IMG/VR virus record: IMGVR_UViG_3300049927_000028
Location: 1 to 44,323 of that record
Direction: 5' to 3' (one strand)
From: a virus
Length of the DNA: 44,323 bases
The translations under genes and the position numbers were made by a program. Every line of letters starts with the position of its first letter. Position 1 is the first letter of the stretch. This document shows, in pieces, positions 1-44,323 of the stretch. The notes beneath the pieces were generated by a model, which saw only the letters and a list, made by a program, of their open reading frames with translations, had not been told where the DNA came from and did not search any database.

Positions 1-127
1 GTGCGGACGATAAGGGATTGAGTTATGTTTCGGGGTCTCCTGAAGACATGATTTGGAAACTCGGTAAATGGAAAGAAGGCGGGAAGCTTCGCGGTCAGAT
101 TATGATCCAGAAACGTATTAAAGGGAT
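1..127. repeat. Left copy of an exact 127-bp terminal overlap (1-127 = 44197-44323); circular closure of a 44,196-bp genome
   Basis: Read directly: the window begins gtgcggacgataagggattgag..., and the same string starts at 44197 and runs to the last base. The repeat lies inside one open reading frame. Confidence 0.95.
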
Positions 128-896
128 TGAGATTGCGGTAGGGGGATGGTTCGGCCGTGGCGGATGGTCGAAGAATATCTGCGAAAACTTCGAAGAGAAG
201 AAGTTCATGAATGAGAATCTTGGATGCAATACCGGAGAGCAAGGAACAACTTTAAGGTATGTAGAGTATTCGAAGTTGTTCGAGCAAACTCTTGCGCCGA
301 TTACTGGATATCTACATGAAATAGGGTACGTAGGTTACGTAGACCAAAATTGCATGGTGGAGCCGAATGGAAAAGCATGGCCGTTAGAATTCACAATGCG
401 ATATGGGTATCCGCTTCGGAATATTCAGCAAATCCTCCATCAAGGGGATTCAATGGAATGGAAATTGGATCTCCTGCAAGGAAGAGATACTCTTCAGGTA
501 TCCAATAAAATAGCTTTGGGGGTTGTTATGGCGCACGGGTGCTACCCCACCGCACAACCCGATGCTCCTGAAGATGACGGAATACCTTTATATGGACTAA
601 CTCCGTCGAGGGAAAAGAATTTCTCCTTCCTAGAAGCCAGAATGGGCACTGCTCCCGTTACGGTCGGGAATACTATAAAAGAAATACCCATGGCGGTTAC
701 TGCGGGAAGTTGCTTTGGAGTAGCACTAGGTACTGGTAATACGGTATGCGAAGCACGGGAAAAAGCTTACAATATAGCATGGAAGATTAAGCCGCCTACA
801 AATGTGATGTTTCGTACGGATATAGGGTGCAGATTAGAAGAGCAACTCCCGGAACTCCAAAAAAACGGCTTCGCTACTGATATGGAGTATGAATGA
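3..896 (+). CDS. PurD-like ATP-grasp ligase, C-terminal part (continues 43773..44196 across the circular junction; 439 aa in total)
   Basis: Frame is continuous through the overlap. PurD-type landmarks NLGCNTGEQG, PLEFTMRYGYP, VVMAHGCYP and FRTDIG. Stop TGA 894-896 overlaps the next ATG (ATGA). Confidence 0.85.
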   Translation, partial: ADDKGLSYVSGSPEDMIWKLGKWKEGGKLRGQIMIQKRIKGIEIAVGGWFGRGGWSKNICENFEEKKFMNENLGCNTGEQGTTLRYVEYSKLFEQTLAPITGYLHEIGYVGYVDQNCMVEPNGKAWPLEFTMRYGYPLRNIQQILHQGDSMEWKLDLLQGRDTLQVSNKIALGVVMAHGCYPTAQPDAPEDDGIPLYGLTPSREKNFSFLEARMGTAPVTVGNTIKEIPMAVTAGSCFGVALGTGNTVCEAREKAYNIAWKIKPPTNVMFRTDIGCRLEEQLPELQKNGFATDMEYE

Positions 897-1249
897 GCCT
901 CCCCCCTAAAGGACGTGCTGACTACCTAGCCCTCGGTGACCATAATGCGGTTTGCTATGAGTGCGGCCGGAAGATGAAGGCAAGTATGCTGGTAAAGCAC
1001 TGGCAGGGGTATTATGTTTGCCCTGAGCACTGGGAGCCCCGCCACCCACAGGATTTCGTGAAGCCTGTAGCAGATGATATGAATGTCCCATGGGATCAGC
1101 CGGAACCAGCGTATGTATATGCGTCTTTCTGTGGACCTAACGACATAACTGCCATATCCGATTGGGCAGTAGCGGATTGCGCGATATCTGATTTCGTTTC
1201 CCCTTTCTTCGACCCTGATACTTTCTTCGGGGACGTAGCCCCTCAATAA
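893..1249 (+). CDS. Cys-rich zinc-ribbon protein of the tail-fibre module, function unknown
   Basis: ATGA overlap with the upstream stop. Motif CYECG...VCPEHWEPRHPQD. Sits directly in front of the tail fibre gene. Confidence 0.7.
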   Translation: MSLPPKGRADYLALGDHNAVCYECGRKMKASMLVKHWQGYYVCPEHWEPRHPQDFVKPVADDMNVPWDQPEPAYVYASFCGPNDITAISDWAVADCAISDFVSPFFDPDTFFGDVAPQ

Positions 1250-1257
1250 GGATTACC

Positions 1258-2754
1258 ATGACTAACACAACTTTTATCCCGAATACTACCCATATAGTAT
1301 CTACATGGCTGAATGATGTTAATTCAGTTGCTTATAATATATTGGGGAACGGGACGATAGTTCCCGCAACCACTGCGGCGGCGGTGCAAAATTTAGGTCA
1401 GATTCCTAATGTAGGCCGAGTTGTGATGGTTCCTACCGCGGCGGGGGTATGGCAAGTTTTCGGGCCTCAAGGACAGACGGTAAGTATATCCTCCTCTACT
1501 ACAGGCGGCCTTCAAGAAGCGATTAATGCTGCATGTACCGCAAGCGGTACAGTAGGTTATGATTTAGAAGTACATGGATGGCAGTTGCCTACCGGCGGGC
1601 CGGGGCCTGTGATAACCTGCTCAACTGCAATTACCTTCCCTGCAATGGAGAATAAGACCATTACAATTCGGGGGGTTAATATTAATTTCACCTCCGCGAT
1701 TGGGAGTACTGCCGCGATTACTTTCAATTCCATGGTATCGGTTGATTTGAATTTTAACGGGACTAATATTACGTCTTCGGGCACGGGGCCAGTGGTGAAG
1801 TTTGCCCCCACTTCTGCAACTCCCTTGACATCTACTACCGCGATAGCATCCAGTAGATCGTTTATACAATCCATATACAGCTCTACTTCGTCTGCATTGG
1901 TTTCTTATGCAACTACGTCGGGGGTGATTTCAGGCAGCTCATTTATATTCGCAGTATTGAATGGAGCATTGTCGGCAACGAATGGGGTATCAATTGTAGC
2001 GTCTACGAATGCGTTTTATAACTGTGAATTAAATTGCCTGAGTATAAAGAATATTTCCGGTATTGCCCTTATGATAGGAACTTCCGGTAACACAAATGTT
2101 ACTTGGAATACGCTCAAAGCGGGTATTTCCACTGGAACATCCTCGACTTCTGCGGTCAATGTGTGGGGCCAGAATAATAACATCATGGCGAGTATTGATA
2201 GTAGTGGGGGAGCGGGAGCTACGGGGATTGTACTAAACGCTTCTGCGGCTAAGAATATTTTCCGTGTACCTCAGAATGCGGCGACTACGGCAGTAACCGA
2301 TAGCTCCACTACCATTGACAATGAAGGTGTGTATGGGAACTCGAAGCCGCGTGCTCTGATAGCTAAGACGAATAGCCAGACTGTTTCTTCTGGGGTAGCA
2401 ACCGTATTAACCCTCGATACCCCTGTATTAAGTAGCGGGGGCGCGTGGAGTAATTCAAATAATCGATTCATTCCGGGTAGAAAAGGGTGGCTGCAAATAT
2501 CCGCCTACACTGAATGGAATGCTTGCGTGGACCAAACAGTGCTTTATATTGCTATTTATCAGAATGGGGTTTCGCTTCAACGAACGCAAATAGCCGCCTC
2601 GGGGACCGGAATACAAGGGGTATTTATCAACACCTTAGCCCTATCAGCGGCCGCGACAGACTATTTCCAAGTGGTTGTGTACCAAGCTTCGGGGACTACG
2701 CAAACAACTGTAGCGGCAACTTCATATGGATCATTTACCCTAATAGACGGGTAA
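1258..2754 (+). CDS. Tail fibre / receptor-binding protein with a C1q/TNF-like C-terminal jelly-roll
   Basis: SD aAGGAttacc-ATG. Ser/Thr/Asn/Gly-rich beta-rich body. C-terminal ~130 aa (RFIPGRKGWLQISAYTEW...YFQVVVYQ...GSFTLIDG) follows the gC1q pattern. Confidence 0.8.
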   Translation: MTNTTFIPNTTHIVSTWLNDVNSVAYNILGNGTIVPATTAAAVQNLGQIPNVGRVVMVPTAAGVWQVFGPQGQTVSISSSTTGGLQEAINAACTASGTVGYDLEVHGWQLPTGGPGPVITCSTAITFPAMENKTITIRGVNINFTSAIGSTAAITFNSMVSVDLNFNGTNITSSGTGPVVKFAPTSATPLTSTTAIASSRSFIQSIYSSTSSALVSYATTSGVISGSSFIFAVLNGALSATNGVSIVASTNAFYNCELNCLSIKNISGIALMIGTSGNTNVTWNTLKAGISTGTSSTSAVNVWGQNNNIMASIDSSGGAGATGIVLNASAAKNIFRVPQNAATTAVTDSSTTIDNEGVYGNSKPRALIAKTNSQTVSSGVATVLTLDTPVLSSGGAWSNSNNRFIPGRKGWLQISAYTEWNACVDQTVLYIAIYQNGVSLQRTQIAASGTGIQGVFINTLALSAAATDYFQVVVYQASGTTQTTVAATSYGSFTLIDG

Positions 2755-2757
2755 CCC

Positions 2758-3210
2758 ATGAAACCCCCCATGAACTACGATGGAGAGGGATTGAGGTTCA
2801 CGGCGCAGCATGAGGGCCGGAGGTATAAGGCATATAGAGATTCAGGGGGCGTGTGGACTTGTGGAAATGGGCATACGGCGGGAGTCAGCCCCAGTACTGT
2901 TTGTGATGATAAACTAGCCGATCAATGGTTGATGGAGGATACACAATCAGCAGTCAATGCGGTTAATAACCTAGTAAAAGTACCCTTGACACAGAATGAA
3001 TTTAATGCTTTAGTTGACTTTGTGTTCAATATTGGTGCTCGGGCTTTCATGAACTCTACTATGTTGATGTTATTGAATAGCGGAGATTATGCAGGGGCGG
3101 CGAACCAATTTGAACGGTGGACGTTATGTAAAGGAGTGGTAGTTGCGGGGTTACTAAATAGACGTAAAGATGAGAAAGCATTGTTTAATCAACCGGATGG
3201 AGAATCATAA
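2758..3210 (+). CDS. Endolysin, GH24 lysozyme (T4 / P22 gp19 type)
   Basis: EGLRF...AYRDSGGVWTCGNGHT (E-D-T catalytic spacing), PLTQNEFNALVDFVFNIGARAF and LLNRRKDEKALF. No N-terminal TM/SAR segment. Confidence 0.9.
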   Translation: MKPPMNYDGEGLRFTAQHEGRRYKAYRDSGGVWTCGNGHTAGVSPSTVCDDKLADQWLMEDTQSAVNAVNNLVKVPLTQNEFNALVDFVFNIGARAFMNSTMLMLLNSGDYAGAANQFERWTLCKGVVVAGLLNRRKDEKALFNQPDGES

Positions 3211-3611
3211 TGGACCCACTAACACTTATACTTGGATTAGGTACCTCAATCATAGAGAGGCTTTTTCCGGACCCTACGCAAGCGGCGGCGGCGAAGTTGA
3301 AGTTGCTGGAACTTCAGCAATCAGGGGAATTAGCTGCAATGACTTCCCAGACCGATACGAATAAAGCTGAAGGGGCAAGTTCAAGTGTGTTTGTTGCGGG
3401 CTGGCGGCCTTTTATTGGGTGGGTATGCGGGGCGGCCTGTGCTTGGAATTGGATAGGCCTACCTATAGTAAAAACATTGATAGTTATGGTAGGATATAAA
3501 CTCGCAGTGGATCAAGCGGATTTATCCCAGATGCTTCCAATTCTTATGGGGATGCTAGGGTTAGGGGGTCTACGTACTATTGAAAAGATTAACGGAGTAG
3601 CGTCGAAGTAG
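3210..3611 (+). CDS. Holin, GTA-type three-TM holin family (former DUF3154)
   Basis: TAATG coupling to the endolysin. FPDPTQAAAAKLKLLELQ...AGWRPFIGWVCGAACAW followed by further hydrophobic segments. Confidence 0.7.
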   Translation: MDPLTLILGLGTSIIERLFPDPTQAAAAKLKLLELQQSGELAAMTSQTDTNKAEGASSSVFVAGWRPFIGWVCGAACAWNWIGLPIVKTLIVMVGYKLAVDQADLSQMLPILMGMLGLGGLRTIEKINGVASK

Positions 3612-3670
3612 TAGTACCTATGAAAGTGAGGTGATCCTATCTACATAATAACCTTGCTACGGATTGTTTT

Positions 3671-3694
3671 AGGAGTCGAAAGACTCCTTTTTTT
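3671..3694 (+). terminator. Rho-independent terminator ending the late (rightward) unit, at the convergence point with the leftward unit
   Basis: Stem aggagtc (3671-3677), loop gaaa, stem gactcct (3682-3688), then tttttt. The minus-strand stop codon (3693-3695) lies in the T tract. Confidence 0.7.
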
Positions 3695-4067
3695 ATTTCC
3701 TAGCGAGAGCGTCGATGTAGAAGGGTAAGTGAGAGGGGGTTGTAGTACTATTCCGCTTCTTCCAATAGAGTTCCTTAACCCTCGCCGCTTGACACCTTTT
3801 GCAGTAATCGAGTGAAGCCGTGAAGAATGAAATGTCTTTTCTCTCCGTGCATCTAGGGCATTTCTTAGCACCCTCTATAACAGGATTAGGATTCCTCTCC
3901 CCCTTGGCAGGGTTTTTCTCCCGCGCCAATTCCCTTGCTTTAAGGTTCAGGCATGTTTTGCACGCGTAAGCATACCCCCGTCTATTGGGGGAGAAATGAG
4001 TTGTCTCTTTTATTTCCCTGCAAATATTACATAATTTCATTAATCTTTTCCTAGGTAGAAAATCCAC
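3693..4067 (-). CDS. Tandem zinc-ribbon protein (two CxxC...CxxC units), function unknown
   Basis: CNIC...CKTC and CPRC...CKRC. An alternative start at 4040 (MKLCNIC) forms a TAATG overlap with the helicase stop. Confidence 0.6.
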   Translation of the reverse strand: MDFLPRKRLMKLCNICREIKETTHFSPNRRGYAYACKTCLNLKARELAREKNPAKGERNPNPVIEGAKKCPRCTERKDISFFTASLDYCKRCQAARVKELYWKKRNSTTTPSHLPFYIDALARK

Positions 4068-5236
4068 ATTTCATTGTATTTCTCGCGGGTTTCGATTTGT
4101 CCGGAATTGGTCAGCCCCGCGACGATTCCGTTGAATTCTAGGAAGTCAGGGAAGGCAAAATGAATATACCGATAAGCTTCTTCATACGGGAGTTCTTTTT
4201 TCTGCTTGATGAAATCCAAAAGGCGTTCTGCGTAGAGGGATTCATCCGTGCGCCCAATTTTAGAAAACACCTTCAACATATCAGGTTCGATGTCGCAGAT
4301 CATTTGGTGGGCTAATTGAAGATCGGCAAGAGTGATAACCCTCTCATCCGAACGTGCCGCTGATATCACCATCGCTGTCTTATGCATGTGGGTTTGGCGT
4401 CGAGCCGCAAAGTTTCTCATAAAGGGGTCATTAATCATTGGTACGTCATGGTCCCAGTAGGTGGAATACCATTTATTCCCCCATGCTCGAGCTTCTTTTG
4501 TGAGAGTGAACGGGCCTACGACATTCTCGGCAATATGAGCAAGGTCATTTTGTAGTTTATCGCGCAACTCGGAATCGAAGTCGCTTAGATGTTCGTCTAC
4601 ATAGGCAATATGACGTTCTTTTTCATTTGCATACACAAACAAACAACGGGAGGTGAATCCGCCTCCGACAGCCGCCGCCGGCATGGAATCGGAAATCCAA
4701 GAAGGGGTAGTACATCCAATCATATTCACCCAAGGGGCGTCTACGCTATCATTCCCGCTTCCTTTGGTTTCTTTTGAAAGCGTCGATACCCCATCCCATA
4801 GGGTGATGTAGAGATTCAACATCTGCCGATCTTCGGGATTAATGAGATTCCCTAGTTCCCCTGCAACTAATGTCATCGCAGACATGGGGAGGAATTCACC
4901 CCCTAATGCGAAACTCTCAGTGCAAGCCGCAAGGGATTGTACAAGTTTAGGCCACGTGACGATATCGGGCCCGAAGTTGATCGCAGGGATTTCGCGCAGA
5001 AAACGCATTGCAGTATCCGCCGTAGTGGACTTTGCAATAACCCCTGGATCGGCCACAAAGATAATATAGAAAGACGGATACCATTTAAACCGTACCATGT
5101 CAATCCATACTTTCCTCCGCAAGGCTCCAGCAACCGCACTCACACCCGCCCAGAAGTGAACCTTCGAGGGCGCTTCGGTTACAGATGCGTAGGCTACATA
5201 GGCATCTAGCCAACTTTCAAGCTGTCTTGTTGTCAT
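4040..5236 (-). CDS. DUF3987-like P-loop ATPase, putative replicative helicase
   Basis: HFWAGVSAVAGALRRKVW...YPSFYIIFVADPGVIAKSTT (degenerate Walker A) and GGGFTSRCLFVY. Lies next to the DNA polymerase. Family call is from memory. Confidence 0.6.
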   Translation of the reverse strand: MTTRQLESWLDAYVAYASVTEAPSKVHFWAGVSAVAGALRRKVWIDMVRFKWYPSFYIIFVADPGVIAKSTTADTAMRFLREIPAINFGPDIVTWPKLVQSLAACTESFALGGEFLPMSAMTLVAGELGNLINPEDRQMLNLYITLWDGVSTLSKETKGSGNDSVDAPWVNMIGCTTPSWISDSMPAAAVGGGFTSRCLFVYANEKERHIAYVDEHLSDFDSELRDKLQNDLAHIAENVVGPFTLTKEARAWGNKWYSTYWDHDVPMINDPFMRNFAARRQTHMHKTAMVISAARSDERVITLADLQLAHQMICDIEPDMLKVFSKIGRTDESLYAERLLDFIKQKKELPYEEAYRYIHFAFPDFLEFNGIVAGLTNSGQIETREKYNEMWIFYLGKD

Positions 5237-5384
5237 CGGGAAACTTTGTTAGATATTCCTTCTGTTTTTCTTTGTTTGCGTAACAAACGATCTTATTTGT
5301 TCGGGTGTCCCGAAAAACTTCTTCTTTCGCGTCCCAGAACCAGTAGGTTAGTACTTCTTCATATTCAGGTGATGAGAATTTCAT
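5217..5384 (-). CDS. Hypothetical protein (55 aa)
   Basis: Start MKFSSPEYEE at 5384 makes a TAATG overlap with the polymerase stop. The longer track ORF begins at 5399. Confidence 0.5.
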   Translation of the reverse strand: MKFSSPEYEEVLTYWFWDAKEEVFRDTRTNKIVCYANKEKQKEYLTKFPDDNKTA

Positions 5385-7825
5385 TAACAATGCCCCCAAG
5401 AGATAGGTGATGTTTTTATGCCAATAGGAATGATTAATGGGTCGGAGTATGGTAATAGTATTTGTGATTGTTCAGTCATTTTTTGTATACATATTTCGGA
5501 CATTTCGGACGGGAATTGACCCGCTAATGAATCATGAACCTGTAATAATACCTGAACTTCAGGGATGTTTTCGTAAATATTAACCCATGCGCGGTTGATT
5601 ACGCAAGCGACGGTGGATTGGGGTATCCATGCGAGGGCTTCCGGGAGCAGGCCATCGGTTTTTTCAAAATAAAACCTCCGGTAGCCTAGTATGTTTTCTA
5701 CATAATGTTTGGAGGCTAATTGTTGCTCTACCCTTTCATGCCATTGTTTTATACCGGGGTATTTCCCGAAATATAACTTTTGGAATTTTTCTGCCTGATG
5801 GACAGTGACCCCCGCAGCAATAGCCATGGTTCGTGCCCCGCCGCCATAATTCGTTCCATGAATAAACGCTTTCGCTAATTGTCGTTCTTTTTTATAATCG
5901 GATTTAAATCGGATACAAGATTCCGTTCCTTCAATGAGGTCGTCTAAAGCAACTTCTTTCCCTAGCAGGGCAAATGCATTTAATAGATGCATGTCAACCC
6001 CCTTTCGAAGCGCTTCTTTTAGTTCCGCTTCCCCCGCTTCCCAGACCACCACTTGCAAATCCGCCCGGTCTAAGTCCATATCAAAAAAAGTAAATCCTTC
6101 ATCTGGTATAAAAAGTTTCCGAATATTAGGCAAACTGAGACGATTAGGATCATCATGATCGTCCCCCTTCGGGACATTCTGAAGGTTGGTTCCGCAATCG
6201 AAGGCATTCTTGGAAGAATTGAACCGATAGGTTTCTGTCCCGCAGATGTTGTATGAGCACCGCATCCTTGAATCAATATCAAGTTTGGCGGCGACGAAGG
6301 TCGAAAGGAAGACACCAAGGGTTCGGTATTCGTTAATAGCTTTAATGAGGGGCAGCATGACGGGATTTCGCTTTCCGATAAGCTGAAGGGCATCGTCGTC
6401 ACAGGTAAGATGAGAGGGCGATCCTTTCTTGGCGCGGGTAAATATCTTTTGGTTCTTGAGGTCTTCGTAGAATAAGGAACACATCTGAAGGGATGAGCGC
6501 GGATTAAGAGTATGCCCCAATGTACTCGTGAGGAAATTTTCGCAGTTTTGCATCTCAAGTTCAAGTTCTTTCGAAAGCTTTCGTCGTGCGCTAAGATTAA
6601 TTCGAACGCCACGTTGCATCGCTGATAAAACCGGCCAGAAAAGTCTTTGCTGAAACGCTTCCACATCCGCGAGTCCCAGCGACTTAATGTTCTCAAGCTC
6701 GACCTCCCCACATTCTCGAGTCCTGACGCAGTCAACAGCGTTGTATGCCCAAAGTTGATCCTCCGAGACATTCTTTGTCCATGTTTTACCATCATCTTTC
6801 CAGTATAGGTAGTCTTTGCAGTAAAGGGAGGCTTGAAATGCGAGGGATTTCGGGAGTCCCGCAAAACAAGTGTGGTGGGAGATCATTGTATCTTGGGCTA
6901 CTCGGGGTATAAAATGCCAATGACGGTAGGTGTATTGGCAATCGTAGAGGAGGTTTTGCCCGCGGACGCGTACATTCTTATGCGTGAGTAGTTTGTATAA
7001 GGCAAAGGTTATACTGGCTTCTTCTTCGAGCGGCCAGTAGCCGTTGTAGTTTTCCACGCACATTAGGGGGATGCAAAGCGCGTCTCTTTTTGTCCAGGAG
7101 ATTCCGGCGCAAGCAATGTGCCCCGCACGGGTTTCTAAGTCAAAGTCAATCCAAAGGGGAATGCCGTCGTCAAGGCGTTTAGTTAGCGCCCTTAAAATCC
7201 CCAATGCTTTGACGAACGACGGGCGGATAGTGAAATCCCAATCATCCCCCGGAATAGCGTAGGGGGGATTTTTCATAGAAAGTTCTTTTACCCTCCGGAG
7301 GTCAGAAACCACCATAGCACGATTCTCATGGATGAAGGTAACCATATAGGGCGGTAGGGTTGGGATTACCACTATTCCTGTGCGCACGCCATCAAGGGTA
7401 ATTTCCTGCAACCGGCTCCCCCGCCACTTCACAATTCCACTTGCCCCCGTCAGCGCCCACATCGCCAAGTTTCCGAACGCGATAATTATTTTCGGTTTGA
7501 CGAGTTCGATTTCTTTACGAAGACGTAAATAGCCTTGGTGAATAGGGCTAGTACAATACAGATTACGGAAAGGACGATGAGCTGGCGTAATAGTATTTTT
7601 CTTATAAGAGACATAGGAGGAGACATCATCACGAGGAGGGCGAGAATTAACGATGTTAGTAAGGTAGCAGTCATTTCTATTTAACCCCGCTTCGAAAAGC
7701 ATTTTGTTTAGATCTTCCCCCGCTCGCCCAAGAAAAGCTTCACCTGCAGTTTCCTCTTCGCTAGTGAAACATTCCCCGACAAGCATGATGGAAGCATGTG
7801 GATTCCCGGTTCCGAATCTCGGCAT
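5384..7825 (-). CDS. Family A DNA polymerase (3'-5' exonuclease + polymerase) with an N-terminal family-4 UDG-like domain
   Basis: N-terminus GTGNPHASIMLVGE...FLGRAGEDLNKML (UDG fold). Exo motifs DFDLET, NLLYD and YNAVD. Pol motifs DLDRADLQVV, RQLAKAFIHGTNYGGG and QVHDS. Confidence 0.95.
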   Translation of the reverse strand: MPRFGTGNPHASIMLVGECFTSEEETAGEAFLGRAGEDLNKMLFEAGLNRNDCYLTNIVNSRPPRDDVSSYVSYKKNTITPAHRPFRNLYCTSPIHQGYLRLRKEIELVKPKIIIAFGNLAMWALTGASGIVKWRGSRLQEITLDGVRTGIVVIPTLPPYMVTFIHENRAMVVSDLRRVKELSMKNPPYAIPGDDWDFTIRPSFVKALGILRALTKRLDDGIPLWIDFDLETRAGHIACAGISWTKRDALCIPLMCVENYNGYWPLEEEASITFALYKLLTHKNVRVRGQNLLYDCQYTYRHWHFIPRVAQDTMISHHTCFAGLPKSLAFQASLYCKDYLYWKDDGKTWTKNVSEDQLWAYNAVDCVRTRECGEVELENIKSLGLADVEAFQQRLFWPVLSAMQRGVRINLSARRKLSKELELEMQNCENFLTSTLGHTLNPRSSLQMCSLFYEDLKNQKIFTRAKKGSPSHLTCDDDALQLIGKRNPVMLPLIKAINEYRTLGVFLSTFVAAKLDIDSRMRCSYNICGTETYRFNSSKNAFDCGTNLQNVPKGDDHDDPNRLSLPNIRKLFIPDEGFTFFDMDLDRADLQVVVWEAGEAELKEALRKGVDMHLLNAFALLGKEVALDDLIEGTESCIRFKSDYKKERQLAKAFIHGTNYGGGARTMAIAAGVTVHQAEKFQKLYFGKYPGIKQWHERVEQQLASKHYVENILGYRRFYFEKTDGLLPEALAWIPQSTVACVINRAWVNIYENIPEVQVLLQVHDSLAGQFPSEMSEICIQKMTEQSQILLPYSDPLIIPIGIKTSPISWGHC

Positions 7826-8049
7826 TATTCATCCCCACTATTAGGCCAGTATTTGTCTTCCACGTCATGAGTAGCCATGAAGTCTTTAAGTGCTTGGGTA
7901 TCATTTCGATATTTAAATCCCCTCTCTACGTGAGACGCGTATAGTCTCTGCCATTCTACAGCCGTTTTTGTATCCGTCCACCGAATAGTCCCTTTCACTT
8001 CCGGGTCAGTAGTGTGATAGACGGTGTAAGGGAATTCGTAACGGATCAT
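7825..8049 (-). CDS. Hypothetical protein (74 aa)
   Basis: Track ORF. Its stop forms TAATG with the polymerase ATG and its start forms ATGA with the upstream stop. Confidence 0.6.
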   Translation of the reverse strand: MIRYEFPYTVYHTTDPEVKGTIRWTDTKTAVEWQRLYASHVERGFKYRNDTQALKDFMATHDVEDKYWPNSGDE

Positions 8050-8261
8050 ATAACCCCCCGAGAAACTAATGTAATGAATAGGATTACATTAAACAGCGTC
8101 ATGCCTCCGAGGAAATATAAAATGAAATTAATCATCTTACTATGCACCATGAATCCTTCCCCATGTATTTTATTACTCTCATAGGTCGCTTGGTGAAAAG
8201 CATCAATCGCTTGCATGAGTTCTTCGAATTCCGCTTCAGTCATTGTGGTTGGGTCAGCCAT
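8046..8261 (-). CDS. Hypothetical tail-anchored membrane protein (71 aa)
   Basis: Acidic N-terminal half and a C-terminal hydrophobic helix INFILYFLGGMTLFNVILFITLV. Coupled to both neighbours. Confidence 0.6.
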   Translation of the reverse strand: MADPTTMTEAEFEELMQAIDAFHQATYESNKIHGEGFMVHSKMINFILYFLGGMTLFNVILFITLVSRGVI

Positions 8262-8766
8262 TTATAATTCTCCTTAGTTCTATTTCTTGGTCACGACGGG
8301 CATCCCTTAATACGGAATAGAAATTTTCCTCCCCCGCAGTCCTTGCAATAGCTAGGGCGGAATGCCCCGCCACACTACCTAAGGCGCTACTATAAGTAGC
8401 CCAAAGAACTTCATTACGAATGGAGCTGAGGCAAAAAGTACACGCGGCTAGTATCGCCGAACACACTTCCATCTCTACTGTGTTTCTATCCCCGTCACGT
8501 AAGCAATTCCATCTATTCTTAACTTGTTTAACAATAGAGTCGAAGTCTTTTGGGGATAACTTTCCCCTAACGTAATTCCTCGCGGCGTTTAAATAAACTA
8601 TATTACACTTCGCTTTTGATATTCTAATTGCTTTTTCGACGCACCAGAGGGCGTAGAGTTTTAGTGGTCTATCATCCCCATCAATAGAACTTACCTCATT
8701 AGTGAGTTCGTTAAATGACATCGAATCTATCTGGTCATTGGTAGCTAATCGGGTGTTCTCAATCAT
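8254..8766 (-). CDS. Hypothetical alpha-helical protein (170 aa)
   Basis: ATG at 8766 (MIENTRL) overlaps the upstream stop by 8 nt. The track start at 8832 is a TTG with no SD. Confidence 0.55.
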   Translation of the reverse strand: MIENTRLATNDQIDSMSFNELTNEVSSIDGDDRPLKLYALWCVEKAIRISKAKCNIVYLNAARNYVRGKLSPKDFDSIVKQVKNRWNCLRDGDRNTVEMEVCSAILAACTFCLSSIRNEVLWATYSSALGSVAGHSALAIARTAGEENFYSVLRDARRDQEIELRRIING

Positions 8767-9373
8767 AATTAATCCGGTACGAATGCCGCTTGAATCCGAA
8801 GAATGGGCTATGGATCGAGAGTTTAATGTCAATGATTAGATGGATTCTTTCGGAATCTATATCCTTCACCGAATGGATTGCTTGATTATTAAACCACCAG
8901 ACGTCTCCCGTTTTCATCTTAACGAATTCCTCCCCTGCGGTAAAAACCCCTGAGCCTTTTAAAACCACATGAAAGCGATCGTAGTATAGAGCGGTAGATC
9001 CTTCATCCGCGTGGGGGGTAATCTCTTGCCCCGGACGGAGTCGTGTGATAATAATCCTCCCCAATCGTTCGCCTTCTACTAAAAACATTAATTTCCCTAC
9101 AATCGGCTGGATGGAACGGATGAGTTCCCTCGCGGGGTAGTCAATCATCTCCTTCCCGCTGAAACATTCCTCCCTCAGATACGCCGCTGATGGGGAGGCT
9201 ATGTCATTAAACCTCAGCCACATGTCCGAAGACCCCTCATGCGCCGACCCCACATAATTAGTCCTCAAGGTATTCTTATCCCACAAATCCGAATGGAGAT
9301 TTATTTCCGAAAGTATCTCATCGGTATTCGATACCCCCCACAGCATCTTGTGGAAATTTAATCTAGGCTTCAT
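8759..9373 (-). CDS. Cupin, aspartyl/asparaginyl beta-hydroxylase-like 2OG/Fe(II) oxygenase
   Basis: ITPHADEGS...YDRFHVVL...GDVWWFNNQAIHSV...RIHLIIDI. Start chosen at 9373 behind GGGAG-7nt-ATG. Confidence 0.65.
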   Translation of the reverse strand: MKPRLNFHKMLWGVSNTDEILSEINLHSDLWDKNTLRTNYVGSAHEGSSDMWLRFNDIASPSAAYLREECFSGKEMIDYPARELIRSIQPIVGKLMFLVEGERLGRIIITRLRPGQEITPHADEGSTALYYDRFHVVLKGSGVFTAGEEFVKMKTGDVWWFNNQAIHSVKDIDSERIHLIIDIKLSIHSPFFGFKRHSYRINYD

Positions 9374-9569
9374 GCGTACGCTCCCATGCGGCTTCTTTGG
9401 CATACTCTTCCGCGCGGGTTCCGTCGTCGAATCCGATGTCGTAGGCTTCAATAGCTAGATCCCCAAGCAATTCTTCCAATTCCGTTTTCACCGCATCCTC
9501 GAGTTCGGAAAGAAACTGCGCTATTTTCGCTTCGGTGTGTTTTTTTGCGTAATGTGACCAGATTTCCAT
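9363..9569 (-). CDS. Hypothetical acidic protein (68 aa)
   Basis: Track ORF with SD AGGGGtcaatc-ATG. Confidence 0.6.
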   Translation of the reverse strand: MEIWSHYAKKHTEAKIAQFLSELEDAVKTELEELLGDLAIEAYDIGFDDGTRAEEYAKEAAWERTHEA

Positions 9570-9679
9570 GATTGACCCCTAATTAATTAAAAGAAAGAGA
9601 GGGTTGGATTTTTAGCACCAACATCTGCGCAGAGTTTCCTCCCGCCGGTTTCCTTAACACTACCCCTCTAGGTATAATA

Positions 9680-10132
9680 TTACGCCAACTTTGCTACGGC
9701 TGCGACCTTTTCTTGAATCTGGTCTTGATAAATATCATGCTTAATTTTAACCAATAATGTTTGCCCTACCATTTGGGCAGGTGAAAAAGAATCACCAACA
9801 TTATTTAAACCTAATGCTTTTCTGTACATACCCAGCTTTCCATTCTTACCGGGAGCTGCATCAATCCCGCCGGAAGCTGTTACGTCAAGAAATACATTAT
9901 CTTTCACTTTCAACGTACCTGTAGCTAGTCCTAATGCTGCACGAATGTCGCCGGGAATTTCCAGCGCAAGCGTTACCTCCAATGCATACCAATCCTTTCC
10001 TTCTTTAGAACCTGACTTTGCATTGATATCAGACACAACACCAATGTACTCTTGCGCTGGGAGCGCTGATCGTTTAGTTGTAGGTTCGGTTATAGTCGCG
10101 TTTAAAAATGATTGCGGGTCAAAGGTGCTCAT
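9680..10132 (-). CDS. Putative ssDNA-binding protein (DUF669/DUF2815-like)
   Basis: 150 aa and beta-rich. Sits in a recombination module with a Sak4-type ATPase and a Cas4-like nuclease. The function rests on context only. Confidence 0.4.
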   Translation of the reverse strand: MSTFDPQSFLNATITEPTTKRSALPAQEYIGVVSDINAKSGSKEGKDWYALEVTLALEIPGDIRAALGLATGTLKVKDNVFLDVTASGGIDAAPGKNGKLGMYRKALGLNNVGDSFSPAQMVGQTLLVKIKHDIYQDQIQEKVAAVAKLA

Positions 10133-10205
10133 GGTTATATTTCCTTAGTTGAGTTTAGTTAATTTGCTGTCTTTCCATGCTGTCAATTGGGTTTCCCCTA
10201 ATTCT

Positions 10206-10367
10206 TTATTCGGTATCTTTCTCGCGCCCTATATACATGAAAAGTAAGGTAATGACTAAGGACGTTATTATTCCGAATGTTAAGTCAAACTCCGCCCCGA
10301 CGATTGCTGGGATTACGGTTGCGGTGAATAATACTATAAAAGTACTTAAGTCAGGTATGTCTTTCAT
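10206..10367 (-). CDS. Small two-TM membrane protein (53 aa)
   Basis: ATG at 10367 behind AAGGAttcttt. MKDIPDLSTFIVLFTATVIPAIVGA...ITSLVITLLFMYI. Confidence 0.5.
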   Translation of the reverse strand: MKDIPDLSTFIVLFTATVIPAIVGAEFDLTFGIITSLVITLLFMYIGREKDTE

Positions 10368-10383
10368 AAAGAATCCTTTTAAG

Positions 10384-11568
10384 TTAAAGAAGCATCTCGG
10401 GGCAGACGATAGTTTTTGATACTTGACCAAAATTAGCGTGATAGGTTATTAGGCTTGCTGCGCGTTCAGATATCCACCCGCCCCGGGCTGCGTAGGCGTC
10501 CCTTGCCGCTAATGTCGGGTGTTGCGTCACCAACATCCCTGCGTATTCCTTTTCATCAATATGATGCCGATGTCCGCAATGGGCGTATCTTTTCTTCGTC
10601 AACCCCCACATTTCTGAATATTGTGCGGCAAAGAGCATTGGTAATTGCTCGTTCCCTATTTTATGTCCGTGGTGAAATGCTAACATTACTTCTCCATGAC
10701 GATGCACATAGTAAGGTAACTCCGAATCATTTACCGATAATCTTTTTTCGTTCTCGTATAGGGCCGTGAACATTTGCCTTAACCAAACCGCGCTCGCTTC
10801 ATCATGATTACCTTCCATGATTATAAGATGTAGTATTTTGTGCGTTAGGAGGAATTCTTGGATAACTAGTCGTATGATACGTATTGCGACAGCGACGATT
10901 TTAGAAAACCTCCCATCCGCATCAAGGACATTCTTATGTCCGGGGGTCAGCGGGAGCAATCCATCAGTATGCAAAAAATCCCCTTGGATACATAGAATCC
11001 CTTTTTCTGCCTTCGGTGCCCGCTGGATGAGACTCCTAAAACTATCAATCATCATTTTTTCGGCAATTTTTAAATCCCAATCGGCACCGCCTTCCCGATG
11101 CCAAGATAACTGACCCATGTGGTAGTCGGTGAAGACAACGAGGTTGCATAAAGCCTCATTAAATTCATTCGGGGCTGCAACTGCTTCTTGACGGGGAAGT
11201 TCCTTCGACATCTCCGCAAACACTTCTTTCATTATTTCTTTCTGCCGTTCCTTATCTACGTCGATTTTTACCCATTGGCGGGAGATTTCCCCCTCTCGGT
11301 CATAGAAGGTCGAAACCCCATTCACTGCAAACCCGTCCGGGACTGCGTGGGTCATGCCATGTTCGGGGGAAACCCCCATCCGGGCGGCTTCCTTTTTTAA
11401 CCTTTGCAGTGAGGAGGAAATAGCAGACCTATTAACCCCTAACGCCTTCCCCGCTTTTACACTAGTGCCATATCTTTTCATAGCGTCAATGTATTTTAAC
11501 TGAGTCTCCGTAGCAAACTCACGGTAGGCTTCATATGAGTCTTCAATGATTCTTCTATTCCCGCCCAT
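10384..11568 (-). CDS. HTH domain fused to a calcineurin-like metallophosphoesterase (SbcD/Mre11-like or phosphodiesterase)
   Basis: N-terminal HTH (GKALGVNRSAISSSLQRLK). Full phosphoesterase motif set: TDYHMG, GDFLH, GNHDE, HHGHK and GHRHH. ATG at 11568 behind AGGGAtacc. Confidence 0.8.
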   Translation of the reverse strand: MGGNRRIIEDSYEAYREFATETQLKYIDAMKRYGTSVKAGKALGVNRSAISSSLQRLKKEAARMGVSPEHGMTHAVPDGFAVNGVSTFYDREGEISRQWVKIDVDKERQKEIMKEVFAEMSKELPRQEAVAAPNEFNEALCNLVVFTDYHMGQLSWHREGGADWDLKIAEKMMIDSFRSLIQRAPKAEKGILCIQGDFLHTDGLLPLTPGHKNVLDADGRFSKIVAVAIRIIRLVIQEFLLTHKILHLIIMEGNHDEASAVWLRQMFTALYENEKRLSVNDSELPYYVHRHGEVMLAFHHGHKIGNEQLPMLFAAQYSEMWGLTKKRYAHCGHRHHIDEKEYAGMLVTQHPTLAARDAYAARGGWISERAASLITYHANFGQVSKTIVCPEMLL

Positions 11569-11579
11569 GGTATCCCTTT

Positions 11580-12422
11580 TTATATCCCGCCTCGTTGCAA
11601 CCATTTATCCATGATTACAGCGAAGTCGGGTTTTTGCTTTGAGGCAATCGGAAGATTCGTGGCTTTAGTGTCGATGCCGTAGGCCGCGGTATCCCAGAAG
11701 AAATGTGCACCTTCTTTTACTGTGTATATTACATCAGGGAAGAATCTGGGTATTTGACCGCAAATCGCCTTCCCTATTGCTTGGGTCATGAGTTTAACGC
11801 TGCCGCTTACTTCGTCGGTCTCACGGGAGACGTGAGCAATCATAACAACAGGGACTTCACACCCGTCTGTTATTAGACCGAGGAAATTCATAATATGCCC
11901 CTGCGCTTGCCCATATTCATTCATTCCGGGGAGTTTATTTCCAGTTACCATTTTCATTGCCGCATTACAAAGGGTCGTGAGTGAATCGATTACAAGAATC
12001 TTGTCCGTCCCCCATGTGGTGAAGCTTCCGTATTCTTTTCCCGTCCGGTCATCTTTGAAATTCGCGCAAGTTTCCAAAATCTTGAAGAAAGAATTATTCT
12101 TCGCCCGATCCGGGTCAGTCATTTTAATGAGGGTTTCGTAGGTTAATTTCCCTGTATTATCCGCCGCCTTGATTAGCTGCTCTAGGGAAAGCGGCTTTGT
12201 TAAACAAGCATGGTAGTGAAGGCATTCCGGAACCGGCTTCCCTTTATCAAGCCAGTAGTTTAATAACGAGGGCAATCCGTTTTCGGCAAACAAAACGAAT
12301 ACTTCTTTCTTATTCTTTTCCGCCCAGTCGACAAGAGTTCCGATCGAATATGTTTTCCCTGTTCCGGGGGCCCCTTCAATCATTACCTTCGGACTAGACA
12401 TCGGTACGTGTGCTTCGGTCAT
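11580..12422 (-). CDS. Sak4 / AAA_24-type RecA-like recombination ATPase
   Basis: Walker A GAPGTGKT and Walker B ILVIDSLT. Size is about 280 aa and it sits between nuclease and SSB-like genes. Confidence 0.75.
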   Translation of the reverse strand: MTEAHVPMSSPKVMIEGAPGTGKTYSIGTLVDWAEKNKKEVFVLFAENGLPSLLNYWLDKGKPVPECLHYHACLTKPLSLEQLIKAADNTGKLTYETLIKMTDPDRAKNNSFFKILETCANFKDDRTGKEYGSFTTWGTDKILVIDSLTTLCNAAMKMVTGNKLPGMNEYGQAQGHIMNFLGLITDGCEVPVVMIAHVSRETDEVSGSVKLMTQAIGKAICGQIPRFFPDVIYTVKEGAHFFWDTAAYGIDTKATNLPIASKQKPDFAVIMDKWLQRGGI

Positions 12423-12433
12423 TTCGTTTCCTT

Positions 12434-12616
12434 TTATTCTGAGTAATTCTGGTCGCTTTTAATAACAGCAATATAGAGAGTTCTTCCGCCGGTCAACTTA
12501 ACATCTAATGTCTCTGCTTGGAGGTACCTCATTATTGTACTTATCTTATCCGCACTTTCCTTTATCATCTCTTTCGCGTCAACAAGAGATAGATCGACTA
12601 AGTTTATTTTCATCAT
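12434..12616 (-). CDS. Hypothetical protein (60 aa)
   Basis: Track ORF. It overlaps the upstream ORF by 38 nt. Confidence 0.45.
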   Translation of the reverse strand: MMKINLVDLSLVDAKEMIKESADKISTIMRYLQAETLDVKLTGGRTLYIAVIKSDQNYSE

Positions 12617-12884
12617 CTACTCTCTCCAATTTGTTTTCTCTCATAACCTCTTTTTTCCAGAAGTCAAATTCTCTTTTTGCTTTAATCGCTTCGTCGAGGG
12701 AGGTTCCGCGATAAATAACCCTAGGCTCATTATAGATGCAACCTATGGCTTTGTATTCCCCGTCTCCGTAGGTGGTGATTCCTACCGCAACTGTCCTCAC
12801 TGCGTACCCCTTCGAGCGGGAACGTTTATAAACCGCTTTCGGGGAAGCTTGAAATTGGGCTAACATTATCTCCCATGGCGTCAT
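12579..12884 (-). CDS. Hypothetical protein (101 aa)
   Basis: Track ORF with an ATGA overlap with the exonuclease stop. Confidence 0.55.
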   Translation of the reverse strand: MTPWEIMLAQFQASPKAVYKRSRSKGYAVRTVAVGITTYGDGEYKAIGCIYNEPRVIYRGTSLDEAIKAKREFDFWKKEVMRENKLERVDDENKLSRSISC

Positions 12885-13798
12885 GATGTTAAATCCTTTA
12901 AAAGAATTTCTGTACGATTAACGGGATTCCATACTCGTTGTTCGAAGCTCCCCGCTAGCCACGGCTCAGGGTCTTTGGATAAACAAATCTGTCTAAAAAT
13001 ACATCCCCCAAAATCTTGGCAAGAATGATCGAGATTATAATCGAAATACCCTTCCCGCCACATATCCACCATTCGAATTAAACTTCTGTTGAGGTTTTCG
13101 TACCATCTATCAATCATCCATTGTGGGCGGTAGGTGATTGCTTGGAGGGTGTCGTATTTGGTTTTTAGGATAGAAACTCCTCTAATCAAAAACCCTTGGA
13201 GGGGTATCCCCGCCCGCGCACACCCCCATGCATACCCTGTAAATTGACTCCTCAAATCCCATTGCTTCGGCCACGAGGCTCCGAGTTGACTTGTTGTTTT
13301 ATCGTCAAGTCCATATACGCCCCCCGCGAAGTCACACAACATGTCCAGTCGCCCGACGTATAAGAGAGGGTCTCCGGTTTCGGGATGCAACACATCCAAT
13401 GGTTCGGAAAAGCTGAATTCAACTCCCAATCTCCCTCCGTCCAATTGTACCGGTATCGCTTCTTCAAATTCGAGGGGATAGCGTGAGAAATAAAATTCAA
13501 AAGCCCCTGCGGTACGTTCAAGTGATTTTGCAGACTCCGGAGGACAAGCGAAGTCTCCGTAACTGTGAATGAGTGCCGCCAGACCTTCCGCGATGGCGTC
13601 GGGAGATGATTTCCCCTCACCATAGAAGGCTCGCCTAGCGGTTTCCAATCCTGTTGCATATGCGCCTCCGGCGATTAAATGAACTGATTGATTATTCGGC
13701 TTCCAATGTCGAAAATACTCTAATTCGCATCTTCTCGGGCAGGATCGGAAAGAACTCATTAGGGAACTATCAATAACAGAAGGAAATTTAGGTCTCAT
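12881..13798 (-). CDS. PD-(D/E)XK exonuclease, Cas4/RecB-like with a Cys cluster
   Basis: N-terminal SFRSCPRRCELEYF, core GRLDML...YGLDDKTTS and C-terminal CQDFGGCIFRQIC (one plus three Cys, as in Cas4-type Fe-S nucleases). Confidence 0.75.
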   Translation of the reverse strand: MRPKFPSVIDSSLMSSFRSCPRRCELEYFRHWKPNNQSVHLIAGGAYATGLETARRAFYGEGKSSPDAIAEGLAALIHSYGDFACPPESAKSLERTAGAFEFYFSRYPLEFEEAIPVQLDGGRLGVEFSFSEPLDVLHPETGDPLLYVGRLDMLCDFAGGVYGLDDKTTSQLGASWPKQWDLRSQFTGYAWGCARAGIPLQGFLIRGVSILKTKYDTLQAITYRPQWMIDRWYENLNRSLIRMVDMWREGYFDYNLDHSCQDFGGCIFRQICLSKDPEPWLAGSFEQRVWNPVNRTEILLKDLTS

Positions 13799-13810
13799 AG
13801 TTAAATTTAT

Positions 13811-14026
13811 TTAAGTTAAAAAAGTATTTCGTATCTTGGTAGCTACTTCTTTCGTAGCGGCTTGAATATCGGTATTGGTGAATCTTGGTACCTTCATATT
13901 GAATGAAATCGGGATTCCGTTTACCAATTCCTTTATCCCAATTATTTCAATTCCTCGCCCCGCATCCCGCTCGAAATAAAACCTATACGTAACGGACTCT
14001 ATCTCATGGTCTACGTGATTAATCAT
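13811..14026 (-). CDS. Hypothetical protein (71 aa)
   Basis: ATG at 14026 lies 1 nt after the upstream stop. The track start at 14059 is a TTG without an SD. Confidence 0.5.
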   Translation of the reverse strand: MINHVDHEIESVTYRFYFERDAGRGIEIIGIKELVNGIPISFNMKVPRFTNTDIQAATKEVATKIRNTFLT

Positions 14027-14027
14027 G

Positions 14028-14219
14028 TTATATACCCAATATTTCTTTACACCGGCCAATTGTACGCAAATAAGTATCTAGCGCCTTGGGTTCGGAGCAA
14101 GCATCAATATCAAACAGATCAAGTGCTTGTTCGTATATATACACCAATTCTTTCCAATTAACTTCCCTATCTTGAAGTCTATAAACTTCCGCTATAAGTT
14201 CCCTCGGTGCCGGCATCAT
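14028..14219 (-). CDS. Hypothetical protein (63 aa; the alternative start at 14246 gives 72 aa)
   Basis: ATG at 14219 gives an ATGA overlap with the upstream stop and has AAGGA 10 nt upstream. Confidence 0.5.
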   Translation of the reverse strand: MMPAPRELIAEVYRLQDREVNWKELVYIYEQALDLFDIDACSEPKALDTYLRTIGRCKEILGI

Positions 14220-14398
14220 AAGTAAATTATCCTTTTCAAATTCCATTGGGAAATAAAGTCTTCTTTATCTATTTGCAGCATGACTCTTCCGGCGGTTGTT
14301 GTGACTACCGTTTTCTCCGCATAGAATTTTATCGTGATGATTTCTTCCGGATTGAAGTAGACTTCATCAACCCCATCGCTGACCGGAACTAGTTGCAT
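14216..14398 (-). CDS. Hypothetical protein (60 aa)
   Basis: Track ORF with an ATG start and a 10-nt overlap with the upstream gene. Confidence 0.5.
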   Translation of the reverse strand: MQLVPVSDGVDEVYFNPEEIITIKFYAEKTVVTTTAGRVMLQIDKEDFISQWNLKRIIYL

Positions 14399-14604
14399 AT
14401 TAACCTCTCAAGTAATTCTTCCGCAGATGGGATGGGGTTTTTGCCGCCCTTAGCTCGGGAGGCGGCGGACGCGAAACAAGCGCTAACTCGGCCTTCCCGG
14501 AGGGAAATTATGGCTTCTTTCATATCTTCGGGGGTTATGGTCCCGTCTAGTGCTCTCGCCCGCCACTCGGCTATCTTCATGAGTAATTCTGGTGACTGTG
14601 CCAT
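14389..14604 (-). CDS. Hypothetical protein (71 aa)
   Basis: ATG at 14604 (MAQSPELL) behind AGGGGAcgcata. It forms TAATG with the 47-codon ORF upstream. Confidence 0.55.
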   Translation of the reverse strand: MAQSPELLMKIAEWRARALDGTITPEDMKEAIISLREGRVSACFASAASRAKGGKNPIPSAEELLERLICN

Positions 14605-14747
14605 TATGCGTCCCCTATTACCATGCAATATAGGATTAAACATAGGTTGAAAGCGCCGAGGATGGAAACTAGACTTCTTTCATTAAGAAGCATAACTTCC
14701 AACATACATTGAGTACAAAGAAAGAAAAAATATAATAATCGTTTCAT
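14604..14747 (-). CDS. Possible hydrophobic microprotein (47 aa), not in the ORF track
   Basis: My own translation: MKRLLYFFFLCTQCMLEVMLLNERSLVSILGAFNLCLILYCMVIGDA. ATGA overlap upstream and TAATG downstream, but the SD is weak. Confidence 0.3.
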   Translation of the reverse strand: MKRLLYFFFLCTQCMLEVMLLNERSLVSILGAFNLCLILYCMVIGDA

Positions 14748-14920
14748 TTTAGGCTTTCGAAGTGGTTTTTAATTAAGGAAATAATAAATGTTTGATAAAC
14801 CCCTACTGGTAATGTGCCTCCGTTTTTCTTCATTAGATATTTGTCTACTTGATATCTAAGATCGGCCGGAAGGCTAGTGTTCAATCTCGTGGGTCTTATT
14901 GCGGACTTCGGGCGTGCCAT
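14744..14920 (-). CDS. Ribbon-helix-helix (Arc/CopG-like) DNA-binding protein (58 aa), not in the ORF track
   Basis: My own translation: MARPKSAIRPTRLNTSLPADLRYQVDKYLMKKNGG... The N-terminal beta-strand plus two helices fit the RHH pattern. TAATG overlap with the upstream stop. Confidence 0.55.
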   Translation of the reverse strand: MARPKSAIRPTRLNTSLPADLRYQVDKYLMKKNGGTLPVGVYQTFIISLIKNHFESLK

Positions 14921-15186
14921 TAGAATTTGCCTAGTAAAGCATTGAAAAGATTCTTCCAGTATCCCTTGTTTGTAACTAAAACTATTTTCATATTTTTTCT
15001 TACTTTATCGCATACCTCCCGATCTTTTTCCGGTAGCGTCTCCCCTAATACCGCTTCTACGTTCCTGCTTATAGCCTGGGCAAGTGCTACCCTCTTACGT
15101 AACTCTTCTCGTCTTTGCTCCTCTGCATGCGATTTCATGAAGGCGCTTATATGACTTGTATCATAGGTGTATACCGGATCGCTCAT
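14920..15186 (-). CDS. Hypothetical protein (88 aa)
   Basis: Track ORF with SD AAGGAacttaa-ATG. A promoter-like element lies just upstream. Confidence 0.6.
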   Translation of the reverse strand: MSDPVYTYDTSHISAFMKSHAEEQRREELRKRVALAQAISRNVEAVLGETLPEKDREVCDKVRKNMKIVLVTNKGYWKNLFNALLGKF

Positions 15187-15215
15187 TTAAGTTCCTTTTT
15201 TAGTTTCATGCGCTT

Positions 15216-15244
15216 AGTATCTCAGAAAATTCCCTGCGCGTCAA
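15216..15244 (-). promoter_or_regulatory. Candidate internal sigma70-type promoter, TTGACG-17nt-GATACT
   Basis: Minus strand: TTGACG (15244-15239), 17-nt spacer, GATACT (15221-15216). It sits in the 63-nt gap before the ORF that starts at 15186. Confidence 0.35.
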
Positions 15245-15249
15245 ACTAT

Positions 15250-15429
15250 TTATTCACTCCATACAGTTATTAGATCCGATACTCTGAATTTATAAGTGCC
15301 CGTAGTATCGTCAAGTACGCAATAAGGATCCGTGATAGACCATGTAAGTTCTTTGGGATCTTGGACTTCTATAAATAAGTCAGTATTCTCTACCCACCTT
15401 TGCAGTAGTTCGTGGTGTATATACTTCAT
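15250..15429 (-). CDS. Hypothetical protein (59 aa)
   Basis: ATG at 15429 (MKYIHHELL) makes an ATGA overlap with the upstream stop. The longer track ORF (to 15528) would overlap the upstream gene by ~100 nt. Confidence 0.5.
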   Translation of the reverse strand: MKYIHHELLQRWVENTDLFIEVQDPKELTWSITDPYCVLDDTTGTYKFRVSDLITVWSE

Positions 15430-15644
15430 GGTTTCTTCCCTTTCTTTTCCGACTCCAATCGGGTGATGATATGGGCAGTCGGGGAACCTTCTCGTTTGAA
15501 AGCATTCAGCAGCCCCGTTCTCGTCCATTTATCGCCGCGGGAAGACGCTTCGGCTAATTGCTGGGCGATGAAGTTTTCTACCACTTCTTCCGAACACCCT
15601 TTTACTTCTGCGATTGCGCGGATGACTACGTGTGGTTTTTTCAC
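15426..15644 (-). CDS. Hypothetical protein (72 aa)
   Basis: GTG at 15644 lies 7 nt after AAAGGAG. The track start (GTG 15650) is only 1 nt from the SD. Confidence 0.5.
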   Translation of the reverse strand: MKKPHVVIRAIAEVKGCSEEVVENFIAQQLAEASSRGDKWTRTGLLNAFKREGSPTAHIITRLESEKKGKKP

Positions 15645-15646
15645 AA

Positions 15647-15763
15647 TCACTCTCCTTTAATAATTTCATAAATGACGCAAACGAGGGGGATTAGCGCCAC
15701 AATAAGTACCGCAGCAACTAATGATAATACCAATAGGGATTCTATTTCTAGTATCGTTGTCAT
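15647..15763 (-). CDS. Single-pass membrane microprotein (38 aa), not in the ORF track
   Basis: My own translation: MTTILEIESLLVLSLVAAVLIVALIPLVCVIYEIIKGE. ATGA overlap with the stop of the 15760..16035 gene. Confidence 0.4.
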   Translation of the reverse strand: MTTILEIESLLVLSLVAAVLIVALIPLVCVIYEIIKGE

Positions 15764-16035
15764 CTTTCTATCCCCTGTAATCGATCGGATACAAGTTTCG
15801 CGTACCCAGCAATATCAACCCATGAATCCACGTAATCATGATTCCCATTTACAATCCGTCCAATTTTGTGCAGTATCATTTCCAACGCTTCCACTTGGTC
15901 TGAGGAGGAAAACTTCTCCCGGGGTTTTGTGTTGAAAACAACCAACTTCAAACTTTGGGATACTTCTGCGTGATCTACGAATTTTCCATAATTGTTCCCC
16001 CGCTCCGTGAGGATATTTTCTAATTCTGCGGTCAT
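15760..16035 (-). CDS. DUF6378-like phage protein (91 aa)
   Basis: RGNNYGKF...LEMILHKIGRIVNGNHDYVDSWVDIAGYAKL matches my recollection of the DUF6378 pattern. Needs an HMM check. Confidence 0.55.
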   Translation of the reverse strand: MTAELENILTERGNNYGKFVDHAEVSQSLKLVVFNTKPREKFSSSDQVEALEMILHKIGRIVNGNHDYVDSWVDIAGYAKLVSDRLQGIER

Positions 16036-16038
16036 TTT

Positions 16039-16317
16039 CTACTCCTTTCGTGTATATGCGGTTGTATTTCCCATTCTGCGGCCGTTATTCGGGGGGACGG
16101 GTTGTTCGTAGCGCTCCCCTTTTTCGTTATGGAGCACTATTTCCACACACGCCATATTTTTCTTCGCTTCTTCCGGGATCTTTAGTTGCGGAATCGCTCT
16201 GCGACAAACCTCAAACGCACTAATGGTTTCCATTCCTTTCACTTCTTGGATGATGGAATATGTGGGATTTGCCCCCGCTTGAACTAATATGACTGCAAAA
16301 ACGGCTGTTGCTAGCAT
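16039..16317 (-). CDS. Small secreted/periplasmic protein (92 aa)
   Basis: N-terminal signal-like segment MLATAVFAVILVQAGA followed by a charged mature part. Confidence 0.55.
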   Translation of the reverse strand: MLATAVFAVILVQAGANPTYSIIQEVKGMETISAFEVCRRAIPQLKIPEEAKKNMACVEIVLHNEKGERYEQPVPPNNGRRMGNTTAYTRKE

Positions 16318-16332
16318 GGTAAACTCCTTTAG

Positions 16333-16431
16333 TTAATGAGCTTCTTCGTCGTGGTTAATTCTTAATAAAGCATTCAGGATTATGAGAGCTACCATTCCCC
16401 AGATGAATCCAATGCAAATGAATGTATCCAT
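16333..16431 (-). CDS. Possible membrane microprotein (32 aa), not in the ORF track
   Basis: My own translation: MDTFICIGFIWGMVALIILNALLRINHDEEAH. SD AAGGAtgaata-ATG. Confidence 0.3.
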   Translation of the reverse strand: MDTFICIGFIWGMVALIILNALLRINHDEEAH

Positions 16432-16537
16432 TATTCATCCTTTACTATTTTGTATGCGATGATATGGATATATCTGGCACTATCCCACCAAAATAAATGG
16501 GCTTTCCCCATACAGATATCCCCGCCACAAATTGTTA

Positions 16538-16747
16538 TCATTGTTTGTGGCAATACGTCAACAAATCCCCCGGTTGGCATTCTAAAAACTCACACATCTT
16601 TGCCAACACATTAAACGAAACCCCTTTAACTTTCCCGTTTTTAATTAGGGATAGGTTTTGGGGTGTTATCCCGATTGCTGCTGCAAGGTCTTTTGACCTA
16701 ACTTTGCGTTTCGCTAGTTCCAGGTCTAATAGGATTATGATGGTCAT
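16538..16747 (-). CDS. XRE/Cro-type HTH transcriptional regulator (YozG-like, 69 aa)
   Basis: LELAKRKVRSKDLAAAIGITPQNLSLIKNGKVKGVSFNVLAKMCEFLECQPGDLL is a canonical Cro/C1 HTH. Confidence 0.85.
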   Translation of the reverse strand: MTIIILLDLELAKRKVRSKDLAAAIGITPQNLSLIKNGKVKGVSFNVLAKMCEFLECQPGDLLTYCHKQ

Positions 16748-16974
16748 AGGTAGCTCTCCAGTTCAGTGGCATCATAGTGATAATCTTTATAAGATGCATC
16801 TTTTTTTGCTTCATGTCCACAGATAAAAGCTATTTCCGGCCATGTTTTGGTAACATCAGGGCACAGTCTGTAAGTGAAGTGTTTACGCATTATTTTAAGT
16901 AACTTTTCTTCCCGTTCTTTTGCGATATCTGCGCGGATGTAAGTATCATGGCGAGTTGTTAGTTTTATTCGCAT
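16744..16974 (-). CDS. Hypothetical protein (76 aa) coupled to the XRE regulator
   Basis: ATG at 16974 behind GAGGGGGcgcaaa. Its stop overlaps the HTH start (ATGA). Confidence 0.55.
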   Translation of the reverse strand: MRIKLTTRHDTYIRADIAKEREEKLLKIMRKHFTYRLCPDVTKTWPEIAFICGHEAKKDASYKDYHYDATELESYL

Positions 16975-16987
16975 TTTGCGCCCCCTC

Positions 16988-17701
16988 TTAAAAACTCCAT
17001 CCAATAGTTACCATGTGTATGCCGTGCCATGGTGGTGGGTAATTCCCCGCCAAGTTCCCCGGCGTCGAAAAATATTGATACTTAACAACCATGTGGCCTT
17101 TTTGCGCTGCTACCCCCCACACACTCCCGAAACGGATTCCTGTATTTGTGGAAACATCCGTATCATAAAATGGGGAGGTGGATGACCAATCGAGATGGGT
17201 CACATGCTCATTGAAAGTTGTTCTGTGCAAAAATACTCCGCCAATTAATGATATCTTTATATCGTCCCTCGACTTCCAATACGGCTGCAATGTTATTGTC
17301 GCACCAATTTCATGCCCACTTCCGTCAAACGTGGATAGATCGTTGCATGTACCGGAACATGGATCAGGCTTAGCACCGACAAAATCCGGATCAACCCAAT
17401 GGCCGCTGGTGGTATTCGTATGATGGCTGGGAACTTTAGCATTGATGCTTGTTTGGCCTAGATACACCAACCCTTCTCTCAAATCAATTCCCCATCGGTC
17501 TTTTTCGGATTTCCATAAATTCTCTGTGATTCCGATATCCACCGCGGGGGCATTTAACTTCATTCCGTGGGGGAAAACCCCTACCCACCATAGGCCGTCA
17601 TCCAACCCCGTGTATCGTACCACCCCCAAATTCGCGTCGAAGGTAACGGCCGAAGCGGATAACGGGAGAACCAAAGCGGCTAATAAGATTCCTAGTTTCA
17701 T
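16988..17701 (-). CDS. Outer-membrane beta-barrel protein (Lom/Ail/OmpX-like class)
   Basis: Signal peptide MKLGILLAALVLPLSASA. Alternating amphipathic strands rich in G/Y/W. C-terminal beta-signal ...HMVTIGWSF ends in Phe. Confidence 0.75.
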   Translation of the reverse strand: MKLGILLAALVLPLSASAVTFDANLGVVRYTGLDDGLWWVGVFPHGMKLNAPAVDIGITENLWKSEKDRWGIDLREGLVYLGQTSINAKVPSHHTNTTSGHWVDPDFVGAKPDPCSGTCNDLSTFDGSGHEIGATITLQPYWKSRDDIKISLIGGVFLHRTTFNEHVTHLDWSSTSPFYDTDVSTNTGIRFGSVWGVAAQKGHMVVKYQYFSTPGNLAGNYPPPWHGIHMVTIGWSF

Positions 17702-17704
17702 TTC

Positions 17705-17965
17705 CTACGCCCAATCTCGGAGTTTTCGGTTTAACAAATCCGGATTAATTTTATCCGCTATCCCAATCCGGTTATCCTTAATCCCGTCCACCGCGGTGGC
17801 AAATCCGGCCGTCCATGCATCCAACCAACAAGAGTAGGTAAATTCCATACTATTATCCGCGAACGTTTCCCCCGAAATCGTCAACAACGACCCCCATATT
17901 TTGAAACATGGATGTTCTTTCCCACAATACTCAATAAAACTGGCCCGGTCTCTACTATAGGTCAT
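17705..17965 (-). CDS. Hypothetical protein (86 aa)
   Basis: Track ORF with SD GGAGGtaatt-ATG. Confidence 0.6.
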   Translation of the reverse strand: MTYSRDRASFIEYCGKEHPCFKIWGSLLTISGETFADNSMEFTYSCWLDAWTAGFATAVDGIKDNRIGIADKINPDLLNRKLRDWA

Positions 17966-18188
17966 AATTACCTCCGCTAAAACATTCCGGGGGAAGTCGA
18001 AAGAATTCTAAATTCTGTGTCCGGCTTTGCTCTTTCGCAAGCTCGATAATTGGGTGATCAGAGCGTTCTACTTCCGCTGCGTAGGAATTCACCACATCCG
18101 TATCCCTGCTGATGAAAATCCCATTCTTATGATAGCTCAGGAGAAATGCGGCTATCTCATTCTTCCCGCGTTGGTTAATCTTTCTCAT
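17955..18188 (-). CDS. Hypothetical protein (77 aa)
   Basis: ATG at 18188 (MRKINQRG) makes an ATGA overlap with the upstream stop and has AAGGAG upstream. The track start at 18281 would overlap the upstream gene by 97 nt. Confidence 0.5.
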   Translation of the reverse strand: MRKINQRGKNEIAAFLLSYHKNGIFISRDTDVVNSYAAEVERSDHPIIELAKEQSRTQNLEFFRLPPECFSGGNYDL

Positions 18189-18415
18189 TTCATATTCTCC
18201 TTGATCTGCCGGATGATTTCCCCTGTATGCGAAACCGCTAGACGTATAGTATGTATGTACTCCACCATCTGCGGTTGCCATTGCCAGTAGGACGACAACT
18301 TATTCAACCACTGGAGGATTTCGACTTCCGAATCCCCCGCTGTTTGCTTATGATTCAGAATCTTCATAAGGGATTCTTTTATCCCCTCTAACCTAATCGG
18401 AGTTAAGTCGCTCAT
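18185..18415 (-). CDS. Hypothetical protein (76 aa)
   Basis: Track ORF with an ATGA overlap with the upstream stop. Confidence 0.55.
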   Translation of the reverse strand: MSDLTPIRLEGIKESLMKILNHKQTAGDSEVEILQWLNKLSSYWQWQPQMVEYIHTIRLAVSHTGEIIRQIKENMK

Positions 18416-18696
18416 GACGTCATCCCCCCGGTTGATTTTCGATTCGCGATTAGCAAATTAAGAAGCTCGTGTAGGACTTCCTCTTTCCCAAACGGGGCTT
18501 GGTAGATTAAGTTTGATTTCCCATCCCCGCTTGTGACCCGCACTAGCGTCAATCCCTTATCCCCGTATTTCAGGTAATAATGCCCCACCTGTTCTTTGTG
18601 CCCCTTTTCGGCCGCCATGAATCTCTCCGTTGGCATCCCTGACAATCGGTTCACTTCATGGACTTGGGCTTCTAGCACCGACATTAAGCCTCTCAT
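18412..18696 (-). CDS. Hypothetical protein (94 aa)
   Basis: Track ORF lying 1 nt after the upstream stop. Confidence 0.6.
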   Translation of the reverse strand: MRGLMSVLEAQVHEVNRLSGMPTERFMAAEKGHKEQVGHYYLKYGDKGLTLVRVTSGDGKSNLIYQAPFGKEEVLHELLNLLIANRKSTGGMTS

Positions 18697-18697
18697 T

Positions 18698-18889
18698 TCA
18701 TTCCCCCGGAAAATTAATCAACACGTCCCTTATTTCCGCTAATTGATCTTCCGTAATACTTAGCCAATTAGTTACTTTCCCGTCTGCCGATCTAATTTGC
18801 AACGCGCATCCTCGGGAGACTTCTTTCTTCAACCTATCAATTTGCCCTTGGATATATAACGATTGTATTTGGTTGTCATTGGTATTCAT
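18698..18889 (-). CDS. Hypothetical protein (63 aa)
   Basis: Track ORF with an ATGA overlap with the upstream stop. Confidence 0.55.
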   Translation of the reverse strand: MNTNDNQIQSLYIQGQIDRLKKEVSRGCALQIRSADGKVTNWLSITEDQLAEIRDVLINFPGE

Positions 18890-19068
18890 TTTTCTTGTTC
18901 CTTATGATTTGGGTAATTATTATCTTTAAATATAATATAAGATTCCTCATAAGCTATCGGGTCGACTAGTTTAAATGCTTCACTCACATCGTACTGAAAT
19001 CCGCAAATAACCACCGACCCCCAACATTCATCTAGGTATTCGTCGAAAACAATATAATTATTCCCCAT
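18886..19068 (-). CDS. Hypothetical protein (60 aa)
   Basis: Track ORF with SD TAGGAGaatgaa-ATG. Confidence 0.55.
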   Translation of the reverse strand: MGNNYIVFDEYLDECWGSVVICGFQYDVSEAFKLVDPIAYEESYIIFKDNNYPNHKEQEK

Positions 19069-19077
19069 TTCATTCTC

Positions 19078-19251
19078 CTAATGTTTTGTCGCCGCGTCAC
19101 TTAAGCCTAATAGAGCTTCTTGGTATTCCACTTCGGGGGTTAATGTCTTCCCATACCCCAACGTGTCGCTTACAAACCTTATCTTCGCCTCTGCGAGCGC
19201 GGCTACGTAAGCTTCCTGTATCTCTTCCATTGTTGGATTCTTCGTTTTCAT
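19078..19251 (-). CDS. Hypothetical protein (57 aa), not in the ORF track
   Basis: My own translation: MKTKNPTMEEIQEAYVAALAEAKIRFVSDTLGYGKTLTPEVEYQEALLGLSDAATKH. SD AGGAGaacgtt-ATG. Confidence 0.55.
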   Translation of the reverse strand: MKTKNPTMEEIQEAYVAALAEAKIRFVSDTLGYGKTLTPEVEYQEALLGLSDAATKH

Positions 19252-19260
19252 AACGTTCTC

Positions 19261-19425
19261 CTATTGACCTTCCGATTTCCCCAGAACCAATATCAATGTA
19301 GTTTTTTCTGCTTCCCGTATAAAATCCTCCGCCATCCGTCCAATAATCTCCAAGCGTTCTTTGTATTCTTTAAGCTCCACACTCAGAGATTCATATTGGG
19401 TGTTTGGGTTAAGTAAATTATCGAT
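19261..19425 (-). CDS. Possible ORF without a canonical start (54-57 codons; ATC initiation, or readthrough of the upstream TAG)
   Basis: Only frame 0 is open: ENIIDNLLNPNTQYESLSVELKEYKERLEIIGRMAEDFIREAEKTTLILVLGKSEGQ*. A strong AGGAG lies at 19436-19432. In-frame ATC codons sit at 19428 and 19425. Confidence 0.3.
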   Translation of the reverse strand: MDNLLNPNTQYESLSVELKEYKERLEIIGRMAEDFIREAEKTTLILVLGKSEGQ

Positions 19426-19434
19426 GATATTCTC

Positions 19435-19602
19435 CTATGCTTGAGCTTGATACCACTGTTCGATGACTTCGATAGCCTTCACAATATCCTTATCATCCCG
19501 ATACATTTGTTTATGGTATTGTAGTCTGGTGAGGATACTTTCCACTTCATCACCCTGTTCTTTCTCGAAAGCTTCCCGTATCCATTTGATTGTATTTAAC
19601 AT
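19435..19602 (-). CDS. Hypothetical protein (55 aa)
   Basis: ATG at 19602 (MLNTIKWIREAF) behind AGGAGaatctatc. The track ORF extends to 19686 without an SD. Confidence 0.5.
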   Translation of the reverse strand: MLNTIKWIREAFEKEQGDEVESILTRLQYHKQMYRDDKDIVKAIEVIEQWYQAQA

Positions 19603-19658
19603 GATAGATTCTCCTAAAGACCCAACGAATGAAGTAATCGTAATAGACTTATATAAAC

Positions 19659-19760
19659 CTAATAACCTACAAAACCGTAATAACATACCTTAATTAAGAC
19701 TATTATCCAAGCTGCCATCGCGGCGCTGAATACTACTTTTTTTATCCTTTCGATGGTCAT
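19659..19760 (-). CDS. Membrane microprotein (33 aa), not in the ORF track
   Basis: My own translation: MTIERIKKVVFSAAMAAWIIVLIKVCYYGFVGY. SD AAGGGGAacgaa-ATG. Confidence 0.35.
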   Translation of the reverse strand: MTIERIKKVVFSAAMAAWIIVLIKVCYYGFVGY

Positions 19761-19770
19761 TTCGTTCCCC

Positions 19771-19896
19771 TTACCAATTTATCCCTGCGGTTGCAGAATT
19801 CGCATAAACAAGCCAGATGGCTATAAGATACCCAATGATTTCTAATGTTTTTTGGTATACATTCCATAATATTGATTTGATTTTATCTGAGTTCAT
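19771..19896 (-). CDS. Membrane microprotein (41 aa), not in the ORF track
   Basis: My own translation: MNSDKIKSILWNVYQKTLEIIGYLIAIWLVYANSATAGINW. SD AGGAGaagaaa-ATG. It is the first gene after a strong promoter. Confidence 0.45.
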   Translation of the reverse strand: MNSDKIKSILWNVYQKTLEIIGYLIAIWLVYANSATAGINW

Positions 19897-19928
19897 TTTC
19901 TTCTCCTGTTTAGTCATTCCATACACGT

Positions 19929-19957
19929 ATAATAGTTCCGCGCGCACGGAATGTCAA
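19929..19957 (-). promoter_or_regulatory. Strong sigma70-type promoter TTGACA-17nt-TATTAT with a GC-rich palindrome in the spacer
   Basis: Minus strand: TTGACA (19957-19952), spacer TTCCGTGCGCGCGGAAC, TATTAT (19934-19929). The spacer holds a 14/16 palindrome TTCCGTGCGCGCGGAA (19951-19936). Confidence 0.55.
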
Positions 19958-20004
19958 GGATTATTTTAATTTATTTCTGGTGATTTGTTTTAATAGCGCA
20001 TTTC

Positions 20005-20151
20005 TTATTCCCCTCTACCCCTGTTTCCCCCCCCCTCCATTAATATATTAAATACATCACCCCAATTTTCCGGTAGTATTGTTACCCCATCCTTATCCAT
20101 CCCTACTATGTCGTCACCTATAAATTCTATATTGTATGTTTCCTTTGTCAT
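20005..20151 (-). CDS. Hypothetical protein (48 aa) containing a G9 homopolymer, not in the ORF track
   Basis: My own translation: MTKETYNIEFIGDDIVGMDKDGVTILPENWGDVFNILMEGGGNRGRGE. SD AAGGAaaatatc-ATG. The C9 run on the plus strand is at 20027-20035. Confidence 0.4.
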   Translation of the reverse strand: MTKETYNIEFIGDDIVGMDKDGVTILPENWGDVFNILMEGGGNRGRGE

Positions 20152-20163
20152 GATATTTTCCTT

Positions 20164-20319
20164 TTATTTAAAAAATCTATCGTATAAATACACTATATGC
20201 CATTTCCATTCATGCTCCGCCATATCTTCCTTGATAGGCAATTCATTTTTCCTGTACTGGGTCACATGCATAGAGGTTGCTTCCCCATCCTCTATCACTA
20301 ATATATACACTTCCTTCAT
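20164..20319 (-). CDS. Hypothetical protein (51 aa), not in the ORF track
   Basis: My own translation: MKEVYILVIEDGEATSMHVTQYRKNELPIKEDMAEHEWKWHIVYLYDRFFK. ATGA overlap with the HTH gene stop and GAGGGGG upstream. Confidence 0.5.
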   Translation of the reverse strand: MKEVYILVIEDGEATSMHVTQYRKNELPIKEDMAEHEWKWHIVYLYDRFFK

Positions 20320-20621
20320 ACATCCCCCTCTCCCATCGGATTTTTTTCCGGTCTGCTTGCATCAGCCTTCTGCCTCTTCGCCTCTTCCTGTTCCCTAAGG
20401 AGTCGCATACCCGCTTCTTTAATTGCCTCGCTTGTCCCCATCGCATTACTATGCGTCACTTGTGTCCATGTATCCCCTCTCAGTATCCTTCGCACTGTCT
20501 CCGTGCTCACCTTAAAGAAGTACGCTATATCCCTCGCCCGCTCCCCCCTCCTCGCCGCCACCCATATCTTCCCCACATCTTCCCCGCTCAACTTCGCATT
20601 TGGTTTCTTTTCGTATGCCAT
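20316..20621 (-). CDS. HTH DNA-binding protein (101 aa), first gene of the leftward unit
   Basis: ATG at 20621 behind GGGGAaatgaa. LSGEDVGKIWVAARRGERARDIAYFFKVSTETVRRILRGDTW is a classic three-helix HTH. Confidence 0.65.
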   Translation of the reverse strand: MAYEKKPNAKLSGEDVGKIWVAARRGERARDIAYFFKVSTETVRRILRGDTWTQVTHSNAMGTSEAIKEAGMRLLREQEEAKRQKADASRPEKNPMGEGDV

Positions 20622-20660
20622 TTCATTTCCCCTATTTCCCCAGCTCTTTGCTGTACTTTC

Positions 20661-20689
20661 ATTATAACACAACACTTCACCCCTCCAAC
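20661..20689 (-). promoter_or_regulatory. Candidate early leftward promoter with an extended -10 (TGtTATAAT)
   Basis: Minus strand: TATAAT (20666-20661) preceded by TGT (20669-20667). Weak -35 GTTGGA (20689-20684). About 40 nt upstream of the ATG at 20621. Confidence 0.45.
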
Positions 20690-20817
20690 AACAACAACAG
20701 TACATATATTAATATTTCTTCGAGTCTAAATGTTGTTAAGAATTAAAAAAAAATATATTAATAAATAACAACACATTCTAATAAGCTCAACAATATATCT
20801 ATAGTGGTTGTTGTTGG
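20685..20817. repeat. Four CAACAA/TTGTTG blocks in alternating orientation around an AT-rich core (operator-like array)
   Basis: ccaacaacaacaacag 20685-20700, tgttgtt 20731-20737, aacaaca 20767-20773 and tggttgttgttgg 20805-20817. The outer blocks form an 11-bp perfect inverted repeat (20685-20695 / 20807-20817). Confidence 0.7.
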
Positions 20818-20880
20818 TGCTGCTAACTGTCAGAGACACAATATCCGGTGAGCGGGGGAAATGTTACGGGATTGCCGACT

Positions 20881-21203
20881 TGCCGCTCCGAAGCTCCCGA
20901 AGCCTCCGAGACCCCCACAATCCCTCCATTCCAACCCTACCTACCCTACCCCCCGCTTCATTTAAATCGAATAGCGGGCGTTTAAACGAGCCTCATTATT
21001 GTTCTTCTGATATGTTTATTGTTACTCTACCATCTTCTGTTGCCAACCTACCATCTTCTGGGCCCCCTTTTAACTACCCCAACGAAACCCAAATAGATCT
21101 TCTGCCCCTTCACTTCTACCCCCGCCTGCGTCGACTGCCCCGAAGCCTCCCGTCCCCCGCTGCCCACTTCTTCCGCTTCCGATCCCCCCTACCCGCCTCC
21201 TGA
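20881..21203. other. Strand-asymmetric C-rich/G-poor non-coding block with short repeats, immediately upstream of the terS-like gene (candidate pac/cos, origin or leader element)
   Basis: cccgaagcctcc at 20897 and 21140. ctaccatcttctg at 21027 and 21048 (21-bp period). TCTTCTG x4 at 21003, 21033, 21054 and 21098. CTACC x8. ATTTAAAT (20960) and GTTTAAAC (20980) lie 20 bp apart. Confidence 0.6.
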
Positions 21204-21286
21204 ACATAGGTGCCGGGGGAGCAAAAAGAAATTCTTGTATTATTATTTAGCCCACCGAACTATTTTTTTGTGAAAATTTAGATGAC

Positions 21287-21333
21287 TTGCCAGAATGACA
21301 AGTGTAGGCAGTAGAATAATACTAGTGTAGAAT
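21287..21333 (+). promoter_or_regulatory. Candidate rightward (late) promoter region
   Basis: TTGCCA (21287)-19nt-TAGAAT (21312), and TAGGCA (21305)-17nt-TAGAAT (21328). The second would start transcription at about the ATG at 21340. Neither is a strong match. Confidence 0.3.
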
Positions 21334-21339
21334 GGCGGG

Positions 21340-21927
21340 ATGGAAAATGAGAATGAAGAGAAGAAATTTGATCCCGAAGGGGTGGCGGAAAGAGTCACGG
21401 AGAATTACTCTGTCTCCCGGCCTCAAATTGACAAGGTGAGGTATACCCATAATGCTATGGTGGATTTGCTCATAACGAATCCGGGAATAAGCCAAGATCG
21501 GATTGCGCAGTATTTTGGGTATTCCCCAAGTTGGGTTTGTACGATCCTTGCGAGTGACGCGTTTCAGGTGCAGTTGGCGAGGCGCAGGCATGAATTGATC
21601 GATCCGAGTATTGCTGCAACGATCGAAGAAAGATTCAAGGCGCTAGCCGAAACAAGCGTGAATAAATTGATCGAACATATTAATCGCCCGATGGTGAATG
21701 TGGACCCAGAGATATTAATTAAAGCCGCGGCCCTCGGGGCGAAGGCACTAGGAATCGGCGGGAATGCTGCCGCAAAAACAGTAGTGATTAGTTCAGACGA
21801 AAGATTACAAGCTCTCAGCGGAAGGCTCACTGGGTTGTTAAGGAAACAAAACGAGGAGATTATAAATGTCGAAGTCAAAGAAATCAACCGGGGCGAAGCT
21901 GGGAGTAGCTCAGAAGAAAGCAGTTAG
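21340..21927 (+). CDS. terS: Putative terminase small subunit / DNA-binding packaging protein
   Basis: First gene of the late unit. HTH ISQDRIAQYFGYSPSWVCTIL followed by helical segments. Upstream of terL, though two ORFs intervene. Confidence 0.5.
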   Translation: MENENEEKKFDPEGVAERVTENYSVSRPQIDKVRYTHNAMVDLLITNPGISQDRIAQYFGYSPSWVCTILASDAFQVQLARRRHELIDPSIAATIEERFKALAETSVNKLIEHINRPMVNVDPEILIKAAALGAKALGIGGNAAAKTVVISSDERLQALSGRLTGLLRKQNEEIINVEVKEINRGEAGSSSEESS

Positions 21928-22038
21928 CGGGAGTTTTCAGGACCGGAACCTTATGGGCACAAGTCCCCTGAAAGAACAATTCGAACCAACCGATGCTTGC
22001 CCGATTAGGCAACGTAACAAAATGGCTGGAGGATCTTA

Positions 22039-22353
22039 ATGCCTAAGGTAGTTCTGCCAACTAAAGAATCCGGCGAGCTGATTATATTGACGTTTGATTT
22101 CTCCTCCTATCTCCAAGGCGGGGAAGTTCTCACGACAACTACAGTAGTTAGTAATTTATATAGTGGCGTGGATTCTGATCCGGGGGCGGTAACTCGGGGA
22201 TATACCCCAACCATCACGGGGAATGTCGTTACTTGTGGATGCGGGGGAGGTGTCTCGGGGGCAATATATCAAATCTCTTGCACCGCTTATAGCGGAAGTA
22301 CCGGTATCCATGACCTCTCCGGCTACCTCGCCGTGGTCCCTACATTAATATGA
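22039..22353 (+). CDS. Hypothetical beta-sandwich (Ig-like) protein (104 aa)
   Basis: SD GGAGGAtctta-ATG. ILTFDFSSYLQGGEVL...VSGAIYQISCTAYSGSTG... has an all-beta pattern. Confidence 0.6.
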   Translation: MPKVVLPTKESGELIILTFDFSSYLQGGEVLTTTTVVSNLYSGVDSDPGAVTRGYTPTITGNVVTCGCGGGVSGAIYQISCTAYSGSTGIHDLSGYLAVVPTLI

Positions 22354-22553
22354 TAATTATAGAAACTGTTCAAAAGACCCTCCAAGAAGAACGCGGGAGA
22401 TTAGCTATGATAATAATGACTTCTGCGGGCACCGAAATAGCTAAATCCGCTGAATCCGCCTTAGCCGCACTTCAGTGGGTAGAATATGGCGGAGATTCCC
22501 CTTCCCTCAAAATACTAAAATCCATAGCTAAAAACAATGAAGCTGACGCCTGA
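22350..22553 (+). CDS. Hypothetical protein (67 aa)
   Basis: ATGA overlap upstream and a 17-nt overlap with terL. Confidence 0.5.
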   Translation: MIIIETVQKTLQEERGRLAMIIMTSAGTEIAKSAESALAALQWVEYGGDSPSLKILKSIAKNNEADA

Positions 22554-23988
22554 ATTAGTCGAAGCCTTCGCGGGGATGTTCCTTTCTTCCCGCTACGATA
22601 ATCCAGACCCCGTTCCGGATTTCCATAGGGAATGTTGGGAGTTATATACTTCCGATGTTACCCAAGCCATGGTGATAGCGCCCCGAAACCACGCTAAATC
22701 AACCGCCCTTTCATTTGCCTATATTCTAGCGGAAGTAATGTTCCGCTCTTCCGATTATGTTATTTTTATTAGTTCGACTGAGGGTAATGCGGCGGAGTTC
22801 GTATCCAATATATATGAGGAGCTTCATAATAACGATGCTCTTATTGCTGAGTTTGGTCCGTTCGAGTTTGAAACTGATAGTAAAATAGATTGCATAATAA
22901 AATTCTCCGATGGGCATAGGTTTAGAATTATAGCTCGCGGAGCTGAACAAAAGATCAGGGGAAAGATGTGGAATGGGAAGCGGCCGAATCTGATCGTTAT
23001 GGATGATGCGGAGGAAGACGAAGCCGTAGCAAATAAAGACCGGAGGGAGAAGTTTTCTAACTGGTTCTTCCGCGCCGCCAAGCAAGCATTGAGTAGGCAG
23101 GGGAAAATCCGAGTCCACGGAACAGTACTTCATGAAGACTCCCTCCTCGCCCGGCTTAGAAAAAACATCGCATGGAAACACCTCTTTTATAAAGCCCATG
23201 AAGGGTTTGATGATTTCTCTAATATCCTTTGGCCGGAGCATTGGTCCGAAGACGCCCTCCGTGCGGTACAAAAAGAATTCATCTCCAATCATGATGCGGC
23301 TGGATACTCCCAAGAGTATCTCAATAACCCCATGGATAATTCCGAAGCCTTCATTCGGAAGGTTGATTTCATAGGAATGGAAGAAGAGGATTTCACCTAC
23401 CCGATGATTGTATGCGCGGCGGCGGATTTCGCGGTGTCTACTCGCGATAAAGCGGATAGGACCTGCTTCGTTATAGGGGGAAAGGCGATAAACAATGTGC
23501 TATATTACCTTGACACCCGCGTGGGACGGTGGGATACTATTACGTGGATTGAGGAAATGTTTTTAATCCAACAAAGGTGGAATCCTGAAGTCTTCTGGGT
23601 CGAGGACGGGGTCATTTGGAAATCCATCGCCCCGATGGTCTACAAAGAAATGCAAGTAAGAAACATCTTCATCAACTGCCAACCCCGGATGCCGATAAAA
23701 GACAAAGCCACTCGAGCTCGCTCATATCAGCGTAGGATGCGTGCAGGGGCTTGTCGTTATGATATGGAAGGTGATTGGTATCCCGGATTTGAGGAAGAGA
23801 TACTAAGATTTACAGGGTATAGCGAAGCGAGTAAGGATGATCAAGTAGATGCGGCAGCTCTTCTAAGTTTGGGGTTTGACGACCTCCAAGAGATGAGTTC
23901 CGATGATTTCATATCGGAGGAAGAGGAAGATATGATAAAGACAGACCCGCGTAAAATCAGGGGGCGTAATACGATAACTGGGTATTGA
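22537..23988 (+). CDS. terL: Terminase large subunit
   Basis: PDFHRECWE...VIAPRNHAKST (Walker A-like), LIVMDDAEEDE (Walker B) and a C-terminal RNaseH-like nuclease region (AADFAVST...DRTCFVIGG...DDQVDA). Confidence 0.95.
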   Translation: MKLTPELVEAFAGMFLSSRYDNPDPVPDFHRECWELYTSDVTQAMVIAPRNHAKSTALSFAYILAEVMFRSSDYVIFISSTEGNAAEFVSNIYEELHNNDALIAEFGPFEFETDSKIDCIIKFSDGHRFRIIARGAEQKIRGKMWNGKRPNLIVMDDAEEDEAVANKDRREKFSNWFFRAAKQALSRQGKIRVHGTVLHEDSLLARLRKNIAWKHLFYKAHEGFDDFSNILWPEHWSEDALRAVQKEFISNHDAAGYSQEYLNNPMDNSEAFIRKVDFIGMEEEDFTYPMIVCAAADFAVSTRDKADRTCFVIGGKAINNVLYYLDTRVGRWDTITWIEEMFLIQQRWNPEVFWVEDGVIWKSIAPMVYKEMQVRNIFINCQPRMPIKDKATRARSYQRRMRAGACRYDMEGDWYPGFEEEILRFTGYSEASKDDQVDAAALLSLGFDDLQEMSSDDFISEEEEDMIKTDPRKIRGRNTITGY

Positions 23989-23990
23989 CT

Positions 23991-24470
23991 ATGGTTACAA
24001 AAGAAGAGTTATGTAGGTTATTTGACTATAGAGATGGGTCTCTTTATAGGAAGATCTATACTCACGGTGGGGGCGCGGTCGGCCGTAAGGTAGGGTCTAA
24101 TCAAGGGAATGGGTATCTATCGGTGAGGGTGAATACAAAATTGTATTTGCTGCATCGACTTGTATTCCTGATGCATCATGGATACCTTCCCAATTCTATC
24201 GATCATATAGATGCCGATAAATCTAATAATAAAATAGAAAACCTTCGTGTATGCACACATTCCCAGAATGGATTTAATGCGCAGAAAAGAAAAAATAATA
24301 CGTCAGGGACTAAAGGCGTATCTTGGTCTAAAATAGCTAATAAATGGCATGCTTATATTCATATAAATAGGGTAAAAAAAGGTCTAGGGCATTTTGATTC
24401 TCTGGAGGAGGCGACTAAAGTTGCGCAAGAGGCGCGTATAAAGTATCATGGAGCCTTTGCTAGATGTTAG
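23991..24470 (+). CDS. HNH endonuclease with a C-terminal AP2 DNA-binding domain (homing-type)
   Basis: HRLVFLMHHGYLP..IDHIDADKSNNKIENLRVCTHSQN (HNH), then GVSWSKIANKWHAYIHINRVKKGLGHFDSLEEA (AP2). ATG at 23991 is preferred to the track TTG at 23985. Confidence 0.85.
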   Translation: MVTKEELCRLFDYRDGSLYRKIYTHGGGAVGRKVGSNQGNGYLSVRVNTKLYLLHRLVFLMHHGYLPNSIDHIDADKSNNKIENLRVCTHSQNGFNAQKRKNNTSGTKGVSWSKIANKWHAYIHINRVKKGLGHFDSLEEATKVAQEARIKYHGAFARC

Positions 24471-24495
24471 TAAGAATGCCTAAGAAAAGGAAATT

Positions 24496-26595
24496 ATGTT
24501 AAATCTTGACAACCATATTGTCATTAATAAAGAGACTATTAAATCCCCGAATCTTTGCGGGAAATTCTCCGATGAAGATCTTACTCGAATTGGTTCCTGC
24601 GTCTGGGACGGGTACGATAGGGATAAGCAATCACGGTCCGCGTGGGAACGCCGCACCGAAGCCGCCATGGAATTGGCGCTCCAAATTCAAAAAGATAAAA
24701 CATTCCCTTGGCCAAATTGCTCGAACGTCACATTCCCTCTCATGACGGTAGCGACTTTACAATTCCATGCCCGCGCGTATCCGGCGATAATTAATGGGAC
24801 TAATATAGTAAAATGTAGGATTATTGGCGACGATGACGACGGGTCGAAGTCGGCGAAAGCCCATCGAATCGGCACCCACATGAGTTATCAAGTTCTCGAA
24901 GAAGATAAAGAGTGGGAAGAACAGCATGATAAGCTATTGCTAAATCTCGCTGTTGTGGGAACTACTTTCGTAAAAACATTCTACAATGCTAACGGGTCGC
25001 ATAATGTTAGCGAGATGGTCCTCGCCCGCGACCTCGTATTAAACTACTGGTCGAAATCAGTAGAAGAAACGGACCGGAAAACCCATGTGTACAACCTCTC
25101 TCGAAATGAAATTCACGAAAGAGTCTTGCGAGGCTCCTTCCGAGATATTCTCGATGCGCCTTGGTATTCTAGCGTAGCCCCGAATCCTACTCTATACAAC
25201 GCTAATATCGATAGTAATCACGGGGTCTCGATGCCCCAGACTGACCACACTACCCCTTTAACCTGCTTGGAGCAACACTGCTCCCTAGACCTTGATGGAG
25301 ATGGCTATGCTGAACCGTACATTATCACAATTGACGCTTTATCTAAAAACGTCCTACGCATCGTTACGCGATTTGATCGTGAGGAAGACGTCCAGCGCGT
25401 GGAATCTGGTAGTCGCAAAGGTCAAATCATTTCTATAAGCCCGATGGAGTATTTCACAAAATACGGCTTTATCCCCTCTCCTGACGGAAGTATCTATGAT
25501 ATTGGATTCGGCACTCTCACTGGACCCCTTAATGAGTCCGTCAACTCCCTCGTTAATCAGCTTCTTGACGCGGGAACCATGGCGAATGGCGGCGGGGGAT
25601 TCCTTGGTCGCGGGGCTAAGATACGCGGGGGTGCCTACACCTTCGCTCCATTCGAATGGAAGCGGGTGGATTCAACGGGCGACGACTTGCACAAATCAAT
25701 CGTCCCTTTACAAGTTCGTGAACCTTCCGGGGTTCTTTTGCAGCTACTTTCCCTCTTAATTAACTACACTAACCGAATTTCCGGTTCCACCGATATCATG
25801 GCAGGTGAAAATCCGGGGCAAAATACCCCCGCCGAAACCTCTCGCACCATGGTGGAACAAGGCGCAAAGATCTACAACGCAATCTTCAAGAGAATCTGGC
25901 GCTCGATGAAAGAAGAGTTTAAGAAATTGTATATCCTCAATTCCATCTACCTCCCTTCGAAAACAACATTCGGACACTCAGGTCAAGTTGCAATGCGGGA
26001 AGATTACCTCGGAGATCCTTCCAGTGTTCTCCCCGTCGCGGACCCTGCCATCACGTCAGATGAAATGCGGATGCGTCAGGCAATGGCATTAAAACAAGCA
26101 TCCATGTCAACCCCCGGTTACAACAGGGAGGAGATTGAAAAACGATTCCTCCATGCATTGAATGTTGAAGGGATTTCTCTAGTCTATCCGGGGCCCACTA
26201 AAGTCCCCCCTCTCCCGAACCCGAAAATGCAGGTCGAAGAGATCAAAGCCAAAGTCCATGAGATGCGGATGAAATCCGACATGCTTATGTTCATGACGAA
26301 GTTAGAAGAAGAACGTCGATTGAATACCGCTAAAATCCTAGAACTCCATGCGAAGGCGTCGAAAGAAATTGAAGAAGCAGGTGCAGAAAAAGCGGGATCT
26401 GATCTCGCTCATATGGAAGGTGTATTGAAGGTATTAATAGCCCATGACGAAAGTCTTGGAAGACAAATGAAATTAGCTCAGGATGGGATGAAAAATGGAC
26501 AGAATGATAACGGAGCGGGAGTATCAAGAATGGGCGGAGCATCCGGTAACGAAGGCGCAGAAGGTGGTTCTGGCGGCATGGAGGGAGGAATGTAG
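24496..26595 (+). CDS. Portal protein (P22-like size, long helical C-terminal extension, Gly-rich tail)
   Basis: 699 aa and immediately after terL/HNH. DLDGDGYAEPYIITID core. The C-terminal ~120 aa look helical (MRMKSDMLMFMTKLEEERRLN...). Confidence 0.9.
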   Translation: MLNLDNHIVINKETIKSPNLCGKFSDEDLTRIGSCVWDGYDRDKQSRSAWERRTEAAMELALQIQKDKTFPWPNCSNVTFPLMTVATLQFHARAYPAIINGTNIVKCRIIGDDDDGSKSAKAHRIGTHMSYQVLEEDKEWEEQHDKLLLNLAVVGTTFVKTFYNANGSHNVSEMVLARDLVLNYWSKSVEETDRKTHVYNLSRNEIHERVLRGSFRDILDAPWYSSVAPNPTLYNANIDSNHGVSMPQTDHTTPLTCLEQHCSLDLDGDGYAEPYIITIDALSKNVLRIVTRFDREEDVQRVESGSRKGQIISISPMEYFTKYGFIPSPDGSIYDIGFGTLTGPLNESVNSLVNQLLDAGTMANGGGGFLGRGAKIRGGAYTFAPFEWKRVDSTGDDLHKSIVPLQVREPSGVLLQLLSLLINYTNRISGSTDIMAGENPGQNTPAETSRTMVEQGAKIYNAIFKRIWRSMKEEFKKLYILNSIYLPSKTTFGHSGQVAMREDYLGDPSSVLPVADPAITSDEMRMRQAMALKQASMSTPGYNREEIEKRFLHALNVEGISLVYPGPTKVPPLPNPKMQVEEIKAKVHEMRMKSDMLMFMTKLEEERRLNTAKILELHAKASKEIEEAGAEKAGSDLAHMEGVLKVLIAHDESLGRQMKLAQDGMKNGQNDNGAGVSRMGGASGNEGAEGGSGGMEGGM

Positions 26596-26746
26596 GGATC
26601 AATTAGAAGCAGGTATCCTAACAAACTCACCCACCGAACAACAAACATTGATCCGTCATTGTAAAATAGTTGGGTGGTTGGAAGTTATACAACAACTCCA
26701 AGATCTTGACTACGAGCAAGTAGTTTCTTTCCTTGAGGGTAAATAA
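26495..26746 (+). CDS. Hypothetical protein (up to 83 aa) overlapping the portal 3' end
   Basis: Track ORF. It overlaps the portal by 101 nt, or 32 nt if the GTG at 26564 is used. TAATG coupling to the next gene. Confidence 0.4.
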   Translation: MDRMITEREYQEWAEHPVTKAQKVVLAAWREECRDQLEAGILTNSPTEQQTLIRHCKIVGWLEVIQQLQDLDYEQVVSFLEGK

Positions 26747-27225
26747 TGGTCTACGATGACTTAAATCACTTTAAAGATTGGTGGTTAAGTACTCGGGTTA
26801 TTAATTCCCCAAAAGAAGGGGCGTTACATTACCAGAAGACATCCGTAGGGTTTGTGTTGTTTCGGGAAGGCTGCTATCAAGTAGAACTATTCCTAATGAA
26901 CCCCTCCGCAACAGTCATAGATCATGTGCATCCAAACGTAGATACGTTCGAGGTCTATTTGAGCGGGGATACATTATTCAAACTACAAGGTCAACCGGCT
27001 CATAATGAACGGAAGATCGGGGACTCTATCAGGGTTGCCGAAACAACTTTTCATTCCGCTGATATCGGATCTGCTGGCGGGGCATTTCTCTCCATCCAAA
27101 AATGGTTAAACGGAGTTAAACCCACTTCAGTCACCCTTGACTGGGCGGGTTCCGATGGCAGCGCTTCATCCCAAGAAAGTAAAAGTTTTGTCGCACCTAA
27201 TATAGGAGGTAAGTACTATGGTTAA
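26746..27225 (+). CDS. Cupin-fold protein in the head module
   Basis: VIDHVHPNVDTFEVYLSGD...IRVAETTFHSAD gives HxH...D/E...H cupin metal-site spacing. Confidence 0.6.
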   Translation: MVYDDLNHFKDWWLSTRVINSPKEGALHYQKTSVGFVLFREGCYQVELFLMNPSATVIDHVHPNVDTFEVYLSGDTLFKLQGQPAHNERKIGDSIRVAETTFHSADIGSAGGAFLSIQKWLNGVKPTSVTLDWAGSDGSASSQESKSFVAPNIGGKYYG

Positions 27226-27538
27226 TACATCTGGATTGCACCCTCTCGGCCGAGCTGTTCTGGTGGCTACTTATGAAATTGAAGCGGACTACAAAGGATC
27301 GATTATTATTCCCGATGCGGCTAAAGGGCGTGATGCGATGATTGAGCAACGGGCAATCGTAATTGAAGTCGGCGAATGCGCTTGGGATGATGAAAGAACC
27401 CCCCGCGCCAAACCCGGCGACCATGTATTAGTAACCAAATTTGCGGGTTTTATGGCAATAGGAATTAACGATAAGAAGCCTTATCGGTTAATTAATGATA
27501 GGGACATTTTTGCTAGAATAGACGAGGAAGGTAAATAA
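27218..27538 (+). CDS. GroES/Cpn10-like co-chaperonin
   Basis: LHPLGRAVLV...GSIIIPDAAK...AIVIEVG...KPGDHVLVTKF...YRLINDRDIFARI follows the Cpn10 pattern along its full length. SD GGAGG. Confidence 0.8.
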   Translation: MVNTSGLHPLGRAVLVATYEIEADYKGSIIIPDAAKGRDAMIEQRAIVIEVGECAWDDERTPRAKPGDHVLVTKFAGFMAIGINDKKPYRLINDRDIFARIDEEGK

Positions 27539-27539
27539 T

Positions 27540-28346
27540 ATGGACATCGAACAAGAAGCAAAGCTTCAGGGATGGGTTCCGGCCGAAGAATTCAAAGGAT
27601 CTTCCGACAAATGGGTTGATGCGGAATCCTACGTTGAACGCGGCAAACACATTATGCCGATCCTTCAAAGCAATAATAAAAGGTTACTTTCTGAACTAGA
27701 TAGTGTAAAATCCGTGGTAGAAAGCCTTAAAGTCACGGTTAATACTCAAAATCAGTCGATGGAAGAATTAAAAGCTTTCCACCAAGAATCAACAAAAGCG
27801 CAGGTGGAGAAGGCACGGAGAGAGATCCTCTCAAGCCTTAAAGAAGCTAAATCTGACGGAGACATAGATCAGGAAATACAACTCACCGCAGATTTATCGA
27901 AATTCGATGCGGCTCAGGTTGCGGCTAAAGAAGCTCCCGCGAAAGTAACGCAAGCTCCGGCCCCCCAAGAACTACACCCAGACACTAAAGCTTGGATGGA
28001 TGCTAACCCTTGGTACGGAAAAGATCCGGAACGCACTGGTCTGATGGACGGGGTAGCTAAAAGAATGCGAGCAGAGAATTCTCCTTTAGTGGGGATGTCT
28101 TTCTTGGAGGCTGCGGCTAGTATAGTAGCGGATCGATTCGCAGATAAGCCTACGGAAAGTAAAGTAGATGGCGGTGGGAGAGGGGGTGTTTCTACAGGGA
28201 ATGCTTCCGGATACTCCGGCCTCCCTTCAGATGCAAAGGCAATATGCGATAAAGGGGCCGTGAAATTCGTAGGTGCCGATAAGCCCTACAAGACAAAAAA
28301 AGAATGGCAGGATTTCTACGTCTCTGAATACAATAAAGGAAATTAA
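27540..28346 (+). CDS. Putative scaffolding protein
   Basis: Charged, coiled-coil-like and Ala/Lys/Glu-rich (268 aa). Located between the portal and capsid genes. Confidence 0.55.
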   Translation: MDIEQEAKLQGWVPAEEFKGSSDKWVDAESYVERGKHIMPILQSNNKRLLSELDSVKSVVESLKVTVNTQNQSMEELKAFHQESTKAQVEKARREILSSLKEAKSDGDIDQEIQLTADLSKFDAAQVAAKEAPAKVTQAPAPQELHPDTKAWMDANPWYGKDPERTGLMDGVAKRMRAENSPLVGMSFLEAAASIVADRFADKPTESKVDGGGRGGVSTGNASGYSGLPSDAKAICDKGAVKFVGADKPYKTKKEWQDFYVSEYNKGN

Positions 28347-28348
28347 TC

Positions 28349-28855
28349 ATGGCAATCGAACCAGTAAGCCCAGCGAATGGGAAGTCACGTGTAACCGATT
28401 CAACTCGTATACCAATGGGAGCGGGGCAACAGAAATTATCCGTACCTGAGATTCCGGGTTTTCACCTCCACTGGATGCGTGGAGAACCTGAACGATTGCA
28501 GCAAGCCCTTCAAGGCGGGTATGAATTTGTAGAAGAACACGAAACAAGACAAACAAGCCTCTCCTTAGGGGGGGATGCAAAAAAATCAGGCAACACCGAT
28601 ATGGGGACTCGCGTGAGCGCCCTTGCCGGAGCAGAGACAGGAAATGACGGCCAGCCTCTTCGTTTGTATCTCATGAAGATAAAACAAGAATGGCACGAGG
28701 AGGATCTAAAAACACAGGAAGCGCGAAGCAATCATGTGAGAGAAGCTCTTATCGGCGGTCAGGATATGAAACCAAATCCGGGTGACACGTCTAATCGTTA
28801 CGTAGGAAAGAGCAACACAAACATGTTCCAACCTAAACCAATTCGGAGAACATAA
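28349..28855 (+). CDS. Hypothetical head-module protein (168 aa)
   Basis: Track ORF with SD AAAGGAaattaatc-ATG. Motif IPGFHLHWMRGEPERLQQALQGGYEFV. TAATG coupling downstream. Confidence 0.6.
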   Translation: MAIEPVSPANGKSRVTDSTRIPMGAGQQKLSVPEIPGFHLHWMRGEPERLQQALQGGYEFVEEHETRQTSLSLGGDAKKSGNTDMGTRVSALAGAETGNDGQPLRLYLMKIKQEWHEEDLKTQEARSNHVREALIGGQDMKPNPGDTSNRYVGKSNTNMFQPKPIRRT

Positions 28856-29469
28856 TGGCTAACGTAAATCGTCCGCAAGGGTTATCACCATATAAATATA
28901 TGGGTGGTAGTCCTTACAATGGTATGGGGAATGTTTATTACATCCCTTCTACCGATAACAGCGCCTACGCAATAGGCGACCCTGTTAAAACTTTAACTAA
29001 TGCCGCTGATGCAAACGGCACTAGCGCAGTTACAATCGCAGTTGCCGGTGACAGCCAACCAGTTCGGGGCGTTATCGTCTCAATGGGCGGTACTGTTGAA
29101 GGTGCTATGTACGGTGACCCTGCTAACCTAAACGTTACAGTTATCCCCGCTACAAAAACTCAAGCCTACTACGTCATGGTCGTTGATGATCCTGATGTCT
29201 TATTTGTATGCCAAGAGTTCTCGGGTTCGGGTTCTACCAACTTCACAGCAGCCGATATTGGTAAAAACTGTAACCTAAAAGCCGGTACTAACAATGGTTA
29301 CGTATCTTCATGGGTTCTTGATGATACCGCTGTATCTGCTACCACCTCGACACGACAAGTTAAACTAATGGGTATTATGCGCACTCAAGATAATGCGTTT
29401 GGTGCTTATTGCAAATTTATCGTCCGTATCAACAACCACGAACTTAATGCCGGTACTGCGGGCGTATAA
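28855..29469 (+). CDS. Putative head decoration / cement protein (204 aa)
   Basis: All-beta composition and immediately upstream of the major capsid gene. The function rests on position only. Confidence 0.4.
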   Translation: MANVNRPQGLSPYKYMGGSPYNGMGNVYYIPSTDNSAYAIGDPVKTLTNAADANGTSAVTIAVAGDSQPVRGVIVSMGGTVEGAMYGDPANLNVTVIPATKTQAYYVMVVDDPDVLFVCQEFSGSGSTNFTAADIGKNCNLKAGTNNGYVSSWVLDDTAVSATTSTRQVKLMGIMRTQDNAFGAYCKFIVRINNHELNAGTAGV

Positions 29470-29481
29470 TAGGAGAATATC

Positions 29482-30402
29482 ATGGCTGGTGGAATAATTA
29501 ACACAGGGTCGCACCCGAAACTTTTATGGCCCGGAATTCATGCAACATGGGGTCAAATGTGGGCGGAGCACCTCCCTGAATACACGGATTTATACGACAT
29601 TCTTGAATCCGATAAAGCTTACGAAGAAGACGTTCAATTGACAGGTTTTGGCTTAGCTCCGGTGAAAGCTCAAGGCGCGTCGGTTACGTATGATTCTGAA
29701 GTCCAAGGCGCGGTGACTCGTTATCAACATATCGCCTATGCTTTAGGTTATATTGTTACTCACGAAGAACTACGCGATAACCTTTACGAAGTTGTATCCC
29801 AGCGTCGCGCAAAGGCTAATGCGTTCTCGATGTCCCAGACTTTGGAAAACATCGGTGCGTTCTTGTACAACAATGCTTTCTCAACAAGCTTCTTCACCAC
29901 AGGTGATGGCGCAGCGTTGATTTCCACTGCTCACGTGAATGTCACTGGAGGCAATTTCTCCAATGCACTTTCCCCCGCAGCGGATTTAGCGGAAAGTTCT
30001 CTGGAAGATTTGACTATCCAAATCATGGGCGCGCAAACCGACCGTGGCTTATTAATCAATATCATGCCAGAAAGTCTCCACATCGCCCGCCAAGAATGGT
30101 TCAATGCAAACCGGATTCTCAAATCCGTATTACAAGCGAATACTGCTAACAACAACATCAACGTGTTGAAGGCAACTTCCGCTTTCCCTAAAGGGATCAA
30201 GTTGAACCATTACTTCACTTCTGCTCATGCTTTCTTCATCCGCACCAACTGTCCTAATGGTATGCAGTTGTTCTGGAGAGATAAGCCTGAGTTTAGTCAG
30301 GATAACGACTTTGATACGAAGAATGCGAAGGCAGCTTCTTACATGAGATTGAGCGTAGGTTGCACCGACCCTCGTGCAATATATGGTTCAAATGGACCTT
30401 GA
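29482..30402 (+). CDS. Major capsid protein (HK97-fold, about 300-aa class)
   Basis: 306 aa with strong SD TAGGAGaatatc-ATG. Followed by hairpins. The position, size and composition are typical for a Mu gpT-like MCP. Confidence 0.8.
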   Translation: MAGGIINTGSHPKLLWPGIHATWGQMWAEHLPEYTDLYDILESDKAYEEDVQLTGFGLAPVKAQGASVTYDSEVQGAVTRYQHIAYALGYIVTHEELRDNLYEVVSQRRAKANAFSMSQTLENIGAFLYNNAFSTSFFTTGDGAALISTAHVNVTGGNFSNALSPAADLAESSLEDLTIQIMGAQTDRGLLINIMPESLHIARQEWFNANRILKSVLQANTANNNINVLKATSAFPKGIKLNHYFTSAHAFFIRTNCPNGMQLFWRDKPEFSQDNDFDTKNAKAASYMRLSVGCTDPRAIYGSNGP

Positions 30403-30458
30403 CGTTTTGGCAACACTTTGATACGTACTAAAGGTTATTTACGTATTGATGGTTGTGT

Positions 30459-30508
30459 AATCCCCCTTTATGTGTTAGCCTACACTCTCACTTTAAGGGG
30501 GATTTTTT
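30459..30508 (+). terminator. Hairpin plus T-tract after the capsid gene; its 3' arm contains the SD of the next gene
   Basis: aatccccctt (30459-30468) pairs with aagggggatt (30495-30504), then tttttt up to the ATG at 30509. Inner stem gtgt/acac. A second hairpin atacgta/tacgtat lies at 30421-30446. Confidence 0.5.
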
Positions 30509-31213
30509 ATGTCTACATGTTCCGTAAAAGGTTGTGGTAAGGAAATGCAAGCTAAGGGCTTGTGCGGTATGCATAGGATGAGGTTATTAAGGCATGGTGA
30601 CCTTAACACGTCTAGACCGTCTGACTGGGGGAAGAAAGAGAAACATCCTTTATACGGAGCTTGGCGTGAATTTTTTCGTAAGCATAATAAATCATGTTGC
30701 ATTGAATGGAAAGATTTTTGGGTTTTTGTGTCTGATGTAGGGGTCCGTCCTTCCACAGCTCATGTATTAGGTCGATTGGACGATTCCGCCCCTGCGTCTA
30801 AAAGTAACTTCGTATGGAGAGAGAAAATTGTATGTAAAGAAGCTTCCGAAACAAGCAAGGAGTACAGCGCACGGTACCAAAGGGAGTATAGGAAACTGCA
30901 CCCAGAAAGGGTTAAAGCTACGGAAAACAAACGAAGATATGGTCTAGCGTCAGTTGAGTACAATCGGATGGCAGACCTTCAAGCTGGATTGTGTCTTATA
31001 TGCAAACGACCCGAACGTTCTTTAGATAAAACATCAGGGCAGCCTAGGTCCCTGTACGTGGATCATTGCCATACTACGGGAAAGATTAGAGGTCTTTTAT
31101 GTACTAATTGTAATCAAGGTATCGGATCTTTCTTCGACTCTCCCGAAATATTACTAGCAGCAATACGATATTTAGAGGATAATAGTAAAAGCACTAATAA
31201 GGCTACGGTCTAG
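30509..31213 (+). CDS. Endonuclease VII-type HNH endonuclease with an N-terminal Cys-rich domain
   Basis: GLCLICKRP...LYVDHCHTTGKIRGLLCTNCNQGIGSF (Endonuclease_7 signature). N-terminus CSVKGCGKEMQAKGLCGMHRMR. Confidence 0.85.
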   Translation: MSTCSVKGCGKEMQAKGLCGMHRMRLLRHGDLNTSRPSDWGKKEKHPLYGAWREFFRKHNKSCCIEWKDFWVFVSDVGVRPSTAHVLGRLDDSAPASKSNFVWREKIVCKEASETSKEYSARYQREYRKLHPERVKATENKRRYGLASVEYNRMADLQAGLCLICKRPERSLDKTSGQPRSLYVDHCHTTGKIRGLLCTNCNQGIGSFFDSPEILLAAIRYLEDNSKSTNKATV

Positions 31214-31252
31214 TATTTCAACTACCCTACGGGGTTATTCAAGGAGCTTCAA

Positions 31253-32455
31253 ATGCCAAATATCGCGTCTTCCACTAATTTTCCACAAGGTTTCGCTGGC
31301 GGTGTATCTGTTCGCGGAGTCCCTTTGCTTCAATCTCAACCCGGTCAGGTGTTCTTTGTAGGTAATAGCTCAGTTCTATTACCCAATCAACGCGCGGGTT
31401 CGGACGGTAATCGAGGTACTTTCCTCGACCCATTCGCAACTCTATCCTATGCGGTGAATACTGCTTGCGTTCAAGGACGGGGCGATATAGTTTTTGTGAT
31501 GGCGAATCATAAGGAAACAATCCCTGATGCAGCGACGCTTACTTTGAGTACTGCGGGTGTTGCGATTATCGGTTTAGGTTCCGGTAACTCCCGTCCAACC
31601 TTCACTTTCACAACTGCTACGACTGCCAACATCCCAGTTAAAGCCGCAAATATGAGCATCCAGAATTGCTTGTTCGTGGGTAATTTCCTCTCAATAGCTT
31701 CTTGCATGACAGGGATTTGCGGAACTTCGGCAACTTCGACAATTTCTACTGCGGGTGTTTTGACTACAGTGGGTGCGGTAACTGGTACCTTTAATCCCGG
31801 CGCAGCTCTGATGGGTACTTTAGTACCTCCCGGCACTATCATCCAATCACAATTGACCGGAACTACCGGCGGTATCGGAACTTACCAAGTATATCCGTCG
31901 CCTACCGTAGCGGTAACTTCTACTACAATTACTTCAGGGCCCCAAGATTTCGCAATCGATAACTGTGAGTTCCGCGATATCTCTACTGTGTTAGGTTTCT
32001 TATCCGTCTTCACCGATGGGGCACAAACCAATGGGTCTTCGGGTTTCCAATTTACTCGTAACTTCATAGCAAGCAAGAGTACTGTCTCCCCGACCGTTGC
32101 CATTACTCTTGGAGTCGGGCATAACCGGGTTAATATTAGCGATAACTCTGGTGTGTCGGCAATCACAGCTGTAACTCAAGGCCCTTGCCTCTTAGCCGCA
32201 GCCGCAGACCTAACTGATTTTATCCTAGCTAGAAATAGATTCTACCGCCCTAATACTTCAACAAGTCTTCCGGTTGGGGTCTCGGCCGCTACCACAGCTT
32301 GGTCGGGTTATGCGTATGATAACTACTTCTGGAACCTTGGGGCCTCTACCGGCATATGGATTACCACTGGTACTAAATTGGGTTTCCAAAACAATTACAG
32401 CCCTATTACTGGCGCTGCCGATAAAAACGGTCTGATTAACCCAGCCGCCGTCTAA
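31253..32455 (+). CDS. Right-handed beta-helix (pectin-lyase-fold-like) virion protein, putative spike or depolymerase
   Basis: GQVFFVGNS...GTFLDPFATLSYAVNTACVQGRGDIVFVMANHKETI...AIIGLGSGNSRPTFTF followed by a repetitive T/S/G/A/N-rich body. Confidence 0.55.
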   Translation: MPNIASSTNFPQGFAGGVSVRGVPLLQSQPGQVFFVGNSSVLLPNQRAGSDGNRGTFLDPFATLSYAVNTACVQGRGDIVFVMANHKETIPDAATLTLSTAGVAIIGLGSGNSRPTFTFTTATTANIPVKAANMSIQNCLFVGNFLSIASCMTGICGTSATSTISTAGVLTTVGAVTGTFNPGAALMGTLVPPGTIIQSQLTGTTGGIGTYQVYPSPTVAVTSTTITSGPQDFAIDNCEFRDISTVLGFLSVFTDGAQTNGSSGFQFTRNFIASKSTVSPTVAITLGVGHNRVNISDNSGVSAITAVTQGPCLLAAAADLTDFILARNRFYRPNTSTSLPVGVSAATTAWSGYAYDNYFWNLGASTGIWITTGTKLGFQNNYSPITGAADKNGLINPAAV

Positions 32456-32472
32456 TTTAAAGGAGCTTTAAA

Positions 32473-33165
32473 ATGTCTAATATACAATTCCCAACTACAG
32501 TGGCCCAGAAGGTTCAGAACATCTGGAATCGCGATCAAGGTATCGTAGACGAAGGTACTTACTTCGTAGCTACGAATACCACAATCGGTACTGGTATAGC
32601 AACGACTACTTCGGTAGTTGATGATGGTAACTCAGGTGCGACTTCCGCTCAGACTCGTCCTTTGATGATTATTCAAAACGGGTATTCGGCCGGTAGCACT
32701 AATCCAAGTATCTACCCTATATCATTGAAGTTGCTAGTTACTGCGGCTCCTACATCAGCTACTTACTGGCAGATGGCGCTTCGTTTAGATCCTATCGTTC
32801 GGTATACTTCGGGCGGTTCGACTATCACCCCAGTAAATGTCAACGGTAACCTTGGCGGGAACTCCCGTGCAGCGATATATTTCGGTGCAATTACCGCAGC
32901 GGCTTCGTCCTCTACTGCCCGTGTGATCGCTAACAGTATGGTGAATCCGACTATCCCTGTAGTTAAAGATACTATGATCGTTCAATTCGGTAATTCTAGT
33001 GGTGACGTTCCTTACATCAACGCTGCTACCGTGAATACCACTAAAGTGATCAACTGCCCTCCAGTTGTTATACCTCCCGGATATTCTTTAGTAGTAGAAA
33101 TGTGGGGAGCTTCCAATGCCGCCGCACCTGCCTTTGAGTTCCAGTTCGACTATGTTGAGAGATAA
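32473..33165 (+). CDS. Hypothetical all-beta structural protein (230 aa)
   Basis: Track ORF with SD AAAGGAGctttaaa-ATG. T/S/A/G/N/V-rich with few charges. Confidence 0.6.
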   Translation: MSNIQFPTTVAQKVQNIWNRDQGIVDEGTYFVATNTTIGTGIATTTSVVDDGNSGATSAQTRPLMIIQNGYSAGSTNPSIYPISLKLLVTAAPTSATYWQMALRLDPIVRYTSGGSTITPVNVNGNLGGNSRAAIYFGAITAAASSSTARVIANSMVNPTIPVVKDTMIVQFGNSSGDVPYINAATVNTTKVINCPPVVIPPGYSLVVEMWGASNAAAPAFEFQFDYVER

Positions 33166-33171
33166 TCCATC

Positions 33172-33612
33172 ATGGCTAACTCCTTCGGTATTGATATACT
33201 TCAAGAAGGCCCCCGGAATGCGGTAGTTAAGCTTACGGGGATACTGGATTCCGGTGACATAACGGCGCAGTCCATCATCGCGCTCTCGGATTTCACTAAC
33301 AATGATAAGAATCTCTTCTTAACGGGGTTTAGGGTAGACTTTATTGAGTATTCCATGAGTAATGGGATGGAGATAAATTTATTCTGGAATAGTACTAACC
33401 CCGAGCAAATAGCCCCCTTAGCAGGTAGGGGGCGTTTTGGAGGTAGAAACTATGGAGGTATTACTCCCGATACCACCCGTACAGGATATGATGGCAGTAT
33501 TAATATGTCTACTTCCGGTACGGGAGCAGGGGTAGTTAATAATTTCACCGTAATATTAGAATTAGTAAAAATGTACAATGTTCATGGGACTATCGCATCT
33601 GGCCTAGGTTAA
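33172..33612 (+). CDS. Hypothetical all-beta structural protein (146 aa)
   Basis: Track ORF lying 6 nt after the upstream stop. Confidence 0.6.
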   Translation: MANSFGIDILQEGPRNAVVKLTGILDSGDITAQSIIALSDFTNNDKNLFLTGFRVDFIEYSMSNGMEINLFWNSTNPEQIAPLAGRGRFGGRNYGGITPDTTRTGYDGSINMSTSGTGAGVVNNFTVILELVKMYNVHGTIASGLG

Positions 33613-33622
33613 GGAGACTATC

Positions 33623-33847
33623 ATGGAAGATTCAGAATTGTTTCTCATGATAGGCAAGTTTGAGGCGAAGATCGAATCCCTAGAGCATTCTCTAGATAAA
33701 TTAGAGAAGTGTGTTGTATCGCTTACGGAAGCTATGGCAGATAACAAGGGGAGTTGGAGAGTTCTAGTTTCCCTTGCTGCCGTATCCTCCCTTCTAGGGG
33801 CTTTCGCCCACAAACCAATTGATATTATTTTAGGTCTTTTTAAATGA
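33623..33847 (+). CDS. Coiled-coil protein with a C-terminal TM helix (DUF1515-like, 74 aa)
   Basis: SD AAGGAGactatc-ATG. KFEAKIESLEHSLDKLEKCVVSLTEAMADNKG then WRVLVSLAAVSSLLGAFA. Confidence 0.55.
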   Translation: MEDSELFLMIGKFEAKIESLEHSLDKLEKCVVSLTEAMADNKGSWRVLVSLAAVSSLLGAFAHKPIDIILGLFK

Positions 33848-34560
33848 CTACTCCAACTAATTTCAATACCCCCGCGCGATGCATAGAATATGCGATGAAG
33901 GATGCGGGATTGCTCCAGCACGGGGATTCTCCGGACAGCGAGCATTATGCAGAATATGGGAATAGACTAGTTGATTTGATTAATTTATTCCAGACTCAGG
34001 GATTGAAGCTTTGGTTGAATCAGGATCTATCCATAGCCCTCACTCAGGGTACCAGTCTATATACTTTAGGTCTTACTGGTACTTTGTATATGATAAAACC
34101 AACTCGGGTCATACAAGCTTATTTTAATGATGTTAATGGAATAACCCGCCCTCTTATGATGATATCTCGGGATGAATGGTCTCGGTTGGCTAATCGCTCT
34201 CAGCAAGGGGCAATAAATTCTGTGTTCGTAGACAAGCAACAAGATTATCTTGGGATAAATCTATGGATGACTCCTGATGCTAATTCAGCTTTAGGTACTC
34301 TTCATTTGATTATACAAAATCAAGTAACCCAGTTTTCTGGCCTCACTGATACGATTAACTTCCCCACTGAATGGTTTATGGCGCTCCGCTGGGGATTGGC
34401 GGATGATATCGCAGGAGGGCAGCCTGAAGCCATCATGGCAAGATGCGCACAGAAAGCCAATACCTTCCGTGATGCGCTGGAAAACTGGGACGTGGAAGAC
34501 GCGGCTACGCAATTCCAACCCGATCCGAATACAGGAAGGAACACTGGGGGGTTTAGATAA
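33844..34560 (+). CDS. Head-to-tail adaptor, P22 gp4-like (with an insertion)
   Basis: ATGA coupling. The N-terminal helix pair (CIEYAMKDAGLL...YGNRLVDLINLFQTQG) and C-terminal WFMALRWGLADDIAG resemble the gp4-type tail accessory factor. Recalled from memory. Confidence 0.45.
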   Translation: MTTPTNFNTPARCIEYAMKDAGLLQHGDSPDSEHYAEYGNRLVDLINLFQTQGLKLWLNQDLSIALTQGTSLYTLGLTGTLYMIKPTRVIQAYFNDVNGITRPLMMISRDEWSRLANRSQQGAINSVFVDKQQDYLGINLWMTPDANSALGTLHLIIQNQVTQFSGLTDTINFPTEWFMALRWGLADDIAGGQPEAIMARCAQKANTFRDALENWDVEDAATQFQPDPNTGRNTGGFR

Positions 34561-35966
34561 TGCCCGGTAAAGTCCCGCTTCCCCTTCGAGTCCCATTAGC
34601 TACCGCCCCCGAGAACCGGGGATACACCACAGCTAAGGACGCTAAGCTGATAAATTGTTACCTCGAGACAGTTACTCCCGGGGACTATCAGGTTATTAAA
34701 CGCCCCGGAATTAGCCCGAATATTATCTCTACCTACCCTGCTAATAACTTCGGCGGGATACTCTCGTTTGCGGGGGTTACTTACGTAATCGCGGGAGGGT
34801 ATTTCTATGTGAACACGACGTTGATTGGGAATGTCAATACCACGGGGGGTAGATATTGGTTTTCCGTAATCAAAGGCGCTATACCAAAGATTGTGTTTTC
34901 CAACACAACTAATATGTATTTTTATGACAGTATTGATGGGCTTGTGGGGGCGGGTAGTGTCTCGGCCCCTCCTAGCGTTATGGTTCCCGGATTCGCTTAT
35001 CTAGACGCAACGTTATATGTCTTAACTCCTGATGCCCATATCTTCGGTTCCGGTTTGAATGACGTAACAAATTGGGCTATTACGAATGTGATCGTAGCCC
35101 AGATTGAACCTGATGATGCAATTGCCATAGCAAAGCAGCTAGTTTATGTCATTGTGTTTAAGCAATGGTCTACAGAAGTTTTCTACGATCAAGGTAATGC
35201 GGCAGGTAGTCCTTTAGGTCCGAATCAAGCTGCTAAGATGAATTATGGTTGCGTGAATGGGGCGTCTGTTTTGGATATTGACGGGGATCTTTTTTGGGTG
35301 TCGTCGACGAGATCCGCTACTTCACAAGTAATGATGATGCGGAATTTATCCCCTTTGGTCATATCAAATTCCCATATCGAGAGATTACTTCAAGCATCCA
35401 ATCTCCAACCGACAAACTTGAATAATATGTACGTTTGGAATTATAAAGGAGAGGGTCATAATTTTTATGTATTGACCCTAATTGATGCTAACCTAACCCT
35501 CGCGTATGATATAAGAGAGCAGACTTGGTGCCAATGGACTGACCCAAATGGAAATTATGTTCCTGTTTTAGCATCTACGTTTTCCGGTAGTAACGAAGTA
35601 ATTTTCCACCAAAACGGAAATACCTACTTAATGAATGCAGGAATTTACATGGATGTAGGAGTTCCGTTTTCAGTGGATCTTTATACCCCGAATTTCGATG
35701 GGGGGGTTGATAGGAGAAAGGTACTGACACGGATAAGATTTCTGGGAGATCAAACTCCCGGATGTGTACTAAAGGTCAGATGTAATGACCAAGATTACAA
35801 TCCACTCAAGTGGACTAACTTTCGTACGGTTGATATGAATAAGCAAAGACCGTTTTTAGATAATTGTGGGACGTTCTATAGAAGATCCTATCACATTAAC
35901 TTCACAGGAAACGCTCCGATGCGGCTTAGGGGACTAGATGTTGACATGGATCTAGGTTCCCTATGA
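34560..35966 (+). CDS. Tail hub / packaged-DNA stabilisation protein, P22 gp10-like
   Basis: 468 aa (P22 gp10 is about 470 aa). TAATG coupling to the gp4-like gene. DAKLINCYLE...IKRPG start and a repetitive beta-propeller-like body. Confidence 0.5.
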   Translation: MPGKVPLPLRVPLATAPENRGYTTAKDAKLINCYLETVTPGDYQVIKRPGISPNIISTYPANNFGGILSFAGVTYVIAGGYFYVNTTLIGNVNTTGGRYWFSVIKGAIPKIVFSNTTNMYFYDSIDGLVGAGSVSAPPSVMVPGFAYLDATLYVLTPDAHIFGSGLNDVTNWAITNVIVAQIEPDDAIAIAKQLVYVIVFKQWSTEVFYDQGNAAGSPLGPNQAAKMNYGCVNGASVLDIDGDLFWVSSTRSATSQVMMMRNLSPLVISNSHIERLLQASNLQPTNLNNMYVWNYKGEGHNFYVLTLIDANLTLAYDIREQTWCQWTDPNGNYVPVLASTFSGSNEVIFHQNGNTYLMNAGIYMDVGVPFSVDLYTPNFDGGVDRRKVLTRIRFLGDQTPGCVLKVRCNDQDYNPLKWTNFRTVDMNKQRPFLDNCGTFYRRSYHINFTGNAPMRLRGLDVDMDLGSL

Positions 35967-37501
35967 GTTATTCTCCGCCGCCGCTATACTCGGCTATGGT
36001 TACTACCGACCCGCAGACAGGGTTGGAAGTCAATAGCCCCCTGTGGATGAATTGGTTCTTGGGGCTGACCCAAACTGTTACTACCGTCACAGAGACTATC
36101 AATGTTTATATCCCTGCGGGCGGATCGACTCCTATAGCAGTGAATTCTGGTGGCGGTTCTAGCGAGGGGGTTGTACTAGAAGGTGATGATAGTGTTAGTT
36201 TTATGTACCCCCCGGGAGATACGTCCAACAGAACTATTGCGAAAGGAGGAACATACTACCTCGACCCCGCTTTAGCGAGTTACATTACTTGGAGTAGTAC
36301 TAATGGGCTTTTTTACAAGCCGGGGCCTACATCGGGAAGTAATGCCGATCACACGTGGACAGGGTCTACGGGAGCTACCGAGGCTACCCTGTCCGCAGGG
36401 TCATATGTAGTACAAGGTAATATTACCGCTACCGGAGCTTTACAAGGTGCTAGTGGTTTAATAACAGGAAACCTAGTTGGGCAGAGTATTATTCAAGGGC
36501 AGTCACTTGAAACTACTTCCGGATTTGTGTATCTGAACGGAACGGCTTCGGCTTATCTAGGTTTAGATGGTACGAAAGGGATCATTTACCACTCAGGGCA
36601 ATTCGATGGAACATACAGCCATTCATGGCAGAATTCCGGCGGTGGTACCCTAATGACTCTTACCCCAAAAGGGGCGCTTCAAGTCAGTGGGCCTATATTT
36701 GGTCCGGGGGGTAATTTTTGGGGTAATCCGGGAGCGGATGGTTGTGATGGGGAAGATGGTTTGATGGGGCCGCCGGGGACTGGCGGGACTAACGGGACTA
36801 ATGGTGCCACAGGGCAAATAGGCCCTACGGGGGCTGCTGGCCCTTTAGGGATGGATGGGGTTGATGGGGAAGATGGCAGCATGGGGCCACAAGGTATTCC
36901 CGGGACTAATGGTACTAATGGGTCGAATGGGGCGCAAGGAGCTACCGGACCACAAGGGCCGGCGGGGGTGATGGGGATACCGGATATAGATTACACGGAT
37001 GTTGCTAGCGAGTCTTTATCAGTATCCCCCCAGCAAAGCAACCCAATAATAGCCGCTTTAAATGTTACGGGTATCATAACACCTTCCACTACATCAGGAA
37101 TTCGAGGTACTACTCTGGCCGACGAAGCTAATGCAGGGTCAATAGGGGAGTTTAAAACCGTTACTTTAGGGCCTACGGCGGTAACATCCGCAGTAACTAC
37201 TAATGTAGGAAGTACGACCTTGACGGCAGGTGACTGGGAAGTTGTGGGAGTTAATAATTATGTAATGACTGTAGGGGGAGTTACTTTCGTATATTACGGA
37301 GGAACTAGCACTACCTCCGCTACCCTAGGCCCTTTTGGGTCTTATTTCCAATTTCAGGGGCAGGGAAGTAATATACTTGCCATACCCCCTGTGAGGTATA
37401 ATGTCAGTACTTCTACCACTCTGTATTCTGTTGTAAATGTATCTTTCGGGTCGGGTACGTGTACCGTCACCAGTATAGTTAATATGCGGAGAATTAGATA
37501 A
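35963..37501 (+). CDS. Collagen-repeat fibre / needle-like tail protein
   Basis: 29 uninterrupted G-X-Y triplets (GNPGADGCDGEDG...GPQGPAGVMGIP). ATGA coupling to the gp10-like gene. Beta-rich C-terminal domain. Confidence 0.85.
   Translation: MSYSPPPLYSAMVTTDPQTGLEVNSPLWMNWFLGLTQTVTTVTETINVYIPAGGSTPIAVNSGGGSSEGVVLEGDDSVSFMYPPGDTSNRTIAKGGTYYLDPALASYITWSSTNGLFYKPGPTSGSNADHTWTGSTGATEATLSAGSYVVQGNITATGALQGASGLITGNLVGQSIIQGQSLETTSGFVYLNGTASAYLGLDGTKGIIYHSGQFDGTYSHSWQNSGGGTLMTLTPKGALQVSGPIFGPGGNFWGNPGADGCDGEDGLMGPPGTGGTNGTNGATGQIGPTGAAGPLGMDGVDGEDGSMGPQGIPGTNGTNGSNGAQGATGPQGPAGVMGIPDIDYTDVASESLSVSPQQSNPIIAALNVTGIITPSTTSGIRGTTLADEANAGSIGEFKTVTLGPTAVTSAVTTNVGSTTLTAGDWEVVGVNNYVMTVGGVTFVYYGGTSTTSATLGPFGSYFQFQGQGSNILAIPPVRYNVSTSTTLYSVVNVSFGSGTCTVTSIVNMRRIR
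36722..36982 (+). repeat. Collagen-like G-X-Y tract with an internal 117-nt (13-triplet) tandem duplication
   Basis: gatggggaagatgg recurs at 36746 and 36863. Peptide units DGEDGLMGPPGTGGTNGTNGATG and DGEDGSMGPQGIPGTNGTNGSNG. Confidence 0.85.
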
Positions 37502-37516
37502 CAAAAGGAGAACATC

Positions 37517-37891
37517 ATGGCAGCGAACAAAGCAATACGACTAGGGCCAGTAGCCCTCACAACGACCGCAGCGACTAACGTATGGAACCCCCCGACTACT
37601 ACCGGCGGTGTGGGAACCGGTACGACGAATACGAATACTTATTACATTATTCGGCATATTCGGGCGACGAATACAACCGGCACTGCGGCGACGGTAACTA
37701 TTAACGTAGGTACTACAGGGATAGTGACACTTCCATCTGTAATGGCATGGTATCAAACAACTGTCCCCGCGAACTCAGCCATTGATTGGTATGGGGCATT
37801 ACGACTAGATGTAGCGGATTTCCTCGTCGCGTCTTCTCAAACTACCGCCGCCATTACGCTCACTGCGGACGCTGAAATAGGACTAGCATAA
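37517..37891 (+). CDS. Hypothetical Thr-rich beta protein (124 aa)
   Basis: SD AAAGGAGaacatc-ATG and TAATG coupling downstream. Confidence 0.6.
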   Translation: MAANKAIRLGPVALTTTAATNVWNPPTTTGGVGTGTTNTNTYYIIRHIRATNTTGTAATVTINVGTTGIVTLPSVMAWYQTTVPANSAIDWYGALRLDVADFLVASSQTTAAITLTADAEIGLA

Positions 37892-38346
37892 TGATTGAGT
37901 TTAAGACGCTGACTGTCTCGGCTATGCGGGGTTTCGGGGAAGATTTACTAGAAGCTCATTACCAAGAATTAACACTTCATAAGGAAGTAGTTAAATTGAA
38001 TGTGGATTGGGAAAAGTATTCTCTTATGGAGAAACGGGGAATGCTTATGTCGATAGGGGTTTTTGAAGATTCAATCTTAGTAGGGTATTCTGTATTCATA
38101 TTAGCGGATCATGCGCATTATAAAGATATGCTGGTTGCTTCTAATGACGTTTTGTTTCTCCGGGAAGATAAACGAAAAGGCTCCTTGGGAGTCCGGCTTG
38201 TTAGGGAAAGTGAAGCCCGATTGCACGCAAAAGGAGTGACTAAAATCCTCTGGCATTGTAAGTACGGAACTGTTCTAGGGAAGCTTCTAAAGCACATGGG
38301 TTATGTGAACGAAGAATTCACTATGGGTAAAATACTAGGGAGTTGA
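37891..38346 (+). CDS. GNAT-like N-acetyltransferase
   Basis: ILVGYSVFIL...DVLFLREDKRKGSLGVRLVRESEARLHAKGVTKILWH...LLKHMGY fits the GNAT beta4-alpha3-beta5 core. The motif A spacing is slightly atypical. Confidence 0.55.
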   Translation: MIEFKTLTVSAMRGFGEDLLEAHYQELTLHKEVVKLNVDWEKYSLMEKRGMLMSIGVFEDSILVGYSVFILADHAHYKDMLVASNDVLFLREDKRKGSLGVRLVRESEARLHAKGVTKILWHCKYGTVLGKLLKHMGYVNEEFTMGKILGS

Positions 38347-38348
38347 TC

Positions 38349-39062
38349 ATGGGTATATCAGCGGTGGTTGGGGGGATAGCTAGTGCGGTATCTACGGTAG
38401 CTCCTATTGTGTCAGGCGGGATGGCTATTGCGAATGCGGTAGGCGGCGGTAGTGGCGGTAGTGGCGGGGGCGGAGGTGGTGGGAGCCCTACAACTGCGGG
38501 TAGTCCAGTGGCTACTGCCGCCCCCTTCGCGCAATACCAACCTATGTATGGCCAGCAATTGAATGAGTTAATGTCTGGAGTTTATGGTGGGCAGGGTAAC
38601 GCTGCCCTCGCTAAAATGCCGGGATACCAAGCGGGGCTGGATGCGGTTCAGCGCGCAGGTGCGGCGCAAGGATTTACAGGTTCCGGAAATATGGAGAATG
38701 CATTACTTCAATATGGAGGTAATATATTTAACCAACAATTATCCACCTTAGAGCTTTTGTCCGGCGCGGGGATTAACCCCGGAACAGCGGGGCAGCTTCA
38801 ACAAAGCGGCACTCAAGCGAATACTCAATTAATGGGACAGGGGATTAATTCTCTTGCTTATGGGGCGCAGACGGCTGCGAATGCTTTCAATTCTCCTTCC
38901 TCGTCTTCATCCTATTTCGGAGGTACTACCGGAGATACGTCCCCCGCTAATTACACTACCGTAGGCTCCGGAACTTCTGGTATTTATGATGCAGGTTCCA
39001 GTTCGATAGGATCGTCTGGTTATAGCGATGGTTTCGGCGGAACGTATAACTTTGGCGGATAG
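38349..39062 (+). CDS. Gly/Ser/Gln-rich internal virion (ejection) protein with an N-terminal hydrophobic segment
   Basis: ATG at 38349 behind GGGAGttgatc (the track TTG is at 38343). GISAVVGGIASAVSTVAPIV then GGGSGGSGGGGGGGS. Position equals the P22 ejection genes. Confidence 0.5.
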   Translation: MGISAVVGGIASAVSTVAPIVSGGMAIANAVGGGSGGSGGGGGGGSPTTAGSPVATAAPFAQYQPMYGQQLNELMSGVYGGQGNAALAKMPGYQAGLDAVQRAGAAQGFTGSGNMENALLQYGGNIFNQQLSTLELLSGAGINPGTAGQLQQSGTQANTQLMGQGINSLAYGAQTAANAFNSPSSSSSYFGGTTGDTSPANYTTVGSGTSGIYDAGSSSIGSSGYSDGFGGTYNFGG

Positions 39063-39070
39063 GAGACATC

Positions 39071-40192
39071 ATGGCTGACTTCAGTATGTATGGTCCCTCT
39101 CAAGGGGGCGCTCGTTTAGCAATAAACGATATGCAACAGCAGCAGATGAATGATATTTCCATTCAAGAAGGTCAACAGAAAGTAGAAGAAGGTAAGGGAA
39201 AGCTTCTGGATCAACAGCAAGCTCGGGTACAGTCACAACAAATTCAAGCGAAACAGCAGCAAGACCAAGCGACACAATTGGATATACTTCAGCGCGATCA
39301 AGCCGCATCACTTACCGACATCGGCACTGATATGATAAAAGCGGGATTAGTGGAGCAGGGGAGTAAGTTACTAACCGTAGCAGCTAATGCTGGGGAAAAG
39401 ATAGCATTAGGGGATAGGGCAAAAGCGGACGCTTCCCTAAAGCAGACGGAAGATAAATTAAAACAAATTGATATGTTCACGGCGAATGTCGAGAATTCCC
39501 ATAGTCAAGCGGACTGGGATAGAAATGTCCAACGGGCGGAACAGATTTACGGTAAGGAGGCTCCGCCGTTCTTCAAGAATGCCGTGTGGTCTCCCGAGAT
39601 GAAAGAACAGATGAAATCGTTAGGCTCCACTTGGAAAGAACGTAATACATTGGAGTTGGGGAAACAGAAGGCGGCTGCGGCAGAGGCGGAAAGAGCCTCG
39701 AGGGAAAAACTTCGTTCTATACAAGCGGAAAAAGAAAAAGCCCAGACGAAGGAAATAGAAGCGCGGACTACGAAGATTGAAAAGAACGATGGGGTGAATT
39801 CTGCGTCGAAGCCGAATACGCAGTTATTGAAATCTGCGGAAGCTATGATTAAGTCAGAGCGTCCGGATATGTCGTCTACGGAAAGGGCTAACACAGCAGC
39901 TTATGTAACTAGTCAAGCACAAGCAGCGTTGCAGAAAAACAAAGCTCTAGATTGGGAAACTGCGTTGAATCAAGAATATGGGAAGATAAAGAAAGATATT
40001 AAAACGGAGTCTACTTTCTGGGGCCTTGGTAAAGATGTAGTGAAATTCGATCGCCCTAAAGATAAAGCTACCCCGGCCCCCAAAGGAACTAATTTTAATT
40101 CCGGTGCCGATGCTGATATAGCTGCCCAAAAAGGACTCATTAAAAAAGGTGATAGAATCGTAGTGAATGGTGTTTCCGGGACTTGGCAATAA
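39071..40192 (+). CDS. Gln/Lys/Glu-rich coiled-coil internal virion (ejection) protein
   Basis: SD TAGGAGacatc-ATG. 373 aa of low-complexity helical sequence. Confidence 0.5.
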   Translation: MADFSMYGPSQGGARLAINDMQQQQMNDISIQEGQQKVEEGKGKLLDQQQARVQSQQIQAKQQQDQATQLDILQRDQAASLTDIGTDMIKAGLVEQGSKLLTVAANAGEKIALGDRAKADASLKQTEDKLKQIDMFTANVENSHSQADWDRNVQRAEQIYGKEAPPFFKNAVWSPEMKEQMKSLGSTWKERNTLELGKQKAAAAEAERASREKLRSIQAEKEKAQTKEIEARTTKIEKNDGVNSASKPNTQLLKSAEAMIKSERPDMSSTERANTAAYVTSQAQAALQKNKALDWETALNQEYGKIKKDIKTESTFWGLGKDVVKFDRPKDKATPAPKGTNFNSGADADIAAQKGLIKKGDRIVVNGVSGTWQ

Positions 40193-43100
40193 TGCCGTTC
40201 GTACCCGACGCGGATCAATCAGCGGGACAAGCGTCCCCGCCACCAGGAGCTTCCATAGGTAAATTTGTACCGGATGTGAAACAACCGGCTATTCAACAGG
40301 CTTCTACTGGTAATTCCAATATCGATAAATTCAAAACGGATTATGCTTCTGCGGCGGCTAAAGCAGGGAAAGAACTCAATGTAGACCCTTCTCTTATCCT
40401 CGCTCAATGGGGGCATGAAACTGGTTGGGGGAAGAGTATTATCCCCGGCACCAATAACCTCGGAAATATAAAAGGAAAAGGTGGTGTAGAAGCTACCGAT
40501 AACCAACTGGGTACAAAAGATACTTATGCGAAGTATAAAGATAACGAAGAATTCGTGAATAAGTATGTTGATTTAATTAAGTCTAGATATCCGTCCGCAA
40601 TGGGAGCAGGGAAGGATGCGGGGAAATTTACGTCCGGATTAAAAGGGTACGCGGAAGATAAGGAATATGCTAAGAAGGTATCGGCAGCTGCGGGTAGGGT
40701 AGGAGAGGTCTCGCAAGCAGAGGAATTGAAATCCCAAGATACCACTAAAAAAACAGCACCTTCCGGGCCTATAGTAGATGGGGGAGAGAAAAAACCGGAT
40801 GGGATGCTGATAGCCACTGCAAAGAATCTAGTTGCCGGAGCGGATATCATAGCCAGTACTCCGGGGGCTATGTTAGGTCCACTCGCCTCCGCTACAGGCC
40901 GCTGGGTAGCTATCGCTCAAGGCGCTCAAGGGGAAGATATATCTAAATTCGGTTCTGAGTTTGGCAATAAGATATCCGAGAATTTATCCAGTCCAATACA
41001 CAAGATGTTAGATGTGTTGGGAGTGGATTTTAGTTACACCGAATCGGGCGTGTCGAAAGCAATGGGTAAGGTGTCTGAAGCTGTAGGTAAAGGGGCGGAA
41101 TATGTACAGAAGAAATCGGGCGGAGTGCTGACGAAAGAAGATGCCCAAGACTTAACTAATGCGGTCGCATTATTGGCTGCCCCCGCTAGTATTAATATGG
41201 CCTCGAAGGCCCTGCTTGGAGCAGGGAGGGCTGCGAAAGCAATCGGAACAGCAGGGAAGCCGGTTGAAGAAGCAGTTCTCAGGGAAGTCGATAGCGGAGC
41301 GCCCTCTGCCCCAGCAGCAAAATCTACTCCAGTTTCTCTAGCCAAGCAGCACATAGAAGAGACTACGGGCATTAGTAAGATGAAAGAAGAGACTCCGCAG
41401 TATAAAGAGCAGCGCAGGGCAGATGCTAGAGCCGCCTTCCCGGAAGACCCTCAATACGCCGAGTATTTAAAATCTCACTCCGATATGGCCGCCGTAGCGA
41501 AAGATACCCCTAATGTAGTGGGGATGCAGAAAATTGAACTTCAAGAAGCAGGAAAAGCAGCACGGGGGGAGGTGGTTGAAAAACCCGTCGTCACCTATCA
41601 AGATGCGTTACCAATACTAAAGAAGCCCGGATTCGAACGTACAGCAGAAGACTTGATTAAGCTGAAAGCATTCAATAGTCAAAGAGGTTCCGTAGAACCC
41701 GAAATGCTAGCTAAGATGGCGACTATTGGAATTGGCGTTACTGCGGGACTAGCCCTTGACCCTGACCATAAATTAGAAGGCGCGTTACTCGGGGCAGCAG
41801 GAGGTTATGCAGTAGCAAAGATCGGGTTTAAAGCAGGGGATTCGGTAAAGACGGTGAAAGAATTCTTCGGGCCGGATAAACGGATTCGCATAAATGATTT
41901 CGCTGATCATTGGGAATCCTCAATTGGGAAAGCTAGCCGATCTATTTATCAAGACGTGTCTAAGGTTATGGATAAGGCGAAGACCCCTGAGAGCCGGACT
42001 AAGATAACTAATTGGATTCAAGGGGATAAGTCCATCAAGCTGACGGAGGCAGAATACCAAGCAGCGAAAGATGGTCGGGAGTTCTTTAATAATATGGGGA
42101 AGGAAGGGTTAGCTTCCGGAGTTCTTACGCATTTAATCCCAGATTATGTAACTAACCTATGGGATTTAGAAGGTTCCAATAAAGCAGTCTGGACAAAGAC
42201 TACTTCTAATATGTCACCGAAGTCTAAGTTCGACCTGCAAAGAAAAATATCCTCGTTAAAAGAAGGTAAGGAAATGGGGTTGAAGCCTGTAACAGAAGAC
42301 CTTGCAGTGATTATGGGTATGTATGGAAATTCTCTTTCCAGAACTATGGCGAATAAGCAATTGATTGATACGTTAAAATCCACAAAAGTGGGGGAGAATT
42401 CCCTTTTAGCCTCTTCGGGGGAAGCTCCTAAGAATTATGTTCCGGTTGACCACCCGCAATTGCAAGGGCAAATGGTTCATCCTGACATTGCTAAGTCAAT
42501 GCAGTTTATGTTTTCCCGTAAAGCGCCTCATGGAATTATCGCTGGGTTGGAGGGGGTGAATACGGCAGTGAAAAGATTGAATGTATCTCTTTCATTATTC
42601 CATGCTAAGTCTTTGGCGGATGCTTTTGTAGGAGCTGGTGGAAATCCTTTACGTATCCCCGGAATGGCAACCGGAGCGAATAAGTTCCTCAAACAAATAC
42701 GCGAGGGCGGTGCGGGGGATATCGTGGATAAGGCATATGAAGGGGGATTAATGTTCACTCTCCCGAAAGGGGGTTTAGCGGTTGAAGATGTTGGAGGGTC
42801 TTTCTATAAGACCATGGAGGGTTTGCATAAAATATCCAACGATATAGTTCCCGGATTAGGGGTTTTAGTTAAGGGGTTTGAACACCTTAACCATGCAGTG
42901 GACACTATTATGTGGGAACGCCTTCACGCAGGGATGAAATTAAATATTTTTTCCGATTCTTTTGAGAAGTTAAAGCAGAATAATATAGATGCTAATGCAA
43001 AGGATTCCACAGTCCCCCTGAAAACTGACAAACAATTATCAGGGATAGCTGCAAGCTATGCTAACGATCTTTTTGGGGGTTTGAATTGGAGACGGGCGGC

Positions 43101-43776
43101 GGAAGAAACCAAGACAGTTTTCGCGCGGGATATTGCTCTAAGTATAGCAAGCCCGACAGGCCGCCGGGCAATGCAAATGTTAATGTTCGCCCCAGATTGG
43201 ACAATATCAACTACCCGAGCCGCGGTGAAAGCATTCGGGAAAGGATCGGGATTGAAGGGGCTAATTAAACCGCAAGAATTAGCGGATCTACACAGACAGT
43301 ATTTATTGAGAAGCGCCGCCTATTACTTCACTGTAGGTAATGCTTTGAACTATGCTCTATCGGGGCATTCTATATTACAGAATAAAGATAAGACTCAATT
43401 AGAACTTGGTGATGGTAGGACTATACAATTCTCCAAGCACATGATGGAGCCGGTGCACTGGATTACAAAGCCGGGTCAACAAGCATTGAATAAACTAGGC
43501 GCTTTCCCTCAAGAAGCAATCGAACAAGCGTCGAATACGGAGTATTTATCTACTAAGGGTTCCCCCCCTATGGCTCCCGGGGTATCCGGTCATGCGCGGC
43601 ATATGTTAAAGAAATTAGTGCCTATTGTTGCACAAGGGAGAGATTTACAATCTAACGTTGCCGGATTCGCCGGATTCCCAATAAGCGGCCGCACAGAAGA
43701 TCAGAAAGAAGAAGATAAAGAAACTGCACGGGAACAACGCCGAAAACTCAAGGAAGAAAAAGAGGACAGCGAATGA
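40192..43776 (+). CDS. Large internal virion / ejection protein with an N-terminal FlgJ-like glucosaminidase (peptidoglycan hydrolase) domain
   Basis: ATG at 40192 forms TAATG with the upstream stop. LILAQWGHETGWGKS...NNLGNIKG...YAKYKDNEEFVNKYVDLIKSRY. 1194 aa from this ATG. Confidence 0.85.
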   Translation: MPFVPDADQSAGQASPPPGASIGKFVPDVKQPAIQQASTGNSNIDKFKTDYASAAAKAGKELNVDPSLILAQWGHETGWGKSIIPGTNNLGNIKGKGGVEATDNQLGTKDTYAKYKDNEEFVNKYVDLIKSRYPSAMGAGKDAGKFTSGLKGYAEDKEYAKKVSAAAGRVGEVSQAEELKSQDTTKKTAPSGPIVDGGEKKPDGMLIATAKNLVAGADIIASTPGAMLGPLASATGRWVAIAQGAQGEDISKFGSEFGNKISENLSSPIHKMLDVLGVDFSYTESGVSKAMGKVSEAVGKGAEYVQKKSGGVLTKEDAQDLTNAVALLAAPASINMASKALLGAGRAAKAIGTAGKPVEEAVLREVDSGAPSAPAAKSTPVSLAKQHIEETTGISKMKEETPQYKEQRRADARAAFPEDPQYAEYLKSHSDMAAVAKDTPNVVGMQKIELQEAGKAARGEVVEKPVVTYQDALPILKKPGFERTAEDLIKLKAFNSQRGSVEPEMLAKMATIGIGVTAGLALDPDHKLEGALLGAAGGYAVAKIGFKAGDSVKTVKEFFGPDKRIRINDFADHWESSIGKASRSIYQDVSKVMDKAKTPESRTKITNWIQGDKSIKLTEAEYQAAKDGREFFNNMGKEGLASGVLTHLIPDYVTNLWDLEGSNKAVWTKTTSNMSPKSKFDLQRKISSLKEGKEMGLKPVTEDLAVIMGMYGNSLSRTMANKQLIDTLKSTKVGENSLLASSGEAPKNYVPVDHPQLQGQMVHPDIAKSMQFMFSRKAPHGIIAGLEGVNTAVKRLNVSLSLFHAKSLADAFVGAGGNPLRIPGMATGANKFLKQIREGGAGDIVDKAYEGGLMFTLPKGGLAVEDVGGSFYKTMEGLHKISNDIVPGLGVLVKGFEHLNHAVDTIMWERLHAGMKLNIFSDSFEKLKQNNIDANAKDSTVPLKTDKQLSGIAASYANDLFGGLNWRRAAEETKTVFARDIALSIASPTGRRAMQMLMFAPDWTISTTRAAVKAFGKGSGLKGLIKPQELADLHRQYLLRSAAYYFTVGNALNYALSGHSILQNKDKTQLELGDGRTIQFSKHMMEPVHWITKPGQQALNKLGAFPQEAIEQASNTEYLSTKGSPPMAPGVSGHARHMLKKLVPIVAQGRDLQSNVAGFAGFPISGRTEDQKEEDKETAREQRRKLKEEKEDSE

Positions 43777-44323
43777 ATATCTTAATGATCGATCAATACG
43801 GAATTCTCGTATCCCAAGCCCTCGATGCGATTGCCGACGGGCATAAGGTTAAATCTTGGATGCCGAGGACAAAATTCCAGAAGCCCTCGAAAATCGGAGA
43901 TGGAATGGTGGATAAAGTCCGTGATTGGCATTCCCATATTCACTGGGCGGATTTGATTATTACCGCAACGAATCAGAAGTATATGAGGGAAATAACCCCC
44001 CTATTCACTAAAGGGTATCCAGTGTTTGGATGTAACCCGAAAGCAGCGGAGTTGGAACTTGATCGTGGGCATGGGCAGGAGATATGCTCGGCTTATGGGA
44101 TTGATACCCTTCCATATGAACTATTCTCTTCTTATGACGACGCGGCGGCGTACGTTAAAAAAACTATGGGAACGTATGTCTGCAAACCATGGGGAGGTGC
44201 GGACGATAAGGGATTGAGTTATGTTTCGGGGTCTCCTGAAGACATGATTTGGAAACTCGGTAAATGGAAAGAAGGCGGGAAGCTTCGCGGTCAGATTATG
44301 ATCCAGAAACGTATTAAAGGGAT
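43773..44323 (+). CDS. PurD-like ATP-grasp ligase, N-terminal part (runs off the window end; continues at 3..896)
   Basis: ATGA overlap with the ejection-protein stop. MNILMIDQYG... N-domain and VCKPWGGADDKG ATP-grasp loop. No stop before the window end. Confidence 0.85.
   Translation, partial: MNILMIDQYGILVSQALDAIADGHKVKSWMPRTKFQKPSKIGDGMVDKVRDWHSHIHWADLIITATNQKYMREITPLFTKGYPVFGCNPKAAELELDRGHGQEICSAYGIDTLPYELFSSYDDAAAYVKKTMGTYVCKPWGGADDKGLSYVSGSPEDMIWKLGKWKEGGKLRGQIMIQKRIKG
44197..44323. repeat. Right copy of the exact 127-bp terminal overlap
   Basis: Identical to 1-127 by direct reading. Confidence 0.95.

Follow-up and report, generated by a model that had tools for sequence, protein, structure and literature searches.

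In the polyomavirus NCCR and the mitochondrial D-loop, a single non-coding region combines promoters with an origin and displays strong strand asymmetry, and its conserved blocks are split by fast-evolving segments, C-tracts among them. Phage T7 carries about 500 bp of repeat-bearing non-coding DNA between the left end of its genome and the first early promoter. The ori of SaPIs is built from short opposed repeats that flank an AT-rich center, with repeat sequences that vary by lineage (PMC9371898). As regards transcription termination, cyanobacteria have been reported to possess no Rho (PMC13289151).

Here we analyze the control region of an uncultured phage from which the early and late operons diverge. 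The stretch of DNA under analysis (44,323 nt; IMG/VR record IMGVR_UViG_3300049927_000028, hereafter the window) is a complete podophage genome of ~44.2 kb, assembled as circular from sequencing run SRR35794962. Its control region constitutes the sole non-coding gap of at least 120 bp genome-wide and holds a block, at 20881-21203, that is flanked by an early promoter pointing leftward and late promoters pointing rightward. A preliminary description had proposed that this block serves as a terminase recognition region, as an origin with iterons or as a C-rich leader through which Rho or antitermination gates late transcription. We tentatively propose, with somewhat less than even confidence, that the block is instead a non-coding, rapidly evolving spacer within the single control region, constituting in part the empty site of an accessory early gene, and we consider that it is best read as such a spacer in preference to a site for terminase, an origin with iterons or a late leader gated by Rho. 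The elements of the region are as follows:

20661-20690, minus strand: predicted early promoter P_E, with -35 box TTGGAG at 20683-20688 and extended -10 box TGTTATAAT at 20661-20669
20672-20830, no assigned strand: inverted-repeat/AT-rich element, with arms at 20672-20710 and 20792-20830 and arm cores (CAA)4 / (GTT)3
20881-20958, no assigned strand: left C-rich arm, 52.5% C and 11% G (composition for 20881-20960), 62% identical to relative L011
20937-20954, no assigned strand: CTACC/TACCC repeats at the end of the left arm, with TACCC-type repeats at the same place in L014, L019, L022, L024, L015 and L003
20959-20987, minus strand: conserved island with two TTTAAA palindromes, in which CATTTAAATCGA is invariant among the window, L011, L012 and L013
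20988-20994, minus strand: GAGCCTC (GAGGCTC on the minus strand), which in relatives is the ribosome-binding site of gene X
20995-21065, no assigned strand: AT-richer core, with a 21-bp tandem duplication (CTACCATCTTCTG at 21027 and 21048) and a conserved ATTGTTACTCT(A/G)CCATC
21066-21203, no assigned strand: right C-rich arm, 49% C and 12% G, the fastest-evolving part of the block
21212-21225, plus strand: G-run motif GCCGGGGGAGCAAA, with family consensus GGGG(N)GGGGCAAA
21237-21273, plus strand: probable distal late promoter P1, with a UP-element-like AT-rich stretch GTATTATTATTTAG and a conserved CGAACTATTTTTTTGT
21305-21339, plus strand: predicted proximal late promoter P2, TAGGCA-17-TAGAAT, with a -10 box ending 6 nt before the ATG at 21340
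21340-21927, plus strand: terS-like gene (195 aa), two small genes upstream of TerL

Homologues of the block are found in at least seven uncultured relatives (named here L011-L014, L019, L022, L024 and L025), and a C-rich tract is also present in the cultured relative Mel-JY34, a Microcystis phage. A DNA search with the block and the late genes against 50,697 phage records yielded no match, a metagenome scan with the TerS-like protein returned just three short, distant loci, and a genome scan yielded a single contig (46 kb, from the bin of a Cellvibrionaceae MAG), in which the upstream layout differs. The phage lacks an RNA polymerase and a sigma factor of its own; its genes include a family-A polymerase and a DUF3987 helicase-primase (4040-5236), no recognizable initiator was detected among the encoded proteins and a tRNA scan returned nothing.

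The composition of the block (18.6% A, 42.1% C, 13.3% G and 26.0% T, with a plus strand that is 68% pyrimidine) bears out its original portrayal as C-rich, G-poor and laden with repeats, and every repeat listed at that time was recovered. TCTTCTG occurs four times in the block (six genome-wide) and CTACC eight times (64 genome-wide), the 8-bp palindromes ATTTAAAT and GTTTAAAC lie at 20960 and 20980, the two copies of CTACCATCTTCTG do stand at a period of 21 bp, and the stretch between the C-rich arms (20961-21065) is AT-richer, with 25% C and 38% T. CCCGAAGCCTCC is likewise present in both arms, at 20896 and 21139, each one base away from where it had been placed. An exact 13-mer repeat arose in 35 of 2000 dinucleotide shuffles, and a 13-mer together with a separate 12-mer in 11 of 2000; four copies of some 7-mer were seen in 496 of 2000 shuffles, so a four-copy 7-mer is not special. 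An ancient duplication was considered as the source of the two arms and rejected, their similarity being non-significant in the window (85 of 500 composition-matched shuffles); significant arm-arm similarity is restricted to L011 and L025, where it arises through other repeats. Each relative carries its own short direct repeats.

Using the identity of synonymous sites between the window and L011 (61%) as a yardstick, the core (46% identity) and the right arm (48%, or 29% with gaps counted) appear as the more divergent parts of the block, and the 13-mers of the core are not kept in L011. In the proposed comparison of the repeats with their flanks, the arms and the 13-mers are not conserved among relatives and change at the synonymous rate or faster. 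The closely related pair L011 and L012 is ~70% identical, with indels, over the segment that spans the right part of the core, the right arm and the G-run, with flanks that are 99.7-100% identical; the palindrome island and the P1 region are the same in both. What is conserved across relatives is the position of the block, its C-richness and a few short islands. The palindrome island, with consensus TCAAAACAAATCGC...GCGTTTAAAC, is predicted to fold on the minus strand of relatives into a small hairpin followed by a U-rich tract, a terminator-like arrangement that is degenerate in the window. It may also be observed that ~300 bp have been kept at this site across many lineages although the genome is compact, a point in favor of some function and against pure filler.

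Relatives further provide an indication of what the site may once have held. In several of them a leftward gene of 180-201 aa, gene X, lies between the palindrome island and GAGCCTC, with GAGCCTC (L015, L003) or AGCCTCC (L002) 6-7 nt before its ATG and a weaker box, GGAGAA, 5 nt before the ATG in L007; in L015 ~58 nt separate the gene X stop codon from the island on its 3' side. The gene X family has no counterpart in Pfam or PHROGs. A decayed gene X in the window was considered and rejected, as a tblastn search of the complete window with the proteins of L002 and L003 detected no trace of it. We tentatively infer that gene X was lost here rather than gained in the relatives. The region upstream of gene X is not C-rich in L015, L003 and L007, so the composition of the arms is not simply inherited from its leader.

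On the left, the block is preceded by P_E, with a position-weight-matrix (PWM) score of 11.0; promoters at the equivalent position score 16.2 in L015, 12.4 in L024, 11.7 in L014 and 11.6 in both L003 and L025. The first early gene (20316-20621) encodes an HTH protein, and its start was placed at 20621 from homology with L003 and L011. The inverted-repeat element has an AT-rich center that includes A9TATATTAATAAA, and the 100-nt stretch at 20700-20799 contains 19% G+C. In nine phages the arms of this element measure 19-45 nt and consist of lineage-specific triplet repeats (CAA/GTT, GAC/GTC, CTC/GAG, CCA/TGG), with no strand preference detectable through wobble mismatches in the arms (7 vs 13). 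The element is 83% identical to that of L011, compared with the synonymous-site identity given above. Lying outside the block and adjoining it, this element is on its architecture the best candidate for an origin.

On the right, the block had been placed immediately upstream of the terS-like gene, a position that does not hold: 136 nt intervene (21204-21339), comprising the G-run, an AT-rich element and the late promoters. The G-run recurs at a matching relative position in the window, L011, L012, L014, L019, L022, L024, L025, L015, L002, L003 and L007, and has a shorter form, GCGGGGGG, in Mel-JY34. The elements at 21237-21273 probably form P1 jointly; this stretch is invariant, or nearly so, in close relatives, and its homologue in L019 and L025 reads TTGACA-16/17-TATACA, directly before the gene in L025. 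The spacing between the -10 box of P2 and the ATG is 5-8 nt in eight of nine relatives (L011, L014, L019, L022, L024, L002 and L003 among them), and the late mRNA would be leaderless in the window because the -10 box ends so close to the start codon. The terS-like protein has only a weak HTH_23 match in Pfam. Its AlphaFold model (mean pLDDT 75, above 90 in the helix-turn-helix) has a helix-turn-helix at the N terminus and continues in long helices, and a fold search of the PDB ranked the phBC6A51 phage protein 2AO9 first, without significance (E 0.38). Sequence searches of the PDB with TerL, the TerS-like protein and the helicase produced nothing informative.

The compositional bias is not confined to the block. 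The most C-over-G-skewed 323-nt windows genome-wide lie at 20000-20500, within the early genes, and the skew changes sign at ~21200, at the G-run, where the cumulative skew also reaches its minimum (21200). At four-fold sites of the early genes, the G-over-C skew rises from approximately 0 at 4-17 kb to 0.3-1.0 at 18-20.6 kb, and a similar rise is seen beside the control region of L015, L014 and Mel-JY34. The bias therefore also shapes synonymous sites, over ~3 kb of early genes.

Taken as a spacer, the block would owe its properties to the following arrangement. P_E would fire leftward from ~20654, and P1 and P2 rightward from ~21270-21340, with the block upstream of both sets. The left arm, the TACCC repeats and the island would correspond to what in relatives is the 3' trailer of gene X, with its terminator-like hairpin, and GAGCCTC would be a leftover ribosome-binding site, gene X itself being gone. 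The core and right arm would occupy the place upstream of gene X and end in C-runs that face the family-wide G-run before the late promoters. The block may thus be a largely empty, decaying cassette site whose bases are free to drift, and drift towards the strand bias that prevails at this end of the genome, with a purine-rich leftward sense strand, would yield a C-rich, G-poor plus strand, slippage-type repeats and a long accidental reading frame. Its present role would be exerted through length and composition, and not through exact sequence, as a spacer keeping the origin-like element, together with the early promoter, apart from the late promoters. Leftward transcription would be weak at most and would produce an untranslated purine-rich RNA. 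A promoter scan across the relatives gave only low-scoring leftward matches to the right of the block, at inconsistent positions; in the absence of a convincing leftward promoter there, assignment of the block to the leftward unit relies on composition and on homology with the gene X locus. Both the transcriptional status of the block and its spacer role are what we infer from these comparisons.

Among the alternatives to a spacer, a role in packaging is possible but unlikely. It would place the genome ends (as direct terminal repeats) or a pac cut within the block or at its right edge, such that the early-gene end is packaged last and enters the cell first, and the late promoters enter last. 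In its favor, the locus is the genome's only non-coding region and adjoins the terS-like gene; the G-run keeps a fixed distance from that gene family-wide, composition switches sharply at ~21204, and two independent contigs from a distant clade (L008 and L009) share their first base, a short way upstream of the gene. In NCBIfam, TerL scores best against the T7-type large terminase, but its 23.6 bits fall far short of the 150-bit cut-off. Evidence against a packaging role comes from L011 and L012, which encode the same TerS-like protein (P0002) from genes that differ at 2 of 570 nt, and yet diverge in the right arm and G-run to the extent described above; on this evidence the terminase site suggested initially appears weak, although such a site may lie in the palindrome island or the P1 region, which the two phages share. 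Furthermore, contigs of the window's own clade share no consistent end point, the overlaps at the termini of the window (127 nt) and of L007 (123 nt) are assembler artefacts, and the common start of L008 and L009 may mean that assembly broke off in low-complexity DNA, for example a tract like the (TA)n of L001.

It is distinctly unlikely that the block is the R-loop or G-rich priming zone of an origin, in the manner of the mitochondrial D-loop region or ColE1. A leftward G-rich RNA would here remain hybridized, perhaps stabilized by G-quadruplexes, and prime the family-A polymerase beside the AT-rich unwinding element. The complement of the block could supply such an RNA: its minus strand is 42% G, contains 17 tracts of three or more G and carries GGGGGGTAGGGTAGGTAG, with one canonical G-quadruplex motif, GGGCAGCGGGGGACGGGAGGCTTCGGGG (21138-21165), a maximum G4Hunter value of 2.0 and eight of the 36 G4Hunter windows at or above 1.5 in the genome. 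The position of the cumulative skew minimum, the combination of a family-A polymerase and helicase-primase with no recognizable initiator, and the sole non-coding region, where divergent promoters occur and a hypervariable segment lies between conserved blocks, all speak for this reading. However, such an RNA has no credible leftward promoter right of the block from which to start, gene orientation confounds the skew, and along most of both arms the skew is weak. The G-quadruplex potential that had been noted for the G-rich strand is real by motif scan and G4Hunter, but the canonical motif is missing in four of seven relatives (L014, L022, L024 and L025), which suggests that this potential is a by-product of G-richness. 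By analogy, a fuller version of this scheme would make the control region D-loop-like, with persistent G-rich R-loop RNA priming the family-A polymerase beside a helicase-loading inverted-repeat element and the ~3 kb of bias, synonymous sites of the first early genes included, reflecting selection for priming; we give this version only a slim chance. In an equally conceivable variant, the right edge of the block may be a genome terminus, and the biased domain may enter the cell first.

An iteron-type origin within the block, with an initiator that would bind to the two CTACCATCTTCTG copies at their 21-bp spacing and to the TCTTCTG and CTACC boxes, is very unlikely. The copies of the exact 13-mer stand two helical turns apart, such a repeat is rarer than chance in the shuffles, an AT-rich unwinding region adjoins the block, and each relative has short direct repeats of its own. 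Iteron origins nonetheless usually contain three or more copies and there are only two here, the homologous positions in L011, L012 and L014 are devoid of the repeat, and the core in which it lies falls below synonymous sites in its identity to the closest relative. The pattern resembles a recent 21-bp tandem duplication, and the neighboring inverted-repeat element is far closer to known origin architecture (PMC9371898). The iterons of the preliminary description thus come down to a 13-mer that occurs just twice and that the closest relative lacks at the corresponding site.

We regard as very doubtful the possibility that the block acts through Rho, be it as a rut site, where a C-rich, unstructured rightward RNA would load Rho and stop transcription ahead of the late genes until antitermination, or, with the same low joint likelihood, as a means to silence antisense transcription. 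The plus-strand RNA is C-rich, G-poor and weakly structured over at least ~80 nt, as a rut site would be, with 30-44 C against 7-13 G in 78-nt plus-strand windows of the arms; its composition is kept while its sequence changes, as in rut sites, and the antisense RNA of the first early genes is equally C-rich. RNAalifold predicted no pairs on either strand of the conserved center, and Rfam gave no match on the block at the gathering threshold or at E values up to 5. The C-runs of the right arm are able to pair with the G-run that follows, and stems were predicted in eight of eight folds with z-scores that are not significant; this hairpin was rejected as a candidate element, since z-scores are near 0 except in L025 and, with so many C-runs, a prediction in every relative is not evidence. 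Promoter positions argue against a Rho-gated or antiterminated late leader. The best rightward promoters lie at 21270-21333, past the block, ahead of a leaderless gene start; none stands out upstream of the block in the promoter scan, the rightward matches in the AT-rich core are weak and at chance level, and, with both operons diverging from the block, nothing reads into it. Moreover, a C-rich tract exists in the phage Mel-JY34, whose host, Microcystis elabens, belongs to a group without Rho (PMC13289151).

Finally, it is extremely improbable that the block encodes a Pro/Ser/Leu-rich plus-strand protein, either as the full frame 20808..21203 (131 aa) or in a shorter form from an ATG near 21009, for although the block is spanned by 94-132 codons of open frame on the plus strand of L011, L014, L019 and L025 and the FIVTLPS codons differ from those of L014 at third positions only, C/T-rich DNA is stop-poor and a long frame in it unremarkable (the composition predicts just ~1 stop per 46 codons), indels relative to other phages are not multiples of three and break the frame, L022 and L024 have early stops in the frame that opens at a conserved (A/T)TGACAAC, mismatches between L011 and L012 are spread over the codon phases (16/13/12) with no third-position excess, no ribosome-binding site is present, neither Pfam nor PHROGs holds a match and gene callers set no plus-strand gene there, all of which upholds the initial view of this frame as a composition artefact.

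The block on its own is an ordinary piece of a control region, and its annotation as an origin, or as a pac or rut site, is unwarranted. The useful product of the analysis is a map for a family of ~44 kb podophages that is widespread, with members in soil and lakes besides one cultured Microcystis phage, and almost unstudied. This map comprises a single control region, an origin-like element, a leaderless late operon, a slot for accessory early genes and a domain of strand bias that extends to synonymous sites of early genes, and it offers handles on early/late timing and on the start of replication in a phage that has neither an RNA polymerase nor a sigma factor of its own.

Several known systems resemble parts of this region. 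As in rut sites of the lambda tR1 type, the plus-strand RNA of the block runs for at least 80 nt as a C-rich, G-poor and little structured sequence, but here the promoters of the downstream genes lie past the block and a related tract occurs in a phage of a Rho-less host group. Pac sites near or in terS (SPP1, P22) and the ends of T7 share with the block its non-coding nature, its short repeats and its proximity to a small-terminase-like gene; the block differs in that its sequence is not conserved alongside the TerS-like protein. The pyrimidine clusters and purine loading described by Szybalski provide a further parallel, since the plus strand is the template of leftward early transcription, is mainly pyrimidine in the block and displays the same bias at synonymous sites of the first early genes, although the block lies upstream of the predicted early start and the bias is far above the genome average. 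With the polyomavirus NCCR and the mitochondrial D-loop, the phage has in common one non-coding region between divergent units; its genome is ten times larger and packaged in linear form, and the likeness, known here from sequence, is architectural only. The SaPI ori, which is served by self-loading Rep helicases, compares with the inverted-repeat element at 20672-20830 and not with the block. The arms of the phage element are triplet runs of 19-45 nt, whereas SaPI iterons measure 5-6 nt; the element stands upstream of an early promoter in a lytic phage, and the SaPI ori downstream of rep; and sequence searches matched the DUF3987 helicase to none of the solved Rep structures. In both systems, nevertheless, opposed, lineage-specific repeats flank an AT-rich center, and the phage encodes a DUF3987 helicase-primase without a separate initiator.

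The ends of the window (1-127 and 44197-44323) are identical over 127 nt and lie within an ORF, indicating that the window is a complete, circularly assembled genome of ~44.2 kb; the identity was rejected as a biological terminal repeat and represents an assembler overlap marking a circular assembly path. The leftward arm runs from 20621 to 3693 and encodes small early genes, nucleases, a Sak4-like protein, a family-A polymerase with a UDG-like domain and a DUF3987 helicase-primase. The rightward arm runs from 21340 around the circle to 3611, with the terS-like gene, a GP4-type fiber-tail adaptor, TerL, an HNH endonuclease, an SU10-like portal and structural genes. None of the window genes was seen to encode a phage RNA polymerase. 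The stretch at 20706-21331 is the only one of at least 120 nt that has no ORF on the coding strand of its arm, and the cumulative GC skew reaches its minimum at 21200. Three further features lie within the arms:
5384-7825, minus strand, family-A DNA polymerase with an N-terminal uracil-DNA-glycosylase-superfamily domain
14717-15006, early/replication arm, second AT-rich inverted repeat (33-nt arms, 82% complementary, 224 nt spacing)
23985-24470, HNH_3 + AP2 endonuclease gene between the TerL and portal genes
The last of these resembles a mobile homing endonuclease more than a component of the packaging machinery; in L011, the closest relative, the portal gene immediately follows TerL without an intervening endonuclease gene.

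The C-rich block at 20881-21203 contains 42.1% C, 26.0% T, 18.6% A and 13.3% G, its AT-richer core being bordered by two arms of ~50% C each. All the repeats listed in the preliminary description were found, although the two copies of CCCGAAGCCTCC start one base away from the positions first assigned, at 20896 and 21139. The block also contains CTACCATCTTCTG at 21027 and 21048, eight copies of CTACC, four of TCTTCTG, ATTTAAAT at 20960 and GTTTAAAC at 20980. Judged against dinucleotide shuffles, an exact 13-mer repeat is uncommon by chance (35/2000) and its joint occurrence with a separate 12-mer is rarer than the 13-mer repeat by itself (11/2000), while some 7-mer present four times is ordinary (496/2000) and the similarity between left and right arms is not significant (85/500). 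Skew had been regarded as a trait of the block, but skew peaks, genome-wide, in windows within the early genes at 20000-20500; nor does the block lie directly upstream of the terS-like gene, from which it is separated by 136 nt containing late promoters.

A nucleotide search against deposited phages returned zero matches, and relatives were gathered through protein searches. Their TerS-like proteins are 86% (L011, L012 and L013), 72% (L014) and 64% (L015) identical to that of the window; further relatives comprise L019-L025, IMG/VR contigs L002-L007 and GenBank record MW202796. Among cultured phages the closest relative is Microcystis phage Mel-JY34, with a polymerase 41% identical and a likewise divergent gene layout. 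Alignment of the control regions revealed a common order of elements:
1-3, early promoter; AT-centred inverted repeat; C-rich stretch with terminal TACCC-type repeats
4-5, conserved palindrome-bearing island TCAAAACAAATCGC...GCGTTTAAAC; GAGCCTC
6-7, core with ATTGTTAC...CCATC; second C-rich stretch
8-9, G-run GGGG(N)GGGGCAAA; AT-rich stretch
10-11, ACTATTTTTTTG; proximal promoter and ATG
In Mel-JY34, GCGGGGGG and a TTGACA promoter come after a tract of ~140 nt that is ~55% C.

A position-weight scan predicted a strong leftward promoter directly left of the inverted repeat and a near-consensus, sigma-70-type late promoter:
-35 at 20683-20688 and extended -10 TGTTATAAT at 20661-20669, minus strand, leftward early promoter
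21328-21342, plus strand, -10 box and ATG region of the proximal late promoter TAGGCA-17-TAGAAT, which stops 6 nt short of the ATG at 21340
Equivalent leftward promoters, scoring 11.6-16.2, are present in L003, L014, L015, L024 and L025. In eight of nine phages (the window, L002, L003, L011, L014, L019, L022 and L024) the -10 box lies 5-8 nt from the ATG of the terS-like gene, so the mRNA of the first late gene is probably leaderless; the exception, L015, has a 27-nt leader and a ribosome-binding site. The conserved CGAACTATTTTTTTGT and the AT-rich stretch preceding it are likely a second rightward promoter, and in L025 the CGAACTATTTTTTTGT homologue is the sole promoter ahead of the terS-like gene. 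These positions place the block upstream of both promoter sets, with early and late operons both heading away from it.

Divergence from L011 is unevenly distributed, the inverted-repeat element being more conserved than synonymous sites.
Segment identity between the window and L011:
inverted-repeat element, 0.83
TerS-like coding sequence, 0.74
four-fold sites of the terS-like gene, 0.61
left arm, 0.62
core, 0.46
right arm, 0.48 (0.29 counting gaps)
The 13-mer repeat has no counterparts in L011, L012 or L014, and sequence-specific constraint is absent from most of the block. L011 and L012 are nearly one strain, matching at 568/570 nt of the terS-like gene, 839/840 of TerL, 53/55 of the island and 89/90 of the promoter region. 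Yet ~180 nt of non-coding sequence (L011 546-725, L012 61-230), spanning the right half of the core, the right arm and the G-run, are only ~70% identical, with indels, between flanks at 99.7-100%; this patch is either a swapped module or hypervariable. In the pair L019/L020, variation in the block is unremarkable, but the first early gene has been swapped. Together, both patterns mark the control region as a frequent recombination boundary.

Strand bias was quantified as the skew of G over C at four-fold degenerate sites on the early-gene sense strand. It is ~0 at 4-17 kb and 0.26-0.71 at 17.9-19.3 kb; the three genes closest to the control region give 0.92-1.0 in two cases (25 G/1 C; 6 G/0 C) and 0.5 in the other. 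First early genes of relatives behave similarly (0.6-0.8 in L015, 0.62 in L014, 0.64 falling to -0.6 further along in Mel-JY34), the bias dropping to zero or reversing within 1-3 kb. Biased promoter-proximal early genes are located as follows:
17955-20621, minus strand, window
518-2103, L015
42493-43270, Mel-JY34 (L030)
The block, at 0.52 on the same strand, shows the level expected for unconstrained DNA in such a domain. Simple cytosine deamination was rejected as the source of the bias, because the G-rich strand has more A than T. The highest G4Hunter score anywhere in the genome (2.56, GGGGGGGGGAAACAGGGGTAGAGGGG) falls outside the block, at 20004-20051 on the minus strand; the signal covers the 3' terminus of a 48-aa early ORF and runs slightly beyond its stop codon.

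Four relatives carry a leftward gene of 180-201 aa, here gene X, which is absent from the window and for which no known family was found:
L002 3355-3915, minus strand, gene X
L003 3123-3656, minus strand, gene X
L007 544-1084, minus strand, gene X
L015 2475-3017, minus strand, gene X
GAGCCTC lies 6-7 nt ahead of the gene X ATG in L015 and L003, a distance that identifies it as the ribosome-binding site of gene X on the opposite strand; L002 has AGCCTCC at equal distance, and in L007 a weaker box, GGAGAA, sits 5 nt ahead. Several (A/T)TGACAA(T/C) boxes occur upstream of gene X, such as TGACAATTCTGGGC, present twice in L002. In L015 the TACCC repeats and island lie ~58 nt past the gene X stop codon, and in L015, L014 and L024 the minus strand at the island forms a hairpin with a U-rich tract after it. 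In the window and closer relatives the island directly adjoins GAGCCTC, and no remnants of the gene X protein were found in the window. On the simplest reading of these sequences, the window lacks the coding portion of an accessory early gene and retains the flanks; the reverse event, insertion of gene X in the other lineages, may instead have taken place. The site is plastic: L022 and L024 harbor a different insert, which is G-rich on the plus strand, has a called ORF of 126 aa and separates the inverted repeat from the TACCC repeats.

Every function named here for the block and its neighbours is one that we infer. Our leading, tentative reading is that the block is the fast-drifting middle of a control region and largely the vacant site of a leftward accessory cassette. 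Its composition would track the regional strand bias, its repeats would be slippage products, and it would be retained as a spacer, for the length separating the origin-like element and early promoter on one side from the late promoters on the other.

A packaging terminus at or near the right edge of the block is a doubtful alternative. The block is indeed near the terS-like gene, as the proposal of a terminase site emphasized, but L011 and L012 combine identical TerS-like proteins with very different right arms; such a site may lie in the conserved island, the G-run or the promoter region. The assignment of the terS-like gene as a small terminase is plausible but unproven: its product has a weak HTH_23 match and a structure model in which long helices come after a confidently predicted N-terminal helix-turn-helix; the model's top PDB match, the phBC6A51 phage protein 2AO9, is not significant. 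The nearest NCBIfam model for TerL is a T7-type terminase, scoring far under threshold. Two partial contigs of a distant clade from separate samples (L008 1-45 and L009 1-41) start within 4 nt of each other, just upstream of promoter-like sequence preceding their terS-like gene, which may reflect a true genome end or a common assembly break.

We consider it improbable that the block is an R-loop priming zone. The suggested G-quadruplex potential is present in the window, with 17 minus-strand tracts of G3 or longer and one canonical motif (21138-21165), but four of seven relatives lack the motif. An iteron origin within the block is more improbable still, its repeats being too few and poorly conserved. 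Marginally behind it stands a rut site: the composition suits a Rho-dependent late leader, but the promoter positions do not, and this reading is weakened by the presence of a related tract in a cyanophage, given that cyanobacteria are without Rho (PMC13289151). That the block is a protein-coding gene is very improbable; mismatches between L011 and L012 are spread evenly over codon phases (16/13/12), upholding the dismissal of the 131-aa ORF at 20808..21203. RNAalifold predicted zero conserved pairs on either strand and an Rfam search of the block gave zero matches; the block is neither a gene nor a structured RNA.

The best origin candidate of the genome, on our analysis, is instead the inverted-repeat element adjoining the block, which has an A8-A13 run in its AT-rich centre and lies just upstream of the early promoter:
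20672-20830, window
2876-3076, L003
1-250, L007
214-378, L011
2901-3059, L014
2172-2330, L015
2184-2344, L022
532-679, L024
904-1068, L025
In these nine phages its arms consist of triplet repeats over 19-45 nt, and the triplets vary by phage (CAA/GTT, GAC/GTC, CTC/GAG, CCA/TGG) with complementarity retained within each. SaPI origins have an AT-rich centre with short, oppositely oriented repeats on either side, which are lineage-specific and bound by a self-loading helicase (PMC9371898). The window element fits this SaPI-type origin architecture.

Follow-up and report, generated by a model that had tools for sequence, protein, structure and literature searches.

A divergent PurD-like ATP-grasp ligase in a podovirus ejection operon points to a sister family of PurD with a remodelled active site

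Glycinamide ribonucleotide (GAR) synthetase, or PurD (EC 6.3.4.13; E. coli, PDB code 1GSO; Aquifex, 2YW2; human GARS, 2QK4), is the closest described relative of the protein reported here. In PurD, ATP is bound by K103, K143, E185, E192, and K214, and glycine by D212, R287, and E292 (PMC8880213), while in human GARS glycine is held by D217, R292, D295, and E297, and the phosphate of phosphoribosylamine (PRA) by R13, R292, and R385 (PMC2978367). The Asp and Glu of the PROSITE signature PS00184, R-[LF]-G-D-P-E, bind glycine and the PRA amine (PMC2978367, PMC8880213). Departures from this pattern have been described in haloarchaea, in which the 'extra' PurD-like proteins rrnAC0307 and Hlac_1553 lack (i) a GARS_N match, (ii) the Mg-binding residues, and (iii) the Asp of R[LF]GDPE; proteins of this type, with a divergent N-terminal loop, were judged by Brown et al. 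in 2011 not to be GAR synthetases (PMC3261824). On the viral side, Hardies et al. proposed that the internal virion proteins (IVPs) of podoviruses carry passenger enzymatic domains into the cytoplasm (PMC4819975), the IVP modules comprising a T7 gp13-type acetyltransferase-fold IVP-A, muralytic IVP-D domains, and the passenger domains themselves. No report of an ATP-grasp enzyme in podovirus IVP modules was found in the literature searched.

The window, a stretch of 44,323 nucleotides comprising the whole of the IMG/VR record IMGVR_UViG_3300049927_000028, holds the complete, circularly permuted genome of a circular podovirus, with 44,196 unique bp and 45.6% GC; bases 44197-44323 are an exact duplicate of 1-127. 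All features given below with coordinates lie on the + strand. Joining 43773..44196 to 1..896 yields an unbroken 1,320-nt ORF that encodes a PurD-like protein of 439 aa, with the 5' part at 43773..44323 (residues 1-141 up to base 44196, the remainder being the duplicate) and the 3' part at 1..896 (residues 142-439 and the stop codon). The gene overlaps both neighbours by an ATGA, namely a start/stop overlap with the upstream 1,197-aa ORF at 43773..43776 and a stop/start overlap with a 118-aa Cys-rich ORF at 893..896, and a GAGGA Shine-Dalgarno sequence, read from the sequence, stands at 43762..43766, 6 nt 5' of the ligase ATG and still within the closing stretch of the upstream coding sequence. 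The DNA itself thus bears out an earlier sequence-only reading, which had placed a PurD-like ORF of this length across the genome junction with ATGA at both ends.

The AF2 model of the 439-aa ORF (pLDDT 94.9, pTM 0.92) displays the four-domain N-B-A-C ATP-grasp architecture of PurD. In the Foldseek comparison of this model with the PDB, a check that the sequence-only reading had proposed, the best 15 matches are all GAR synthetases, aligned over their full length with E values of 2e-28 to 1e-22 and TMq of 0.67-0.74; PurK and biotin carboxylase first appear in the same ranking at E 5e-18. PurK, PurT, and biotin carboxylase come next after PurD in the fold comparison (E about 1e-17, TM about 0.57-0.63) and have the acyl-/carboxy-phosphate chemistry in common with it, but are clearly more remote than PurD and lack the NTG..G and R-x-D-I-G motifs that the window protein and PurD have in common. 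At the sequence level, HMMER aligns the protein to PurD of Aquifex (2yw2) with E = 1.3e-16, and the match to TIGR00877, the NCBIfam PurD equivalog, has E = 3.9e-20, so that the relationship to PurD cannot be put down to chance. The TIGR00877 score is nevertheless 72 bits against a curated cutoff of 288, with only profile positions 86-422 aligned, where the Salmonella PurD control scores 619 bits and other members of the new family 95-113 bits. In Pfam, GARS_A is matched with 31 bits and GARS_C with 27 bits, the latter under its cutoff, and GARS_N gives no match; PHROGs holds no family for the protein, and a search of BFVD for a structural counterpart gave a best TM of only 0.45, the matches to TTL and ATP-grasp proteins lying at ≤0.45.

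Comparison with PurD (TM about 0.7) discloses a common set of elements, including (i) the ATP-binding Lys and Glu residues, (ii) an E-x-x-K/R motif, (iii) the NTG..G loop, (iv) the E...R..G.P strand, and (v) a C-terminal R-x-D-I-G motif, at an identity of 20-23%; the window protein has, in addition, a conserved C-terminal tail. Residues were mapped by the HMMER alignment to 2yw2 together with MAFFT. R98, K138, K146, Q178, E185, K208, E271, and R275 align with Aquifex K103, K143, K151, E185, E192, K214, E283, and R287, respectively, and these eight ATP-grasp positions are invariant or nearly so family-wide; K138, the invariant ATP-phosphate lysine equivalent to Aquifex K143, is encoded at 44184..44186. 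With E95, they complete the ATP-binding/phosphoryl-transfer set kept in the window protein. As judged from its residues and model, the protein belongs to the ATP-grasp superfamily, with the fold, the phosphate Lys pair, the adenine/ribose Glu/Gln, the acidic metal ligand, and the acyl-phosphate Arg all in place.

The substrate and metal sites depart from PurD at several positions. Both motifs quoted in the sequence-only reading are present, LGCNTGEQG (residues 215-223) aligning with GPNTGGMG and MRYGYPL (residues 274-280) with R[LF]GDPE. The first includes the loop N218-T-G-E221-Q-G223 (228..245), the counterpart of the PurD NTGGMG at the ATP phosphates, in which E221 is family-invariant and is Gly in PurD. 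The second extends to E271-F-T273-M-R275-Y-G-Y278-P279 (387..413), where PurD reads E-F-N-x-R-F-G-D-P; Thr takes the place of the Mg-ligand Asn, so that the E-x-N metal-ligand pair becomes E271-F-T273 with a family-invariant Thr, and the glycine/amine-binding Asp is replaced by an aromatic residue. In place of PS00184 the window protein has R275-Y-G-Y278-P-L280, and across the family the consensus reads R-x-G-(W/Y)-P-x. Of the four glycine ligands, two are thereby lost (Asp to W/Y at 278 and Glu to a variable residue at 280). Both PRA-phosphate arginines are gone: the N-terminal GxGGREH is replaced by I-D-Q-Y-G-I-L-V, without Arg, and V-T-A-G-S-C stands where PurD reads T-S-G-G-R-V, removing the GGR Arg of the C domain. 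At the metal/gamma-phosphate site, the replacements of Asn by T273, Gly by E221, and Gly by N258 are family-invariant. The signature positions do not vary among 117 close homologues, among 150 cluster representatives (50% clustering) reaching down to 28% identity, or in a cellular subfamily. Fold and residue mapping together agree with the proposal of a PurD-architecture ATP-grasp enzyme with altered substrate positions, and the 439-aa ORF is best classed, on this mapping, as a PurD-architecture protein that is not PurD itself.

These homologues make up a sister family of PurD that is large, all but undescribed, and remodelled in its active site, here named PurD-like 2. The family extends to >1,500 clusters at 50% identity and >575 IMG/VR loci. 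Cultured strains of Paraburkholderia and Burkholderia carry it in prophages, among them P. tropica LMG 22274 and P. rhynchosiae WSM 3937, and since chromosomal contigs of culturable Paraburkholderia, Burkholderia, and Glaciimonas strains contain copies, its function is open to direct test. A chromosomal sister subfamily occurs in DPANN archaea, CPR bacteria, and Planctomycetota, complete genomes with it including CP010425.1 and OY970211.1; its members carry the whole remodelled active site together with the N-domain signature, are extremely conserved, and adjoin ribosomal and housekeeping genes, with neither phage genes nor pur genes near them in the Pfam-annotated neighbourhoods. A polyamine link of this subfamily was considered and set aside as too rare, an Orn/Arg decarboxylase being adjacent in only 4 of 66 loci, and agmatinase and deoxyhypusine synthase in one. 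The motif changes seen by the sequence-only reading are real, but they are not a phage peculiarity, since they form the fixed signature of a large family with archaeal and bacterial chromosomal members; for the same reason a substrate specific to the phage virion is less likely than one shared with cells. The haloarchaeal proteins of Brown et al., compared by description only, show the same three defects as the window protein; they are chromosomal archaeal genes for which no viral link has been reported, unlike the phage ligase. Inteins occur in 17 members, at three sites inside both signature loops (in relatives, two sites flank the N218-G223 loop and the third lies after T273), a position indicating that the protein is under selection and that nowhere in it is constraint stronger than in these loops. 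JGI and NCBI label many members phosphoribosylamine--glycine ligase; thousands of viral and cellular genes automatically annotated as purD, or counted in virome studies as purine auxiliary metabolic genes (AMGs), are, by every sequence criterion tested, not GAR synthetases. Where the metabolism of phages, DPANN archaea, or CPR bacteria has been reconstructed with these genes taken for purD, the result is probably in error.

The genomic setting is that of a late structural operon. In window order, the genes encode a head-tail adaptor (33844..34560; SU10_adaptor type in relatives), a tail hub/head-closure protein of the P22 gp10 'Phage_stabilise' type (34560..35966), a collagen-like fibre, a GNAT acetyltransferase-fold protein (37891..38346; phrog_1249) at the head of the ejection block, in the IVP-A position (PMC4819975), a Gly-rich 239-aa protein conserved in relatives (38343..39062), a 373-aa Gln/Lys-rich and probably coiled-coil protein (39071..40192), a 1,197-aa muralytic protein (40183..43776), the ligase, the 118-aa Zn-ribbon protein (893..1249; CxxC...CxxH), and a 498-aa putative tail fibre or spike (1258..2754), which has no family match and is assigned from its position and weak homologues in relatives. 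The lysis cassette at 2758..3611, comprising Phage_lysozyme (2758-3210) and a 3-TM holin (3210-3611), ends the operon. The N-terminal glucosaminidase (PF01832) of the 1,197-aa protein fits an ejection/internal virion protein of the IVP-D type. The ligase gene is thus located between the tail hub and fibre genes and in one operon with the IVPs, an order that is the same in related loci; it follows the muralytic IVP-D directly, and a GNAT-fold gene heads the operon as in the IVP modules of Hardies et al. (PMC4819975), from whose fused passenger domains the ligase differs in being a separate polypeptide.

Across the clade, the ligase lies directly 3' of IVP-D in all 79 loci with a called upstream ORF, whatever follows, and the 4-bp ATGA overlap between the two genes recurs in 43 of the 79 related loci; overlap and synteny uphold the claim that the ligase is co-translated with late ejection genes. 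The last residue of the upstream proteins is biased to Q/E/P/K, a consequence of the NNA codon forced by the ATGA overlap. Across at least four phage lineages the site of the ligase differs, yet it is always inside the structural cluster, in the lineages outside this clade next to structural or internal virion proteins, a pattern more readily explained by a role tied to the virion than by metabolism alone. A Pfam scan of the 30 larger ORFs of the window detected no purine-pathway family, and no pur genes occur in the Pfam-annotated neighbourhoods of phage relatives (L002-L004), in line with the initial impression that no other pur gene accompanies it. As to the proposed place between the ejection protein and a Zn-ribbon/fibre pair, the position stands, but linkage to the pair does not, because the Zn-ribbon gene keeps company with the fibre gene and also occurs in relatives that have no ligase. 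The Zn-ribbon protein was likewise rejected as a LysW-like carrier or partner: its gene comes next after the ligase in no more than 30 of 66 loci, stands directly after IVP-D in ligase-negative relatives, is placed before the fibre gene in the Alcaligenes phage QDWS535, and lies 8 kb from the ligase in MW202796.

The gene is also optional. In a survey of presence and absence anchored on the tail hub, 27 relatives were informative, of which 16 carry the ligase and 11 lack it, with hub proteins equally similar in both groups and the two states interleaved in the hub-protein tree. In the relatives without the ligase, the Zn-ribbon gene comes straight after IVP-D and the rest of the module is kept, as it is in the cultured relative QDWS535, which has no ligase gene. 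Absence from 11 of 27 relatives indicates that the ligase is dispensable for this virion type, and it is not conserved in all phages with the IVP module. An optional gene within the structural/ejection operons of several podovirus lineages is typical of enzymes that tune the infection of particular hosts. Three family-member queries of a phage collection matched no cultured phage with the ligase but only the uncultured MW202796, the remaining matches being at the level of canonical purD (20-26% identity).

We favour, with a probability of roughly 0.6, an active accessory carboxylate-amine ligase, descended from PurD but forming a separate family, that works in the producing cell late in infection and is accessory rather than structural. 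The enzyme is predicted to bind a small carboxylate through R275 and E206 and to convert it to an acyl-phosphate, and would then transfer the acyl group to a non-phosphorylated amine, with no glycinamide ribonucleotide made. The chromosomal homologues with the whole remodelled active site and N-domain signature make a metabolite or component also found in cells the most likely substrate, rather than a phage protein. The gene would have been acquired once in the clade, at the 3' end of the IVP (ejection) operon, followed by vertical inheritance with repeated loss, and would be co-translated with IVP-D by means of the ATGA overlap and its own Shine-Dalgarno sequence. Its need for ATP requires that it act in the cytoplasm, and the arguments against packaging in the virion are three, namely dispensability, the globular enzyme fold, and the cellular homologues.

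Two further readings question whether the enzyme has a new reaction at all. An ordinary AMG, a true if divergent GAR synthetase by which the phage would raise purine synthesis in its host, would agree with PurD being the closest family in sequence and fold, with the JGI/NCBI names, and with a virome paper that counts phage purD among AMGs (PMC11097641). This reading is very improbable: the protein reaches 72 of the 288 bits required for the equivalog, the Asp and Glu of R[LF]GDPE, both PRA-phosphate arginines, and the Asn of E-x-N are all replaced, and the gene is found with the late structural genes and not among replication or nucleotide genes. PRA is very unstable, with a half-life near 5 s at 37 °C, and is believed to be handed on directly by PurF (PMC2978367), yet no purF or other pur gene was found in the scanned ORFs, and archaeal PurD-like proteins with the same defects were rejected as GAR synthetases by Brown et al. 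(PMC3261824). The PRA- and glycine-binding residues are not all kept and no co-occurrence with pur genes is seen in the scanned ORFs and annotated neighbourhoods; of the grounds on which the sequence-only reading would have recognized an ordinary purD AMG, neither of these two speaks for one. A non-catalytic PurD fold serving as a scaffold, chaperone, or binding protein in virion assembly draws on the location in the structural cluster, on the proposed catalytic-base Asp having become aromatic, and on the replacement by Thr of a metal-ligand Asn that is near-universal in ATP-grasp enzymes, an unusual change that could impair catalysis. Such a pseudoenzyme is nonetheless highly unlikely, given that >300 sequences down to 28% identity show no variation at any ATP-contacting residue, at the B-loop Lys, or at E271 and R275, that T273, E221, and N258 are themselves invariant, as in a remodelled rather than decayed site, that inteins target exactly the signature loops, and that the cellular members are extremely conserved. 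A metal/substrate site remodelled so coherently, conserved from Burkholderiales phages to nano-sized archaea and hit by inteins at three active-site positions, points to an important reaction.

The other two readings accept an active ligase and differ in its target. Protein-modifying ATP-grasp ligases are a known category, including RimK, LysX, TTL, and the microviridin ligases; RimK, LysX/LysW, and the TTL family share the superfamily and the ATP-dependent amide-forming chemistry predicted for the phage ligase but belong to other ATP-grasp clades, and for the ligase neither a conserved acidic tail nor a carrier partner was found. Modification of a virion or ejected protein by the ligase is a conjectural possibility. 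Its morphogenetic version, in which an ejection or virion protein would be modified before assembly by an amino acid on a Glu/Asp side chain or the C-terminus or by an isopeptide bond, would account for the translational coupling to IVP-D, the structural operon, and the GNAT-fold gene at the head of the same block. The acidic C-terminus of the upstream protein was considered as a RimK/TTL/LysX-like substrate, but although the window protein ends in ...KEEKEDSE, no common motif or charge recurs in 58 non-redundant upstream proteins. Close relatives, moreover, assemble the same module without the ligase gene, cellular homologues bear the identical active-site signature with no phage proteins around, and a LysW-like part for the Zn-ribbon protein is contradicted by its tracking the fibre and by its separate location in MW202796, all of which renders the morphogenetic version improbable. 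An unlikely alternative, though one with more on its side, is a packaged passenger enzyme, held in the capsid with the IVPs, perhaps via IVP-D, and ejected into the cytoplasm of the new host to modify a conserved host molecule at the very outset of infection with host ATP, for takeover or anti-defence. It would explain the invariable place directly 3' of IVP-D (79/79 loci, ATGA in 43), the repeated structural-cluster placement in other lineages, and an accessory presence/absence like that of passenger domains; the IVP-D proteins of relatives range from 500 to 1,980 aa, one with a faint ART-PolyVal match, the proposal of Hardies et al. (PMC4819975) provides a precedent, and a host-generic target would account for the cellular homologues too. 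Against it, no IVP-ligase fusion occurs among 268 retrieved proteins or ~180 phage-type loci, no cultured phage in the phage collection has the gene, a compact 48-kDa four-domain alpha/beta enzyme is unlike the helical or disordered IVPs, and one ancestral insertion suffices for conserved synteny. The bolder extension, by which PurD-like 2 is a hitherto unrecognized class of ligases loaded with ejection proteins and injected with the DNA to modify a conserved cellular molecule as infection begins, the copies in host-dependent DPANN archaea and CPR bacteria performing the same chemistry on the same target, is distinctly doubtful; if true, the ligase would be the first ATP-grasp 'pilot' enzyme. 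Among the proteins examined for fusions, the 745-aa P0154 carries a Gly/Ala-rich N-terminal extension that is probably an over-extended ORF call on a high-GC contig.

The 439-aa PurD-like ORF spans the ends of the window, whose positions 44197-44323 are an exact 127-nt copy of positions 1-127, a terminal repeat that marks the window as a complete circular or circularly assembled genome of 44,196 bp (45.6% GC), so that features close to either end are to be read across the junction. Joining 43773..44196 and 1..896 gives a single open frame of 1,320 nt, with the Shine-Dalgarno sequence GAGGA 6 nt 5' of its start. Its ATG overlaps the TGA of a 1,197-aa upstream ORF (ATGA at 43773-43776) and its TGA overlaps the ATG of a 118-aa Cys-rich, Zn-ribbon ORF (ATGA at 893-896). 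Together with the motifs LGCNTGEQG and MRYGYPL, both present, these features bear out every detail that the sequence-only reading had given of the ORF, its junctions and its motifs.

The genome is that of a podovirus-type phage, with a replication module on the minus strand (DUF3987 primase/helicase-like, UDG-PolA, AAA_24 and PD-(D/E)XK nuclease) and one long late operon on the plus strand, comprising (i) large terminase, HNH-AP2 endonuclease, SU10-type portal, GroES, scaffold and capsid proteins; (ii) an Endonuclease_7 ORF, adaptor, P22-gp10/'Phage_stabilise'-type tail protein (the hub) and collagen-like fibre; (iii) an ejection block of GNAT-fold ORF, Gly-rich protein, coiled-coil protein and the 1,197-aa protein, which carries an N-terminal glucosaminidase domain; and (iv) the PurD-like ORF, the Cys-rich ORF, a 498-aa fibre candidate, lysozyme and holin. 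The layout of the late block is exactly that of podovirus internal virion protein (IVP) modules, opened by an acetyltransferase-family gene (T7 gp13/IVP-A) and closed by a large muralytic-domain protein (IVP-D), and IVPs have been proposed to be able to bring passenger enzymatic domains into the cytoplasm (Hardies et al., PMC4819975). Purine-pathway families are absent from the 30 larger window ORFs scanned, in agreement with the earlier statement that no other gene of this pathway is recognizable. Two free-standing endonuclease ORFs interrupting the late operon, HNH_3+AP2 between terminase and portal (23985-24470, +) and Endonuclease_7 directly 3' of the major capsid gene (30509-31213, +), are probably homing-type selfish elements. 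The GroES (Cpn10) gene (27218-27538, +) adjoins the portal in the head module, has counterparts in two relatives (L006, 3531-3872; L255, 1470-1775) and is kept across the whole phage group, Alcaligenes phage QDWS535 included.

The AlphaFold2 model of the ligase, built from 117 homologues, displays a predicted full PurD fold (pLDDT 94.9, pTM 0.92). Its best 15 PDB matches are all GAR synthetases, aligned at full length (E 2e-28 to 1e-22, TMq 0.67-0.74), and the next, PurK and biotin carboxylase, are ten orders of magnitude weaker. By predicted fold the ligase is a PurD, whereas profile comparisons place it outside the PurD family: on the curated PurD equivalog model the protein scores 72 bits where the cutoff is 288, the first 85 model positions staying unaligned (Salmonella PurD, the positive control, scores 619 bits), Pfam GARS_A lies just over threshold, GARS_C lies under it, GARS_N finds no match, and PHROGs has no family for the protein.

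Residue mapping by HMMER alignment to Aquifex PurD (2yw2), with roles taken from PMC8880213 and PMC2978367, indicates that the ATP-grasp machinery is intact, the ATP and phosphoryl-transfer residues K103, K143, B-loop K151, E185, E192, K214, E100, E283 and R287 of the Aquifex enzyme corresponding to R98, K138, K146, Q178, E185, K208, E95, E271 and R275, respectively. The substrate-binding set is not intact. The phosphoribosylamine site is lost, the N-terminal GxGGREH loop of PurD, whose Arg holds the phosphoribosylamine phosphate, reading IDQYGILV, and the C-domain TSGGR reading VTAGSC. The glycine and metal sites are altered: among the four glycine ligands of PurD, Asp212 is replaced by E206, Arg287 is retained, and the Asp and Glu of R-x-G-D-P-E become Y278 and L280, while the near-universal metal-ligand Asn of E-x-N is T273. 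In addition, E221 takes the place of the second Gly in the NTGGMG loop, a loop positioned on the ATP phosphates.

Across the 117 homologues (45-73% identity), E95, R98, K138, Q178, E185, E206, K208, E221, G223, T224, E271, T273, R275, G277, P279, R413 and D415 are invariant, which argues that the substitutions are the fixed signature of a distinct family, here called PurD-like 2, and not decay. Both motif differences singled out by the sequence-only reading are therefore real, but they are not particular to this phage. Of 1.84 billion cluster representatives, searched exhaustively, 1,540 match at E≤1e-3; 686 of these reach E≤1e-10 and 167 reach E≤1e-30. The motifs NTGE(M/Q)GT, LEFTxRxG(W/Y)P and RTDIG occur in all 150 best representatives, down to 28% identity, where fragments cover them; sequence conservation points to strong purifying selection over this very large family.

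Inteins occur in 17 of the 268 retrieved members, both phage-type and cellular-type (P0123, P0127, P0132, P0133, P0137, P0141, P0153, P0162, P0170, P0181, P0184, P0204, P0211, P0222, P0228, P0242 and P0245); the window copy has none. Sixteen are ~320-360 aa long and one is a 149-aa mini-intein, with Cys1, C-terminal (H/G)(N/Q), +1 Thr/Ser/Cys and, in most, LAGLIDADG_3 domains. The three insertion points fall between N218 and T219, G223 and T224, and T273 and residue 274 in the numbering of the window copy (window nt 230/231, 245/246 and 395/396), all within two signature loops. Because inteins are usually found where catalytic motifs are most constrained, in proteins that are hard to lose, these positions lend circumstantial support to the view that the signature loops form a working active site. 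No earlier account of an intein in a PurD-type gene was found in the literature.

A GTDB scan with one genome per species discloses 142 loci in two tiers. The first (34-59% identity) comprises phage-type loci, some of them on large chromosomal contigs from cultured bacteria, namely Paraburkholderia rhynchosiae, P. tropica, P. phenoliruptrix, Paraburkholderia spp., Burkholderia semiarida, Glaciimonas immobilis and a Rhodanobacteraceae strain (chromosomal loci L167, L168, L169, L176-L178, L182, L184 and L186). Surrounded by hub, GNAT and IVP genes, these chromosomal copies are probably prophages; they point to Burkholderiales and other Proteobacteria as hosts of this phage group and provide culturable material with the ligase gene.

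The second tier (30-33% identity; loci L188-L253, proteins P0269-P0388) is a tight subfamily with the signature VNFEHK, GPSTGEMGT, PLE[FW]TTRFGYPTI and RTDIG and more than 6,900 members at E≤1e-20. Its members are 75-80% identical over Nanoarchaeota, Woesearchaeota, Aenigmarchaeota, Micrarchaeota, CPR phyla, Planctomycetota and Spirochaetes, a conservation far above expectation for a cross-domain gene that suggests either recent wide horizontal spread or extreme constraint. They are named purD or 'GARS C domain-containing protein' in the sources and score 108-113 bits on the PurD equivalog model, under threshold. They lie on chromosomes up to 1.8 Mb beside genes for ribosomal proteins, eIF-6, TruD, SOD, DAHP synthase, LpxD and similar, with no phage genes, pur genes or conserved operon in these neighbourhoods. 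De novo purine synthesis is reportedly missing from most DPANN, some Woesearchaeota having near-complete pathways, so that this distribution is compatible with a non-purine role, but is not proof of it. An Orn/Arg decarboxylase and an ATP-grasp_4 gene lie beside the PurD-like gene at L244 and L246, and an agmatinase-family gene, Orn/Arg decarboxylase and deoxyhypusine synthase at L253; such a polyamine-gene neighbourhood, at 4 of 66 cellular loci, is a weak lead. Rooted on canonical PurD, the tree displays a single long stem that divides into a phage/prophage clade and a clade with the cellular cluster. Phage and cellular members have the whole remodelled site in common, as well as features foreign to PurD, namely N-domain G44, W52 and W58-A-D60 and a C-terminal extension (L427, G431).

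Uncultured phages often carry the ligase gene: one profile matches at least 575 IMG/VR loci and a second 499. At each of the 84 loci of the window clade the gene is on the late strand, and the adaptor, the hub, the Gly-rich protein and a large protein of ~500-1,730 aa are encoded upstream of it; with that large protein it shares a 4-bp ATGA overlap at 43 of 79 loci, a late structural-operon location with predicted translational coupling to IVP-D. The Cys-rich ORF follows directly at 30 of 66 loci; the other 3' neighbours are lysozyme/holin, other ORFs or the operon end, and in MW202796 8 kb separate the ligase gene from the Cys-rich homologue, which adjoins fibre genes. The constant partner is therefore the IVP-D-type protein: the proposed setting holds for the ejection protein, but not for the Zn-ribbon/fibre pair. 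Lineages further removed again have the gene within the structural cluster, but at other positions, including (i) directly 5' of GroES and portal (L255); (ii) flanked by a virion structural protein and by a block whose last member is a 1,068-aa internal virion protein (L261); and (iii) between capsid genes and a virion structural protein, beside a small muralytic ORF (L331).

A survey anchored on the hub, counting relatives with enough downstream sequence, finds the ligase gene in 16 and its absence from 11, hub identity to the window being alike in both groups (36-50%). Ligase-negative relatives keep the module otherwise unchanged, with the Cys-rich ORF immediately after IVP-D (711-1,979 aa). 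Among cultured phages, the nearest relative is Alcaligenes phage vB_Af_QDWS535 (portal identity 41%), whose gene order is GNAT, two proteins, 1,190-aa protein and lysozyme, the ligase being absent. The gene is dispensable, and its absence from relatives built alike indicates that the ligase is not a required building block of the virion. Presence and absence are interleaved on the hub-protein tree, and since positives hold the deepest branches, ancestral presence followed by repeated loss or exchange is suggested.

The best explanation, with a probability of about 0.6 as a joint figure for the explanation as stated, is that the ligase acts in the producing cell late in infection, in an accessory role. 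The enzyme would still make an acyl-phosphate on a small carboxylate and would then ligate the acyl group to an amine without phosphate, the substrate presumably occurring in cells as well as infected cells; because it needs ATP, it would act in the cytoplasm. The main rival, in which the ligase is packaged with the IVPs and injected, draws its best argument from the recurrent structural-cluster location in several lineages, but no IVP fusion was found among the 268 retrieved proteins or some 180 phage-type loci inspected, and the predicted fold is globular, and we regard it as unlikely. A protein-modifying role in morphogenesis, which would share that location and must be set beside the dispensability of the gene, is less likely still.

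Phage purD has been listed as a purine AMG in a virome study (PMC11097641), and the predicted fold is that of GAR synthetases; given the remodelled substrate sites, a true GAR synthetase AMG is highly improbable, well below packaging. In two haloarchaea, Brown et al. noted 'extra' PurD-like proteins that lack GARS_N, the motif Asp and the Mg-site residues, and they concluded that these do not belong to the GAR synthetases (PMC3261824), the only description of similar proteins found in the literature. A pseudoenzyme, for which the altered glycine and metal sites could be invoked and which is to be weighed against the invariant ATP-grasp residues, likewise ranks far behind packaging. Compared to these alternatives, the accessory late function is preferred. 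The chemistry class, an ATP-grasp ligase of the PurD lineage, is already known; the PurD-like 2 family, currently mis-annotated as purD, its active-site signature and inteins, its place in podovirus ejection/structural operons and its cross-domain cellular sister group appear to be undescribed.

The IVP-D-type proteins encoded upstream in relatives (L001-L165) span ~500 to 1,980 aa, and one of 1,495 aa (L004, 5517-10004) displays a faint ART-PolyVal (ADP-ribosyltransferase) match, suggesting variable passenger domains. In the early region of the window, an ORF with Asp/Arg beta-hydroxylase and Cupin_2 domains (8759-9451, -) encodes a putative 2-oxoglutarate oxygenase-like protein, and there is a 237-aa ORF without family match (16988-17701, -) whose N-terminus resembles a signal peptide (MKLGILLAALVLPLSASA); its product may be secreted or reside in the outer membrane.
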